DNA of 63,990 bases, the filler included, from Stramenopiles sp. TOSAG23-2 (Eukaryota): assembly GCA_900128395.1 (NCBI GenBank). It is 4 parts of 4 records of this genome, joined end to end, with 100 filler letters (N's around TTAATTAATTAA, not from the genome) between each part and the next. Parts side by side here need not be neighbours in the genome. Positions count along the whole stretch, not along the records: positions 49,668 to 63,990 come from LT649763.1; 3 more parts are not named here. One strand, given 5' to 3'. Both the position numbers and the translations under genes were made by a program. This document shows, piece after piece, positions 1 through 63,990 of the stretch. The notes under the pieces are model-generated. The model saw only the letters and a list, made by a program, of their open reading frames with translations, had not been told where the DNA came from and ran no database searches. The first letter of the stretch is position 1. Every line of letters begins with the position of its first letter.

Positions 1-36
1 CCGACAACGCCAACTGCCCGGGAGAAAGGCGAAGAG

Positions 37-1230
37 TTGGAGGAAGACGTGGAGGAGAAAGCGGCGGAGGCGTTGACGTTAGATTTTGAGGGGAAACGTC
101 GTCGCCATCGTTCGAGCAAAAAGATGACCGCGAAGAAGGAGAAGGAGGAGGAAGAATTAGCGGGGGAAGAGGCGAACGAGGAGATGAAGAAGGAAGAGAC
201 ACCTTTGGAAGCGCCCTCTTCTTCACGATCGTCGTCGTCAGAAAAGAAGACCAAACGAAGTGCTGTTCAGCGCGAGGAGAAAAAGGAAGAAGTGCCGGAA
301 GAGGAAGTTAAAGAAGACGCGTCCATCTCTTTGTCTTCTTCTTCTTCTTCTTCTTCTAAACACCACCATCATCGCGCTTCGAAAAAGAGGACGGATTCTG
401 CCGAGGAGAGGGTTGCCATCGCTCCCGCCGAAAACGACAAAGAAGAAGAACGAGTGAAGGAGAAGGGAGAAGTCGCGGTGCCGCCAAATCCGCCGGCGAC
501 TACAAAGAAGCACTCCTCCTCCAAGTCGTCCAAAAAGCATACAAAAGAAGAACTCACGGGCGCGACGACGATGGTGGAACACGAGACGAAAGACGACGAA
601 GCAACGAAAGAAGTATCTGCAGAGGAACCGAAGGCGATGATGCCGACAAAAACAAAGTCCGAGGTAACGGTCGATGCTGACACAGGCGTGACGACGGTTG
701 AGGAAATCGAAGAAATTGACGACGACGACGAAGACGACGACGACGATAACGATAATGATGATAAGAGTGGTCGCTCGGTCGAGGATATCCAAGTCGAACT
801 TGAGAATGAACTCGACGAAGAAGCGAAGAAATATAAGCCAGACGAGAAACAAGTTGAAGAAATCAAAGCGGCTCGGGCAAAGGCCAAAGCGTTTCTCTCG
901 GAATCTGGAAAGTTTTTAAACTCTGTCGGCGTCGATCCAAAAGATGGCGACGATGCGACACGTGGAGAAAAGGACGCGTTTTTGGGCGAAAAAGAAGAAA
1001 GATCGAAAAAGAAGAAAATTAAAGACATGAACGCATATTTGGACAACATTTTAAGCGACGACTACGACGGAGGGAAAGACATCGATCCTGAAATGACGCC
1101 GGAACAAGACAAGGCTGTCAAAGCTGAAATTGCTTACGCGATGGATGAGACCAAACCGGCAATGACGGATGCTCAAAAAGATTTGATGGCGAGTTACCAG
1201 CTGATGATGCACGTCGGCAACGCCAATTGA
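37..1230 (+). CDS. Hypothetical low-complexity Glu/Lys/Ser-rich protein, probably 5' truncated
   Basis: 397-aa ORF with no recognisable domain; the first 24 nt of the contig are a chimeric copy of 1677-1700, so the true start is not seen. Confidence 0.6.
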   Translation: MEEDVEEKAAEALTLDFEGKRRRHRSSKKMTAKKEKEEEELAGEEANEEMKKEETPLEAPSSSRSSSSEKKTKRSAVQREEKKEEVPEEEVKEDASISLSSSSSSSSKHHHHRASKKRTDSAEERVAIAPAENDKEEERVKEKGEVAVPPNPPATTKKHSSSKSSKKHTKEELTGATTMVEHETKDDEATKEVSAEEPKAMMPTKTKSEVTVDADTGVTTVEEIEEIDDDDEDDDDDNDNDDKSGRSVEDIQVELENELDEEAKKYKPDEKQVEEIKAARAKAKAFLSESGKFLNSVGVDPKDGDDATRGEKDAFLGEKEERSKKKKIKDMNAYLDNILSDDYDGGKDIDPEMTPEQDKAVKAEIAYAMDETKPAMTDAQKDLMASYQLMMHVGNAN

Positions 1231-1329
1231 GAAAATCGTACTCGTAAAGGCGCGTTGTATAACTACGTATACTATATTTATCTATTTATTTTCTAAATTC
1301 TATAACCATTCCTACACTACTTGTGTGTA

Positions 1330-2397
1330 TCAATCGAACGCCGCGTCCTCTTTTGCTCTCTCTTCATCAACCAACTTCTGTTTCTTCTGTTTCCTCGTCT
1401 CATCGTCTTCTTCCTCGTCTTCTCCACCTAAATTTTCCTTGCTCGCTTGCTTCTTCAAAGCGGCGCTGAGCGTTTTCGCGTTCTTCTTCTGAAACGCCTT
1501 CATCGCCTGATCTGCCTTCTTCGCCTCCGTGTCTTTCGGCTCCTCGCCTTGCTCTTTGGCCATGTTCTCAATGATACTTAAATTCTTCAACAAATCCGGT
1601 TCGTTTCGTAAACACTTCGTCACGATGTACTCCTCCAGCTCATTACATCCCATCTCCCTCGCCGCTTTCAAAAACGCCGACAACGCCAACTGCCCGGGAG
1701 GAAACAAAAACATCGCATCCGTCAACAGTTGCTTCTTCAAATCCTCCTGGGATTTGTTATAACACTCCCTAATCTTTTCTACGACTAACTCTTTACTATT
1801 ACTGCTAGCATCACCCCCACCACCTTCATTGTTGTTACTACTGCTCACGCTATGTATCGCATCTGCGCGAAACCCGCGCAGCGGCCGAAACGCGCCAAAC
1901 GAAATCAACTGAAAATCTACCCCTTGCAAAACTGCCAACTCTGCGTTCAGCACTTTGTTGTAATCGATGTCTTTCACCACCTTGCACAACTGCTCCGCGC
2001 TCACGTACGACTCTTCCACTTTACACGCCACGTACACCGAAGCCACCATGACTATTTTCAAATTCGTCAGCATTATCGGATTTGCTAAACAATATCTCTT
2101 GAACAAAGTCGTCGCAGAAACCGTCACTTTAACCGGTAAATTAAACGCCGAGCACAGAGACTCTATCTTCGCCTCCAATCGTTTCCGGTAGATTTCTTCG
2201 TCTTTCGCGCTCGGAAACGAGAATTCCTTTTCCAATAACGTTTCCTCCTCCCCTTCCTTCTCTTCCTTTTCCTCGGGATTTCTTCCGCGAAGCAGCGCGA
2301 TCAGCGTTTTCTTTCTCTGCTCTCGCCGTCGTCTCGCCAAGTGTTCCGGACTGGAAAACATCCACGACTTTTTCTGCGTGGACGTTTGGAAGTTCAT
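1330..2397 (-). CDS. CYCH: Cyclin H (CAK/TFIIH subunit)
   Basis: N-terminal FQTSTQKKSWMF, cyclin box SATTLFKRYCL...VYVACKVEE, ELAVLQGVDFQL...FRPLRGF and LLTDAMFLFPPGQLAL are typical of cyclin H. Confidence 0.9.
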   Translation of the reverse strand: MNFQTSTQKKSWMFSSPEHLARRRREQRKKTLIALLRGRNPEEKEEKEGEEETLLEKEFSFPSAKDEEIYRKRLEAKIESLCSAFNLPVKVTVSATTLFKRYCLANPIMLTNLKIVMVASVYVACKVEESYVSAEQLCKVVKDIDYNKVLNAELAVLQGVDFQLISFGAFRPLRGFRADAIHSVSSSNNNEGGGGDASSNSKELVVEKIRECYNKSQEDLKKQLLTDAMFLFPPGQLALSAFLKAAREMGCNELEEYIVTKCLRNEPDLLKNLSIIENMAKEQGEEPKDTEAKKADQAMKAFQKKNAKTLSAALKKQASKENLGGEDEEEDDETRKQKKQKLVDEERAKEDAAFD

Positions 2398-2766
2398 CTC
2401 GTTTTTTCTTCGCGCAAATGCTTTTCTTCTTCTCCTTCTTCTGCTTCTGCTTTTTGTGGTATGGTACTTTTCTTCTTCTGCTTCTTCTTCTTCTTCTTCC
2501 GTTTTTTTTTTGACTCAAAAATTTAGGGACTCAAAAAATCGAAAAGAAGAAGAAGAAGACAAAAGAGGACACTTTCAAAAAAAAAGACAACCAAAAACAC
2601 AAAAGAAGAAGAAGAAGAAAACCGTTGAAGAAGAAGAAAAGTTGAAAGATTGTGTCTTGGAGTGAGTGACACGCGACGACGCCCTATACCTTTTAGAGGA
2701 CGACGACGACGACTTTGACGACCAAAACGACCAAAACGGTGGTAAATACCACCACCACCACCCACC

Positions 2767-5700
2767 ATGGCGACGTCGTCGTTTTGGTCGTCCGTCGCGA
2801 GACGACGAAGCGCGGCGTCTCTTCTGGTGTCGAGGATTCTGCGGCGCGGGAGAGAGGCGACTTTGACGACCACGACCACGACCACTCGTAATGAAATCGT
2901 CGGAAGTGGACCGCGGTGGCGTCGACACCGCGCGTACCGCGCTGCCCCGAACGATGTCGCGGGGAGCAGATCGAGAAGAGTTCCACGCGATGGCTGGAGA
3001 GATGGCGAGAGGCGCGGTGCGATGTTCAATCATCCGTCTTCTTTTCTCAAAAGAGCAGTCGCGTCGTCGCCATCGACCCAAACCGAACAGAACGAACCGA
3101 CGCCGATGAGAGATTTGAGAGACGAATTTATGAACGCAAACTCGGTGGCGTACTTAGAAGAGATTGAGAGAAGATTTAAAGAGGATGGAGATAAAGGGAT
3201 GGATCAATCGTGGTCGAACTTATTGAAAAACTTAGATAATGGGATGACTGGGAAAGAGTTGTCGTCGATGTGGGAAGACGCGAAGAACGGGAACGCGCCG
3301 GTGGCGAGAGAGAGGAGGGCCGCGTTAAATGGTTCGCCAGTTCCGTCGGAGGGAATTCAAGAATCCATGCGTTTACTTTTGCTGGTTCGTGCGTATCAAA
3401 TGTCTGGGCACGAAATGGCTACGGTCGACCCGTTAGGGATGGAAAAGAAGAACATAAACGTGGCATTGGATCCAGAGTTGTACGGTTTTACAGAGAAAGA
3501 TTTAGATCGGGAGTTTTTCTTGGGAACTTGGCGCATGAAAGGTTTCTTGGCGGAAGACCAACCGTATTGGACGTTGAGAGATATTTTGTCTCGATTAAAA
3601 GAGACTTATTGCGGCAACATTGGGTACGAGTACATGCACATTATGGATCGCGAGAAGTGTAACTGGTTGCGAGAACAGATTGAGACGCCCACTCAAAAAG
3701 GATACAACACGGAACGAAAGAAGATTTTATTTGAAAGATTAGCGCGCGCGGAATTGTTTGAGACGTTTTTATCGAACAAATATACCGCGGCAAAACGGTT
3801 CGGCTTGGAAGGGTGCGAAACGTTGATTCCCGGGTTTGAAGAAGCTGTCGATCGAGCGGCGGATTTGGGGGTGAAAAACATCAACATTGGCATGCCGCAC
3901 AGAGGCCGTTTGAACGTTTTAGCGAACGTCATCAGGAAACCTTTACAAACTATCTTTAACGAGTTTAAGGGAGGGCCGAAACCAACTGGCGAGTTAGGTT
4001 TGAGCGGATCACAATATACCGGTTCTGGGGACGTGAAATATCACTTGGGTACATCCATGGTCTCCAGAAGAGGCACGAACCAAGATAAAAAAGTTCAACT
4101 GTCGTTGCTCGCGAACCCGTCGCACTTGGAAGCCGTGAATACGGTAGTTATCGGGAAATGCGCGGCGAGACAGTTTTATTATAAAGACATAGAGAAAGAT
4201 ACAGTCATTCCGGTGCTTTTACACGGTGATGGCGCGTTTTCCGGTCAAGGTATCGTTTACGAGACACTGGATATGTCTCAACTTCCGGAATATCACGTTG
4301 GAGGTACCTTACACATTGTCGTGAACAACCAAGTCGCCTTTACGACTGATCCAAAACACTCGAGATCGTCTATGTATTGTACGGACGTAGCCAAGTGCAT
4401 CGAAGCGCCAGTCTTCCACGTCAACGGTGACGATGTTGAAGCCGTCGCGTGGGCTATGCAACTCGCCTTGGAGTGGCGTCAAAAGTTCAAAGCTGATGCG
4501 GTAGTTGATATCGTGTGCTATAGAAAGTTTGGTCATAACGAAATCGACGAGCCGATGTTCACTCAGCCTTTGATGTATAAAGTGATTAAAAAGCACGTCT
4601 CGGCGCATCAACAATACGCAGGAAAGTTAATCAAGGAAGGGATCCTAACAGCGGATGAGGTGAAAGCAAAACAAGCGGAGATCTTGAAAGAGTTGGATAC
4701 AGAGTTTGAACTATCTAAAAACTACGTTCCAAAGTTTCGTGATTGGGTGTCATCGCATTGGTCAGGCTTTAAATCGCCCGATCAATTCGCGTCCATTCGC
4801 AACACCGGCGTCGATCCGAAAATCTTGAAAGAAGTTGGCGCGAAAATTACCGAAATTCCAGAAACGTTTGCGCCGCACAAAATCGTCAAGCGCGTGTACG
4901 ATGCCAGGAGGAAAATGTTTGAAACCGGGGAGAATATCGATTGGGCTGCGGCGGAAATGCTCGCGTTTGGTACTCTGCTCAACGAAGGCAACCACGTGCG
5001 CTTATCCGGCCAAGATGTCGAAAGAGGTACGTTTTCGCACCGACACGCGGTCATTAAAGACCAAAATACCGGCGAGCGGTTTATGCCTTTGCGTAACTTA
5101 TACAGCGACAAAATGGACGAAAAAGGCACGAAATATTTTACCATATGTAACTCGTCCTTGTCGGAATTCGGCGTCCTTGGTTTTGAGCTCGGATATTCTT
5201 TGGACAATCCAAACTCTCTGGTCATTTGGGAAGCACAGTTTGGCGATTTCGCCAACTCCGCGCAAGTCATTATCGATCAGTTCATCTCTTCTGGGGAATC
5301 GAAATGGCTGCGACAAACTGGTTTAACGTTGCTTCTTCCACACGGCTACGACGGTCAAGGTCCGGAACACTCTTCCGCTCGATTGGAACGATTCTTACAA
5401 ATGTCCGACGAAGATCCTCGCATCGTTCCGGACATGTCCCAATCCAAACGTTTAGCCATTCAAGGCACAAACTGGCAAATCTGTAACGTCACCACCCCGG
5501 CCAACTATTTCCATCTCCTCCGTCGCCAAATCCACCGTGATTACCGCAAGCCTTTGATTCTCATGTCACCGAAGAACTTGTTGCGTCATCCCAAATGCGT
5601 CTCGCCTTTGACAGAATTCGACGACTTTGATTCCCTCACTGACGCCCAAGGGACACGATTTAAACGTTTGATCATGGACAAAACAGCTAAAGTCCGCGGT

Positions 5701-6096
5701 TTAACCAACATTCCAGTCGAAGACCATGTAAAACGTCTCGTCTTTTGCTCGGGTAAAGTTTACTACGAATTAGACGCCGAACGGGAAGCGTTGAAAGCGG
5801 AAGACACCATTAAAATTTGCCGTATCGAACAGTTAGCCCCGTTTCCATGGGATTTAGTTGAGCGCGAATTAAAACGCTATCCAAAAGCTGAAGTTGTCTG
5901 GTGTCAGGAGGAACCATTAAATATGGGCGCGTACACCCACGTCGACCAACGCATACGCACTCTGTTCAAGCACCTCGGCAAAGAAGGCGAGTTGAAATAC
6001 GCCGGGCGAAACCAAGCTGCCAGTCCTTCCACCGGGTATGGGTCCGTCCACGCGCAAGAGCAAATTAAATTAATCAAAGACGCACTGGTTTTATAA
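2767..6096 (+). CDS. OGDH: Mitochondrial 2-oxoglutarate dehydrogenase E1 component
   Basis: KRFGLEGCE, GMPHRGRLNVL, GDVKYHLG, ThDP motif HGDGAFSGQG...NNQ, RLSGQDVERGTFSHRH, GPEHSSARLERFLQ; Arg/Ser-rich presequence. Confidence 0.97.
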   Translation: MATSSFWSSVARRRSAASLLVSRILRRGREATLTTTTTTTRNEIVGSGPRWRRHRAYRAAPNDVAGSRSRRVPRDGWRDGERRGAMFNHPSSFLKRAVASSPSTQTEQNEPTPMRDLRDEFMNANSVAYLEEIERRFKEDGDKGMDQSWSNLLKNLDNGMTGKELSSMWEDAKNGNAPVARERRAALNGSPVPSEGIQESMRLLLLVRAYQMSGHEMATVDPLGMEKKNINVALDPELYGFTEKDLDREFFLGTWRMKGFLAEDQPYWTLRDILSRLKETYCGNIGYEYMHIMDREKCNWLREQIETPTQKGYNTERKKILFERLARAELFETFLSNKYTAAKRFGLEGCETLIPGFEEAVDRAADLGVKNINIGMPHRGRLNVLANVIRKPLQTIFNEFKGGPKPTGELGLSGSQYTGSGDVKYHLGTSMVSRRGTNQDKKVQLSLLANPSHLEAVNTVVIGKCAARQFYYKDIEKDTVIPVLLHGDGAFSGQGIVYETLDMSQLPEYHVGGTLHIVVNNQVAFTTDPKHSRSSMYCTDVAKCIEAPVFHVNGDDVEAVAWAMQLALEWRQKFKADAVVDIVCYRKFGHNEIDEPMFTQPLMYKVIKKHVSAHQQYAGKLIKEGILTADEVKAKQAEILKELDTEFELSKNYVPKFRDWVSSHWSGFKSPDQFASIRNTGVDPKILKEVGAKITEIPETFAPHKIVKRVYDARRKMFETGENIDWAAAEMLAFGTLLNEGNHVRLSGQDVERGTFSHRHAVIKDQNTGERFMPLRNLYSDKMDEKGTKYFTICNSSLSEFGVLGFELGYSLDNPNSLVIWEAQFGDFANSAQVIIDQFISSGESKWLRQTGLTLLLPHGYDGQGPEHSSARLERFLQMSDEDPRIVPDMSQSKRLAIQGTNWQICNVTTPANYFHLLRRQIHRDYRKPLILMSPKNLLRHPKCVSPLTEFDDFDSLTDAQGTRFKRLIMDKTAKVRGLTNIPVEDHVKRLVFCSGKVYYELDAEREALKAEDTIKICRIEQLAPFPWDLVERELKRYPKAEVVWCQEEPLNMGAYTHVDQRIRTLFKHLGKEGELKYAGRNQAASPSTGYGSVHAQEQIKLIKDALVL

Positions 6097-6125
6097 CGCG
6101 AAACTGTCTTTCAGTATTGCTCACA

Positions 6126-6189
6126 GACACACACACACACACACACACACAAAAGAGAGAGAGAAAGAGAAAGAGAGAGAGAGAGAGAG
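6126..6189. repeat. (CA)n followed by (GA)n microsatellite
   Basis: Directly visible dinucleotide runs downstream of OGDH. Confidence 0.9.
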
Positions 6190-6601
6190 TTGAAAAAAGG
6201 TCAACACGACACCTTTTTGTTGTTTGTACGACTTTTTGAAATGTTTGCAAGTTGGTTAAAATATTTACGTTTCCCCCGTAAGAAGAGAAAACAGAGCCTC
6301 CTCCTCGTTCGTTCGTGTTGAAACTCCTCGTCGTCGTCGTCTCCAAATATTATTATTGCACCAAAGCTTTGCCTCCCAAAAATAATAATTACAAAAAAAC
6401 TAACTGGTCCTTCTCGACCTCCTTTTACTAAAGACGTCACCCCCCAAAAAAGAAAACACTTTGACGTAAGCAGTAGTATTGGATATTGGATAACCCGCAA
6501 GGGAAGAGAATCGTCAAAAAAACTCGCGTCTCGCTTCCAGCGTAAAAAGTGTCGTCTCTCCCGTAGCACCACGCGCCGCGCTTGCACAACAAGGTAGTAG
6601 T

Positions 6602-8194
6602 ATGAGCGCTCCTCTCGTCGCGCGAGCGATGAAACCGTCCGCGTGTTCGTGTTCTCGACGTTCCGCGACGAACGCTTTGGTGCGGAAGCAATCGAATCCG
6701 TCGACGACGACGACGACGACGATGGTCTCCAGACACCAAAGAAAGAAGATTATTTCCGTGCGCACGAACGCGGTTTTGCTCCCGATGATGACGCCCGTAG
6801 CGATTGGTTCGATAGACACCGATAGAATCGCGAATGCGTACGAGTCGTCTTCCTCGCTTAATCGAACGCATCAAATAGAGGTGCAAAGAGTGTTTGAAGT
6901 CGCAGACGCCGCAGAGATGACGATGGAACAAGCGCCGGCGATGGAAGCGCCGGCCCCGGCGATGGAAGCGCCAGCAATGGAAATGGGAATGGAAGCGCAA
7001 GACGTGCCGGCGGTGGAAACCGCGGAACCAGAGATGACGGTGGAACAAGCGCCGACGGTGGAAGCCGCGAAACCAGCGAAGGGGAAGAGACCCGCCTTGC
7101 AAAAAGGAGGGTGGCTTGGACCAATCACGGACGGCTTAGAATGGACTTTAGAATGCATCGATGGCCTTTTAGCACCCATCACGGGGACGAATTCATACGG
7201 CTATTCTATTCTCGTGTTAACTTTATTGGTGAAATTTGTCACGTTTCCGTTAACGAAGAAACAGATTGAAGGTTCGGTGAACATGCAAGCGTTACAACCA
7301 AAAGTGAAAGAGTTACAAGCGATGTACGCAAACGACCCGGAGAAGTTACAGATGGAAACGGCGAGACTATATAAGGAGGCGAACTTTAACCCGTTGGCGG
7401 GATGTTTGCCGACCTTCGCGACGTTGCCGGTGTTTATTGGTCTGTATCGAGCGCTATCCAATGCCTCGGTGGAGGGGTTGTTGAAAGATGGGTTTTATTG
7501 GATCCCAAGTTTAGGTGGACCGGCAACGATTGAAATGCGAAACGACGGCAATGGATTTTCGTGGTTGTTCCCTCTCGTGGACGGCGCGCCGCCGATTGGT
7601 TGGCACGACGCATTGTCTTACATGGTCTTGCCGGTTTTGTTGGTCATTTCTCAAACGATATCTCAAAAGATCATGCAACCTGACTCGGCGAAATCGACGG
7701 ATCCATCGCAGCAACAATCGCAAGCTATTTTGAAATTTTTGCCGTTTATGATTGGCTACTTCTCCTTGAATGTGCCGGCTGGGTTGACGCTGTATTGGTT
7801 CTTTAACAACATCATCACGACCACGCAGACGGTGTATTTGCGAAAGACTACGAAACCACTCGTCAACGTTGGTGGTAATGGTACGGCTGGTAATGGTGGT
7901 GCGGCGTCCTCGCAACCTGTGCGAGTGGATTACGTTCCGAAAAGAGAGAGAAGATCGGGCGCAACCATACCAAAAGTAGCGGCTCCGAAAGTTGACGTCT
8001 CCAACGCTATTTCTGCGGAGTTTACCGATTTTGACGACGGGCCCGCAAAAGTTAAGAGTGCGTTAGAGAGCGAGTTCGGGGATTTTGAAGATGGACCGGC
8101 GAAAGTTCAAGAAGATGATGGGGGTGATAGCCGAGGCAGTCGAAAAGGCAGTCGAAGAGGCAACCGAAAGAAGAAACGCAGGGGGTCCCGATAA
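6602..8194 (+). CDS. ALB3: Chloroplast ALB3/YidC-family thylakoid membrane insertase
   Basis: SYGYSILVLTLLVKFVTFPLTKKQ, MQALQPKVKELQ, NPLAGCLPT, GFYWIPSLGGP, VPAGLTLYWFFNN; transit peptide and basic C-tail. Confidence 0.93.
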   Translation: MSAPLVARAMKPSACSCSRRSATNALVRKQSNPSTTTTTTMVSRHQRKKIISVRTNAVLLPMMTPVAIGSIDTDRIANAYESSSSLNRTHQIEVQRVFEVADAAEMTMEQAPAMEAPAPAMEAPAMEMGMEAQDVPAVETAEPEMTVEQAPTVEAAKPAKGKRPALQKGGWLGPITDGLEWTLECIDGLLAPITGTNSYGYSILVLTLLVKFVTFPLTKKQIEGSVNMQALQPKVKELQAMYANDPEKLQMETARLYKEANFNPLAGCLPTFATLPVFIGLYRALSNASVEGLLKDGFYWIPSLGGPATIEMRNDGNGFSWLFPLVDGAPPIGWHDALSYMVLPVLLVISQTISQKIMQPDSAKSTDPSQQQSQAILKFLPFMIGYFSLNVPAGLTLYWFFNNIITTTQTVYLRKTTKPLVNVGGNGTAGNGGAASSQPVRVDYVPKRERRSGATIPKVAAPKVDVSNAISAEFTDFDDGPAKVKSALESEFGDFEDGPAKVQEDDGGDSRGSRKGSRRGNRKKKRRGSR

Positions 8195-8342
8195 TTCTTT
8201 TCCATCAATATAGTTTCTCTCTTTATGAAAAAAGTGCGCTAGAGTTCAGAATTAGATCGCGTGGCAGTATCGCAATCGCGTCTATATACTGGTACCAAAC
8301 AAATTTTATCCTTTGTAAAAATGAAAAATACAAATAGAGTTT

Positions 8343-9905
8343 TCATGGCTTCCATTTTTTCTCCTTCTTTCTAGCTGTTGTCGTTGATGTTAATGTTAAT
8401 GATGTCGACTTCTTTTGCATACCTGGCGGCATGGTTTTGGTACCATCATCATTGTCCTCTTCATCTTCGTTGTTGTCGTCCTCCTGGCTGTTGTTATTCG
8501 TATCGTCGCGAACATGGGCTCGATGTGGGAACTTGAATGTTTCTATTTCTTTCTTGGAATAGTTACTTTTATCAAAATTTGTCACGGCTTTGTCGCCTCG
8601 ATATTTCAAGCTCGCCAAATCATACCCTCGCGCGGCTTCAACTTCGGTTTGATACGTTCCGAGATACACGTACTTGGACCCTTTCACGCGACCAAGCCGC
8701 GATTCCCACAAAGGTTTCGTCGTCGTCTTGTTGTTTTTGTCGGTTGTGCTTTTAACATGTTTTGTCACGCCGCGATATTTCGAGACGCCTCGAGTAAATC
8801 CGCTGGATTCTCGTCGCAACGCTGCAATGTAACTGGCAAAATCATAGGATTTCATGTTTTCGATATCTTTCGCGTACGTTTTGTAGTCGAAATTCAAGTT
8901 GGCTTTCCTCCCCCAGAGCTTGATCGCAGCCTTGTCGTAACTTTTGGCAGCCTCGATCTCTGTCGAATACCCACCCAAATAAACCTGCCTTCCTCTCGTT
9001 CTGCCACCAGGCTTTGGCATCACCCGTGCCGAAGAAGAGTCCCACAAATGTGCTTCATATTTTCCCGTTAATCTATGTTTTGTTACACCTCGCATTTGAG
9101 AACTCCTTGATGGATTCTGAGGTTTCGCGGTTCGATTAGATTTTGGTACAGCATGCAAAGACCGCCTTTTTTTTACCTCTTTCATGGCAACTACAGGTTC
9201 TGTCTTCGGTGGAGTTGGTGGCACTAATAACGATGCATCGTTTTTCGATGGAAATTCCGTTTGCTCCGGAATGTTTACAGATACTGTCCCGTCATCGCTC
9301 GAGAAAAAATTTCTGCTCGGAATCAACTTGTTGTCATCATCGTCGTCGTCGTCGTCGTCAAAGTTGAGATTAGTTCTACGTTTCGGATTCGCGTGCACAT
9401 CAGACATGCACAATCCCCACACGTCCATGTCTTTATCTCTCGTCATAAACCTCAATATCCCTTCTTGCTTTTCGTCGTGCATTAACATGTAGTCTAAATC
9501 TTGCTCCTCGCCAGGAGACAAAGGCCGATGTTGCTCCTCGTGGTTCATGATCAGCTCGATGCAAGTTTTCAAACGCTTTTTCTTTCGTTTTTCCGGCTCC
9601 TCTGAACATGGTGAAAAAGGCGAGTTCACATCTCCATCTCTTCCACGACACGTGTCCTCTTCATCTTCGTCGCTAGAGCTGTTTCTGAGCAACATGTCCA
9701 AGTAATGGTCCATGCACGGCGGTAAGGAAAAATTCTCACCGAAAGGAGGAGCGTTTTTCTTCTTCGTATTTTCCTCGAGAGTGAGCATTTCAACGTACGA
9801 ACGAAGCGGGTCGCCGTCGTCGTCTTCGCCGCCGCCGCCGCCTCCGTCTCTTTTGTCGTCGTCGATCGCGAAATTGGTGGTGATGGTATCCTCTTCCCCG
9901 CTCAT
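8343..9905 (-). CDS. AP2-family transcription factor with two AP2 domains (WRI1/AIL-like)
   Basis: [23 protein letters not shown]...GRQVYLGGY...[14 protein letters not shown], linker [18 protein letters not shown], second AP2 WESRLG...YVYLGTY. Confidence 0.92.
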
Positions 9906-10105
9906 GTTTCTACATTCGTCGTTGGAAAAGCTTTCTCTCTCTCTCTCTTTTTCTCGCGCGAGGGCGAGGCGGGGAATATTTTAAAAAAAAATAACGCATT
10001 AGTTTCAGTGAAAAACCAAAAATGAAGAGCGTCTCGGATGAAGAATAAAAATGCTCGCGAGGCTACCTACTTACGTACGTGTGCTCTACTATTATTACAC
10101 TATTA

Positions 10106-11866
10106 TTATTTGCCTTTATTAGTGTTGCTACTGGTTCGTTTCGACCTGGTAGGGGTCATCGTTTTCGCGTTCACGCCCATCTTTGCGTTCGAGGCTCTTT
10201 TGCTAGCCGCCAGGATGGTTTTGCTTACTTTCGTCGTCGTTTTGGAATTTTTTGCCGCCGAGGTGGCGCTCACGGCTTTTTTCTTCGTCGAGTGGGACGA
10301 GTCGCGCGAATGCATCCAAGTTGCCACAGGGCACGGTTTCTTGCTGTTCTTCTCTCGACATTTGGACTGACCGTAATACCATCCTTTGCCGTCGATGGAG
10401 GCAAATGGTGGGACTTTTTGTAATCGAGCGCTCATGACTTCAAATGCGAGTCGGCCGAGGTTGGAGGTAAACGTGCCGATAAAGGCATCACCGCTAGCTA
10501 AGAGTTCGACATCTGTAGCAGTTTCAGTACCGACGCGACCTGGATCGCCGTCCCCAGCTCCCAGTCGTCGCTCGATAAATCCTACTTTGAAATGCTCCGA
10601 TTCACGTCGCGCTTTGACCATGCCCTTGGAGTATTTGACTCTGTTCTTCTCCCAAGTTTTCAAAGAGTACCATTTGAGGTCGACTGGGGCGAACAAAAGA
10701 CTATAACCATTTTTTTTGGCATCTTTGCGCGCTTCTTTCACCGTGCTATCGTCGTCGGTAGCCAAGAACACGAAATTAAAAACGTCATCCCCGTAGGCGT
10801 TTCGTAGGCGTTGAATCTCTTTCGCGTACCTTCCAAAATTTGCACATGAGCCGTATTTCTTCACACGTCCTTCCGCCACGCAACTATCGCCTTTACGAAC
10901 GTGAACAGATATAACTTTATTAGTACCATATGTCTCACCACCCGCATTCGTCGGTGCAGGCCAACCCATCTTCCCCTTCAATTCCATTACTTTCTTTGCA
11001 AAATTGGCATTCGGCCTCCAAAGTCTCCCAGCCACCGCCGCGTGGTAATAAAAAAACGATGGCGACGCTCGAATTGGCATTATAATTGCACGATTTTCAG
11101 CTTTTTGAAAATCTTTTTGATTCTCATCAACCTTTGTTCTTTTGCATTTTGAGAGTGGTTCTAAATAACATGCCAAACTCTGGTCGCCGCATGTCTTACT
11201 ACTAAATCCAGGCAGTGAGTGCGACGCAAAATCAAACTGTGTATTCCCACTCTTCACGGCTTGCGCATACTCGTAAATGGCGTAATTTACAATAGCCCCA
11301 AATCCAGTCTTCGGCATTTTGTGCGCCACCACTCTCCCGCACCCTTTCGCTTTGTGCGCGTCAAAGATATCCGTCAAATCTGGGAAGATTTTCATGTTCA
11401 AGCGTTCAATGGGAGGCGTATACAATGGAACGGCACTCATCGTCACACATTTCATCGATGGAGACATTAATTTTCCTGGTGGACACAAGAATTCACCTAA
11501 ACTATTACTAATACCAGTACTGCTCAAATTTTCTTCATCCAATTGACCATCCACACCTATGCCATGACCATCACTATTGATTTCATAATCAGTCGCAATA
11601 CCATTATTACTATTACTATTAGTCTCCTCCAAAGTATTATCCTCGTAATCGTCATTCCCATTGGTTTGCTCACCAGTAAATGTATTCCCATCATCTTCGA
11701 TCCCCTCCAACTCATTTGTTATCAAACTATCATCTCTCTCGATATCTTCCAAAAGATACAATCGCTCATTCTTTGAACTTTGAACGTGCGCTAAAAAGAG
11801 CACAAACAGAGCGATACAAACGAACACGAACGGGTAGACTTGAATGCGAGCATGCGATGAGGTCAT
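10106..11866 (-). CDS. Type II membrane alpha-1,6-fucosyltransferase-like glycosyltransferase (GT23, FUT8/NodZ-like)
   Basis: N-terminal TM anchor; GFGA, VHVRKGDS, VFLATDD and DVELLA...FIGTFTSNLGRLAFE motifs. Confidence 0.8.
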   Translation of the reverse strand: MTSSHARIQVYPFVFVCIALFVLFLAHVQSSKNERLYLLEDIERDDSLITNELEGIEDDGNTFTGEQTNGNDDYEDNTLEETNSNSNNGIATDYEINSDGHGIGVDGQLDEENLSSTGISNSLGEFLCPPGKLMSPSMKCVTMSAVPLYTPPIERLNMKIFPDLTDIFDAHKAKGCGRVVAHKMPKTGFGAIVNYAIYEYAQAVKSGNTQFDFASHSLPGFSSKTCGDQSLACYLEPLSKCKRTKVDENQKDFQKAENRAIIMPIRASPSFFYYHAAVAGRLWRPNANFAKKVMELKGKMGWPAPTNAGGETYGTNKVISVHVRKGDSCVAEGRVKKYGSCANFGRYAKEIQRLRNAYGDDVFNFVFLATDDDSTVKEARKDAKKNGYSLLFAPVDLKWYSLKTWEKNRVKYSKGMVKARRESEHFKVGFIERRLGAGDGDPGRVGTETATDVELLASGDAFIGTFTSNLGRLAFEVMSARLQKVPPFASIDGKGWYYGQSKCREKNSKKPCPVATWMHSRDSSHSTKKKAVSATSAAKNSKTTTKVSKTILAASKRASNAKMGVNAKTMTPTRSKRTSSNTNKGK

Positions 11867-12143
11867 GCTATATCTGCTCTCTGTTTTGGATGGAGGTGAA
11901 CATTTGTTTCGGCTTTACAACAAGTGCCGCTGGAGATGGCGCGAAAGAAATGGATAATTTTTCGAATGAGACACCTTTTTTCTCACTTTTCTTCCTTCAT
12001 ACGGAAAAATCTCTTTCGAGGGCAATTTCAATACGGAAACGCGATGTTGTTAACATGTATCATACACGCAGCATCTCATCTAATATACGCATATATTAAT
12101 GTGGCTATTAACTATATTTTATGTCATCTCTCATCTTGCTCTC

Positions 12144-13307
12144 TCACAAACCGTCGAAGAACTTGGCTGCTTTCTTTTTCGCGACATTCTTGTGCAACTC
12201 ACCACGTCCTGGAAGTTGCCGGTTCTTACCTTTGCCCTTTTTCCTCCTTCGTTTCTTCTTTTTGTTCTCCTCTTCGCTATCGCTCTCGTCCATGTCGCTA
12301 TCTTCTCCGTTGTTTTCTGTATCCATGGCGTCTCCTCCTCCTTTTGCATCTTCTTCGTGTAAGAAGCACACATCCCAAATTTTCACCGTGTGGTCGTGAC
12401 TGGCGCTCACTAAGGTGTTCAAATCCTCAGTCAATCGCATACGTTCGATGGGATACTCTCCGTGTTCGCCGACTAAACCTAACATTTGGTTTGGAAATAT
12501 CGTAATCACGCGAATTAACCCGTCTGAACTTCCAGTTAAAACGATATCTTCGCTCACTTTCACCATCGCGTCCACGCTCGAGGGGTGACCGGGAAACCTA
12601 TCATTTGCATCGATCCAATCCCCGTAATTCCAAATGTTCAAGTTCCCACCTTGAGATCCGGCGACAACTTTTGTCCCATTCTTCACCACGCAACACGACA
12701 ACAACTCGTCCTCCATGTTATCGCTCTGCCCAAGCACCTTCATCGTGTGCAAATCGAGACATGCTAACGTTCCATCACCCGAGGTTACCATCAACGCATT
12801 TCGCTCGTTTGTCGTCTCGTGGTACATCTCCGAAACAAAATCTACAAATATTTCGTCTTTTTTAAACGAATGCACGCATCTCTCTTCTCGTATGTCCCAA
12901 ATTTTCACCACGCCTTCGTCGCATCCCGTCGCTATAACATTCGCATTGTCCAAAACCGTCAGTCTCGTTATCGCTTGCTCGTGAGCCTCTGCAATTCGCC
13001 CAATCGCTTGCTCAGTATTCGAATCAATCAACATCACCGAACAATCTCCAGAGCCGGTGACTAGCGCATCTCCATTTTTCATGTACGATAACGCTCTGAC
13101 CGATTCCGAATGCGCTTGGATCGTCGTTTGTTTCTTCACTTTTTTATTATTACTCGTTCGCCGCCACATCTCGACGCCGCCGGTTATTAAACCAATAGCA
13201 AAGGAATTTCCGGATGGATCTCGGAACGAAACGTCCATTGGATTTTCTTCCGTCGTGATGGTTATCGATTCGTCGTCGTTGTCGTCGTCGTCGTCGTTAT
13301 TGCTCAT
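12144..13307 (-). CDS. WDR55: WD40-repeat protein WDR55/JIP5-like (ribosome biogenesis)
   Basis: Multiple WD repeats, SDNMEDELLS, DRFPGHPSSVD, GSSDGLIR, GEHGEYPIE, acidic/basic tail ending FFDGL. Confidence 0.85.
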   Translation of the reverse strand: MSNNDDDDDNDDESITITTEENPMDVSFRDPSGNSFAIGLITGGVEMWRRTSNNKKVKKQTTIQAHSESVRALSYMKNGDALVTGSGDCSVMLIDSNTEQAIGRIAEAHEQAITRLTVLDNANVIATGCDEGVVKIWDIREERCVHSFKKDEIFVDFVSEMYHETTNERNALMVTSGDGTLACLDLHTMKVLGQSDNMEDELLSCCVVKNGTKVVAGSQGGNLNIWNYGDWIDANDRFPGHPSSVDAMVKVSEDIVLTGSSDGLIRVITIFPNQMLGLVGEHGEYPIERMRLTEDLNTLVSASHDHTVKIWDVCFLHEEDAKGGGDAMDTENNGEDSDMDESDSEEENKKKKRRRKKGKGKNRQLPGRGELHKNVAKKKAAKFFDGL

Positions 13308-13484
13308 GGTGCGGTGGGTTCTTTATTCGCTGTCGTCGTCTGACTTGCGTGTGTTTATTTAAAAAAGCGCGTTTTGGATTTGAACTTTTTGTGTCGTTTC
13401 ACTCGAGCACTTTTTACGAAAAAACCAAATTCACAAAGACAACACAAAAGGCTCTCTTCCCGATATCGAAAGCGTGCGATTAAA

Positions 13485-14234
13485 ATGGGCACAGTCGCCG
13501 AGCTGAATCTCTCCCGAGAAGAGGGAGAAGAAGATCTCGCGCCGCCAACGAGTAGCGACGATAAATCTGATCGGCATGAAACGGTATTCCCTTCTTCCAT
13601 AGTTTGGTGCACCATTCCAATCCTCTCGGATGTGTTTCCTCTCGTTGGTCACGTCGGCGTGACCAACTCCTCGGGATGGATATACGATTTCATCGGGGAT
13701 GGGACCATCCACCAAAGTGTGAGCAATAATTTATCGTTCAATCGAGTGATGCGAGTGATCCCATTGGATGAATCTAAGTGTAAACATCCTATCGATGAGA
13801 GTTTACGAAGGGTGATGATGCATTACACAAGGACAAACGAACGATACAACTTGTTCGGACAAAATTGCCACGATTTTGTCGGTATTCTCTTGAACCTTTC
13901 GGAATATGAAGGCAAAGACAATTGGAATTTGATAGACGTGGCATTTTTAGTTTGGGGGATCAAAGGGAATGGAGGGAGTTTTGTGGATGTGAATGCGATG
14001 TATCGAACGTTTGGGCCAGTGTGCGTCGCGTTGGTGGTAGCGTTTGTGTTCGGAATGTTAAGAGCGTTCTTGCACTTGTTGTTGGGTTTGTACGGCGCGT
14101 TAGTCGGGTGGTTTATGTTGTACGTATACGTGTTGAATACAAGACGGAGTTGTTCTATAAGAGCTGGGACGATTCCGTTTATTAGGAATAATAACAATCA
14201 TCAAGGCGATGTTGTAGCTGAAGGAGACGTGTAG
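13485..14234 (+). CDS. TMEM222/RTE1-family membrane protein
   Basis: FPSSIVWCTIPILS..FPLVGHVGV...G.IYDF.G, YNLFGQNCHDFV, WNLIDVA and C-terminal TM segments; first ATG at 13485. Confidence 0.85.
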   Translation: MGTVAELNLSREEGEEDLAPPTSSDDKSDRHETVFPSSIVWCTIPILSDVFPLVGHVGVTNSSGWIYDFIGDGTIHQSVSNNLSFNRVMRVIPLDESKCKHPIDESLRRVMMHYTRTNERYNLFGQNCHDFVGILLNLSEYEGKDNWNLIDVAFLVWGIKGNGGSFVDVNAMYRTFGPVCVALVVAFVFGMLRAFLHLLLGLYGALVGWFMLYVYVLNTRRSCSIRAGTIPFIRNNNNHQGDVVAEGDV

Positions 14235-14512
14235 AGATACTCGGACACGCGTGCGTTTCATTTTTCCTAACCATATTTTCTTATACCAAAAGAGTCAGTC
14301 AGTGAGGATTCCAATCACCAGCTACTAGAACCGATTAATATCTTTGATATTTTGAGGATGACTGTGTTCATTTCTGAGACTTACTCTTCTTGGTCCTTTG
14401 GGCGGATGCAAGAAATGTGCGCGGCTTTGTATTTCCGGGTGTAGGTATTTATAAAAAAATCCAATTTTGTAACTTTAGAGATAACAACGCTCGCGCACAC
14501 GCAAACACTACC

Positions 14513-15529
14513 ATGAGCAACGCTTTATTCGTATACCGGCCGTTGAGTTGGTCGAGAGTAAGCACGAGTAAGGACCATTCCCGTCTTCTTCGGACGAAAA
14601 ATTTGTCGTCGTCTCTTCGTCGTCGTCGCACTTCTTTTGTGACACGACAGCGTATCTCAAACGATGCTGATTTTGATGCGAAGAATAATACCAACAATAA
14701 TAAGATAGAAGCCAAAGATGTGCTCTCTTTCCTGTGCCCACTATTAAAACTAGTGAGTGGCGGCGATGCTGCCAAACCACGAAACCGGACGTTTGAAGTG
14801 GCCACTTCCGGGTTCGCCTCCATGGCGAGAATTCAGTACGGGAAAAATGTTTTACAAGAAGCCACAGAGAGAACACAGATGGAACCACCACCAAAACTGA
14901 TTTTATACGAATTCGAAGCGTGTCCATTTTGCCGACGAGTACGAGAGACACTATCGATGTTAGACTTAGATTGCGAGATAAGACCGTGCCCAAAAGATGG
15001 GACGTTTAGAAAAGAAGTGTTGGAAAGAGGTGGGAAGGAGACGTTTCCGTATTTCGTGGACGAGACAACTGGTAAAGAAATGTACGAGAGCGCGGATATT
15101 GTCAACTATTTGTACAAAACGTACGGGAACGGCGCGGATTTACCGGAGAATTACTTTGCGAGCACGCTCATTACTGGATGGATGCCAACTTTGTTCCGCG
15201 CGGGAAGAGGAATGACGAAATACGAACCGAGAAAGGAAGGCTTTGTAAAGCCACAAGTACCATCTGGGAACATTGAGTTGTTCAATTACGAAAACAATCA
15301 GTTTGCAAGATTATGCAGAGAGGCGTTGTGCGAGTTAGAATTGCCTTATACGTTGCGAAATGTTGGCGCTGGCTCCCCAAAGAGAGTGACATTGACCGAA
15401 GCCGGTGGAAAATCGGTGCCGTTTCTAATCGATGGAGATGTGAAGATTGGAGAGAGTGAAGAAATTGTCGCATACTTGTTTGAGAAATACGGTGGTGGAT
15501 ACGTGCCAGAGGTTCAAAAAGAAGCGTAA
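14513..15529 (+). CDS. Plastid-targeted tandem GST-N/glutaredoxin-like domain protein
   Basis: LYEFEACPFCRRVRE...GGKETFPYFVD...MYESADIVNYL and a second domain LFNYENNQFARLCREALCELELPY...VPFLID; transit-peptide-like N-terminus. Confidence 0.85.
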   Translation: MSNALFVYRPLSWSRVSTSKDHSRLLRTKNLSSSLRRRRTSFVTRQRISNDADFDAKNNTNNNKIEAKDVLSFLCPLLKLVSGGDAAKPRNRTFEVATSGFASMARIQYGKNVLQEATERTQMEPPPKLILYEFEACPFCRRVRETLSMLDLDCEIRPCPKDGTFRKEVLERGGKETFPYFVDETTGKEMYESADIVNYLYKTYGNGADLPENYFASTLITGWMPTLFRAGRGMTKYEPRKEGFVKPQVPSGNIELFNYENNQFARLCREALCELELPYTLRNVGAGSPKRVTLTEAGGKSVPFLIDGDVKIGESEEIVAYLFEKYGGGYVPEVQKEA

Positions 15530-15537
15530 TTATTCGA

Positions 15538-16445
15538 TTATTCTTCTTTCCCACTAATATCTACTTTATCTAGTTTCCTTTGTAACGCCGCAGCAACTTT
15601 AGCCTTCCATTCCGCACTTTCGTAATACCTACCGTCGTCGTCTGCTTCTTCCTCCGACTCATCTAGATTTACCTCCTCCTCCTTCGCTATAGGTAGAAAC
15701 TCTGGCGCGTCCGCTTTCCATAAAGCTTCGCCATCTGGTAACCCTCTGAACAAAGCGCACTCTTTCAACAACCTCTCGCATGTCGGTCGTTCGGTCCAAT
15801 CGTACGCGATGCACTGTCTACAAAAATCCTCAAGTTTTATATCGAACCTTCTACTTTCTCCTTCATCATCGACAATCTCGTACTTCAACACCTCGGGTTC
15901 TTTCTCAATCGCTTGCATGGTCAAATACTCCGTTTCTCTACGAAACGGATTCTTCCCGCTAATTAGTTTATATGCGGTCAGACCTAATGACCATACGTCG
16001 CACGCGTACGTTGCCTTCGCTTTCGCCTGTAAAATCTCGGGTGCGCAATATTCCGCTGACCCGACAAAAGAATACCCTCTTTCCTTCTTTTTCACCATCT
16101 TATCTTCAATCTCTCCAGTTTCTTCGTTCATAATTCGTCTCTTTACGAACTCCTCCTTATATTCTAAATCTAAATCTAAGCAAGAGCCGAAATCGCACAA
16201 TTTTACGTGTCCATCCGACCCTAATATGATATTTTCCGGTTTCACGTCTCGATGCGCCACTCGTAGCGTCTCGTGACAATATCGCAACGCCTCCGTGGTT
16301 TCCTTCACGTAAAACGTTACTTGATTCAAGTTCAACCTCCCACGACTCTTCTTTTCGACATCTCGCGTTCGTTTCATCAGCATCGCTAAATCCCCTTGCT
16401 CTAAACATTCCATGGCTAAATAGAGCGAATAATAATCTTGAAACT
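15538..16445 (-). CDS. Ser/Thr protein kinase, PDK1-like, 5' truncated
   Basis: FQDYYSLYLAME, HRDVKPEN, DFGS, SFVGSAEYCAPE, DVWSLG, FRRETEYLTMQ; the apparent N-terminus MCVCVC is a chimeric (CA)n tail. Confidence 0.8.
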
Positions 16446-16494
16446 GTCTTTCAGTATTGCTCACAGACACACACACACACACACACACACAAAA

Positions 16495-16594
16495 NNNNNN
16501 NNNNNNNNNNNNNNNNNNNNNNNNNNNNNNNNNNNNNNTTAATTAATTAANNNNNNNNNNNNNNNNNNNNNNNNNNNNNNNNNNNNNNNNNNNN
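16495..16594. other. Artificial contig spacer
   Basis: N44-TTAATTAATTAA-N44. Confidence 0.99.
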
Positions 16595-16596
16595 AT

Positions 16597-16776
16597 GATA
16601 GTGGAATACAAAGTATTATTGATGGATTAAAAACAAACAATACATTAAATTACTTGCACCTATCTTATAATTCTCTTAGTGATAATATGATATCACAATT
16701 AAAAGCTATAGAACAATATAAAATAGATGGATCAAACGGGTATCAACAAGTGAAAGGGATGGTGATATACACCTAA
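16597..16776 (+). CDS. 3' end of an RNI-like (NLRC3-type) leucine-rich repeat protein, partial
   Basis: Translates DSGIQSIIDGLKTNNTLNYLHLSYNSLSDNMISQLKAIEQYKIDGSNGYQQVKGMVIYT*, open at the contig edge. Confidence 0.75.
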   Translation, partial: DSGIQSIIDGLKTNNTLNYLHLSYNSLSDNMISQLKAIEQYKIDGSNGYQQVKGMVIYT

Positions 16777-17471
16777 TAATAATACGAGTTGTAATCATCA
16801 TCTTTTTACGATGTATATCACACTAGCGATTACGATCAAACTCAGAACTTGGGGGCAAAAAGAGAGGCATTAAATATGATATAGTATGTGTAAAAAGAAT
16901 TTGAAGAATGGTGTAATCACAGTAAAAAACAAACAACAGTTTTTGTATATACGCTCGTATTATATTTATTAATATCTCGATTTTAACCATCATATATACG
17001 AGTAAATTATAATATTTTTATATATATATATCTCTCTTGACATTGGGGACTTTGTTCCTTCTCCCTTCTCTCTTTCTCTCTTACATCTCATGTATGTCCC
17101 TCAAATGTTCTTTCTTTGCCTCTTGCCTCTCTCTCTATACGAGTATCATGACTTAAATCTAATAAAACACCACAACTATTTAATACTAGAAGGCCAATCC
17201 GCCAATTCTCTCTTCTCTCTGACTTGGCCGCGTTGTTTTATACCAACAACTAACACCTCTACATCGTCTTCTTATATATATCTTCTCAATATAATAATTT
17301 ATTACTCTTTGCACCTTTTATAAAAATATTAATTTGTTCTGCTCGTTTTTATAGAGATTCAGTCCAATAAAACATATATATATAAAAAATATATATACCA
17401 TTTACATCAAGCTTCAAACCTGATGTTCATCGATTTTTATATATATTAAAATATATATATACATATTGTAT

Positions 17472-18124
17472 TTATTCTTCTGAATCACTATTAAACGTAA
17501 GCGTATTGCCATTTGAATGTTCTCCAACACCTTCAATTCGATGACTACCAAAAACAATACGTTTGCATAATGGTACATAAGTTTCTACCGCATCTCCAGT
17601 ATCATCATCATAACCAGATTTTGTTGGCCATGATGTAACACGACGATTATGAATAAACATCTATATAACAGTATGCATAGTAAAAAAAAAAACATGTTAG
17701 TACATATATGTATATATTTAAAATTGATCTATATATAGATATATAAAGAGAAATATATGACTTAACCCATCAACATTTTTTGTATCTACTCGTATCGTTG
17801 CTTTTCCAATTCGTTCACTACTAGTACTACTACCATTGGATAAACTACTTGATGGACTTGTATTATTCATCACATCTTGTACACTTACAATATGATGATC
17901 AACAACATCGGATGTAGTATTAATAGTCGTTTGTTTGTTGTTTTTTGGCGTTGATGATTGATTTAACAATGCATTTATACTTGATACAGCAACGATATCA
18001 TTTGTTTCATTATGACTTGTATTATTATTATTATTATTATTATCGTTATTACTATTATGCCCTAATAAATTGTTTGTGTTGTTGTTCTTCTTTTTTAACA
18101 ACATGTTATTATTATCTACTAATG

Positions 18125-18160
<36 letters not shown>

Positions 18161-18711
18161 TCATAGTCATTAAATATGAAGAGGATAAATTACCATCACT
18201 TGTTTCACTATCAAAACTATTTAAACGAGATCGTTGTCGTTGGTTTGAATTACTACTATTCATTGTACTACCATCAGCACCATTACTATTCAATGATGAT
18301 GATGACATCATCATGTTGTTGTTGTTGTTGCTATTGTTACGATTATTTTTTTTATTTTTTGTAGTTTGTTTCTTTTGAAGTAATGGATGATTATCAATGG
18401 TAAGACTATTTTTAATATCATTATTATGAACATCTTCTATTTCCGCCATTTGTTCTTGAAAATGATTGATAATTTCTTGTGAAAAACTAGCCAACACTTC
18501 ACGTTGTTGATATTGTTCATAATCTGCTGGTGAATATGGGTTAGTCACATCTTCTATTAAATTTTTACCATTTGGTGTTAACATATTTGAATCATATGGT
18601 ATAAAATCACCATCATCATTTACCATGTCATCATCTACATCTTCGTCTTTGTCGTCTTCATTATCGTTTTGTTTCTTTTCCTTGGCTACTCTGGTTGTTG
18701 TTGTTGTTGTT

Positions 18712-18742
<31 letters not shown>

Positions 18743-19295
18743 CAGTAGCAGCAGTCGTACTAAATGGTGGTGCAGGTGGTAACATAGATGTTCTATTACT
18801 ACTATTAACAAGAGCAGGTGTTGTTGAATTTTTTAATGATTGCATTAAATAATCACTAGTTTTTAAACGATTTGACATTTCTATATCTTCTTCCATCATA
18901 TCACGTCGTTGTTTTGTATTTCTTCGTTGCTGTAGACCAAAATGACCTTGCTGTTGTTGATGCTGTTGATGTTGCATGGTATTACGTTTTGTTGCATTCA
19001 AATTTTCAATTTCTAAAAATTGATTTGTTGATGCAGCAATAGAAGCAGATGTTGGTGATAAAATATATTTCTTTTTATTTTTATTTTTCTGTTTCGTCTT
19101 GTTGTTCTGTATTGAATCTGATTGATACGATCGTTTTTTAATACCTGGACCACGTGAACCTGGAAATCCATTACGTTCCATAATTTTCTTTTTCTTGTTT
19201 GATGATTGATTGCTATTACTATTATTGCTATTATTATTGTTATTTGTTGTAGTTGCTGTTGTATTGGTTTGTATAACAGGCATTTTAATTTTCAT
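17472..19295 (-). CDS. Hypothetical Asn/Thr-rich low-complexity protein, probably multi-exon at its 3' end
   Basis: 525-aa ORF 17718-19295 plus a downstream coding-like segment 17472-17660; exact splice sites not resolved. Confidence 0.55.
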
Positions 19296-21124
19296 AATAA
19301 ATTATAAATATATATATTATATATTTTGAAAATTGTTGAAAAATGATAGATTTTGATCAAAATTTGCGACAACAAAAAAAAATACAACACCCAAATTTTT
19401 TTAAATTACTACAAATTATCAACGAGCGACGAATATAACGAAATAAAATACACACACAAACACACACACACACGTATTATATCGAATATTCACACATCTA
19501 AAGTTGTATAATTCTCTCTCTTGAATAGTTTGTGTATATGAATGTGTTTTTTGATTTTGCTTGACACTTGACACACCACTTTGCAAAAACATGTGAAAAT
19601 TATTGATTTACAGAATGGAATTAATAGTACAAAATAAATATTATTATTCCGAGGTTCAAAAAAGTGGCGTCCCGGCGTCCCTCGTATTCACTTGCTACAG
19701 TATATACATGATTCAAGATAGACATAACATTTTGTATATTTGCACATGTGATTATAGATATAAAAAATTCTCGTATTTGATATGTATTATATTATTGAGT
19801 ATAATATATAAAATTGTATAATATATATATATGAATTATTAATTTATAATCTAATTTAATTGATAAGTGTCGTCTAGTATATAGAAAGATACAAAATATA
19901 TAAAATAGAATTATTAATTTAATATGTAATTTAATTGATAAGAGTTGCCATTTAACTCCTGTTTAATATAGCAATATGTAGGATCATAAATCATGATCCA
20001 CGGCAATTAAGACGGTAATATCATTACACAATGCTATGTAGTGTATATTACCCTTATAGCAGGTGAATACCACTGACCAGGTTTTTGGATATGTATATAT
20101 CATATGTTTCGGATATTTATTTCATATTGTGTTGTATAATGAGAATAATGGTAAATAAGGGTACAAACAAACACTCTGTGTTGGTGAAGTAAAAAGAAAC
20201 TAGAAAAGCGGGCGGGAACCTAGTTCATAATATATAGTGTATAATATATATACTAACAAGTATAAATATCACACATGTAGTGATATTCCCATACTATCTC
20301 CAAACCAAATTACAATTTATCATTTTCGCTCGCAATGTTTCCGTATTCAATGCTATTTACCTGGTAATCCATTCCTCGACAGGTTCAAATTCGAATATGT
20401 AGAAAAAAACATTAAATTTAAACTACCAGGAGTTTATAATATAAGTTCCTTAATATTGTATTTTTATTACTGATATTGAGAAAATTTATAAAATGGACTA
20501 AAGTCAAATAAATATATATACTAATGTAATACTTTTACTATACAAAAAGTAAATATATATATCGGATAATATGTATATATTTGTTTATATTATGGGTATA
20601 ATAGTAAATAATACAATAGGATAATTTAAGGAAATATATATATTATATCGCAAAATCAAATTTATAACAGTAGATTTGATATCTCATGATATTTACCTGC
20701 TATACAGTTTCCATTAAAAAATTAAAAAATACTCAAAAAAAAAACACTTTTCCCGACGACATTGATTTCTCTAAGTATAAATCATACATATAAAAGCTAA
20801 TACTGAATGATGTTAATTTATTAGTATACTAATTTTCATGCCTACCAAATTCTCCTCAATAATAATTGCCTCAAAACAACAAGTTCAACACAAGAAGTTC
20901 AAATAAATATTTTATTATACCCCTCTCTTGTCCCATGTAAAAGCAAATATTCCGTCGACATATATATGTAACAAAATACATTTTTTTGATAAATTAATTT
21001 TATAATTATAAACAGATCGTACCTACTTCTAGATAAACGTGTGCAAGAATAATATATATATTCACCATACGTCAAGTTTCAACCAACATATATACACACA
21101 AATAATAAACAAAAAAAAACAACA

Positions 21125-22306
21125 ATGGAAAATCGCAAATTAATAATTGTTGAAGGTAACATTGCAGCTGGTAAATCCACTTTATGTAAAGATTTAGCAA
21201 CGATTTTAAATTATGGTTTATTTATTGAACCAACGGATTCTAACCCATATTTAGAAAAATATTACAAAGAACCAAAGAAATACGCATATAAAATGCAAAT
21301 TTGGTTTTTACGACAACGATTTACAACGTATTGCCAAGCGATACGTTATTTATTAAAAGGTATGGATGATACAGGAAAAAAAATTAATGGTGTTATTTTG
21401 GATCGTAGTATATTTTCCGACTCCGTATTTGCTGAACAAAATTACGTGGATGGCAATTTTTCATTTGAAGAATACGATGAGTATTTGAAATTTAGAAACA
21501 AATTATTAGATAAAGTTATCTTACCAGACGTCATGCTTTATTTAAATGCATCTCCAGAAACATGTTATGAACGTATACATAAATTGAGAAAACGTGCTGG
21601 GGAAGAAGTCATTCCACTTGCATATTTAACTGGTTTATCAAATTGTTATCAAACATTAATTGATGAATTGACATATCAAACCAGTACAAATGTAGTATTA
21701 GTGCCATGGAATACATTTGGTAAAAGTCAAGATATTTGCAATACCATCTTGAAAACATTGTTGGAACAAAAACAACGGGAGGAAGAACAAGTTGGAAATG
21801 TAACCATTCCAACAAAAACAACTGGAACGACTACTACAGTTGATATTGATGATGATGAAATTATGGATATTGAAAATAATTATTACAACAATGGAACAAC
21901 GGAGGTACACAATGAAAAATTGTCACATTTACAAGAAATTGTTGCAACAGATCAAGAAATTTTAAATGTATTAAATCATGAAGAATCGAAATGTATTTAT
22001 ATAGTACCATCAGCTGATAATAATAATAGTGAGAATAATAGTAATAATAATAATAATAATAAATTGTTGTTAAATGAAGATCGATGTAAATCGCCATTAA
22101 CAATTACATCAAGTAGTAGTAATGAAAATGATGATAATAATATGATGATGCCAACAGAATTATTTACACCTATTGCTGGTAAAAAAACAAAATCAATATT
22201 ATCATCACCGATTGCAACAAGTTCAAAAGTAATCAATGATAGTAGTATCAATGAGGAAGAAACAAATGCTGCTGCTGCTGCTACGAAACGTGTGATATCA
22301 CCGTAA
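21125..22306 (+). CDS. Deoxynucleoside kinase (dNK/dCK/TK2 family) with low-complexity C-terminal extension
   Basis: P-loop IVEGNIAAGKST, EP...NPYLEKYY, MQIWFLRQRF, DRSIFSDSVF, PD..LYL.ASPETCYERI..R.R..E. Confidence 0.92.
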   Translation: MENRKLIIVEGNIAAGKSTLCKDLATILNYGLFIEPTDSNPYLEKYYKEPKKYAYKMQIWFLRQRFTTYCQAIRYLLKGMDDTGKKINGVILDRSIFSDSVFAEQNYVDGNFSFEEYDEYLKFRNKLLDKVILPDVMLYLNASPETCYERIHKLRKRAGEEVIPLAYLTGLSNCYQTLIDELTYQTSTNVVLVPWNTFGKSQDICNTILKTLLEQKQREEEQVGNVTIPTKTTGTTTTVDIDDDEIMDIENNYYNNGTTEVHNEKLSHLQEIVATDQEILNVLNHEESKCIYIVPSADNNNSENNSNNNNNNKLLLNEDRCKSPLTITSSSSNENDDNNMMMPTELFTPIAGKKTKSILSSPIATSSKVINDSSINEEETNAAAAATKRVISP

Positions 22307-22558
22307 ACCGTAAAATTTTAGCGTCGGTCTGCCCTCTGCCCTTCTGTAACAAAGGGGAGTTAATAACTATAAAAAAAAACAGCAGTGTGGAAAAGTTTAA
22401 AAGTTTAAAAATATGATATATCTTAGTTTAATTTTATTATATTTTGTTTTTTAATACAGCAGATAGCAGATACAGTAGTAGATAATTTCGTACCGTCGTG
22501 TACCGCGTACCGCGTACCGTCAATTACGCTTGAGACTGCATAACCAGTTTTAAACATT

Positions 22559-24053
22559 TTACTCCTCACCACCATCCAATACGTCCTCTACTTGTTGATC
22601 TAATTTATCCATTAAATAATCGGTATCCCCACGATCTGCACGTTTCGTACCACCAAATGTAATGGCAGCATCGCTATGATGATCTTCCCCTTTAACTTGC
22701 CTCCATAAACGTTGCGTATCGAAAATTTGATAGACTTTTGCTTTTAATTCTTGTGCACTAAATTGTAAACTGCGTTTGACTTCACGTCTTGGATATGTGA
22801 TTTTAAAATTCAACATAAATTCCATTTTTTTATCATATTCAATTTCAATTTCAGGCCTTGTACCACCCCATTCACGTTTATCCATTTCTCTCCACCCTAA
22901 ACGCACCGTTTCATTGGTCACATTCTTCGTATGCTCCTCGTACGTCTTGTCTTTGTCCAGTAAATATTTATCTAATCGTGAGGTATGGATTGGTTTATTA
23001 ACTTGTTCATATACGACGATCAACCCACTTGCTTTCCAATTCCAATTTCTCATAATACGAACGGTAATAAATGCAAACAATGCCCATATAAACATGTTGT
23101 ATACAAAATATACAACAGGGGTAGATTTCATCATCGGTTCAACGAATGGGCGTATCCATTCAGTAGATACAACCGTCCATTCTCCAGTAACGCGATCTAA
23201 AATATCAAATGACAAACCACCAACGATGAAAATTTGCATCAATTCTAATACAGTTGCATTACGTTGATGTACACCTTGCACGGCGACTAAATCTTTCAAG
23301 GATACATCGGATGCATACATGATGACATGATGTTGGTATTCAGCTACATTGTTACTCATCTGTGACAATAAATCACGTTCATGAAATGTCCCAACAATAT
23401 TTTTGTTTAAATCTTTTACTCTTGATCCTAATGCCACTTTAGCATCATTAATTTGCAATCGTGCATATAATGAACGCCCAGCTTGCTCTGGTGGTTCCGG
23501 TGGAACGGGCATGATTCCAAGTGCCTCCGTAATAAAACCTAATACTTCTTGCATCATAATCATATCACGTGTAACATTAACAATCATATTTCTGATTTTA
23601 ATTAATGAATTTGGATCTTGTGTAGAATTAGTAATTTTCTCACGTGTTACTTTCATATCATCCAATACAATAAACTGACGCGAGAAATAATTTCGTACAA
23701 ATAAATCCAATATTGAAATATTTACGTCTATTTTCCACGGACATCGATGCAGGTGCATAATCAAAATCAAATACTTGTTGTACAATACCTTCATATGTCA
23801 TGACTAATACAGCACTTTTACGTATCCATTCCTCCGCTTCTTCATCACTTTGTGCAATATTTGTATATAATGATATTAAATATAATAAACGATTTTGATT
23901 TTCCGTTAACCCAGTATCCGATGCATCATCTTCCTCTTCACTGGATTCACTGAATTGTGATGATTCCTTGTCTTCATCATCAGTCATGTCTTCCGAATCT
24001 ACATCAGAATTATCATTATCTTTCTCTTCATCCACTTCATATTTATCCGCCAT
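22559..24053 (-). pseudogene. Uncharacterised membrane protein, paralog of 25045-28809, with internal deletion and frameshift
   Basis: N-part LTENQNRLLYLISLY...WIRK...YEGIVQQVFDFDYAP...YFNI joins out of frame at about 23709-23716 to C-part ILDLFVRNYFSR...FDILDRVTG...two TMs...WGGTRPEIEIEYDKK; about 545 aa present in the paralog are missing. Confidence 0.7.
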
Positions 24054-25003
24054 GTTTTAATTATTCTTTTTTTAATATATTTATAAATTCTTGATCATGT
24101 ATCAACAACAAGAAATACACGTGTATATATGCTTCGTAAATATATATATCTATATATTTCCTTGTACTTTTCTAATAAAGTTTCTCTGTTTTATCCACTT
24201 TGTTTTGGTTGTTTCTATATATATACATATATATATTTATTAAATATGTATTTGTCTGTATAAAATGCTAATGATGTGTACATGTAAATATGGCTTCATC
24301 AAAAAAAAGAAATAATAAATCGTTTGCGAAAGTTATTCATATTTATTTATTCTTTTAATAGCATGGGAATAGTATTGATCAAGAGAGAGAGAACCGTTGG
24401 CGCTGTGGATTTTTGTGTTCGAGGGCCGAGGCCCAAAAACTTAACGACAAAACTCAGCATGTTAGTATCAATAATAATGGAAATATGGTAATAAAATAAA
24501 ATTGGAGATTGTCATATTATAATTGTAGTAATGTAATATTATCTGATATTTGTGATGATAATATCGTATATTTGAAATATAAAATGTAATATTGGTGATA
24601 AACGTGATACAATGGCATAGCATTGGATAGAGAAAGAAACTGAGAATCTGTAGTTTTATCTATAATGCTGTGCTGTATGCCTCCCAGTCCCAATAGTGCT
24701 GTGTCACAGTGTTTTTTTTTTAGTAGGGTTCATCAGTTATATAATGCTGTGTCATGTTGTTTATGTGAAAATTTCATCTCTCTCAAGTCCAGCTGTCCAG
24801 CTATTTACATTTACATTTTCCAGTCTTTTTGTTGCACCTTACCAGGTATCACTTTTATACTTATATAACGACTATTATTATTATTAACGAACTATACATA
24901 TATATAGTATACACACAAAATACATTCGCAACATAATAGATCTCTTTATAATATATAAAACCCACCCAACAAAAACATATTGCATTCCTTCCCCTCCCAT
25001 ACC

Positions 25004-25039
<36 letters not shown>

Positions 25040-25044
25040 TCAAC

Positions 25045-28000
25045 ATGAACACATCAATATATAAAAAAACATTACCATATAAACAACATATACAACCAAA
25101 TCCAAAATCACGTGCATCGTTATATGCTAAACGACCAAATATACGTAAAGAATTTAAAACAGAACATGATTATTTAAAATTTCTAGTACGTGATAAATAT
25201 ACAGAAAAAGTAAAGAATATTAATAATTCAGATAGACAAGATGTCTTTAAAGAATATAGTGAAAATCAATTAAAAATATTATATATATTATATGAATATA
25301 GTTGTAAAAGAAAAAAACGTTCAACAAAAGATACAAGTGAAGAAAAAGAAGAAGAAAATGATAAAAAAACGTTATATGCCTACAAGAACAAGAACAACAA
25401 TGATGATGGTAATACACACTTACCAGGCTACATACGACAAGTACCGTTGTATGTCATGTTATATGAAGGTGTAACACATCAAATCTTAGATTATGACTAT
25501 TCTCCACGTTTAGAAAAGTTTGGAACCACTTATTTATATTTAAATATATCACGTGAAGCTACTAGTGATATAGAATTATTACGACAAGTTGGTTTTATAG
25601 AAATGTTAATGGTAACAACAATTGATAGTACTGAATCTAGAGCATATCGTTTATCTAATAAAGGATTTAAATATGTTGATAAACAGAATTTTAAATATGA
25701 AACAGAATTTAGTAAAGATGAAATACCATTAAAAAAGATCAAACGGGATATTGAAATGATATTATATCCACCAAATTATGATCGTGATGATGCATTATCT
25801 TATTTATTAGAACCATTTTGGGATACGGATGAAAATAAATTTACCATTGTAAATGAAAAAGCGAAATATGCTCGTTTCTCTACCGTAACAACTATTGAAA
25901 ATATAAGTTATGTATGTTCCCCATTTATACCATTATGCTGTAATACGGAAAATCATTTAATTAGTGAAAAAGTAATATCAAAAAAAGAAATGGAAAAAAT
26001 AAATGCAATTAAAGAACAAGCATTACTTGATCAACATTTAATCCACACCATAAATGACAACAAGAATGAAGAAAAACCTGAAACAAAGACAAATCAAACG
26101 GGAGATGATGATGAGGATAAGGAAGGGAACGGGCCAGATGTAATGGGCGAAGAAGAAGAAGAAGAAGAAATAGAAGATACATTAGTAGAGGAAGAAATTA
26201 TTTCACCATTACCAAGCCCAAACACAAAAATACCACCACAAAATGCAACACCATCGAAAGTTATAATACAAACAAGTCCAAAATCACCATCATCACAAAC
26301 AAATCGTCGTAGTGATGAAAATTCAGCTAAACATGTAAATAATTGGATTGTACAAAACAATCGTGATATTGCCATAGAAGCTGTTACTATTTGTCAAGAT
26401 TTAAGAGAACATGGTCCAATACGTGATAGCGAAGAAGAAATTATACGAAGTGATGAAGTATATGTTTTAACATCAGAATGGATGCCATTTGGACCAAATA
26501 TTTTATTATATTTAAATGATCGATTAGGTAGTGCAGAGCAAACAAATGGTGGCATTATATCAGGATATTTAGATAAAGCAGTAGAAGCAACGAAATTATT
26601 TAATGATTATGATGATTCAGCTACTGTTTATTTAAATAAAATATATCATTATGATGAATCTCGACATGTTAATTTTAGTGCACATGTAGAAAAAAAACGC
26701 AGCGATAGTAGTAGAAGCAATGCGCATGATGAAGATATCGTACAAATACAAGAATTTGGTATTAATGTACAAAAAGATGGTACGATTATCTATGGATTAC
26801 AAGTAGATAGTACGGAAGATAGGTATATTGAAAACATATCGATGGATCATTTATCCCGTTTATTAGTTGATATACATGTTGATTCTACTATAATTATGGA
26901 TAATATATTAACCAATTATCAACGTAGTTTAATGAATTGTTTATATAATGATAATACGAATCGACGACCAAAATATAATATTATCATGTGTAAAAAATTA
27001 GATCCAATGATGACGGCAAATAAATATTTAGATGGTGGTGATTATGAAAATGAAATCAAACAAGTTATTGGGGAGACATATGCTGGTTTTGATATTGGGG
27101 ATGGTGCAATTACTTTTTTTGGACGTGATGGTTTGTTAATTGTAGGTTCCAGAATCCATCGTCATCAAGACATATTAGTAAAATTTCTTTCGTTGAAAAC
27201 ACGACAAGTTGTTTTAAAAACATTTTTCAGCCGTTCAAATTGTATTGGCAATGTATTAAAAGGAATACGTGGATTGCTTATTAAATATGATGAGGATCCA
27301 GGTTCACTTGCGACGGTACGAAAACTTTGTCAAACATGTAAACAAGATTTATTATTATTAGATGAAATATTACGATATTTAGATGAATCATTAAATCAAT
27401 TTGCAATGCCACGCGATGATGATTATGATGGGAAAGAATCGAATATTATTAATAATATGAAGAAAAAAAAGAAAGGAAAACAACGTATTAATGTGCATAA
27501 ACGAGGTCGTGAAAAATTGAAAAAATTACTTGCATTACCAAAATTATTATCCGATTTAAAATCACAAACAAAAGATTTTGTGAAAAATATGTATGCATTT
27601 AATGAGGAATTGACAGCGTTGGAATTAGTATGCCAACAACATCATGATTTTCAACTAGAGGAATGGCAAAAGCGCCAAGTTCAATCCATACATAGTGATA
27701 ATTTAAGAAATCAAAGCAAAGGTATTGCTCAATATTTATATATTGAACAGATTTTTTATATTATATTAGGTATCATATCATTTGCAATTGTTGATCGTTT
27801 AAGTAGTCCAATTGATGTAGATGATTTTGCAAATATATTACTTAATAATAATATACCAATCAATGTAACTGGTGTATGGTTGTTATTAAATATTATCGTT
27901 TGGGTTATCTTTGTATGGTTGTTTCATTTATTACCAGAATTTATTAAAAAATATTGTTGTAATAGACGTAAACAAAATGATTTGAAAATTGAATTATTGA

Positions 28001-28809
28001 TAAATAAATTTATTAATATTGATAAATTAAAAGCATATTTAAAATTAAAACATGTGATATCAGATAGAATCACAACAAATCATATTCAAGTAATTCGTAC
28101 AGTAATATGGAATGAAAATGATTATAGAATATGTATGTATATGCCATATATATATATATACCTTTCTTTCCTATAAAAACATATATATCGATATAGTTAC
28201 TAACATCTTTTTACTTTATCAGGGAGGGGTAAATTACCAAAATTTGAAATGATATATGATCGTAAAAACAAATATTTATTATCGGTTACCATATCAATTG
28301 AACATAACAATGACATGTGGTCAGAGGAAGAAATAACAAATCGTTTTTTAAATGATTTAACACATTGTAAAATTTTCATTACAAATTACAACAAAGAACC
28401 ATGGGAAGATCCATCAATGGGTGTCTTTGAACGGATTACCTTGCAACGTAAAAGTGAATATGTAAAAGGTGTAAAAGTTGATTTTACAAAACCAATGGAA
28501 ATTGCTGATAAATCATTAGAAATGAATAATATAGAAATGAAGAAAACAAATGTTCAATTGATTGAAAGTGTTTCACCAAATTCTAAAACCAATCCAGCAA
28601 TAGCATATACGGTGAATAATGGTGGACCATCCCAAGAAGAAGAAGAAATGTATCAACGTATCTTAAAAGAACGTGAAGATGCTGAGCTTGAAAAACAAAA
28701 ACGCCAAGAAAAAAGTGATCGTGCAAAGAAAAAGAGAAAAAAACGTAAAAAAAAGAAGAAAAATGATGAGACAACGACTGAGCAAGGTGGTGGGGAAGAA
28801 GAGGCATAA
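25045..28809 (+). CDS. Uncharacterised ~1224-aa protein with possible winged-helix N-domain, helical region and two C-terminal TM helices; intron 28133-28222
   Basis: Intron GTATGT...ACTAAC...TATCAG joins the two ORFs in frame and gives W-R-G-K-L-P-K-F-E-M-I-Y-D, matching the paralog WGGTRPEIEIEYD. Confidence 0.8.
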
Positions 28810-29622
28810 AAAATGATACGAGCCGTATTTAATTGTTTTTGTGTGTGTGTGTGTTGTGAGTTGTGAGTTGTGAAATTAAAATTATTTCGATTTAAAGTAG
28901 TATTACGAAAGTAAGAGACGAGAATTTCGTTTTGCTCTTTATTCCCGCTTCTAAAACTTTTGCAGTTTGTGCACTTTTGGTCACATTTCTTGAACTTTTA
29001 AATACTCGTACTTCTTCGGTATAAGCACGTAGACAGAGATAAACTTTTAAATATGCCATAACAATCTGTAATTTGCAATCGAGTTCCATTCTACCGATTT
29101 TCTACCGCACACCACTTCTGTAATTTTCTAATTGTTTCAAGCTGTTCAAGCTAAAAAGCTGTGCACATATTATTGTATTGTTGTAAGCGGTGCTTATTTG
29201 CAAAAGGGTTCCATCATGTGTGTTCTACTTTTTCTAACCACCACATAGATGTTTCTATTAGCGTTTTTCTATTGTTTTTCAAGCTTCAAGCTGCGTCCAA
29301 ATAAAAAATATGATGCAGGAGGAAGTTAGTTGTAAGTCCCTATTAATATTACACCAACAGCAACTCGCAAAATTATTCATCAAAATAATTAATTAATTGA
29401 TCGACAGGAAAGTCCCTTTGTATATATATCGATCGGAAAAAATAGAAACAACACGGTATCATATTGATCGATCTATTTTGATTCTATCTAATATTTCATG
29501 TTTATAATTTGAAATACACTTTTGGATTTATCAATATTAAAAAGCTTTATATAGAAAATTTATTTTTTATAGATTTACGGATTTAAGCTACAATTTTTTT
29601 TATTTTAGACATTGGTAAGAAT

Positions 29623-29667
<45 letters not shown>
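29623..29667. repeat. (TAA)n microsatellite immediately before the start codon
   Basis: Direct observation. Confidence 0.85.
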
Positions 29668-29670
<3 letters not shown>

Positions 29671-32652
29671 GCAGCATTATCTTTTTACAGGCAAACGTTG
29701 CGACATATACCAGCAAATAAACAACCATCATCTCTTCATCATTGTAAACGTAATATTTCTACATCATGTACACATTTCATACAAGGTATACAACAACAAC
29801 GAAATAGCAATAGTAAAACAATATCAAAAAAACAAAGAATAATAAATAATTATAGCAAAAAATACAATAATAACACCATACTTCATAAACGTTTACTTCA
29901 TACAACTATGCCAAAGCATGATATTGATATTTTTCAAGGTGTTGAATCTATTTTAGTACATATACATGATTTTACTGGTTTACCATGGTATGGAACTATT
30001 ATCTGCAGCACACTTGCATTCCGTTTAAGTTTTCTTCCAATTGTTAGAAAGCAAATATTAGCAAGTGAAAATTTTAAAAAGGCATCAAGTGATCGTCAAA
30101 AAGCAAGTAAACTATGGGAAAAAACAAAAGGACATCGTACGTTTAACAGTATGAAAGTATATCTACAAACATTACATGCCATTAAGAAAAAACACGATGT
30201 TCGTTTTTTACCATTATTTTTCAATCCAATTTTTATACAAATACCAGCATTTATTACTTTTTTTATGACAATGAGAAGAATGATACGACATGCAGATACT
30301 ACAACTAGTGAATTAGCAACTGGTGGAATTTTATGGTTTGATAATTTAACAATTCCAGATGAAACATTTTTATTACCAGCATTTACAATCGGCATGATGT
30401 TTTTAAATATTGAACGTGCATTAGCAAAGAAACCTACAGGGAGCGAATACTATCCAAATTCATTATTTGCATTGAAAAATTGGTTACAAGCTGGTTTTAT
30501 TTTTGGATTTCCATTAATAAGTGGGTTTATACCAAGTGGTGTATTTATGTATTGGGGAACAAGTGCTACATATACATTAGTTCAATCACATTTATTAGAA
30601 AATAATCGTTTTAGAACATTAATCCGAGTGCCATTATTACCCCCATCAGTTGGTGGTAGCGGTGGAGGTGGTGGTGGTGGTGGTGGTAACAAATATGATT
30701 GGGGAAAAACAAATAGTAATGTTACAGATAATAACGAGTCAAAAGATAAAGATTCACTAGATGATGATAATAATAAGAAGAATGACAAACGCAATAATTT
30801 AAGTTTAAATAATGTAAATGAATTGATAAATGCAAATAATAATAATAATAATAATAATGATGGCAAACGAAAAACATTACGTATAAGCTCAAATGTAATT
30901 GGATATATTGATTTAACAGAATTAAAAACAAATAAATATAATTATTATGGTTCAAATATCCCAGATACTAAATTAGATCATATATTAATAGATGACGGCG
31001 ATATAGAAAAAGAAAAAGTAGTAAAACAAAATAGGAGTGACATAGTAACAGATGATAAGCAAGATGATGATGTCAAAGGCCATGTACATCATAATATTCA
31101 TGAAATGGATGATTCACTTTCTGAAATAAATCCATGTGATACCACGATAATAGAACCAGTAGACCAAAATATTGACAAGTTATATCCATTATTATCTTCC
31201 ATGTATAATAAACAAGATACACGACGTACATTACAAATATTTAATATACCACCACATGTAACATCACATGAATTATTAAAGTTATTTAGAAAAGATCATG
31301 ATGGACATTTTGATCTATTACATTTGCCAATAATACATGAAAATGTATATGAATATGATCGACACAAACAAAAATATGCAGCGAAATATAAATACCACCC
31401 TCGTAAAAATAGCACCCATGCGGAAGAAAACAACGAGGATTTATATCAACATCAACGAAAACATGTTCAACGTAAAAAGAATTGTGGATATGCATTTATT
31501 CATTTCAAGGATGATGATCTTGACAAAAAAAATGCAATGATTGAATTTTACAAAACATTTCATCGTAAACGTACAATTGATTGTTTTCAGAAAAAATCTG
31601 AGGAGCAAACGAATATGAATAATTTCTTACGTATAAAATATACAACACATTTCAATGGAAGAAAGCAATTCGTACAAAATACATTTGATGGATATGGTTT
31701 TATCAATACAAAATATCAAATGAAAGATCAAGATTTGTTTTTTTACGATGAGGATATAGATGATTATTCTATATTAAATACGGATGGTCTTAATAATAGA
31801 AATGTTGGCCAATTGGGTGTACGATTAAAAATTTTCGATGCAACATTGCAACAAATCAAACTTGGTGTAGAAACACGTCGTTCCTTTATATTAAAATGTA
31901 ATAATAATGATTGTGATGCAATATTGAAGGAGTTAAAAGCAAATAGTAGATGGAAAAATGATATAATATGTTATATCATGGATCCTAATAAACGTGATGA
32001 AATTTTTATTAATTTTCATAGTAATAATAATAATAATAATAATAGTAATAATAATGCCATTTCCACAGAAAAAAAAAATACAATAATCAATTTTATTGAA
32101 ACATATAGAATTAATAATAATTTACGATTTGCATTTTCATCGAATATTAGTAGAAACGATACAAATAATGCTGATGAAGTTATGAATGCAGATTTTATAA
32201 GGATGAATACTGATCATATTAATAATCGTATAAAAAATATGACTCACCATTCAATCGATGCAAAGAAAAAGAAAGATTTACATCATTATGGTAAACAAAT
32301 GATGTATCGAAAGAACTTTAAAGATAAACAACGTAAAATGAATAATTTAAAGAAACATTCCAAAGTTAGAATAAAAAAGATGAAAAATAGTAGTATGCAT
32401 AGTAGTAGTAGTAGTAGTACTGATGGTAATCAACAATTTGATTATGTAGATACTAATAAATATTTACGTAAGCAATATATGAATCAAGAGGAGCGACGAC
32501 GACGACGACAAAGACAACGATGTGAACAAGTGGAAAATTATTATCAAGAGGATGAATTAAGTGATTACAAAGATGATGGTGATGATGTAGATAGTAATAA
32601 TCGGGAAAAAGGAAGGAAGAGGAGACATCATGAGGAAGTTATGATTTATTAA
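29668..32652 (+). CDS. Mitochondrial Oxa1/Cox18-family insertase fused to a Mei2-type RRM domain
   Basis: Presequence; IHDFTGLPWYGTII..TLAFR...LP, IQIPAFITFF..MRRM, GGILWFDNLTIPD..LLP, PSGVFMYWGTS; then DTRRTLQIFNIP...GHFDLLHLPI...NCGYAFIHF...FYKTFH. Confidence 0.8.
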
Positions 32653-32853
32653 AAAAGTTTGGAGAAAGTGTTTCAATTGATAAAAAGAATTAATTTTTAT
32701 CGGATTGTGCATTTTATCATAAAATTAATACCAATTTGGATTTTTTGTTTTTTAGAATGTACTAATGTATATACTAATAAGATCCAATATTCCTATATAT
32801 TACAGATTTATAGGGATATTGTAGTTGGTAGTATATAAATATATATATATTAA

Positions 32854-33036
32854 TTAGTATGTCTCAATCCACATCCCTTCCACTTGTTGATACCCGTTCC
32901 ATCCATCTTGTTTATATTGTATTATAGCATTTAATTGTGATTTCATATTATCACTAAGTTGATTATAATATAGGTCCAATGACTTTAATGTATTGTTTGT
33001 TTTTAATCCATCAATAATACTTTGTATTCCACTATC
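32854..33036 (-). CDS. 3' end of an RNI-like LRR protein, partial; paralog of 16597-16776
   Basis: Translates DSGIQSIIDGLKTNNTLKSLDLYYNQLSDNMKSQLNAIIQYKQDGWNGYQQVEGMWIETY*. Confidence 0.75.
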   Translation of the reverse strand, partial: DSGIQSIIDGLKTNNTLKSLDLYYNQLSDNMKSQLNAIIQYKQDGWNGYQQVEGMWIETY

Positions 33037-33037
33037 A

Positions 33038-33137
33038 NNNNNNNNNNNNNNNNNNNNNNNNNNNNNNNNNNNNNNNNNNNNTTAATTAATTAANNNNNNN
33101 NNNNNNNNNNNNNNNNNNNNNNNNNNNNNNNNNNNNN
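33038..33137. other. Artificial contig spacer
   Basis: N44-TTAATTAATTAA-N44. Confidence 0.99.
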
Positions 33138-33192
33138 ATCCTCATCATTACGTTTACTACCATATTTATTATTATCATTATTATTATCATCA

Positions 33193-33279
33193 AGACGTGA
33201 AGAAGTTGTATCTACTATTGATAATAATACATCATCAAAACCTAAAAAATTATGGGGACGACCATCAAAATTAATGCGA

Positions 33280-33334
<55 letters not shown>

Positions 33335-34834
33335 GCAACAATAGTAGCAGTGAAGAAGATGAAGATAATAATCAAAATAATGTAAATGCATTAAGTAATG
33401 ATATACGTAATTGGGCAGTTTCGAACAATAGTAATAATAAAAAGAAGAAGAAGAAAATGAATCATAAATTAGAATTATCATCCTCTTCTTCTGATGAGGA
33501 GGATGGTCATGATAATGTTTCATTTTTAAAAAAAAGTACAATGAAAAAACAAAGTAAATCACCATTTAAAAAAATTAAGAATAATAATAGTAATATTGAA
33601 ACAATACATTCATTAGATCCAGATGATAATAGTGATGAAGATAATTATAATCGCAAGAAAAAGAGTAAAAAAAATAAGAAGAAAAGTAAACAATACGATA
33701 CACGTATATCAAATAGTGGTAATGGTATTACAACAACAAAAGCATTTCTCGGTTTTGATGAATTAAGTGATGATTCAGATTTGGAAGAACAAGAAAAACC
33801 ACCATCACGTCCATTACGTCCAGATAAAATAAAGAATAATAATCTTCAAAAATCCATTGAAAATGCTATTGTTAGTAATTTGGATAATGATTTCTTATCT
33901 AGTAGTGAAGATGAAATGGATGATGATAATAATAATAATGGTGATAATTTATCTGAATCTACTAATCGTTTATTAAATTCATTAATACGTAAACAAAAAA
34001 GCCAATCATCATCTGAGGATGAGGATGATAAAGACAACATCATAAATGAACAGAAAGTTGCAGATAATAAAAGAGATAGAAATAAAAAACGCAAAGATAC
34101 TAGTAATAAAAAGAAGAATAAATCTAAAGCAAAACAGCGACGTGATGAGGATGATGATAATAATAATGATAATAATAAATATGGTAGTAAACGTAATGAT
34201 GAGGATGATACAAAAGAAGATAATAATACAAAAACACCAAAAAAATCAAAGAAAAGTAGTGATGATGATAATAATAATGATAATAATAAATATGGTAGTA
34301 AACGTAATGATGAGGATGATACAAAAGAAGATAATAATACAAAAACACCAAAAAAATCAAAGAAAAGTAGTGATAATAGAAAAAGTACAAGTAAGAAAAG
34401 TAAACGTAAACCACGTCCACCACCAGGATTATTAGATGATGATTTTGCACAAAAAGTAAATGATAATAATGATGATGGCGATGTTGATAATAAACGAAAA
34501 AGTACAAAGAAAAAAAGGAAAGAAAAGTAAACGAAAAGGTAAACCAAAACCACCAAAAATGCCAAAACCACCACCAGAAATCGATGAAGGTAAAAAGATG
34601 GACAATGGTGATGATGATAATAAACGTTCTAGAAAAAATACGACGAAAAAGAAAAAAAGTAAACAACGTAATAAAGAAGTAGTGAACGATTTATTACGTA
34701 GTGATGATGATGATATTGATAATCGTTCTAATAAAATGAAAACACATCAAAATAATAAAGCTGGTGTAGAGGTAGATGATAATTTTGCTGATGAGACATG
34801 GGATGAAAGTAGTATGGAAGTTAGTAAAGAGTAA
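33193..34834 (+). CDS. Hypothetical Asn/Asp/Lys-rich low-complexity protein, 5' partial, apparent +1 frameshift in the A7 run at 34510-34516
   Basis: ORF 33274-34530 continues in the same style in the next frame (GKKSKRKGKPKPPKMPKPPP...) to 34834. Confidence 0.55.
34150..34374 (+). repeat. Tandem duplication with 111-bp period (in-frame 37 aa)
   Basis: DDDNNNDNNKYGSKRNDEDDTKEDNNTKTPKKSKKSS occurs twice with identical DNA; an inverted partial copy sits at 33138-33192. Confidence 0.9.
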
Positions 34835-36075
34835 ACATAATTAGAGAGTGTAAAGTGTTTGAGAGAGAGAGAGAGAAATGATGTGGAATAGGAGGTTGAG
34901 AGGATTGTTGACGAGGCGGAGAAAGAAGAGTAGAGAGTAGAATCTGGTGTGATTTGGTGAAAATGGGTGCTAATGTGCCGGGGTAAAAAAAGAGTTTTAA
35001 AAACTTCTCCAATTTTTTCTATCATGTATAAAAACGTGTTTCGAATTTTTACAAAACTCGGTATTTTTTTTAACAAATTTTACGTTACACGCATTTTACG
35101 CATTCGTAGTTTTTTTTAAAACGAGATCTGAATCTATTCAATCCTTGCGTCATTTAATCATTTACAACATGCGTAATGCGTGTAGTGTGTAAAATGGGCG
35201 AAGTTTTATTACACCTTGAGACCCGAATTTTTCCAGAGAAAGAAGGAGAGAGGAGAGAAAGAGCGTATATATATAGTTTGTATTTACGTTCTTATATTTT
35301 TCTTATCTCTCTAAAATTATTTTAAAATAAAAGCTCTATGCACTATGCATAAGATTTTATTTTTTCAACACACATATAAAATGTGATATTGATTATATTT
35401 TGCGTTACATAGTAGTTGTATCACAGGTTTGTGAAGAAAAATCCCATGTGTAATTTTTATCTATCTATATATTCGGAATATATCTATGAAATATAGTGGG
35501 TATAAATATGTGTGTGATTTGGTATTTGGTATAGAAATGCACACACGAATCACGAGATCACGAGTCACGTCGTCACGAATCACGAGATCACGAGAGGGGC
35601 CGAAAGAGGCCCCCGGTCGGAGGAAATGAAAAACCTTATTATACCTCGCTACCAAAACGAGGAGCTTAAAATCACGTTTGATCAGTCAAAAAAAGGAGGA
35701 GGTTCATGATCCATATTTCAGTACTATTCCTATGCTATATCCGATTTTTAATGCTATCTACCTGCTAGACAAAATAGCAGGTAAATAGCACTGAAAACCA
35801 GAATGGATTAAACACATAAAAACATATATGATCAAACATCAAACATAAACGTGTACACATTCGTAGATTTTATAGATAGACGAGAGATAGTAAAAGTACA
35901 GACAAAATAACAAATTAAGTCGATTAGTATTATCATTAATCAACGTAATAAAAACAATTTAATAACAAAAAATACTTTTCGTTTGTTTAATAAAACGAAA
36001 CGATAATTCTATATATCTCATTAAATTAAAGAAATTAAACTGCATTTATATCCATTTGATTTACAAATTGATAAA

Positions 36076-36594
36076 ATGAAAGTAAGTTTATGTATAAAAA
36101 TGAACGTAATCAATATGGTTATGTTATTGTTAATCTCGCAATATATGATGATATTAGTTGTTAATGGCAAACGAGGCAAAGATGTTACTTGTAAAGCTGG
36201 TGAAGGTATTGTACCAATGTTTACATCTGGTTCACAATGTAGTGGTGTATCTAAAATAACAACAGCAGCAGAATGTAAATTAGCAGCTGAATATAACAGG
36301 AAGAATAATATTCATGGAAATGCAGGATATGACCCCCGCCGAACGAGTTGGTCGTGGGCTCCACCTGGATGTATTTATTATAGTGGTAGAGTATATTTAT
36401 GGAATTACAACACAAAATCAACAGCAAAATGTAATACTGGAGGATATAAATGCGTATGCAAACCAAAAACGTGTACCAAATGCCCAATCAATACATATAG
36501 TGAAGGTGGTATCAATCCAACATATGAAGTGACAAATTCGATAATAGGAAGAAGAAGAAGAATGTTGCAGAAATCAAGAGCTCCACCTACCTAA
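36076..36594 (+). CDS. Secreted cysteine-rich protein
   Basis: Signal-peptide-like N-terminus; Cys-rich module ECKLAAEY...PPGCIY...WN...C..CVC..KTCTKCP. Confidence 0.65.
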   Translation: MKVSLCIKMNVINMVMLLLISQYMMILVVNGKRGKDVTCKAGEGIVPMFTSGSQCSGVSKITTAAECKLAAEYNRKNNIHGNAGYDPRRTSWSWAPPGCIYYSGRVYLWNYNTKSTAKCNTGGYKCVCKPKTCTKCPINTYSEGGINPTYEVTNSIIGRRRRMLQKSRAPPT

Positions 36595-36740
36595 AACCTA
36601 AAAAGTATATTTTTACGAGATCGCGTAAAAATTAAAAAAAAGAAAGAAGAAGAAGAATGTTGCAGAAATCAAGAGCTCCACCTACCTAAAACCTAAAAAG
36701 TATATTTTTACGAGATCGCGTAAAAATTAAAAAAAAGAAA
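36549..36740 (+). repeat. Tandem duplication with about 96-bp period spanning the stop codon and 3' flank
   Basis: AGAAGAAGAATGTTGCAGAAATCAAGAGCTCC...CGCGTAAAAATTAAAAAAAAG occurs twice. Confidence 0.9.
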
Positions 36741-37037
36741 AAATTGTAAAATGTGTGTTTTTTTATAAAAATTTAAAGTACAATTTGAGTAAGATCCGGA
36801 TGCTCGTTACCAAACCCTAACTGTAATTATCCATATCAGTGATTTAACAGAATAGTAGGGACACAGCAAGACCTCATCAAATCTATGTATCCGGGATGAT
36901 TGTTTTTTACCGTTTCCAACTGTACTATGCAATATTCAAATAAATTATATAAATTCTTATAGGTAGTTGTTTACTCTTAAATTACTGTAAATAGTAGTCT
37001 TTTTATGTATAAATAATACAAAAAATCCCCTTTAACA

Positions 37038-37280
37038 GTGATCAAGAAAAAAAAGAGCGTAAAAATGATCGTTATCGCAAGTGATGGGTTATTCGATGTG
37101 ATGTCAAATGAAGATGTTGTTAAATTTATATATGATATGATGGGGGGAAATGATGATGATGGTGGTGATGGGACGGATAACAATGATATGTCAAAAATTG
37201 CTAGTGAATTGACGAAACGTGCTGAAGTATTAGGTAGTGTCGATAATATCAGCGTTGTTATCGTGTTGTTTGATCATTGA
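37038..37280 (+). pseudogene. C-terminal fragment of a PP2C protein phosphatase
   Basis: IVIASDGLFDVMSNEDVV and GSVDNISVVIV motifs; no upstream PP2C exons found. Confidence 0.7.
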
Positions 37281-38135
37281 TTGGGGAGAGTTGAAAATGC
37301 AAGAGAACGTTCAAAAACGTTTTGCAAGAAATGTTTGGAGAGAGAAGTGATTTGCAATATTTTTAAAACTTTTCATGTTAGTGTTAGTGTTGATCGTCAC
37401 ACTTTTGATCGCACTCTCATCACTCATCATATTTTTTTTTAGACTAAAAAATAAAAATTATATGGCCTTATAGGTGAAATCCGCTCTTGCCTCACTCCTC
37501 ATCTGTACAAAACCTTACACCTTATACCTTATACACCTTACGCAGGACACAGGCAGCTTAGAATCCGTCTTGTTCGTTGAGATTTTTTTGGAAAATTGGT
37601 TAAACATGATTGTATGCTAAAAATATCATTTACATTAACATATACATAGCATTCCAATGTAACGTCCCAGAGAGTAACGTGACGGATACATGATAGTTTT
37701 AAAAAAATATCTCCTTCAATCAAATTTAATACTCAAAATCTCCGATTCCATCAACCTATCTGTTAGTAATATTAATATGATAATACCATAGAAATGGTAT
37801 TATTTTATGATATATTTATTATACCATTTCTTCCATTCGTCTCTTCCGTTACTTTCACAACAACTATTAACATGCACATATCACTTGGTATATACCCATA
37901 TATATATAAATATATATATATATGGGTACACACACATACATAGATGGGGCAGCGAAGATAGTCAAAGAGAAAAAACAACAAAAGAATCAAGAATTATCAA
38001 AACAGGCAATTGAAGAATCATTAAAACACATATAATATACAGATTATTTGTGAAACATTTCTATTAGTACAGTGTGTAATTTAATTTACTTTACGATATA
38101 TTAATAATATTATTAACAAAAAAAAACAAAAAAAC

Positions 38136-40398
38136 ATGGCGGAACAAGTATTAGATATCATTGACAAAGGAAGTAATGTCATGGAAAACATTGGGACAAC
38201 GGAAACGATTGTAGAAGTTGGTGGGCTTGGAATTGCGGGGACAACAGCTGTTGCAGGTACTGTACTTGATAAGAAAAAATCATCATTATCGTCCTCTACA
38301 AAAGTAATTCCAACAAATAAGAAAAAACCCCGAAGACAAATATCACGTGTACGTTCATATACTAAAAAAAAAGTCAATTCATGTGGTAGAAAATTAAATA
38401 ATTTTGCGCACAGATATCCAAGATTCATTTCATTCATAGTTAACGCTAACATTATATTTAAATTAATATGTTATTGGTTAGATGTTACATCAGATGTTGC
38501 ATTAACAATTAATTTATACCAGTCGACAAATGCGCTTGTTCAACGATTATATTATTCGATGGTTTTCTTTTTAGTCTTTCAATTTGGACTTGGTTGGTAT
38601 GGATTAAATTTATATTTTAGAAATGATTTATATAAAGATCCAGAAAAACGTTTAAATGTCGATGAAGAAGTATTTGTTGCAGACGATGATGGCGAAACTA
38701 GTGTGAAAGGAACTATATCAAGTGTTAACGATAATAATACATATAATTGGAAAGATAAAAACGGCAAAGAATATACAAATGTTGCATTGAATAAAATTTA
38801 TTACAGTCATAAATCATCGAAAGCACATACAAAAAAAAGAACTCAGAAAAATTCGTAACAATCGAATCAAACGTTCGATATTACTTCCAACATCATTGAC
38901 ATTTATACCATTTTTAGATATACACATGATGGTATATCGTAGATTTGAACGATGTCATTCTGTGAAATTTTTATCATTTATGATTCAATATGAAGCATTA
39001 CGTACAGTTGTTGAAGTTGTATTTGAATCGATACCACAATCAATTATACAAGTAATATTATATTATAATTGCGGATCCAATGATAAAATATGTGGTTTTG
39101 ATGCAAATGAAGCATTGGATTTATATTTTTTTAAATTAACAACAACGGAAACATTAACGTTATCAATGTCATTGTCTTTAATATCAGTATTACGAATGGT
39201 ATTGGAAGTTTATATAACAACACATTCAATGGGTATAAGTGTTAGGCAATATTTCCAACACTTAATTGAATTAGGTGGTGGATTGAATTTAGATGCAATT
39301 CGTTTAAATAAAATCAATGCGGTAACATATTTCAATTTACCTGATGCAACTATTAATGAAATATGTAATGTGATGAAAAAAAATAAATCCGTAACATCAT
39401 TTCAAACGGATTGGGTAAATTTAAGTGAAGAACAGATTGAAAAGTGGACCAGTATAGGCCATGCTGCGGTATTGGCAAGTTATTATGAATTTTTAGGTGG
39501 GTCACCGTTGATTGTTGCATGTGAGAAAGATGATTTGAAAGTTGTGAAATTTATTGTTGAGAATCATGATGTGGAAAGTAGTGGTATGACAGTGAATGAA
39601 ATGTTGAATCAAGAAGGGAAAGATAGTGGAGGTACTGTAATTCTTCCACTATTGGTAGTGAAATCAAACGATATTATTAAACAATATTTAATAAAGAAAG
39701 GTGCTGAATTGGAAATTGCAACGGCATTTGTTAAAGAGTTAAATGAGAAATATAGGAAAGAATTTCCACGCGGTACACCAATAGTATGTGCATGTGAAGA
39801 AGGACGTTTTGAGGATGTGAAATTATTGATTACAGGCTATAATGATGTGAATGGTAGTAATGGTAATAATAATAATATGACATTGAAAGAATACGTGAAT
39901 CAAGTCGGTATAAGTAGTGATGGTTATAGTCGTACACCTTTAATGGCAGCTGCAGAGAACGAGCATTTCCAAATAGTTAAATATTTAATTGAACAAGGTG
40001 AAGCTGATCCTAATATTGCAAGTAGTAATGGATATAATGCATTACATTATGCAGCATATTATAACAAAAAGGATACGGAGTTGATTGAGTTCTTATTAAC
40101 TAATATGCCTCTTAATTTCGACGTAGTTAAATATTTGATTGAACAAGGTGAAGCTGATCCTAATATTGATAGTTATGGAGATAATGCATTACATTATGCA
40201 GCATATTATAACAAAAAGGATACGGAGTTGATTGAGTTCTTATTAACTAATATGCCTCTTACTAGCATTAATAAGAAGCAGTACCAGGGGGGATACACTC
40301 CCCTGGACATGGCATATCGTCATAATGATAGTCCACTTCGCCAAGAGATCATTGATCTTATACGTTCAAAAGGTGGAAAACGTAAAGAAGAATTATAA
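38136..40398 (+). CDS. XK-related (Xkr-like) multi-pass membrane protein fused to ankyrin repeats, +1 frameshift in the A8 run at 38831-38838
   Basis: XK motifs YWLDVTSDV and EVVFESIPQSIIQ, SLSLIS; ankyrin repeats GSPLIVAC, RTPLMAAA, GYNALHYAA, GYTPLDMA; removing one A fuses the two ORFs. Confidence 0.7.
39975..40261 (+). repeat. Near-identical tandem duplication of an ankyrin unit (about 147-150 bp period)
   Basis: VKYLIEQGEADPNI...NALHYAAYYNKKDTELIEFLLTNMPL occurs twice with about 80 nt identical. Confidence 0.85.
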
Positions 40399-41049
40399 AA
40401 AAACATAAAAGATATAAAATATATAAAATATAAAACAATAATATCATATATTCTATATTTTGCTATAACACAATTCACAATTTTTTTATGTGACACATTG
40501 CGTATCTCTATAAAACTAAAACCTTTTTTGCATTCATTTCAAACTGGCAAAATAATAATAATTATTATATAATTTTAAAAAAAGACTAAAATGAAAAGAC
40601 AACATTTATTAAATCTTGATACCAACATCAATAACAAATTATCAGTGACTGTTTGCAATATTGTGATACATAATTAAGTGCATCTACGTGTATAGTTATG
40701 ACTGCCACATCACATTGATCATCGAAGATTTTGATTGTATTAATAATATTATACAAGAAGAAATTATATATATATAATGCTAAATTATATATATGTTTTC
40801 TTTGTTTATAAAATTACTAAAAGATGCTTATTTATTTTTAATTAAATTATATAAAACACACACATAACAACTAACGTCAGTAATGCGTTAGGCGCACATC
40901 TAGACTACTTGCAAACCATGTCAAGTTATAAGAGTGTGAAGGATTTCAAGTATAAAATTAATATCATATTCGTAAAACATAAGAGAGATTATAAAAATAT
41001 TTTCAAATTTTACACAATTTTTACACACAATTTCCAACAATCTGTACTC

Positions 41050-43739
41050 TCAAAACGTCTCATGTAAATCTAAATATTCCCCTGCACTGACAGGTGGTTT
41101 AATCACATGACTATATTTATCTTTCTTATTATTATTTTGTTGTATATAATTATTATGCATTGCAATACGTTTACGTTCTGCATCTTTTGCTGTTTCTTTT
41201 GCTTCAAATGATTTAAATGCAAATCCACCAGCACCGATTGCTTTCCAATCTGGATTCGTATTTCCACTAACACTATATGGATCACGCAATTGATTTCGTA
41301 TATTTGATGCACGTTGATGTCGTCTATTTGCATGTGCTTTTCGCATACGTAACATATGTTTCTTTTCACTTTCTTGTCTACGTCGTTCACGTGCTTGTTC
41401 AGGTGTTTCTGGTGGTTTATTTCCATTACGACTACGTGGTGGTGTTCTGTTATTATTATATTGTCGATTCATTCGATCTTGTTCTACCACATTACTATTT
41501 TCTACATCATCATCATCTTCATATGACATTTCATTACTTATATATGGACTTGATATAATATTATAATCATTTTCCGCTATTTTTTGTACCATACTAAATC
41601 GTTGCGATGCTCTACGTTCTTTATTCCATGCAACACGATGTTTGGAATTTTCAGGTGCACCTGATCCAGCTTTTTTTTTACGTACTCTACTTTGTCGTCG
41701 ATCTACATTTGGTTCAAATGTACAACCTTTTAAATATCCATCATTACGTTCTTTAATTTTCCTTTCAATCTTTTGATCACGTTTTCGTAACCATTTATTT
41801 AAACGATATTCCGGTGCATCGCTCATCATATTGTTGTTCATTCGATTACTATTTGTTGTACCATTACCCATACCCATTTTTTGATATGTACGTTTTGATT
41901 TGGATCTATTTGGTTGAAATGTACATTCCGCTAATTCTTTATCTTCTTTTTCTTTACGCAATCGATGTAAATCTTTATGCCATGTTTTATGATCACGATG
42001 TAAACGTTCCCCAAAATCAATTTTACGTTCACCTTTTTGTAAATTTTTCACTGCATTTTTTGTTTTTGCAATACGTTCTGATATTTTATTGACTTGAGGT
42101 TGAAAAGTTAATTCAGGATCTAATATATCCGATGGCAAATGGCCTTTTTTATTATGATGTGATTGTTGCCTTGCACCTACATTATTACGTTCATAATCAT
42201 TGATTTCACGTTTAATTGATAACATTTGCAATTCTCTCATTTGTTGTTTCGTATGTTTTGTTAAACGTTCCGATGGTTTTTCCAATTTATTTGCAATACG
42301 TAATGAACGTTTAGATAATCGTGGACGTGCTTGTGCCTCCTTCGCTTTCGATTCCAATTGTCGTAATTTATCTTTTTTTTTCAATACTTGTTGTGCACGA
42401 TTATATAAACTATGACCTTGTGGTGCTGTATTTCCACCATCGTTTTGATTATCAATATTTCCTCCACCTCTTCCTCCACCACGTGATGCTAAATTTCGTA
42501 AATCTCTTTGTGTATTGCTATGAAATGCTGCAGCTGCTTTTGCACGTTCAATTTTTTCCAATTCAGCACGTTCAACACGTTCACGATGACGTTGTTGTTG
42601 TTCCACCGCACTATTATACAATCGATCACCTATTGGACCTTCCCGTTGCAATTGTGCTGCCATACGTGTAATCGCTGGATTCCCTGGTACTTCTTCATAA
42701 AATTTTTCTTCTTTCATATTTTCCATATGCATACGTTGTGCAGGTGCTAAACTATATAAATATTCAGACACATCTTCATATCGTTTACCAGCAACTAATT
42801 GTTTACTACGATTATTAATTTGTGGTTTATGTGTTGCCTCTGCACTTTCCTTTGAACGTGTTTCATACATTGCATGTAAACGTTTACGTTCTTTTGATGC
42901 TTCCCATGCACGTGTACGTTCAACAACATTACCTGGACCAAGATCAATTTGTACATGTTTATTGATTTGTGGTGCAAATGTCGGTTGGTTCTATTTGTGT
43001 GTGTGTGTATTTTATTTTTTTTAGTTGTTAGAAGAGTTTTTTTGATCATATTTTGTTAATTTATATTTTGAGATGTTTTGTTGTTATAATATATTTTGAG
43101 ATGTTTTGTTGTTAAAAAAGTATATATATAACTTACCATTGCTGCTTCTTGTTCACGTTGTACACGTTGCATTTCTTTTTTTTGTAATAAACGTTCATGT
43201 TCTTTTGCCATACGTACTTCTACTGGTTCTGTACGTTGTAAGGATCTTGCAGTTTCACTAATTTGTGGTTGAAATGGATATGAATTGAATTGCTCTTGTG
43301 AATGTAATAAACGTTGTTCTTCCATATATTCTTTTTTAGCTTTCCCACGTGCAATTAAATGGTCTTCAATAGTATCATGTTGTTCCCGTCCACTACGTCC
43401 TTGTCCACGCACAGGTGCATATATACTAGATGCATTACTATTCATACTTTGATTGATATTTGAATACTCATCATCGTCGTATATATCATCATTATAATCT
43501 TGTGAATAATCATTCTCGTTACTACTACTATTATTGTTATTGTTACTACTTTCCATTAAATTTTTATGCTCTTCTAATTTAGCACGTATTTTTTCTTTTA
43601 ACCCTTCCGTTTCTTCTGTAGTTACTTTTAATTTTTGTATACGTTGTTTATGTCGTTCTAATAATTGATCCGTACGACGTTTTGTATCTGCATGTTGTTG
43701 TGCTTGTAAATCATTTTCATCATACCCATCATTCATCAT
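41050..43739 (-). CDS. Coiled-coil protein with repeated (T/P)F.P.(I/V)(N/S) motifs; intron 42991-43136
   Basis: Minus-strand intron GTAAGT...ATAG joins 201 and 647 codons in frame; repeats PFQPQIS, TFAPQIN, TFQPQVN, CTFQPN, CTFEPNV; microtubule association is only a guess. Confidence 0.75.
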
Positions 43740-44569
43740 TGGTTTTATTTTTTAATGAATATGTATGTATGTATGTATAAAACTAAATTTAATAAATATT
43801 AGAAATAATAATAATTGGTGAAACGGACGTGTAATAAATAAAAATTACTAAAATCTTCAAATCTTAATTTTGTATGAAAAAAAATAAAAATTGTTTGAAC
43901 TAACACTTTCAGCCAGACACACAACAAATATTAAGTGTTAATATGAATGAATAGACTATTTCTATTAATAATATTATGATCACTATCGATATCTCTCTAT
44001 ATTGTTTGTACACACATATACAGATACACAATCATCAATATATATATGTAATAATATATAAGTTAAGACCAATTTAGGTGAATATATTTCAATAGTGTGC
44101 TGTGTTAATTTATGATGAAGAATCCCATTCTGTTTCGGCCCCTATCATTCATAACGAATTTATAGCTTTTTCCACTTATAATATCCATGTTTGTAGTGCT
44201 GTGAACGGCCTAGTATATTAGGATAGATATAGCATTGTTACGAATAGTATGAACACAGCATTCATTGTCATTAACATGGAAATAGCACCAGTCAGTCATT
44301 TTAGTGCTGTGGACAGCCTAATATATTAGCATTGGTACAACATAGAAAGATCCAGCCCGCCGTCCACCCAGCTTGTGTTTCAAGAGAAAACGGTCTGGAC
44401 AAAAAGGTTTTTTGATTTTTGATGAGTTTTGAATGCATGAAATTTTAATTTATAACGCACTGAAGTTAAAGGTGAAAAATATTTACTCTCGCATATATAT
44501 TTAAAGCATATGCACATGTTTTTTCATACAGACCTGTGAATGTGCGAACGTCCAAAAACTTCAACATTT

Positions 44570-44839
44570 TTACGACACCTTCATTTTATCAATATTGCCT
44601 AGTTTTTTAACTTTTTGTAATTGCTTTGTTAAACGTTGTATGGTTGCTTGCAATGCAATAATTTGTGATGCTTGATCGGTGGTAGTTTTAGTTGCTGATG
44701 GTGTATTTGTCGTTGTTGTTGTTGTCGATGATGATGGTGGTACGGAATCATTGCTTGTTTCTACTTTTAAACTATCAGCAATAGATGTACCATTCGATTT
44801 GATGGAAGATGACGATGGTGATGATGACATGATTGGCAC
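44570..44839 (-). CDS. Short hypothetical Ser/Thr-rich coiled-coil ORF (possible gene fragment)
   Basis: 89-aa ORF with host-like codon usage and no recognisable domain. Confidence 0.3.
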   Translation of the reverse strand: MPIMSSSPSSSSIKSNGTSIADSLKVETSNDSVPPSSSTTTTTTNTPSATKTTTDQASQIIALQATIQRLTKQLQKVKKLGNIDKMKVS

Positions 44840-44899
44840 ACGGTCGGTCTCACGGTCTCTCTCACGGTCTATTTTACCCCCCAGATAAGAAGTAAAATC

Positions 44900-45170
44900 T
44901 CAAATCGAACCAAATTAAATCCACAACAATCAGGACAATCAATCAAGTCAAATCAATCCACAACAATCAAATCAACTCAATCAAATAATCAACACCTTTA
45001 ACTATATAATCAGTCCACAACAACCAATCCAATCCAATCAATCAGTCCAATCAACTCAACTCAATCAACTCAGTCGAAACAAATCAAATCCAATCAAGTC
45101 AACTCAGTCGAAACAAATCAACTCAAATCAATCCAGTCAATCAATCAACTCAACTCAAATCAAATCAACA
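44900..45170. repeat. Degenerate pentamer satellite (AATCA/ACTCA/AGTCA)n
   Basis: Direct observation of 5-bp periodic CAAT/CAACT/CAGT units. Confidence 0.85.
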
Positions 45171-45212
45171 CTTTTATAAACTATATATATATATATATAC
45201 AAACACACACAC

Positions 45213-45259
<47 letters not shown>

Positions 45260-45877
45260 AAATTATTATCAACACAAATATATAACGTATCACTATTAGG
45301 AAATAGAAAATAAAGCATAAATAACACAGGTAACAATAAGAAAAAACAAATATGTGTGCCTATTTATAGCATTATTTTCATCCTCATGTTTCTAATGCTG
45401 TGTGCCTACTATTAGTCTATGACACATTCTCTCTCTGCAACGTTATTCTTACATTCTTACTGTATAAAGATTGAAAACGCCTCTTCTTGAAATTGATGGC
45501 AAAAGTAATGAAATTTGCTAATGAAGAAGAAATTGAACGAATGAAACAATGGCAAGCAGCACAAGCCGGTTCAAAAAAATAATTGTTCACACGTATCTCG
45601 CCTTTTTTAATGAAAGTGGCATTGACTTTTTTTTCCACACATAAAAGGATACGAGTCTGTGAAAAAATAAAAATCCCAGCAAGGGATCTAGAGGAGAGAA
45701 TTGATAAAACACATTTTAATTTAAAAACGTAAAAAATTTTACGCTATCATCATCTAAAAATATAATATTTTATTATAACATTTGAAATACATGATTTTAC
45801 GGTCTTTTCACTTTTCACACACTCCTCTCCCCCCCCTTTCGAATCATTTTTCTACCAAAAACGTTCACATTCCTCAC

Positions 45878-46810
45878 TCATATCAATTTATTATATAATA
45901 TAGTACTCAACGTCATATCAATATAATTCCATCGTATGCAACTATATGATGATGTTGATCCACCATGAAAGTCCATACCAAGTTGTTGAAATGTTTCCTT
46001 TGTATATTGATCTTTATTATCATTGAAACATGTATTTTGTTGTATTATATCATATTTACGCCAATATTCTTCTACAAACATTTGTATCATTTGTTCTAAT
46101 ATCGTTACATGTTTTACAGCATGATGGTTTATATTTGCTGCATCGACATCATCATCATCCCTAACATTATCTTCGTCTTCTTCTTCTGCAGGATCATACG
46201 GTATTGATGTTAATAAATCATGTGCTTGTAACATAGTCAATTGCATTTTTTTCGTAGAGGAATGAAATCCATCCAATTCAACACGTAAATTTCTCCAATT
46301 ACGTTCAATTTCTTGCATATGACGGGTTAATAATTTTATACCAATGTTTGGAAATTCATTCAATACACCAAATTTATTATCTGCTACAACTATATTATTA
46401 TTATTGCTATCATTATTATCTGAACTTATAGACATATTTTTCATTGACATTTCAATATCATTATTATTATTATTATTTACATTATTATTATTTACATTAT
46501 TATTGAATACATTTATTGATTTATTATCAATATTATTATCACGAGTTGCATTACTTAATTCTCGTAACAATGGTAGACGTTCTGCTAAATTATTTATACT
46601 ATTAAACGTTGCTTGCGATGACCGTTCAATATCATTCCATTCATTCATATATTTCACAAATTTATTATAAATATTTTTTAATTTTTTATTTAATTTAACT
46701 ATTATTACATTATTTTTAGTAGAATTTAAATTATTATTATTATTATTCCCATCAGATGCTTTTTTTAATTTTGCTCTACGTTTTGCATTATTTGATTTTT
46801 TACGTGGCAT
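45878..46810 (-). CDS. Hypothetical coiled-coil protein
   Basis: About 310-aa ORF starting MPRKKSNN with Asn runs and helical segments; no family recognised with confidence. Confidence 0.7.
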   Translation of the reverse strand: MPRKKSNNAKRRAKLKKASDGNNNNNNLNSTKNNVIIVKLNKKLKNIYNKFVKYMNEWNDIERSSQATFNSINNLAERLPLLRELSNATRDNNIDNKSINVFNNNVNNNNVNNNNNNDIEMSMKNMSISSDNNDSNNNNIVVADNKFGVLNEFPNIGIKLLTRHMQEIERNWRNLRVELDGFHSSTKKMQLTMLQAHDLLTSIPYDPAEEEDEDNVRDDDDVDAANINHHAVKHVTILEQMIQMFVEEYWRKYDIIQQNTCFNDNKDQYTKETFQQLGMDFHGGSTSSYSCIRWNYIDMTLSTILYNKLI

Positions 46811-47513
46811 ATTTCTCACAGATGATTGTAAAATAAATCAGTAATATGTATACACAGATTGGAAAATTCAACATTTTTATTTTCACCGGGTTTGTATTTC
46901 CAACTATTCCAAAGCCCAATGCAATTATACATATGTGATGTATTTATATGTATCAATAATGCTGCAATAAGAAAAAAACGCAACTTACGTAATAACTAAA
47001 TAACGGGGGGCATAGACAATGATATGACAGTGTTATTTACAAAAATAACACGGATTACAACCAAATCAATACTATATCTATATTAATATACTAGTAATAA
47101 AAGACTGAAATACTAGAAATAACTTGAATGGAAATAGATTTCTTAAATAAAGATACATATTATACCACATCTAAGACTATTAATAACTATGATACGAATA
47201 TATGAAAACATGATAAATATGGAAATTTATTTTCCTTTCATACGATTGGCTGTTTTTTCCATGCAAACTTTATTATAATAATTGCAATACACAAATAAAC
47301 GTTGTAAAAAAAAAAAAACTAAACATAGAATAATATATTGCACAAAACTACATGTAATTCCTCCCATCATACAAAAAGATATCTTATTGATCAATAACAA
47401 CGACAAATTCATATACAAACACACAAGTATACCCACTCCAAATATACCACTTATACTATAGTCTGGTTTGACAATCCATCCTCCATTTTTCCTCGAATCC
47501 TCTAATATAACCA

Positions 47514-48997
47514 ATGTACAACAATCAACAACAACAACAACAACATTCCTCCAAAAACACGTCGTATATAACATTTTTGAATACAACATTATTGTACATT
47601 TTTATTATCATTTTTAACATTAATCATACCAATGCACAAAAACATTGTACAGTATCAGATCTTTTCACGGATACAGGTGGTGTACGATTTAGAAAACCGT
47701 TAACTGATATACCAACTAATTGTATTTCATTTGAAGGTACTGGTGCTGTAGAAACGAATGGTTATGATAGTTTATTAGGTATATTAACTGATATTATGAC
47801 AGTAGAAGAAATAGTTTTAAATTATGCATTGTTAGGAGATAATGGTGCGAGTGATTTTGCAGATTGGTATAAAATAAACAAAGATGCTGGCACGTTATCG
47901 AATCTAGAACGTATATCCTTACAATTAAATGATATAAGTGATGTTGGTGTTATAGCATTAGCAAAAGCATTATGTTCCACAGGTACAGGTTGTGATACTT
48001 CTCCAGTAAAAGAATTATCGTTACATACAAATGATATAGGATATGGTGGTGCACAAGCAGTTGCTAATTTAATTGCTGGTACAGATAAAGGATTAGAAAT
48101 TATTAATTTAGGTGAAAATCATATTGGTGAATCTGGTGGTACTGCATTAGGTGTTGTAAGTATTATATATATAGTTATGATTAATTATATTCTGAAGTAG
48201 ATCATTTTGTCAAAGTACATTAAAAATATAAAAATAACAACAACAATCACAACTAACAATCATATATAAAACATCATATTATACAACAGGCATTGAAAGA
48301 TAATACATATTTAAAACGTTTAATATTATACGCAGATCCATTAGGTGTTAACAATACAAAATCCATATCAGATGCAATGATAGAAGGTAATTTTGCATCT
48401 GGTATTATTTCTAATTTATATGTGATTGGTAATAATATTAATGATAATGGTTTAGTCGCAATTGCAGATGCATTAAAAGCTAATACGGTATTGACACATT
48501 TAGATATAGGTAAAAATGTCATAAAAGACCCAGGTGCATTACTATTATATGCAGCATTAAGTAATCAAGTTGGTAATGCAAATAGTGCAGTCGAAGTGTT
48601 AGGTTTACAATGGAATTACATAACAAATGTAGGTGCAAATTTAATAGCAAAATTATTAACTGAAAATAATAAGATAAAATGTTTAGATTTACATGCAAAT
48701 AGAATTGAATATAATGGTACAAAAACAATTGCAAATGCATTAATGCATAATACGGCATTGAAATATTTAGATATTAGTTCCAATTTATTAACACAAGCTG
48801 AAATTTATGATTTAAAACAATATTTTAAAACGACTGCAACGAATTTAGATTATGTTTTTTTAGATACAAATGATTTAGGTACATATAGTTGCATGAAATT
48901 GAAATATTGTGATATCGATGATACACGTTTAAATGATATTTGCAATAATAAAAATATTACTGAATATCATAATGATGTTATTGGTTGGAGAAGGTGA
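47514..48997 (+). CDS. Secreted or membrane-anchored RNI-like leucine-rich repeat protein; intron 48156-48289
   Basis: Hydrophobic N-terminal segment; repeated L.L..N.I.D.G..ALA.AL..N..L..L units; intron GTAAGT...ACTAAC...CAG joins the exons in frame. Confidence 0.85.
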
Positions 48998-49567
48998 TTC
49001 ATTTTAATTTTATATTTATAAATAAATATACAATTTGTTTCGGTTTTACAAGGTGGAGAAAAGTGGGGCATTAGAGAGATGGTGATGATAGTTTGTGATT
49101 CAGACAAGTATTCAGTTTTGAATATATATATATACAAACTTGATGTGCTCCTAATTTTTAACTTTTAAACTAATACTGTAATGAAACAAAATAACAGACA
49201 GTGTTTCTTTTGAAATAAAGTCTAGTTTTGTACTTAATATACTCATTATTATACTTTATACTGAACATTTGCCTATCTAAAACTTTTAAAAAATTATTCT
49301 ACTATTACTATAACACTATAACTAAAAATTTTGTAAGTCATCAATATAATACATAATACTACATACAATTATTATCAATTTTTATGGCAGTTATACAGTT
49401 ACCATTTAAGAAAGAGAAAGAAGTATTGGATAAAAAGTTGCATTTATATATAAAATAGATATAAATTGCATATCATATAGTAATAACAAAAAATAAGAAT
49501 GAATCAACAATACTTGGAAAATGCAGATACGGCGATGACAGCGGTTGGTATCGGTACAGCTGTAGCA

Positions 49568-49667
49568 NNNNNNNNNNNNNNNNNNNNNNNNNNNNNNNNN
49601 NNNNNNNNNNNTTAATTAATTAANNNNNNNNNNNNNNNNNNNNNNNNNNNNNNNNNNNNNNNNNNNN
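49568..49667. other. Artificial contig spacer
   Basis: N44-TTAATTAATTAA-N44. Confidence 0.99.
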
Positions 49668-50090
49668 GTATATAGGCTATTAAGTATAGTTTATCAACGG
49701 TATGATTTAAGGATAATCAAGTGTTATTTAAGGACAGTAAGGATAAAGATAAATTGATGGATATGAGCAGGGTTCCAATTTATCAACGCAATTTTTTTGT
49801 TTGTTACCAGTTATGCTCTCAGGAAGTCCCATTACCAATCAAACATTGACACACCATTGGACACCTTAGACATCCGGGAATAACTGGTATAAGAAGTGTT
49901 ACCATCCGCAGTAACATATTGTAAAATATTAATAATTTCAAATTATTAATAATATCAAATTTAAATCATACACCTTACTTGAATTTTACCGCATCATAAT
50001 ATATATTAAAACGTGTCTTTAAATATATATTAGCACACGACACGAATACGGTAATAATTTATGTTTTTGAAATAGGCAAAAATTATTATC

Positions 50091-50714
50091 ATGACAACAT
50101 TAACTTCTAATACCACATCTCAAAACGTAACAAATTGGTGTTCTGGACACGGCGAATGTCTCACTAGTAATAACGCAGTGTGCGAGTTTAACTGTACGCG
50201 ATGTTCAAATTATGAATTTTGCCAAACGGCGATGCCTGCTATTACTTTAAATCATAATCTTGATGGTCATTGCATAAATTGTGATGTGCTCTGTATACGT
50301 TTGGAATTTAGAGATACAAGTGGAGCATGTGCTGTTTGTCTTGAAGAAAAGGGCAGAGAAATGAAGTTTCCTTCCTGTACTCACTGGTTTTGTACCGATT
50401 GTATGCGTGTAATTTTACTAGGTAAAAATGAAGAGGAATATCATTTAAGTCCTGTTCCATATGGATGTCCTCCCTGCCCCAATGGATGCGTTAATCCAAC
50501 AAGAGGAAGACAGTGTAATTGTTTTGAATGGGACAATGGGTGGGAAGAAGAAGGGCCATTAGGTCCAAGGTTTCTTTGGGAACAAAGTAATTCTGTTGAC
50601 GTTCAACGATGGAGCCGTGATGAAAGTTTGTCTATACAACATGGTGAAGGGACAGCATCATCTTATGGTTCAAATACGTGTCCAATATGTAGAAGCGAAA
50701 GTGAGCTTTTTTGA
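50091..50714 (+). CDS. RING-finger (C3HC4-type) protein with Cys-rich insertion
   Basis: CAVC...CTHWFCTDC...(insert CPPCPNGC)...CPICR. Confidence 0.8.
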   Translation: MTTLTSNTTSQNVTNWCSGHGECLTSNNAVCEFNCTRCSNYEFCQTAMPAITLNHNLDGHCINCDVLCIRLEFRDTSGACAVCLEEKGREMKFPSCTHWFCTDCMRVILLGKNEEEYHLSPVPYGCPPCPNGCVNPTRGRQCNCFEWDNGWEEEGPLGPRFLWEQSNSVDVQRWSRDESLSIQHGEGTASSYGSNTCPICRSESELF

Positions 50715-50837
50715 GCTCATTTTTTAGTTTAAATTTACAATATATTTGTAACATTTTGTAATTTAATGTAAAATTATACAACTGTAGTTATTTATTATGT
50801 TGTTTAATAAAATAATAACCTCTTCACTTTCACTCTG

Positions 50838-51600
50838 ATATATAAAGAATGGAGAGAAGATAATATTCTTGTTCAATACTATTTATATTATAATTAATTT
50901 TTGTGTTACGCAAATATGGAATAAATTTATGTGTATTCCAATGCTATTCCCCTGCTAATAGTTTTGATAATATGTAAAATCAAAACTATTTTGTAGACGG
51001 AGTTATGATTTTGATAAAAAATCAAAAGAGCCAAGCAAACTTATTTTTATTAGTGAATAAAAATTATTATATCTTTATATTTAGTCTAATATATAAAAAA
51101 TGGAGAGATTAATACATAGTAATTTCATAGTAGCAAAAGCAATTTTGGAATATATTTGCGTTTCCAATGCTATTCAGCTGCTAATAGTTTTGATAATATG
51201 TAAAATCAAAACTATTTTTTGATAAAAACTCAAAAGAGCCAAGCAGTAACTAATTTTTATTATAAATAAAAATAATTATATCTTTAATTTTAGTCTAATA
51301 TATAAAAAATGGAGAGAAAATAAATTCTTAATTTAAAGCTGTGTCTATTTTAATCCATTTTTGTTTTGCGCAAATCTGGAATATATTTATTTGCTGTTCC
51401 AATGCTATTCCCCTGCTAATAGAATAGATAAATTATTAAAAAAAGCAAAAATATTCCTGTGCTCAGACGTGTGCGTTTCCAATGCTATTACGGCGTAATA
51501 GTTTTGATAATTTCTAAAATCAAAACTCTGTGTTATGATTAAAAAAAAAATCAAAACACCAACCACGGTGGAGTTATGAAAAAAAAATAAATCAAAACTC
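50838..51600. repeat. Array of 3-4 imperfect ~210-250-bp repeats built from conserved palindromes
   Basis: TTCCAATGCTATT at 50936, 51162, 51397, 51477; TATATAAA.AATGGAGAG at about 50839, 51090, 51299; GTTWTGA-N11/12-ATCAAAA six times. Confidence 0.9.
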
Positions 51601-51705
51601 ACTCTACATCATACCTATTTCACGCATTTCTCTTTAACAAATATAGAAACAAAATACTTAAACAAACCAATAGAAAACAATACTTTTGTATAAATATAAT
51701 CAACA

Positions 51706-52584
51706 ATGAATTCTTATGAAGCGTTAAATGAGAAGCCAAAGAATTTTTATGGAAAGCTGTATCAATTTGTAACTTATTTATTAGACAAACCGCGAGACGA
51801 AAGGCATGTGCGATCTTCAAGCAAAGATGAAAAGCAAAAGAAGATGTTTTACTTTTACAATAAAATTAAAAAGCTAGAAACGTTTACCAATATACCAGAA
51901 CCACCTGTAGATAATGTGACGATAGAAGGTCATACGATAGTTTTAACAAATAAATCCGCAAAAGAAATTGTTGAAGAAATTGTTGCCGCGATTGTGCCAA
52001 CGAAAACGTCCAGAAATATTGGCGTGGCGATGAAAGACGTAAAGGATAGGAAGAAACCTAACGATGTGTTTATCACTCCGCTGAAGCTGGCAAAACTTCA
52101 CATAGATATGATAGAGGCAAAAGAAACGGATGTATGGCTAGACCCTTGTAGAGGAACAGGCAATTACTTTAACCAATTTCCAAGCAAATGTAAACGACGA
52201 TGGTGCGAGATAGAAGACGAAAGAGATTTTTTGACTTACAGAGGCAAAGATATTGATGTTATTATAGGAAATCCTCCCTACAGTTTGCTAGACGCATTTT
52301 TTGAAAAAGCCGTGAAGCTGAAGCCGCGTGTAATAAGTTTTTTAATTGGGATAATGAATTTTACAGGCAAACGATTTGATATGTTAAAAGAAGCAGGTTA
52401 CAAATTGCGTAAGATTCATTATTGTAAAGTGGCTGCGTTTGTAGGAACGACTACTATTTTTGTGTGGGTAAAAAATGAAACCAGAGACACGATTGTTACG
52501 TGGGGCAATAGGAAATGGGAAAGTGATGATGTATATAAACAGAAGAAGGTGAAGCGTTTGGAACGTGAGAGAAGAAAAAGCTGA
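51706..52584 (+). CDS. DNA N6-adenine (amino) methyltransferase
   Basis: Motif X NDVFITP, motif I WLDPCRGTG, WCEI...RDFL, catalytic motif IV IIGNPPYS (gamma-type order). Confidence 0.9.
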   Translation: MNSYEALNEKPKNFYGKLYQFVTYLLDKPRDERHVRSSSKDEKQKKMFYFYNKIKKLETFTNIPEPPVDNVTIEGHTIVLTNKSAKEIVEEIVAAIVPTKTSRNIGVAMKDVKDRKKPNDVFITPLKLAKLHIDMIEAKETDVWLDPCRGTGNYFNQFPSKCKRRWCEIEDERDFLTYRGKDIDVIIGNPPYSLLDAFFEKAVKLKPRVISFLIGIMNFTGKRFDMLKEAGYKLRKIHYCKVAAFVGTTTIFVWVKNETRDTIVTWGNRKWESDDVYKQKKVKRLERERRKS

Positions 52585-52950
52585 GCAAACGCAAATAAAA
52601 TGCGATAGATTACAAATTATTTTGTAAATGTCTTTTTGTAAATGTCTTTTTGTATGTTTATATTTATTGCGCGTAATAATAAAATAATATCTTTTCCGTC
52701 CAGTCTCTATTAGCAGGTAAATACCATTGTTACAGGGTGATAGTATAGGTATCTTACTTGATTTATTTTTTTTTGGATACAAAGAACTAAGAAATAAATG
52801 AATATTGAATTGAACAAACCCAAACAAACAACTAACAGAAAAGTGTTTCCTGTGACGATAAATAATCAAAAAATTTAAGTTATACAAAAATTTATAAGAA
52901 GATATTTATATTCAACTAAAACCGCAAACTATTTTAAACATTTTATTACA

Positions 52951-53853
52951 ATGGCTTCTTTAGCGTCAGAAAATAATACTCCCGGCAATTCCCCGAACAA
53001 ACCTACAAGATCAAGAGCCGTGGGTGGTAAAAAAAAAGCTGTATGCGATGTTTGGCAAAAAGGAAAACAATATAAAACAGAACAATGGATAAAATTTGTA
53101 ATTGATTTTATTAAAAACAACCCGAAAAAGATGCCATTAGTTAACCCGACGATACCGGCTAGTCCAGGTTTTAAGGCACACGTTAAAAAAGAAGACGCAT
53201 TCCAATACAGTATATGGAGTTGGATAAACAGGGAAAAAAACAAATCTGAAAAAAGAGACGCGATTATAGCAGCTTTCAAGGCACAACTTCCTAAAAAAGA
53301 TATTGAAGCTTGGTTACCGCAGCTCTTTAAAAAAAAAAAAACTGAAACAGGTAAACCTATTTACGACGGAATTAAAGATGTTCTCATATGGATGGGCGAA
53401 GAACCTGGTGCTTTACCTAGTTTAGACGACAGGGATGAAAGAAACGGGATTAAAGATACTAAAGTCTTTCAATTTATGTATAGGACTGAATGGACGGAAA
53501 AAAGACAAAGCTTGTTTAAAGAGAAATTTAACAAGAAATATGGAAGCGTAGCTTTCTCTATATACGACAAATTCTTTCATTATTTTCATATAGCTAAATC
53601 AAACAAACTAACAATGGAGGACAACAATGATTTAAAAACGAAGCCAAAAACGAAGCCAAAAACGAAGCCAAAAATCAAAAAATTGAAGAAGATAAAGATG
53701 TCACCAGAAAAAATGAAGGAACTAAATGCCCGCATTAAAAAGAAAAAGCAAGGAATGTCTTCCGGAAGTGAAGGTAACAAGAAAGTATCTTCAACCGAAA
53801 AGGAATTAAAGAGAGAAGTGAAAAAAGTTGGAAAAGCTACATTGCCACAATAA
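52951..53853 (+). CDS. Hypothetical Lys-rich protein
   Basis: 300-aa ORF with KTKP x3 repeat; no family recognised. Confidence 0.75.
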   Translation: MASLASENNTPGNSPNKPTRSRAVGGKKKAVCDVWQKGKQYKTEQWIKFVIDFIKNNPKKMPLVNPTIPASPGFKAHVKKEDAFQYSIWSWINREKNKSEKRDAIIAAFKAQLPKKDIEAWLPQLFKKKKTETGKPIYDGIKDVLIWMGEEPGALPSLDDRDERNGIKDTKVFQFMYRTEWTEKRQSLFKEKFNKKYGSVAFSIYDKFFHYFHIAKSNKLTMEDNNDLKTKPKTKPKTKPKIKKLKKIKMSPEKMKELNARIKKKKQGMSSGSEGNKKVSSTEKELKREVKKVGKATLPQ

Positions 53854-53963
53854 AAGTGCCTACGAACATTAAAAACAAATGACAAAAGTGGGGGAGTCAA
53901 CTTAAAAGTTAAAGTATATATTATCTATTTAGTTATTTTATATTTCAAGTGTTTTATGCGCGT

Positions 53964-54026
53964 AATTTTCACATAGGCACAGCAAGGAAAATTTCTCCGC
54001 CATTGAATTTTAGCATAGGCACAGCA
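53964..54026 (+). promoter_or_regulatory. Direct repeat CATAGGCACAGCA x2 with 42-bp spacing upstream of ORF 54179
   Basis: Copies at 53972-53984 and 54014-54026, each preceded by AATTTT. Confidence 0.45.
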
Positions 54027-54178
54027 CTAATTATACCTCTATTTTTCAACATTCAAAACATTTATATTTTCAATACGCACCCTTTTCTTTTTCAAAAACT
54101 ATAAGCATTTTCAAACACGCATAACCGATATTATTTATCAAGCAAACATAAAGTTTCATTGTTTCAAATCACAACAAA

Positions 54179-55315
54179 ATGAATCATAACAAAATCAATC
54201 ACAACAAAATAAATATGTCCGCAAAACAAAAAGAACAAGCAAAAGCTAAATTCATAGCCGTCTTTGGCAAGGCACCACCGAATAGGTTTGCTGGCGATTT
54301 CAAGTGGCTAACTAAGAAAATTGAAGAAAGTAACAAAGCACAAGCTATGCCACCTCATACACCGGGCACGCATAAAAAGGTAGTTCCTAGTGCTCCTAGA
54401 ATGAACATTGGTTCTAGCAGTTCCGGTGGAGGCAGACCCAAAGCCGGCAACAACAAGTGGGTTGAAATGCTGAAGCAACGCGCCGGTTCCCCTTCCGATG
54501 AACAAGTAGAAAAGTTTAAAGATGCATTTGGGCTAAACGGAAAAGAAAAAACTGTGTCCGATGAAGACTTTTTAGAAATGGCGCAGTGGTCTTCAGGGCA
54601 AAAGAAATCCGCTGGCAAAATACTTCAACTATCATATCCAAATCTGAAAAGAGAGAGTGATGCGTTGGATGCTAAAGTTCAACAAACGATTCAGTTTCCG
54701 CAGCTAAACCAGCAACCAAAACTAAAAGCAGACGTGACGAAAAACCTTGTCAATTTAATAGAAGTGCTGGAGTGTGCTCCACGATTCCAACAACAAGAAT
54801 TGAGAAATCAAGTTGCTGAAGCATTTAAGCTAATAAGCCAAAAGAGAAACGAGGGCTTTATGTTGGCACAGCGAGCTTTAATATCTCATAGCGAAGGTTC
54901 TGTCAAAGCTAAAGAAGTTCAAGAGCACAAGAAAAAAATTAAATCTTTGGATAAACGCATAAAAATGTTCCGAACAAGTTTACAGCAGGTAAAGCAAGCC
55001 GATGATAGCGATGACAGTGATGACGAAGACAATACGCAACATTTTCAAAAGCAAATCAATGAGGCTGAAGAAAAAAAGCGTTTGCTTCAAGAAGCGCACG
55101 ACCTAGCGGTTGGAAAACAAACGTTAAAACGTAAAAGAACGGTATTTGACACCAAAATCACCAAAAAAGCTAAATATATGGACGAATATGAGCACCGTGG
55201 TTTGAAAAAAAAAGCCAATAAACACCCGGAACAAGAAGAAGAATCCAACGGCGACTCAGCAGACATTGATGGAGGCACCAGTTTTGTCTCTAAACTTACA
55301 TTTGGCTTATTGTAA
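54179..55315 (+). CDS. Hypothetical coiled-coil protein
   Basis: 378-aa ORF; small N-terminal helical motif FGKAPPNRFAGDFKWLTKKIEE and C-terminal coiled coil. Confidence 0.8.
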   Translation: MNHNKINHNKINMSAKQKEQAKAKFIAVFGKAPPNRFAGDFKWLTKKIEESNKAQAMPPHTPGTHKKVVPSAPRMNIGSSSSGGGRPKAGNNKWVEMLKQRAGSPSDEQVEKFKDAFGLNGKEKTVSDEDFLEMAQWSSGQKKSAGKILQLSYPNLKRESDALDAKVQQTIQFPQLNQQPKLKADVTKNLVNLIEVLECAPRFQQQELRNQVAEAFKLISQKRNEGFMLAQRALISHSEGSVKAKEVQEHKKKIKSLDKRIKMFRTSLQQVKQADDSDDSDDEDNTQHFQKQINEAEEKKRLLQEAHDLAVGKQTLKRKRTVFDTKITKKAKYMDEYEHRGLKKKANKHPEQEEESNGDSADIDGGTSFVSKLTFGLL

Positions 55316-55436
55316 GTTAAAGTTTTGCGTTTACGTTGTCCAATCTGATGGAATTTTGATTAAATTATTTTTATTTGCGTGTTTATTTTATATTTATACT
55401 TAACTATTATTACACTACATATATGATAGGAATATA

Positions 55437-55577
55437 GTTTTGATTTTTTTTAAAATCACGCGCTAATTTTTATACTACTATTGATTTTAGCTGTAAATCA
55501 CAGCAACGAGTTTTGATTTTTTTAAAAATCATAATCCACCACAACACCAAGCCTGTGATATTTTGTAAAATCATAAT
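55437..55577. promoter_or_regulatory. Second cluster of four TGAT-N10/11-ATCA palindromes
   Basis: Sites at 55437, 55478, 55510, 55553; 55508-55540 is an inverted near-copy of 51567-51600. Confidence 0.7.
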
Positions 55578-55706
55578 TAATTGATTATTAAGTATTAATT
55601 GATGACACCAAAAAGATACGCAAGTTGGTATACACGAATATAACAAAAACAGAAACAAACCAAGAAACGAAAACAAAACAAACAATTTTTTACAAAAAAT
55701 CAACAA

Positions 55707-56333
55707 ATGGAAATGGAAATTACATATGAAAATGTTAAAGCGAGTTTTGGAACTACGTTGCCAATACTGGTAATATTATATATGGCTTACACGTATATAA
55801 ATAATACATTTTGTGAAGACGATCACGGACAATTTTTTTGTTTGCTATTAGATAAAATCAAAGACAAAAACATAGAATGGATAATAAGTTTGTTGTTTGG
55901 TTTATCAGCGCACTTTTCTTATACAAGACGATTTTTTAAAAGTAAAGAAAGCTTTAGTGCTGAAGAGTTAAAAAGCGATAGACTTCAGCTATTTAGCCGT
56001 ATGACGATGGATATTTACGTGTTTAAAACGCATGAACTACCAGAACATAATGGCATCTATTTTGTGTATGAAGAAGATGTTGAACCCTACATAACACGCG
56101 AGGATAACACAGTGATAAAAAAGTGGGGAAGAAAGTTAGAAACCAAATATTATGATTACGATTTTATCCAAACGTATGCCGCCGCACAAAGGTATTTAAG
56201 GGGCGATGCTGCCACGGAGGAAAGTGTGGTAAAAGACTACAAAGCACGAAAAGAACGCCACGGAACTGCGAAAAAACAAAGGGTAAAAACACGAGTTGCG
56301 AAGAGACGTAGTAGCACGCCAAATAGACGTTAA
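55707..56333 (+). CDS. Hypothetical protein with two predicted hydrophobic segments
   Basis: 208-aa ORF; TTLPILVILYMAYTYI and IEWIISLLFGLSAHF. Confidence 0.75.
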   Translation: MEMEITYENVKASFGTTLPILVILYMAYTYINNTFCEDDHGQFFCLLLDKIKDKNIEWIISLLFGLSAHFSYTRRFFKSKESFSAEELKSDRLQLFSRMTMDIYVFKTHELPEHNGIYFVYEEDVEPYITREDNTVIKKWGRKLETKYYDYDFIQTYAAAQRYLRGDAATEESVVKDYKARKERHGTAKKQRVKTRVAKRRSSTPNRR

Positions 56334-56372
56334 TGAATTCAAGCACAGAAAATATAATATCACCAAATATAT

Positions 56373-59300
56373 ATGGAAACGATAAAGACCTTTTTCATCC
56401 AATGTAATAGAGAACTTTCTCAGATAGACGGGGATGATGACCCCGATTTAAATTCACTTTGGACTACTAATCTTGGAACAGACGGATTTCAACTCCAGAA
56501 AGGCGATATGGTGTATTTAGATAATGCTTCATTACAAGTCATTGGTAGTAGCGAAAGCAATGAAACAATGGAATTTACAGGCGACAATCAAGTAGTCAAT
56601 GGAAGGTCTCAACCTTTCACAGATAACCGTGTGTTGGTAGAATTTGGTTATACGCTGAATCAGAATTTAAATCAAGGTCCGTCCGGTTATAGTTGCGCTT
56701 TGCCAATGTGCTTACCGGGGTCCAATTATTTATCCAACGCTCAGCAAATTCAGGTCAATAATGGCAGTTACACGGTGACTCCTAGCGTTGGATTTAATTT
56801 CCAAGGAAACAATAATTACATCATATACGGTTTTTTAAATGAAGTTGATACATTTTATAATCACTTTGTATCTGGCGAAGGTATTAAAACGCTATACCTA
56901 TGTAACACTAGCGATACTATTGATGCTTCCGGCGTAGGAATTAATCCTGGTGCCGCTAGTTTTAAATGGAAAAAGGGGCAAAACGTTCAATATATCCCAG
57001 AAGATGATGAATATATAACATATACATTTGGTCCAATTGACACTTTTGATGTCAGTAGTGGGAGAATAACTGTAACGTTTGCTACGGATTCTACTGGAAC
57101 GTATCCGACCATTGTTGACGATACTGCCGTTCCGAATCCCGCATTTTTGGGGCGAATTGCTGCCTCCGTTACCTATCCTCAATCTAACTTAGGAATGGGT
57201 CTCTTTAATGCTTCAAATAATAGTGGCTCTACAACCGATAATGGGAGTTATTTCTACGATATGACAAAAGAATGGTTGAGTTCAGATGGTCCGAGAGGTT
57301 TTAGAAACAAAAACCGAAGGCAAGGTTTTGATAATTTACCCTACCAATTTGTGAGAAACGACTACCAAGGTTGTCAAGTAACACCAAATTCTATGAAAAT
57401 GAGTCCGCGACTTAAACCAATGACGTCATTTTGCTTATTGGATATTAAAAATAATTTGACTAACGTTAATGATGTTGCCGTTGAACTTTCCGAGAAACTA
57501 CAGCAAGTAAATCCAGTATGGGGGAGCCAAAAGGCAGTTATTCAATATTTAAAAGAAAAAAGCAAAAAAAACAAAGGAAACAACATTGTCCCATATGTTC
57601 AAAGTTTAGGTTACCAACCTGGGAGTGTTTTTGGTAGAGCTACGTGGAATACTGTAGCGAAACTCTTTACTTCCAATACATTAAAATGCCAGCCAGCGAA
57701 TTTACAATTGGGACAAGACAAGATTAATGACGTGGATATAAACAATACATTAAATAATGACCCCGACGGTTCTAATTATCTTCATTCAGGGACTCAACCT
57801 TCCGAATATCCAGATTATTGGAATAATCAGATTTATGGGAATATGGCGGTTCAAAACATTTACCGTGCTATGGCAGGAGATACCATAAATAGATTAAAAG
57901 TTTGGGATGGAAATATAGTGGATGATTTGGGGGTGATACATTTGGAACGAAATATTCACCGAGTTTGTTTGTTAAACACATCTATAGCGACTCACGGTGT
58001 ATCTATTGATGTCTCCGGAGAGACCGTAGATATTAGTGGTAGTTATATTCCCGAAAATGGTTGTTTATTTACGAATATACAATATACTGAGGAAAATATA
58101 AAAGATATAGCGGAAGCCTTTAAAACAGCAAGGAGTTACAATGGAGATTTTAAAACGTGGGACGAACAGTTAAAAGATAAAGATAAATGGTTTTTTCAAG
58201 CAGATTGTGGGATGACCAATGATTATTCTTCAAACCCAACTGCTTTTGCGACAGATGCGTGGAAATATGACCCTGCCCGATATGTTCCAATTCAACCACC
58301 GTGGATAAATACATTTCCACCTGCTGCTAATCCTGCCACAAATCCAGATGGCATAGGTAGAAATGTAAGTTTAATATGTCCGAATATGAGTGCCCAGGGA
58401 GTAGGAGATGATGAAATATTGGCTTCTGGCTTAGGAAAAATTAAAATTAAAACGCAATATAATCCAACATATAAAAGTATACTATATGACCATAATGATA
58501 CTGTTTGTAATGTTGATGTAAATAGTGACGTAGTAGATATCACTTTACCTGAAGCAAATAACGTTGGAGCATATCCATATAGATATACCGACATTTCTGG
58601 TAAAAAACATACCTTTGTTTATTTTCTTAGCCAACAAACATATGATGTGTCAGCGAATGGAAATAATCCTGCGTTTGGTCAGGTTGAATTACTCCAGCTA
58701 ACATGGGGAGATTTGTTTGGATATTCTTTTGCGGCATTGGATAACTATAAAGTGGTTCCAACAAATGGAGATAAAAAACGTTTTAGATTAATGGGTAATT
58801 TGGATTTTAAATATGTTGAAAACTGGAGTAATTTTATTGGAATAGGCGCTGCGAATCCGAGTATTCAATATAATAGTCAAACAAACAAGTTTCAGTTTGG
58901 TAATATGAATACGAATGTTTTTGTTAATAGTGTGCTTGGCACTGCGAGTGCTCAACTTGGAGAGCAAATTTGTATTATAAACCAAGACCTTTCCGCAAAT
59001 GAATTAATGAATAGCTATGTATTAATTGGAAACGATGTAATATTATTGAACCAGACAAATTTAGGTATACAAGCCGAACAAACTGGAATATATATATACA
59101 AGATACACTTGCCAAGCAAAAAATGGAAAGAGCCAGATGATATTGATTTAAATAGTTATTGGGACAACAGTAGTATGGAAGCGACAGAACGTAATCACGC
59201 AAAAATTTTGGAAAACACGATAGAAGCGACAGAGGAGAATTTTAGCAAAACTTTATTTGGGCGATTAGGATTCACTTACTATGATTTGTATCCACGATAT

Positions 59301-60089
59301 CCAGGTAATTACGGTAACCGATATACCTCAGAGTCATTCAACAATGAAAAATATCCTGAAGCGTCTACACACTTAGTGAAAATGGATAATGTGTTGAACA
59401 CTGCAGCAAATCCGAGTTTAAATTTATTTTATGACAAACTTTCAATATATAGCGAATACAATGGAACAATTCAATATGGTTTAGGTAGTATGAATGGCAT
59501 GCCTGAATTTGTTCAAACTAGCACTGATTTCTTAAATGCAAACAATGAAGCGAGTTTATCACAATGCAGAGTCTTCAATATTGTAAGTGATATTGTTCCT
59601 AGTAGTTTTAATAATGGTGAAGGAGTTACAACGAATACTTTATATCAGCTAAGCAAATCATACACATCTGGTAATTATATCTACGGTGGTGGTTCAGCTG
59701 GCTATCCTGTTTATAATCCACGCACAGTGACAAAGGTGAAGATTGAAGTAAGGAACCCAAATACCAATGCATTAGCAAAAATATCCCCTTCCTCCTCCAT
59801 AACTTTCCATGTAGTAAGAAAAGTTGTTATACCAATTGATATTCCTCCTTCAATGAGTAAGGCATCAAAAGAAGATGACAATAACGATGACGAAGAGGAA
59901 TCATTAACAAAAGCTGTGGAAAAAACAAACAAATCTGTGGAAGCGTTAGTAGAAGAAGAAAAACAAGACAATATATCTATGGATGCGTTGATTGATAAAT
60001 TGGGAACATATTTGGATGTTGTAAAATCTGAGCAAGAAGAAGATGCAAAGCCTGAAGCAATGCCAGAAATTAAACCAGAAACTACTTAA
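56373..60089 (+). CDS. Large virion structural protein, putative minor capsid (penton-like) protein with long insertion
   Basis: 1238 aa, Asn/Gly/Thr/Tyr-rich and beta-prone; N-terminal IQCNRE...WTTNL...LQKGDMVYLDNASL and C-terminal FNIVSDIV...SKSYTSGNYIY...VTKVKIEVRNPN...SSITFHV resemble split single-jelly-roll pentons (pattern recall only). Confidence 0.55.
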   Translation: METIKTFFIQCNRELSQIDGDDDPDLNSLWTTNLGTDGFQLQKGDMVYLDNASLQVIGSSESNETMEFTGDNQVVNGRSQPFTDNRVLVEFGYTLNQNLNQGPSGYSCALPMCLPGSNYLSNAQQIQVNNGSYTVTPSVGFNFQGNNNYIIYGFLNEVDTFYNHFVSGEGIKTLYLCNTSDTIDASGVGINPGAASFKWKKGQNVQYIPEDDEYITYTFGPIDTFDVSSGRITVTFATDSTGTYPTIVDDTAVPNPAFLGRIAASVTYPQSNLGMGLFNASNNSGSTTDNGSYFYDMTKEWLSSDGPRGFRNKNRRQGFDNLPYQFVRNDYQGCQVTPNSMKMSPRLKPMTSFCLLDIKNNLTNVNDVAVELSEKLQQVNPVWGSQKAVIQYLKEKSKKNKGNNIVPYVQSLGYQPGSVFGRATWNTVAKLFTSNTLKCQPANLQLGQDKINDVDINNTLNNDPDGSNYLHSGTQPSEYPDYWNNQIYGNMAVQNIYRAMAGDTINRLKVWDGNIVDDLGVIHLERNIHRVCLLNTSIATHGVSIDVSGETVDISGSYIPENGCLFTNIQYTEENIKDIAEAFKTARSYNGDFKTWDEQLKDKDKWFFQADCGMTNDYSSNPTAFATDAWKYDPARYVPIQPPWINTFPPAANPATNPDGIGRNVSLICPNMSAQGVGDDEILASGLGKIKIKTQYNPTYKSILYDHNDTVCNVDVNSDVVDITLPEANNVGAYPYRYTDISGKKHTFVYFLSQQTYDVSANGNNPAFGQVELLQLTWGDLFGYSFAALDNYKVVPTNGDKKRFRLMGNLDFKYVENWSNFIGIGAANPSIQYNSQTNKFQFGNMNTNVFVNSVLGTASAQLGEQICIINQDLSANELMNSYVLIGNDVILLNQTNLGIQAEQTGIYIYKIHLPSKKWKEPDDIDLNSYWDNSSMEATERNHAKILENTIEATEENFSKTLFGRLGFTYYDLYPRYPGNYGNRYTSESFNNEKYPEASTHLVKMDNVLNTAANPSLNLFYDKLSIYSEYNGTIQYGLGSMNGMPEFVQTSTDFLNANNEASLSQCRVFNIVSDIVPSSFNNGEGVTTNTLYQLSKSYTSGNYIYGGGSAGYPVYNPRTVTKVKIEVRNPNTNALAKISPSSSITFHVVRKVVIPIDIPPSMSKASKEDDNNDDEEESLTKAVEKTNKSVEALVEEEKQDNISMDALIDKLGTYLDVVKSEQEEDAKPEAMPEIKPETT

Positions 60090-60114
60090 AAATATAATCT
60101 TACTATATATGTAT

Positions 60115-60327
60115 ATGGAAAGCATTGACAAATTAATGGAAAAAGCATGAATGTATGATGATTTAATAAATGATTTGAGACAAGAAATTAAAATTTTTGA
60201 TGAGTTAAAAGCAAAAGCAATGAAAGAATGGGCAGGGAAAACAGACCTAAAAAAGTTAAACAAAAAAATTAGGAACTGCAAGTATTATTTAAAACGAAAA
60301 GCATTGAAGCAGCAACAGCAGCATTAA
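60115..60327 (+). pseudogene. Small basic helical ORF interrupted by TGA at 60148-60150
   Basis: MESIDKLMEKA*MYDDLINDLRQEIKIFDELKAKAMKEWAGKTDLKKLNKKIRNCKYYLKRKALKQQQQH*; TATATG start context shared with neighbouring genes. Confidence 0.55.
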
Positions 60328-60343
60328 GTAATATTAAGATACA

Positions 60344-60491
60344 ATATGTCTTAACATTTCTGAAAAGTGTCTAAATGTCTAAACATCTTCAATTTTCACA
60401 AACTATTCTATATATTGTTTCTTATAAATACTTTGGTAATTTCTTAGACATTTAGATGTTTAGACAGTTTTTGTAGCACATTAAGACATAT
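60344..60491. repeat. Imperfect inverted repeat with tandem octamers (ori-like)
   Basis: ATATGTCTTAA..TGTCTAAA-TGTCTAAA-CATCTT on the left; CTTAGACA-TTTAGATG-TTTAGACA..TTAAGACATAT on the right. Confidence 0.75.
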
Positions 60492-60534
60492 ATTAGTTAA
60501 ATGACTTAAAAAAATAATATTATCAATATATATA

Positions 60535-62874
60535 ATGACAAACAATAGTCACAGAGCAACAGATTTTGCGGAAAAGCATAAAATTAATTACCACCCAATT
60601 AATTTAAAGTTAATAAAAAAGTATAAAAACAACAGCAGTGAATGTGAGAAAAATGAAGATGAAAGTGACAAATTAGTTAAGAAATTACAGGGTGAAAAAG
60701 ATGGAGGAATGCCAAAACTGACTGATTTTAGGAATAGAAAGGAACTGATTGAAACAAAGAAAGTTTTAATGAAACAAGGCTATCCATTTTCTCATATAGC
60801 ATTTGAAACATCAAATATTTATCAAATAGACATAGATTGTGTAAATTATCACCAAATGTTTAGAGACATTATGAAACATTCACCATATACTAAATCAACC
60901 ACTAAGGAATTTGGACATCATATTTTTATTACATCTGCTAATTTTACACCTCCTAAAGATAGGCTTCAATTTAAAAAGAAATATGGGAATGCAGTGGAAT
61001 TATTGTGTGGTCAATGGAGTTGGTGTAAAGCTGATGCAAAAGTATATAATGCTGAAAAACCAATTGTAGACATTCCAAATTTAGAAGAATATTTAGAGAT
61101 ATCTACATCAAAATGTAATGACATAGAACCATTAAATCATTTAAAACCATTCAATTATCTGTTAATTAAAGATAATATGGAACAGATAAAGAAAGAAACA
61201 CTAGAAGATTATCAAAAAGCTGTAGGGATTATTCTAAAATGTGCATCTACTGGAGATGAAAGAATATATAAAATACTTCAACAGGTTATGTCAAATGCAG
61301 ACAATTACAACAATGATTGGGTAAAGAAAAAGTGGGATGAATATGACCTGATAAAACACACATCATATCATTTTGACTTTGATACACCACAAGATGTGGA
61401 TACAAAAACTGAATATGAAAAACCAACAGAAATAACAAATACATCCATAGCCGAATATTTATTAAATGTGTATGGTAACAACTTTATTTATGCTGGAGCC
61501 ACAAAAGAATTGTATTATTGGAATGGAGATATATGGGAAAGAGATGTAGAAGGGTATATCCATAGGCTGATTGAAAAAAATATTTATTTGGAACTAACAA
61601 AGTATGTGGTAACATTAAATGATTGTAAAGCAAAAGACAATATTATAAAAAAGGTTTTATTGCTCCATAATGAAAAGTTTAGACAAAATACCTTGAAGTC
61701 CTTTGTGCAAATGTGTAAAATGGAAAGATTAGTGAATGTAGCAATGAACTACAATGATGTGCAAAAACACTATGTTCATTTTAAGAATGGGTGTGTTAAT
61801 CTAAAAACTGGCAAGTTTAGAAAACAAACAAAAAAAGATTATGTTTCTGTAAAATTAAATTATGATTACAAGGTTCCAACAGACAAGGGTGTTGTGGAGC
61901 AAATGAAAATTTTAGAACCAATCATTAAACAACTACAACAATGTAAGCAGCAATATGATTTAATGATGATGTGGAAAGCTTACTGCTTAACTGGTGAAAC
62001 AAAAGAACAAAAATTTATGATGGCTATTGGTTACAGCACCAGAAATGGAAAATCCACATTGTTGAAAATACATTCAATCACCTTTCCAATCTATACAGCT
62101 AAATTTTCCAACAACTGTTTCACAAAAAACAATTCTCAATCAGACAGGGATTTTTCCAAGCTTATTAATAATCCTATTAGATTAATTTTCATTGAGGAAT
62201 TAGATGACAAACCCCAAGATGTAAATAAATTTAATGATGTTGTTGATGGTTATAGTATAACAATAAGACAATTATACAAAGAAAAGGTGAATATAATAAT
62301 TCATGCAAAGGTGGGAACAACAAGTAATTTTGACCCAAATTTTTCTAATAAAAACAAAGGGATTTTACAAAGACTGGTAGTTCAATTTTTTCAAAGCAAA
62401 TTTGTTGTAACAGAAGAGGAATTAGAGCAAAAAAAAAAAGATGGCTACAAAAATGTGTATATTGGACACCAGGACATAGATAGTTTGTTTCTAAACAACA
62501 ATATGAAATTAGCTTACTTTTATCTGTTGCTACCTTATTGTAAGAAGTATTATGAGAACAGGTTGATAATACCAAAAGAAAACTTAAAGTTTAGCAATAA
62601 CATTATTGAAGATTATGATGAATTCAATGAAGTGTTTGAAAAAAACTTTGAAAAAAAGCCAAACGAAAAAACAAGCAAAGTTGATGTTCAAAATAGGATA
62701 AAGGAAAACAATCAATTTAAAGATATGCAGTGGAGAGATATTTTAAAACAAATGAAACAAAGGGGCTTTACATATAATAGTCAAATGTGCAAACAAGGTA
62801 AAAGAGGATTCTTTATTGGTCTAAAATTAAAGCTGTATGATGTAGATGAAATTGAAACAGATGACAAAGCTTAA
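60535..62874 (+). CDS. D5-like primase-helicase (primase-like N-domain, D5_N, superfamily 3 helicase)
   Basis: QIDID and GHHIF primase-like motifs; LYYWNGDIWE, HFKNGCVNLKTGKF (D5_N); Walker A GYSTRNGKST, Walker B IFIEELD, motif C TTSNFDP. Confidence 0.9.
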   Translation: MTNNSHRATDFAEKHKINYHPINLKLIKKYKNNSSECEKNEDESDKLVKKLQGEKDGGMPKLTDFRNRKELIETKKVLMKQGYPFSHIAFETSNIYQIDIDCVNYHQMFRDIMKHSPYTKSTTKEFGHHIFITSANFTPPKDRLQFKKKYGNAVELLCGQWSWCKADAKVYNAEKPIVDIPNLEEYLEISTSKCNDIEPLNHLKPFNYLLIKDNMEQIKKETLEDYQKAVGIILKCASTGDERIYKILQQVMSNADNYNNDWVKKKWDEYDLIKHTSYHFDFDTPQDVDTKTEYEKPTEITNTSIAEYLLNVYGNNFIYAGATKELYYWNGDIWERDVEGYIHRLIEKNIYLELTKYVVTLNDCKAKDNIIKKVLLLHNEKFRQNTLKSFVQMCKMERLVNVAMNYNDVQKHYVHFKNGCVNLKTGKFRKQTKKDYVSVKLNYDYKVPTDKGVVEQMKILEPIIKQLQQCKQQYDLMMMWKAYCLTGETKEQKFMMAIGYSTRNGKSTLLKIHSITFPIYTAKFSNNCFTKNNSQSDRDFSKLINNPIRLIFIEELDDKPQDVNKFNDVVDGYSITIRQLYKEKVNIIIHAKVGTTSNFDPNFSNKNKGILQRLVVQFFQSKFVVTEEELEQKKKDGYKNVYIGHQDIDSLFLNNNMKLAYFYLLLPYCKKYYENRLIIPKENLKFSNNIIEDYDEFNEVFEKNFEKKPNEKTSKVDVQNRIKENNQFKDMQWRDILKQMKQRGFTYNSQMCKQGKRGFFIGLKLKLYDVDEIETDDKA

Positions 62875-62931
62875 CTATTTTTTACAGAAAAGAAATACTT
62901 TAGTAGAAAAATATATATCTAATAAAATTAT

Positions 62932-63609
62932 ATGAATACTTTTAATCCAAATGCAAATGATTTGTTTCAAAATGTGAAGATGGTCATCTCCAAAACGAAG
63001 AAGCCTAGTAAACCTGCTAACATATGTGCTATGCCTGCCAAACCTGCGAAAAAGTTAAAGAATAGCAATATTTTTTTATATCCTAAATGTAAAATGGAAG
63101 AACCTTCCAAACAAGAAGATGTTGCTGTAAAGGCAGAAGATGTTAAAGAACCAGAAACACCTCCACCTACGTTGGATGCTCCAAAACATGATGTAGGTCA
63201 ACAAGGGAAAGATAAGAAATTGCGAAAAAAAAGGACAGACCATAATACACCAGAACGCTTACAACAATTAGCAAAAGCATGCAAAAAAGTGTTAGCAAAA
63301 TGCAGGGAAAATTCTAAAAAACAACACAAAGAAAAGGAAGAAGCCCTAAGGAAAAAGTATGCTCCTCCTGCCCCACCTGTGCCTAAAGCAAAACCGAAGC
63401 CAAAATATACCAAAGAACAAGTGGAAGCTAGTATGTTTAGTATGTTAGATAAGTGGGATGATAGATGTCAAATGAGAAAACGAAAAGCTAAGGAAGAAGA
63501 AGCAAAAAAAGCAGCACTTGAAAAAAAGAAACCTTCAAGTTCTGATAGAAAAATACCATCTTTGTATAAAACAAATCAACAAACAAATTGGGATAGTTTG
63601 TTTTATTAA
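62932..63609 (+). CDS. Hypothetical Lys/Pro/Glu-rich basic protein (true start may be MEEP near 63094)
   Basis: 225-aa ORF with GKDKKLRKKR and LQQLAKACKKVLAKCREN. Confidence 0.7.
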   Translation: MNTFNPNANDLFQNVKMVISKTKKPSKPANICAMPAKPAKKLKNSNIFLYPKCKMEEPSKQEDVAVKAEDVKEPETPPPTLDAPKHDVGQQGKDKKLRKKRTDHNTPERLQQLAKACKKVLAKCRENSKKQHKEKEEALRKKYAPPAPPVPKAKPKPKYTKEQVEASMFSMLDKWDDRCQMRKRKAKEEEAKKAALEKKKPSSSDRKIPSLYKTNQQTNWDSLFY

Positions 63610-63990
63610 TTAAAATTGGACTTTGATTTGTTTTGTATCTAATTTCCCAAATTCTGAAACATACTTCTCCGGTTTTAATTCTTCAGTATGAACATTATTT
63701 TTCAATACAACTATCCTTGGACTTTTTTCCTTGAGTTTAATGAAGTAATCAAAATGCTTTGATTTGCAACTAATAGAAGTTAATTTATAAAACACATCTT
63801 CTTCATACTCTTTGATGGTTGATATGTAATCAGGTTGAATCTTGTTGGGTAACACTTCTGTTCTTTTTTTCTTCTTATAGTAGTAACAAGTTGTTATACC
63901 ATAATCATTGTCTTCTGTCTCAAAACAATGTTTCCTTATCAAATGACCGGGTATGAAGTATTCTTTTCCTTCATAAAAAAAAAATGTAAT
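63610..63990 (-). CDS. Hypothetical protein, 5' partial (frame open to the window edge)
   Basis: The frame extends beyond 63942 as ITFFFYEGKEYFIPGHLIRKH...; its stop codon directly abuts that of the convergent ORF. Confidence 0.65.
   Translation of the reverse strand: MTFFFYEGKEYFIPGHLIRKHCFETEDNDYGITTCYYYKKKKRTEVLPNKIQPDYISTIKEYEEDVFYKLTSISCKSKHFDYFIKLKEKSPRIVVLKNNVHTEELKPEKYVSEFGKLDTKQIKVQF

Follow-up and report, generated by a model that had tools for sequence, protein, structure and literature searches.

The window, a stretch of 63,990 nucleotides assigned to Stramenopiles sp. TOSAG23-2, carries in its fourth contig (positions 49668-63990) a small virus-like DNA of roughly 14 kb or more, obtained from a marine single-cell sample. 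In the left part of this element, positions 51706-52584 (plus strand) encode a putative N6-adenine-type DNA methyltransferase with a GNPPYS motif, which matched PHROG 799 (DNA methyltransferase, E 9e-25) and, weakly and below the cut-off, Pfam N6_Mtase (E 5e-4). Further downstream lies a conserved 1238-aa ORF (56373-60089, plus strand) with homologs P0015 (64% identity) and P0016 (24%) and no match in Pfam, PHROG or PDB; five of the six arginine codons read in it are CGN. An AF2 model of its residues 1-1190, based on a 7-sequence alignment, had a mean pLDDT of 25 and was discarded as unusable. An exact look-up of the eight proteins of the window in the protein collection found none of them, and atlas matches for the element stayed below 0.9 and are no more than leads.

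The remainder of the contig begins with a promoter-like 15-mer, ACTTAAAAAWATAAT, of which only two zero-mismatch matches exist in the whole window. Both are on the plus strand, at 60084-60098, 14 nt upstream of the ATG at 60113, and at 60504-60518, 16 nt upstream of the helicase ATG. The former precedes a small ORF (60113-60329, plus strand) whose status as a gene is doubtful; the in-frame TGA that had been reported for an ORF near 60115 is present at 60146-60148. In one low-depth variant contig from another sample (X7), 60133-60328 are swapped for 16 other letters and the TGA stretch is absent. Directly 5' of the helicase gene, at 60333-60502, an imperfect nested palindrome is formed by inverted repeats I1, I2, I3 and I8 with GTCTAAA-type motifs. 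The helicase gene itself (60535-62874, plus strand) is an intact ORF of 779 aa. Its product was assigned to Pfam D5_N (PF08706, E 5e-15, 56 bits against a cut-off of 22), while DUF5906 scored slightly below its cut-off (E 2e-5, 25.9 bits against 27.6). GYSTRNGKST and IFIEELDD, read by eye, are taken to be the Walker A and Walker B motifs. With a D5_N domain and a P-loop core, the predicted product is a D5-like SF3 primase-helicase. It is followed by the gene for a 225-aa basic protein (62932-63609, plus strand; homologs P0008, P0009 and P0010) and by a conserved small minus-strand ORF (63610-63990) that is truncated by the contig end and is 59% identical to L003:5110-5721 and L002:7369-7980.

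The loss of CpG in the right arm of the virus-like element is real. The number of CpG falls from 295 in the 10 kb between 50001 and 60000 to only 13 across the terminal 3990 bp, where about 82 would be expected from base composition (counts divided by o/e). In 1-kb bins, 50001-60000 contained 24, 19, 34, 29, 30, 33, 44, 34, 26 and 22 CpG (o/e 0.77-1.39), against 2, 1, 2 and 8 in the bins across 60001-63990 (o/e 0.11, 0.05, 0.11 and 0.31); depletion is thus weaker at 63001-63990. The dinucleotide figures for the 1-kb bins were scripted, and the later CG and substitution counts were made by hand from the sequence. By eye, the 13 remaining CGs are at 60295, 60569, 61452, 62664, 62996, 63047, 63170, 63223, 63256, 63385, 63481, 63671 and 63948. 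The initial annotation had described CGs persisting to about 60000, and the last one before the gap was located at 59986, so that the edge, marked by the stop codon of the 1238-aa ORF, falls between this position and 60295, a width of about 300 bp. The CpG-depleted arm accordingly covers 59987-63990, up to the contig end, and 49668-59986 served as a CpG-normal internal comparator. The edge is sharp: about 17 CG per kb were found in 59400-59986, then a single CG within the following 580 bp. The contrast of 3 CG in the 2340-bp helicase gene, the core of the depletion, with 35 in the 879-bp methyltransferase gene was reproduced in both figures. The 225-aa gene is partly depleted (7 CG), the minus-strand ORF retains 2 CG and the 205 non-coding bp at 60330-60534 have none. 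TpG and CpA both rise where CpG falls: o/e values were 1.33-1.72 for TpG and 0.98-1.38 for CpA in the right arm, compared with 1.01-1.25 and 0.99-1.20 in 56001-60000, and GpC showed no shift between the arms. By simple arithmetic, TpG and CpA gain about 12 per kb each, in line with the roughly 25 CpG per kb that were lost.

Both arms belong to one molecule as far as independent assemblies can tell. In X1, the probable source run, a 6898-bp contig covers 54853-61750 with 0 differences, and in X7 a 9162-bp contig matches 55698-63795 collinearly with about 93% identity; as both span the edge, a chimeric assembly at the junction is improbable. All 14 aligned X1 contigs were at least 95% alike and no second-strain arm was visible. 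X1 is very small (about 10 million letters), which is typical of an amplified single cell, and such data often yield chimeras. A contig fused from two strains, or deamination damage fixed during single-cell amplification, is nevertheless extremely unlikely as a source of the pattern, given the two spanning contigs and the fact that damage would strike C in every context while the change here is confined to CpG.

Five more distant relatives (L001-L005) were found with alignment A4. Their DNA is CpG-normal, with 353 CG in 11277 bp for L003 (GC 0.353, o/e about 1.0) and 24-28 CG per kb for L001, L002, L004 and L005; equally low CpG, which would have spoken against decay, was not seen in these homologs. 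The L003 homolog of the 225-aa ORF contains 20 CG in 684 bp, and the relative of the small minus-strand ORF has 7. These two ORFs are syntenic across all lineages and CpG-depleted in the window only. The large ORF of L001-L004 has the opposite orientation and adjoins the 225-aa ORF without an intervening helicase. Since gene order differs there in relatives of 64% identity, the CpG edge falls on a module junction. The helicase, the large ORF and P0015 gave no match when scanned against viral_contigs, nor did the helicase against metagenome_contigs or alignment A3 against genome_contigs; the helicase-family alignment retrieved from viral_contigs only relatives of 20-21% identity (L006 and L007), which were left out of the comparisons. 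Six L003 ORFs and one L002 ORF had no Pfam match, and four of these L003 ORFs had no PHROG match.

The direction of change was read against close relatives, a helicase homolog (P0001, 91% identical) and a homolog of the 225-aa protein (P0008, 84% identical). P0001 and P0008 carry Arg, Pro or Ala at sites occupied in the window by Gln, His, Cys, Leu (CTG) or Val (GTG). Across the two proteins, 35 of 95 amino-acid differences correspond to single-step CpG-to-TpG or CpG-to-CpA changes, with the window in the decayed state in all 35 and no reverse case; these calls were made at the protein level, the codons of the window being read and those of the relatives inferred from their proteins. The helicase contributes 23 of 60 substitutions (none reverse), namely R>Q at 217, 392, 431, 466 and 612, R>H at 128 and 645, R>C at 752, P>L (CTG) at 62, 272 and 767, A>V (GTG) at 409 and 11 first-position G>A changes after C. 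A C precedes the first-position A-for-G changes of the helicase in 11 of 15 cases, against a C frequency of about 0.12, and in all four cases in the 225-aa ORF, where 12 of 35 substitutions were CpG-type, again with none in reverse. The left-arm control against fragments P0043-P0046 gave 3 forward and 2 reverse changes among 23 substitutions. Transition totals against X7, written as window>relative, were 135 A>G, 67 G>A, 84 T>C and 74 C>T. Among the outgroups, all of P0002-P0005 carry R at helicase positions 431 and 612 together with A at 502; R also occurs at 128 in P0002, and A at 409 in P0003. Arg is therefore ancestral at the tested sites.

Reversions proposed by the initial annotation could be compared directly with these relatives. 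FRKQTK and GILQRL, predicted to derive from FRKRTK and GILRRL, read exactly so in the 91% homolog, and for AKACKKVLAKCRE the relatives have AKAREKALAKRRE, which agrees with all three predicted reversions. For KHDVGQQGKDKK, where the relatives show KRDVGERGKDKK or KRPVGKRGADKK, two of three reversions were borne out, while the first Q corresponds to E, K or D and not to R. The Cys, Gln and His residues are therefore not a shared property of the homologs, which keep Arg. In the window, Arg was lost via transitions to Q, H and C, and none of the 21 Arg codons of the helicase is CGN, which would fit the residue left by a mutational drive. The comparison supports the view that the right arm has been losing CpG to TpG and CpA since its split from the close relatives. 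The close relative differs overall at 112 of 2433 sites (4.6%). Over the same interval, by an estimate that is partly inferred, the helicase gene would have lost about 93% of its CpGs, at least 50 times the background rate. Passive decay of 5mC in mammals is accelerated 10-15 fold, and the higher rate here counts against methylation-linked decay.

It is established at this locus that CpG was lost and in which direction, that the loss is specific to this dinucleotide and confined to one arm, and that the two arms are physically linked. Three sequence marks of 5mC decay are present together: o/e far below 1, an excess of TpG and CpA and, at the protein level, a derived state. As a whole explanation, CpG cytosine-5 methylation followed by deamination in one arm of a nuclear copy has, in our judgement from the sequence, about an even chance of being correct. 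The element would have been present, integrated or latent, in the nucleus of a eukaryote. The CpG cytosines between the stop of the 1238-aa ORF and the contig end, a segment that runs from the small ORF and palindrome through the primase-helicase and 225-aa basic protein genes to the small minus-strand ORF, would have been methylated and the 5mC deaminated to T. Decay would have occurred in this lineage only, after about 5% divergence from relatives in seawater metagenomes. The left arm would either have been unmethylated or have been joined later by recombination at the module junction (about 60090-60535). The initial annotation had offered both decay and a mosaic of modules; loss by transition is upheld by the polarity, the outgroup Arg and the normal CpG of the relatives, and a mosaic element fits as well, as the edge sits on a synteny breakpoint. 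An open helicase frame does not imply a working gene, because CpG-limited mutation yields stops from CGA only.

The same breakpoint would be expected if the right arm had never decayed and had been acquired from a donor that was always CpG-poor, and replication modules are frequently exchanged among such elements. However, the relatives of 84-91% identity have the same gene order and keep Arg, Pro or Ala at the 35 sites, the outgroups agree, and the two syntenic ORFs are depleted in the window alone, so that a CpG-poor donor is largely refuted and very improbable. Selection against CpG in early or replication transcripts, exerted through a sensor by which the host recognises foreign RNA or DNA rich in CpG, could explain why depletion sets in at a boundary between genes and peaks over the transcription unit of the helicase, why small ORF and helicase have a promoter-like 15-mer in common and why the frame stays open over 779 codons; ZAP-driven, gene-limited CpG suppression in HCMV IE1 is a precedent (PMC7498042, as far as the available text goes). 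Pressure that preserves the protein should favour synonymous CGR-to-AGR changes, though, whereas the window shows the 35 CpG-type replacements, including those of Arg 431 and 612, which are invariant in all other homologs, and depletion extends from the helicase into the CG-free non-coding 205 bp and three further ORFs. We know of no CpG sensor in protists, and consider such selection unlikely. Restriction-site avoidance was discarded since every CpG context is depleted, and general deamination damage or APOBEC-like editing since CpG alone is affected.

A RIP-like process, a homology- or repeat-triggered defence such as fungi possess, would have acted in one or a few bursts of C-to-T mutation at CpG over a duplicated right arm, sparing the unique left arm. 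It would account for the very sharp edge and for the near-complete loss of helicase CpGs despite low background divergence, and CpG-context mutation of this kind, at TpCpG, has been described in Pucciniomycotina fungi (PMC3318451, available portion). A second copy context of the arm may be represented by an extra X1 contig, which is shared only from 60510 onward and differs upstream; this contig may be an amplification chimera, and no second copy of the arm was seen. Neither known target context applies: CpA is raised rather than depleted, which excludes the CpA-to-TpA pattern of the Neurospora type, and no TCG preference is found on either strand, A-CG-A occurring among survivors and decayed sites alike. 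In addition, the depletion weakens over 63001-63990, and RIP is known in fungi only; a literature search for RIP outside fungi found no report. Taking both sides into account, a RIP-like origin is rather improbable. Similarly doubtful is a region-targeted CpG hypermutation defence of a marine protist, either RIP-like or dependent on a methyltransferase or deaminase, that acted in a burst on a resident virus, at its replication module. If true, such a defence would have erased more than 90% of the CpGs of the module while the rest diverged by a few percent, and would be the first outside fungi, with a footprint readable from environmental sequence.

Other observations weigh against methylation-linked decay. 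Contigs 2-3, putatively from the host, have a CpG o/e of about 1.0-1.1, so any methylation would need to be targeted, as the initial annotation had argued for the case that this protist is the host. No host-virus junction was seen in contig 4. X9, from the same study under another organism label, contains a related element (0.14 of words, a match by words only), and this occurrence would be explained equally well by a free or ingested virus and by an integrated one. If the footprint is what it appears to be, viruses of an uncultured marine lineage are for some time present as nuclear DNA and exposed there to a CpG-directed process of the host, and such a process can hit, or be recombined into, a single module. 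Sharp within-genome steps in CpG o/e, confirmed by Arg-to-Gln/His/Cys polarity against close relatives, could then be used to screen uncultured protists for latent or endogenised viruses and for defences based on cytosine methylation. The locus also offers a case in which selection against CpG could be told from active hypermutation and from passive decay of 5mC.

Among known systems, the available part of one report describes protist hosts that hypermethylate integrated viral DNA at CG, in line with the methylation reading (PMC11244446). Host-methylated endogenous viral elements, such as endogenous retroviruses and the giant-virus insertions of Amoebidium, resemble the window element in CpG-specific loss with TpG and CpA gain and in having a derived resident copy with unaffected relatives; for Amoebidium, the available text describes methylation and not CpG decay (PMC11244446). 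In contrast to them, the window element is affected in one arm only, with a narrow edge, its genes are still open and loss was very fast relative to the background, and its integration and methylation are putative. HCMV IE1 shares gene-limited CpG depletion in an otherwise CpG-normal DNA virus, but there, according to the accessible text (PMC7498042), ZAP selects in vertebrates and the protein is preserved, whereas here conserved Arg is replaced and the host would be a marine microbe. The RIP-like mutation of Pucciniomycotina (PMC3318451, in part) is alike in CpG-context C-to-T hypermutation with sharp limits; the window differs in lacking a TCG preference, no repeat was seen and a fungal host is not indicated. 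A further case is the punuivirus, an integrated algal giant virus in which, in the available part of the report, 5mC covers part of the viral genome, 6mA-marked and transcribed regions are free of it and the 6mA-marked ones are refractory to it (10.64898/2026.10.09.758095). That case concerns methylation measured in a GEVE of hundreds of kb, this one a mutational footprint. In parallel with it, the CpG-normal arm of the window encodes the putative adenine-type methyltransferase, and one may speculate that this enzyme protects the left arm.

The CpG contrast lies in the fourth of the four contigs that make up the window between runs of N (49668-63990). This contig codes for a RING-finger protein (50091-50714), a putative adenine-type DNA methyltransferase (51706-52584), a conserved ORF of 1238 aa (56373-60089), a 779-aa D5-like primase-helicase (60535-62874; Pfam D5_N, E 5e-15), a basic protein of 225 aa (62932-63609) and, rightmost, a small minus-strand ORF truncated at the contig end, besides three ORFs with no matches. 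In 1-kb bins, the observed/expected ratio (o/e) of CpG ranged from 0.77 to 1.39 in the left arm (50001-60000, 295 CG) and was 0.11, 0.05, 0.11 and 0.31 from 60001 to the end, where 13 CG were found against about 82 expected from base composition. All counts beyond these bin statistics were made by hand. The sequence reading placed the final CG of the left arm at 59986, in agreement with the initial annotation, which had CGs present until about 60000, and the next ones at 60295, 60569, 61452 and 62664. CG density thus drops from about 17 to about 1.3 per kb within 300 bp, right where the large ORF reaches its stop codon. This drop is real. The annotated counts of 3 CG in the 2340-bp helicase gene versus 35 in the 879-bp methyltransferase gene were reproduced. 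CGN served for none of the 21 Arg codons of the helicase and for five of six in the 300 codons read of the large ORF. Both TpG and CpA were raised in the right arm by approximately the amount predicted from the CpG loss, and GpC was unchanged.

A protein search for the helicase returned one close homolog (P0001, 91% identical) and four at 30-36% identity (P0002-P0005). Pairwise alignment with P0001 yielded 60 substitutions, for each of which the window codon was checked; with the codons of close relatives deduced from their proteins, 23 are explicable by a single CpG to TpG or CpG to CpA change. Within this set, Arg in P0001 was replaced in the window by Gln (n=5), His (n=2) or Cys (n=1), Pro by Leu (n=3, all CTG) and Ala by Val (GTG, n=1), and 11 changes were first-position G to A immediately 3' of C. 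The remaining substitutions were 18 other transitions and 19 transversions or multi-step changes, and the reverse type, with CpG in the window and the decay product in P0001, was seen in none of the 60. Independently of the codons assumed for P0001, 11 of 15 first-position replacements of G by A were preceded by C, at a C frequency of about 0.12. All four outgroups carry Arg at helicase positions 431 and 612 and Ala at 502, and in addition residue 128 is Arg in P0002 and residue 409 is Ala in P0003, indicating that the window state is derived at the tested sites. Comparison with the close homolog thus speaks for decay of the helicase gene.

For the 225-aa ORF, a library-wide search recovered P0008 (84%), P0009 (50%), P0010 (39%) and fragments. 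Among 35 substitutions relative to P0008, 12 were of the forward CpG type and none of the reverse, and the seven CGs retained in the window all fall in unaltered residues. The basic motifs obtained by reverting TG or CA to CG, as predicted in the initial annotation, were mostly recovered: relatives carry FRKRTK, GILRRL, AKAREKALAKRRE and KRDVG.RGKDKK.

The left arm served as control, using 23 usable substitutions from the large-ORF fragments P0043 (93%), P0044 (97%), P0045 (87%) and P0046 of close relatives; P0045 and P0046 diverge in their tails in a way that resembles frame changes at contig ends, and these tails were left out. Three changes were forward (V135, Q144, M1004) and two reverse (D888 after aac, R940 cgt). 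Though small, this control is balanced, compared with 35:0 in the right arm. Low CpG is also not a trait of the family. Equally low CpG in homologs would speak against decay, and it was not found at the loci L001-L005 of more distant relatives, which code for 225-aa ORF relatives of 42-47% identity: L003 holds 353 CG in 11277 bp (GC 0.353, o/e about 1.0), the others 24-28 CG per kb, and in L003 the counterpart of the 225-aa ORF contains 20 CG versus 7 in the window.

The observed spectrum, restricted to CpG and to transitions and with both products raised, is what 5-methylcytosine deamination yields. Giant-virus insertions in Amoebidium are CG-hypermethylated (PMC11244446), a report whose accessible portion makes no mention of deamination or decay, and an integrated algal giant virus was described with partial 5mC and refractory 6mA regions (10.64898/2026.10.09.758095). 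RIP-like mutation is described at TpCpG (PMC3318451), and PMC7498042 has HCMV IE1 as its subject. A literature search found no published case of a protist virus with a CpG-depleted stretch of sharp limits.

The rate of loss tempers a simple deamination reading. From the replacement classes, about 41 ancestral CpGs were estimated for the helicase gene, of which three are left, at a total divergence from the close form of 4.6%; the loss would thus have been very fast, by an estimated ratio of at least 50-fold. Passive CpG decay in mammals runs at 10-15 fold. Because the ratio exceeds this range, RIP-like hypermutation of the right arm and strong selection against CpG both remain rivals to deamination. 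The replacement of Arg by Gln, His and Cys at conserved positions favours mutation pressure over selection that preserves the protein. The decay could have taken two routes: on the present molecule under regional methylation, or on a resident copy, which would then have undergone recombination at the junction with an undecayed virus. Non-CpG protein divergence is similar in both arms (helicase 37/779; large-ORF fragments 9/159 and 3/98), a mild argument for a shared history of the two. Across the whole of contig 4, with arms pooled, window-to-relative differences totalled 135-149 A>G, only 84-92 T>C, 67-98 G>A and 74-78 C>T, suggesting a strand asymmetry not expected from the near-equal increase in TpG and CpA.

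The arm junction is probably real. Independent assembly of sequencing run X1, which held 94% of words and is probably the source run, gave a 6898-bp contig spanning 54853-61750 with 0 differences, and neither arm had a second-strain copy among the X1 contigs compared. X7, a run from another study, contains a 9162-bp contig collinear with 55698-63795 (581 differences), and a form sharing the gap pattern of P0001 (2433 bp, 112 differences, 30 gap letters) occurs in the seawater metagenomes X2 and X3. Gene order varies among lineages: L001-L004 (64% identity) have the large ORF in inverted orientation, its start next to the 225-aa ORF with no intervening helicase, and beyond the 225-aa ORF come the small minus-strand ORF and then a P-loop ORF (GGKSS motif). 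The CpG edge falls on a module junction. At 60084-60518, a promoter-like 15-mer, ACTTAAAAAWATAAT, occurs twice without mismatch, on either side of a small ORF and a nested, imperfect palindrome (60333-60502) that carries GTCTAAA-type motifs and lies immediately upstream of the primase-helicase gene. No further exact copies occur in the window; each of the two (60084 and 60504) precedes an ATG by 14-16 nt.

The contig-4 element is regarded as viral because of the D5-like helicase, because conserved ORFs reappear on contigs as long as 27.5 kb (29 kb in the P0016 family of more distant large-ORF relatives) and because of the source name of a distant helicase relative, which bears a 0.1-0.22 size-fraction label. 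No capsid gene was identified for the element.

Contig 1 (1-16494; GC 42-51%, CpG o/e 1.1-1.6) looks bacterial, the other three contigs having GC of 22-38%, and the assembly is therefore mixed. Contigs 2-3 (16595-49567; CpG o/e about 1) carry long unbroken ORFs, including deoxynucleoside kinase, YidC/Oxa1-like, ankyrin-repeat and C1orf109-like proteins, and may be protist host or giant-virus DNA.

Structural variants occur in other samples. In one low-depth variant contig of X7, 60133-60328, the stretch of the small ORF, is swapped for 16 other letters. Extra X1 contigs overlap the element only at 57258-57568 and from 60510 onward before running into unlike sequence; these stretches have a depth of 20-22 versus 8.9, and the contigs may derive from a second copy, a related element or an amplification chimera. 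Contigs of X2 and X3 skip 49930-50771, so that the RING-finger ORF is gone. Separating the RING-finger gene from the methyltransferase gene is a non-coding array (50790-51600, about 900 bp) of three to four repeats of about 230 bp. Small GTTTTGAT...ATCAAAAC palindromes occur in it besides conserved blocks of 57 and 84 nt, and it may serve as an origin or as a regulatory region.
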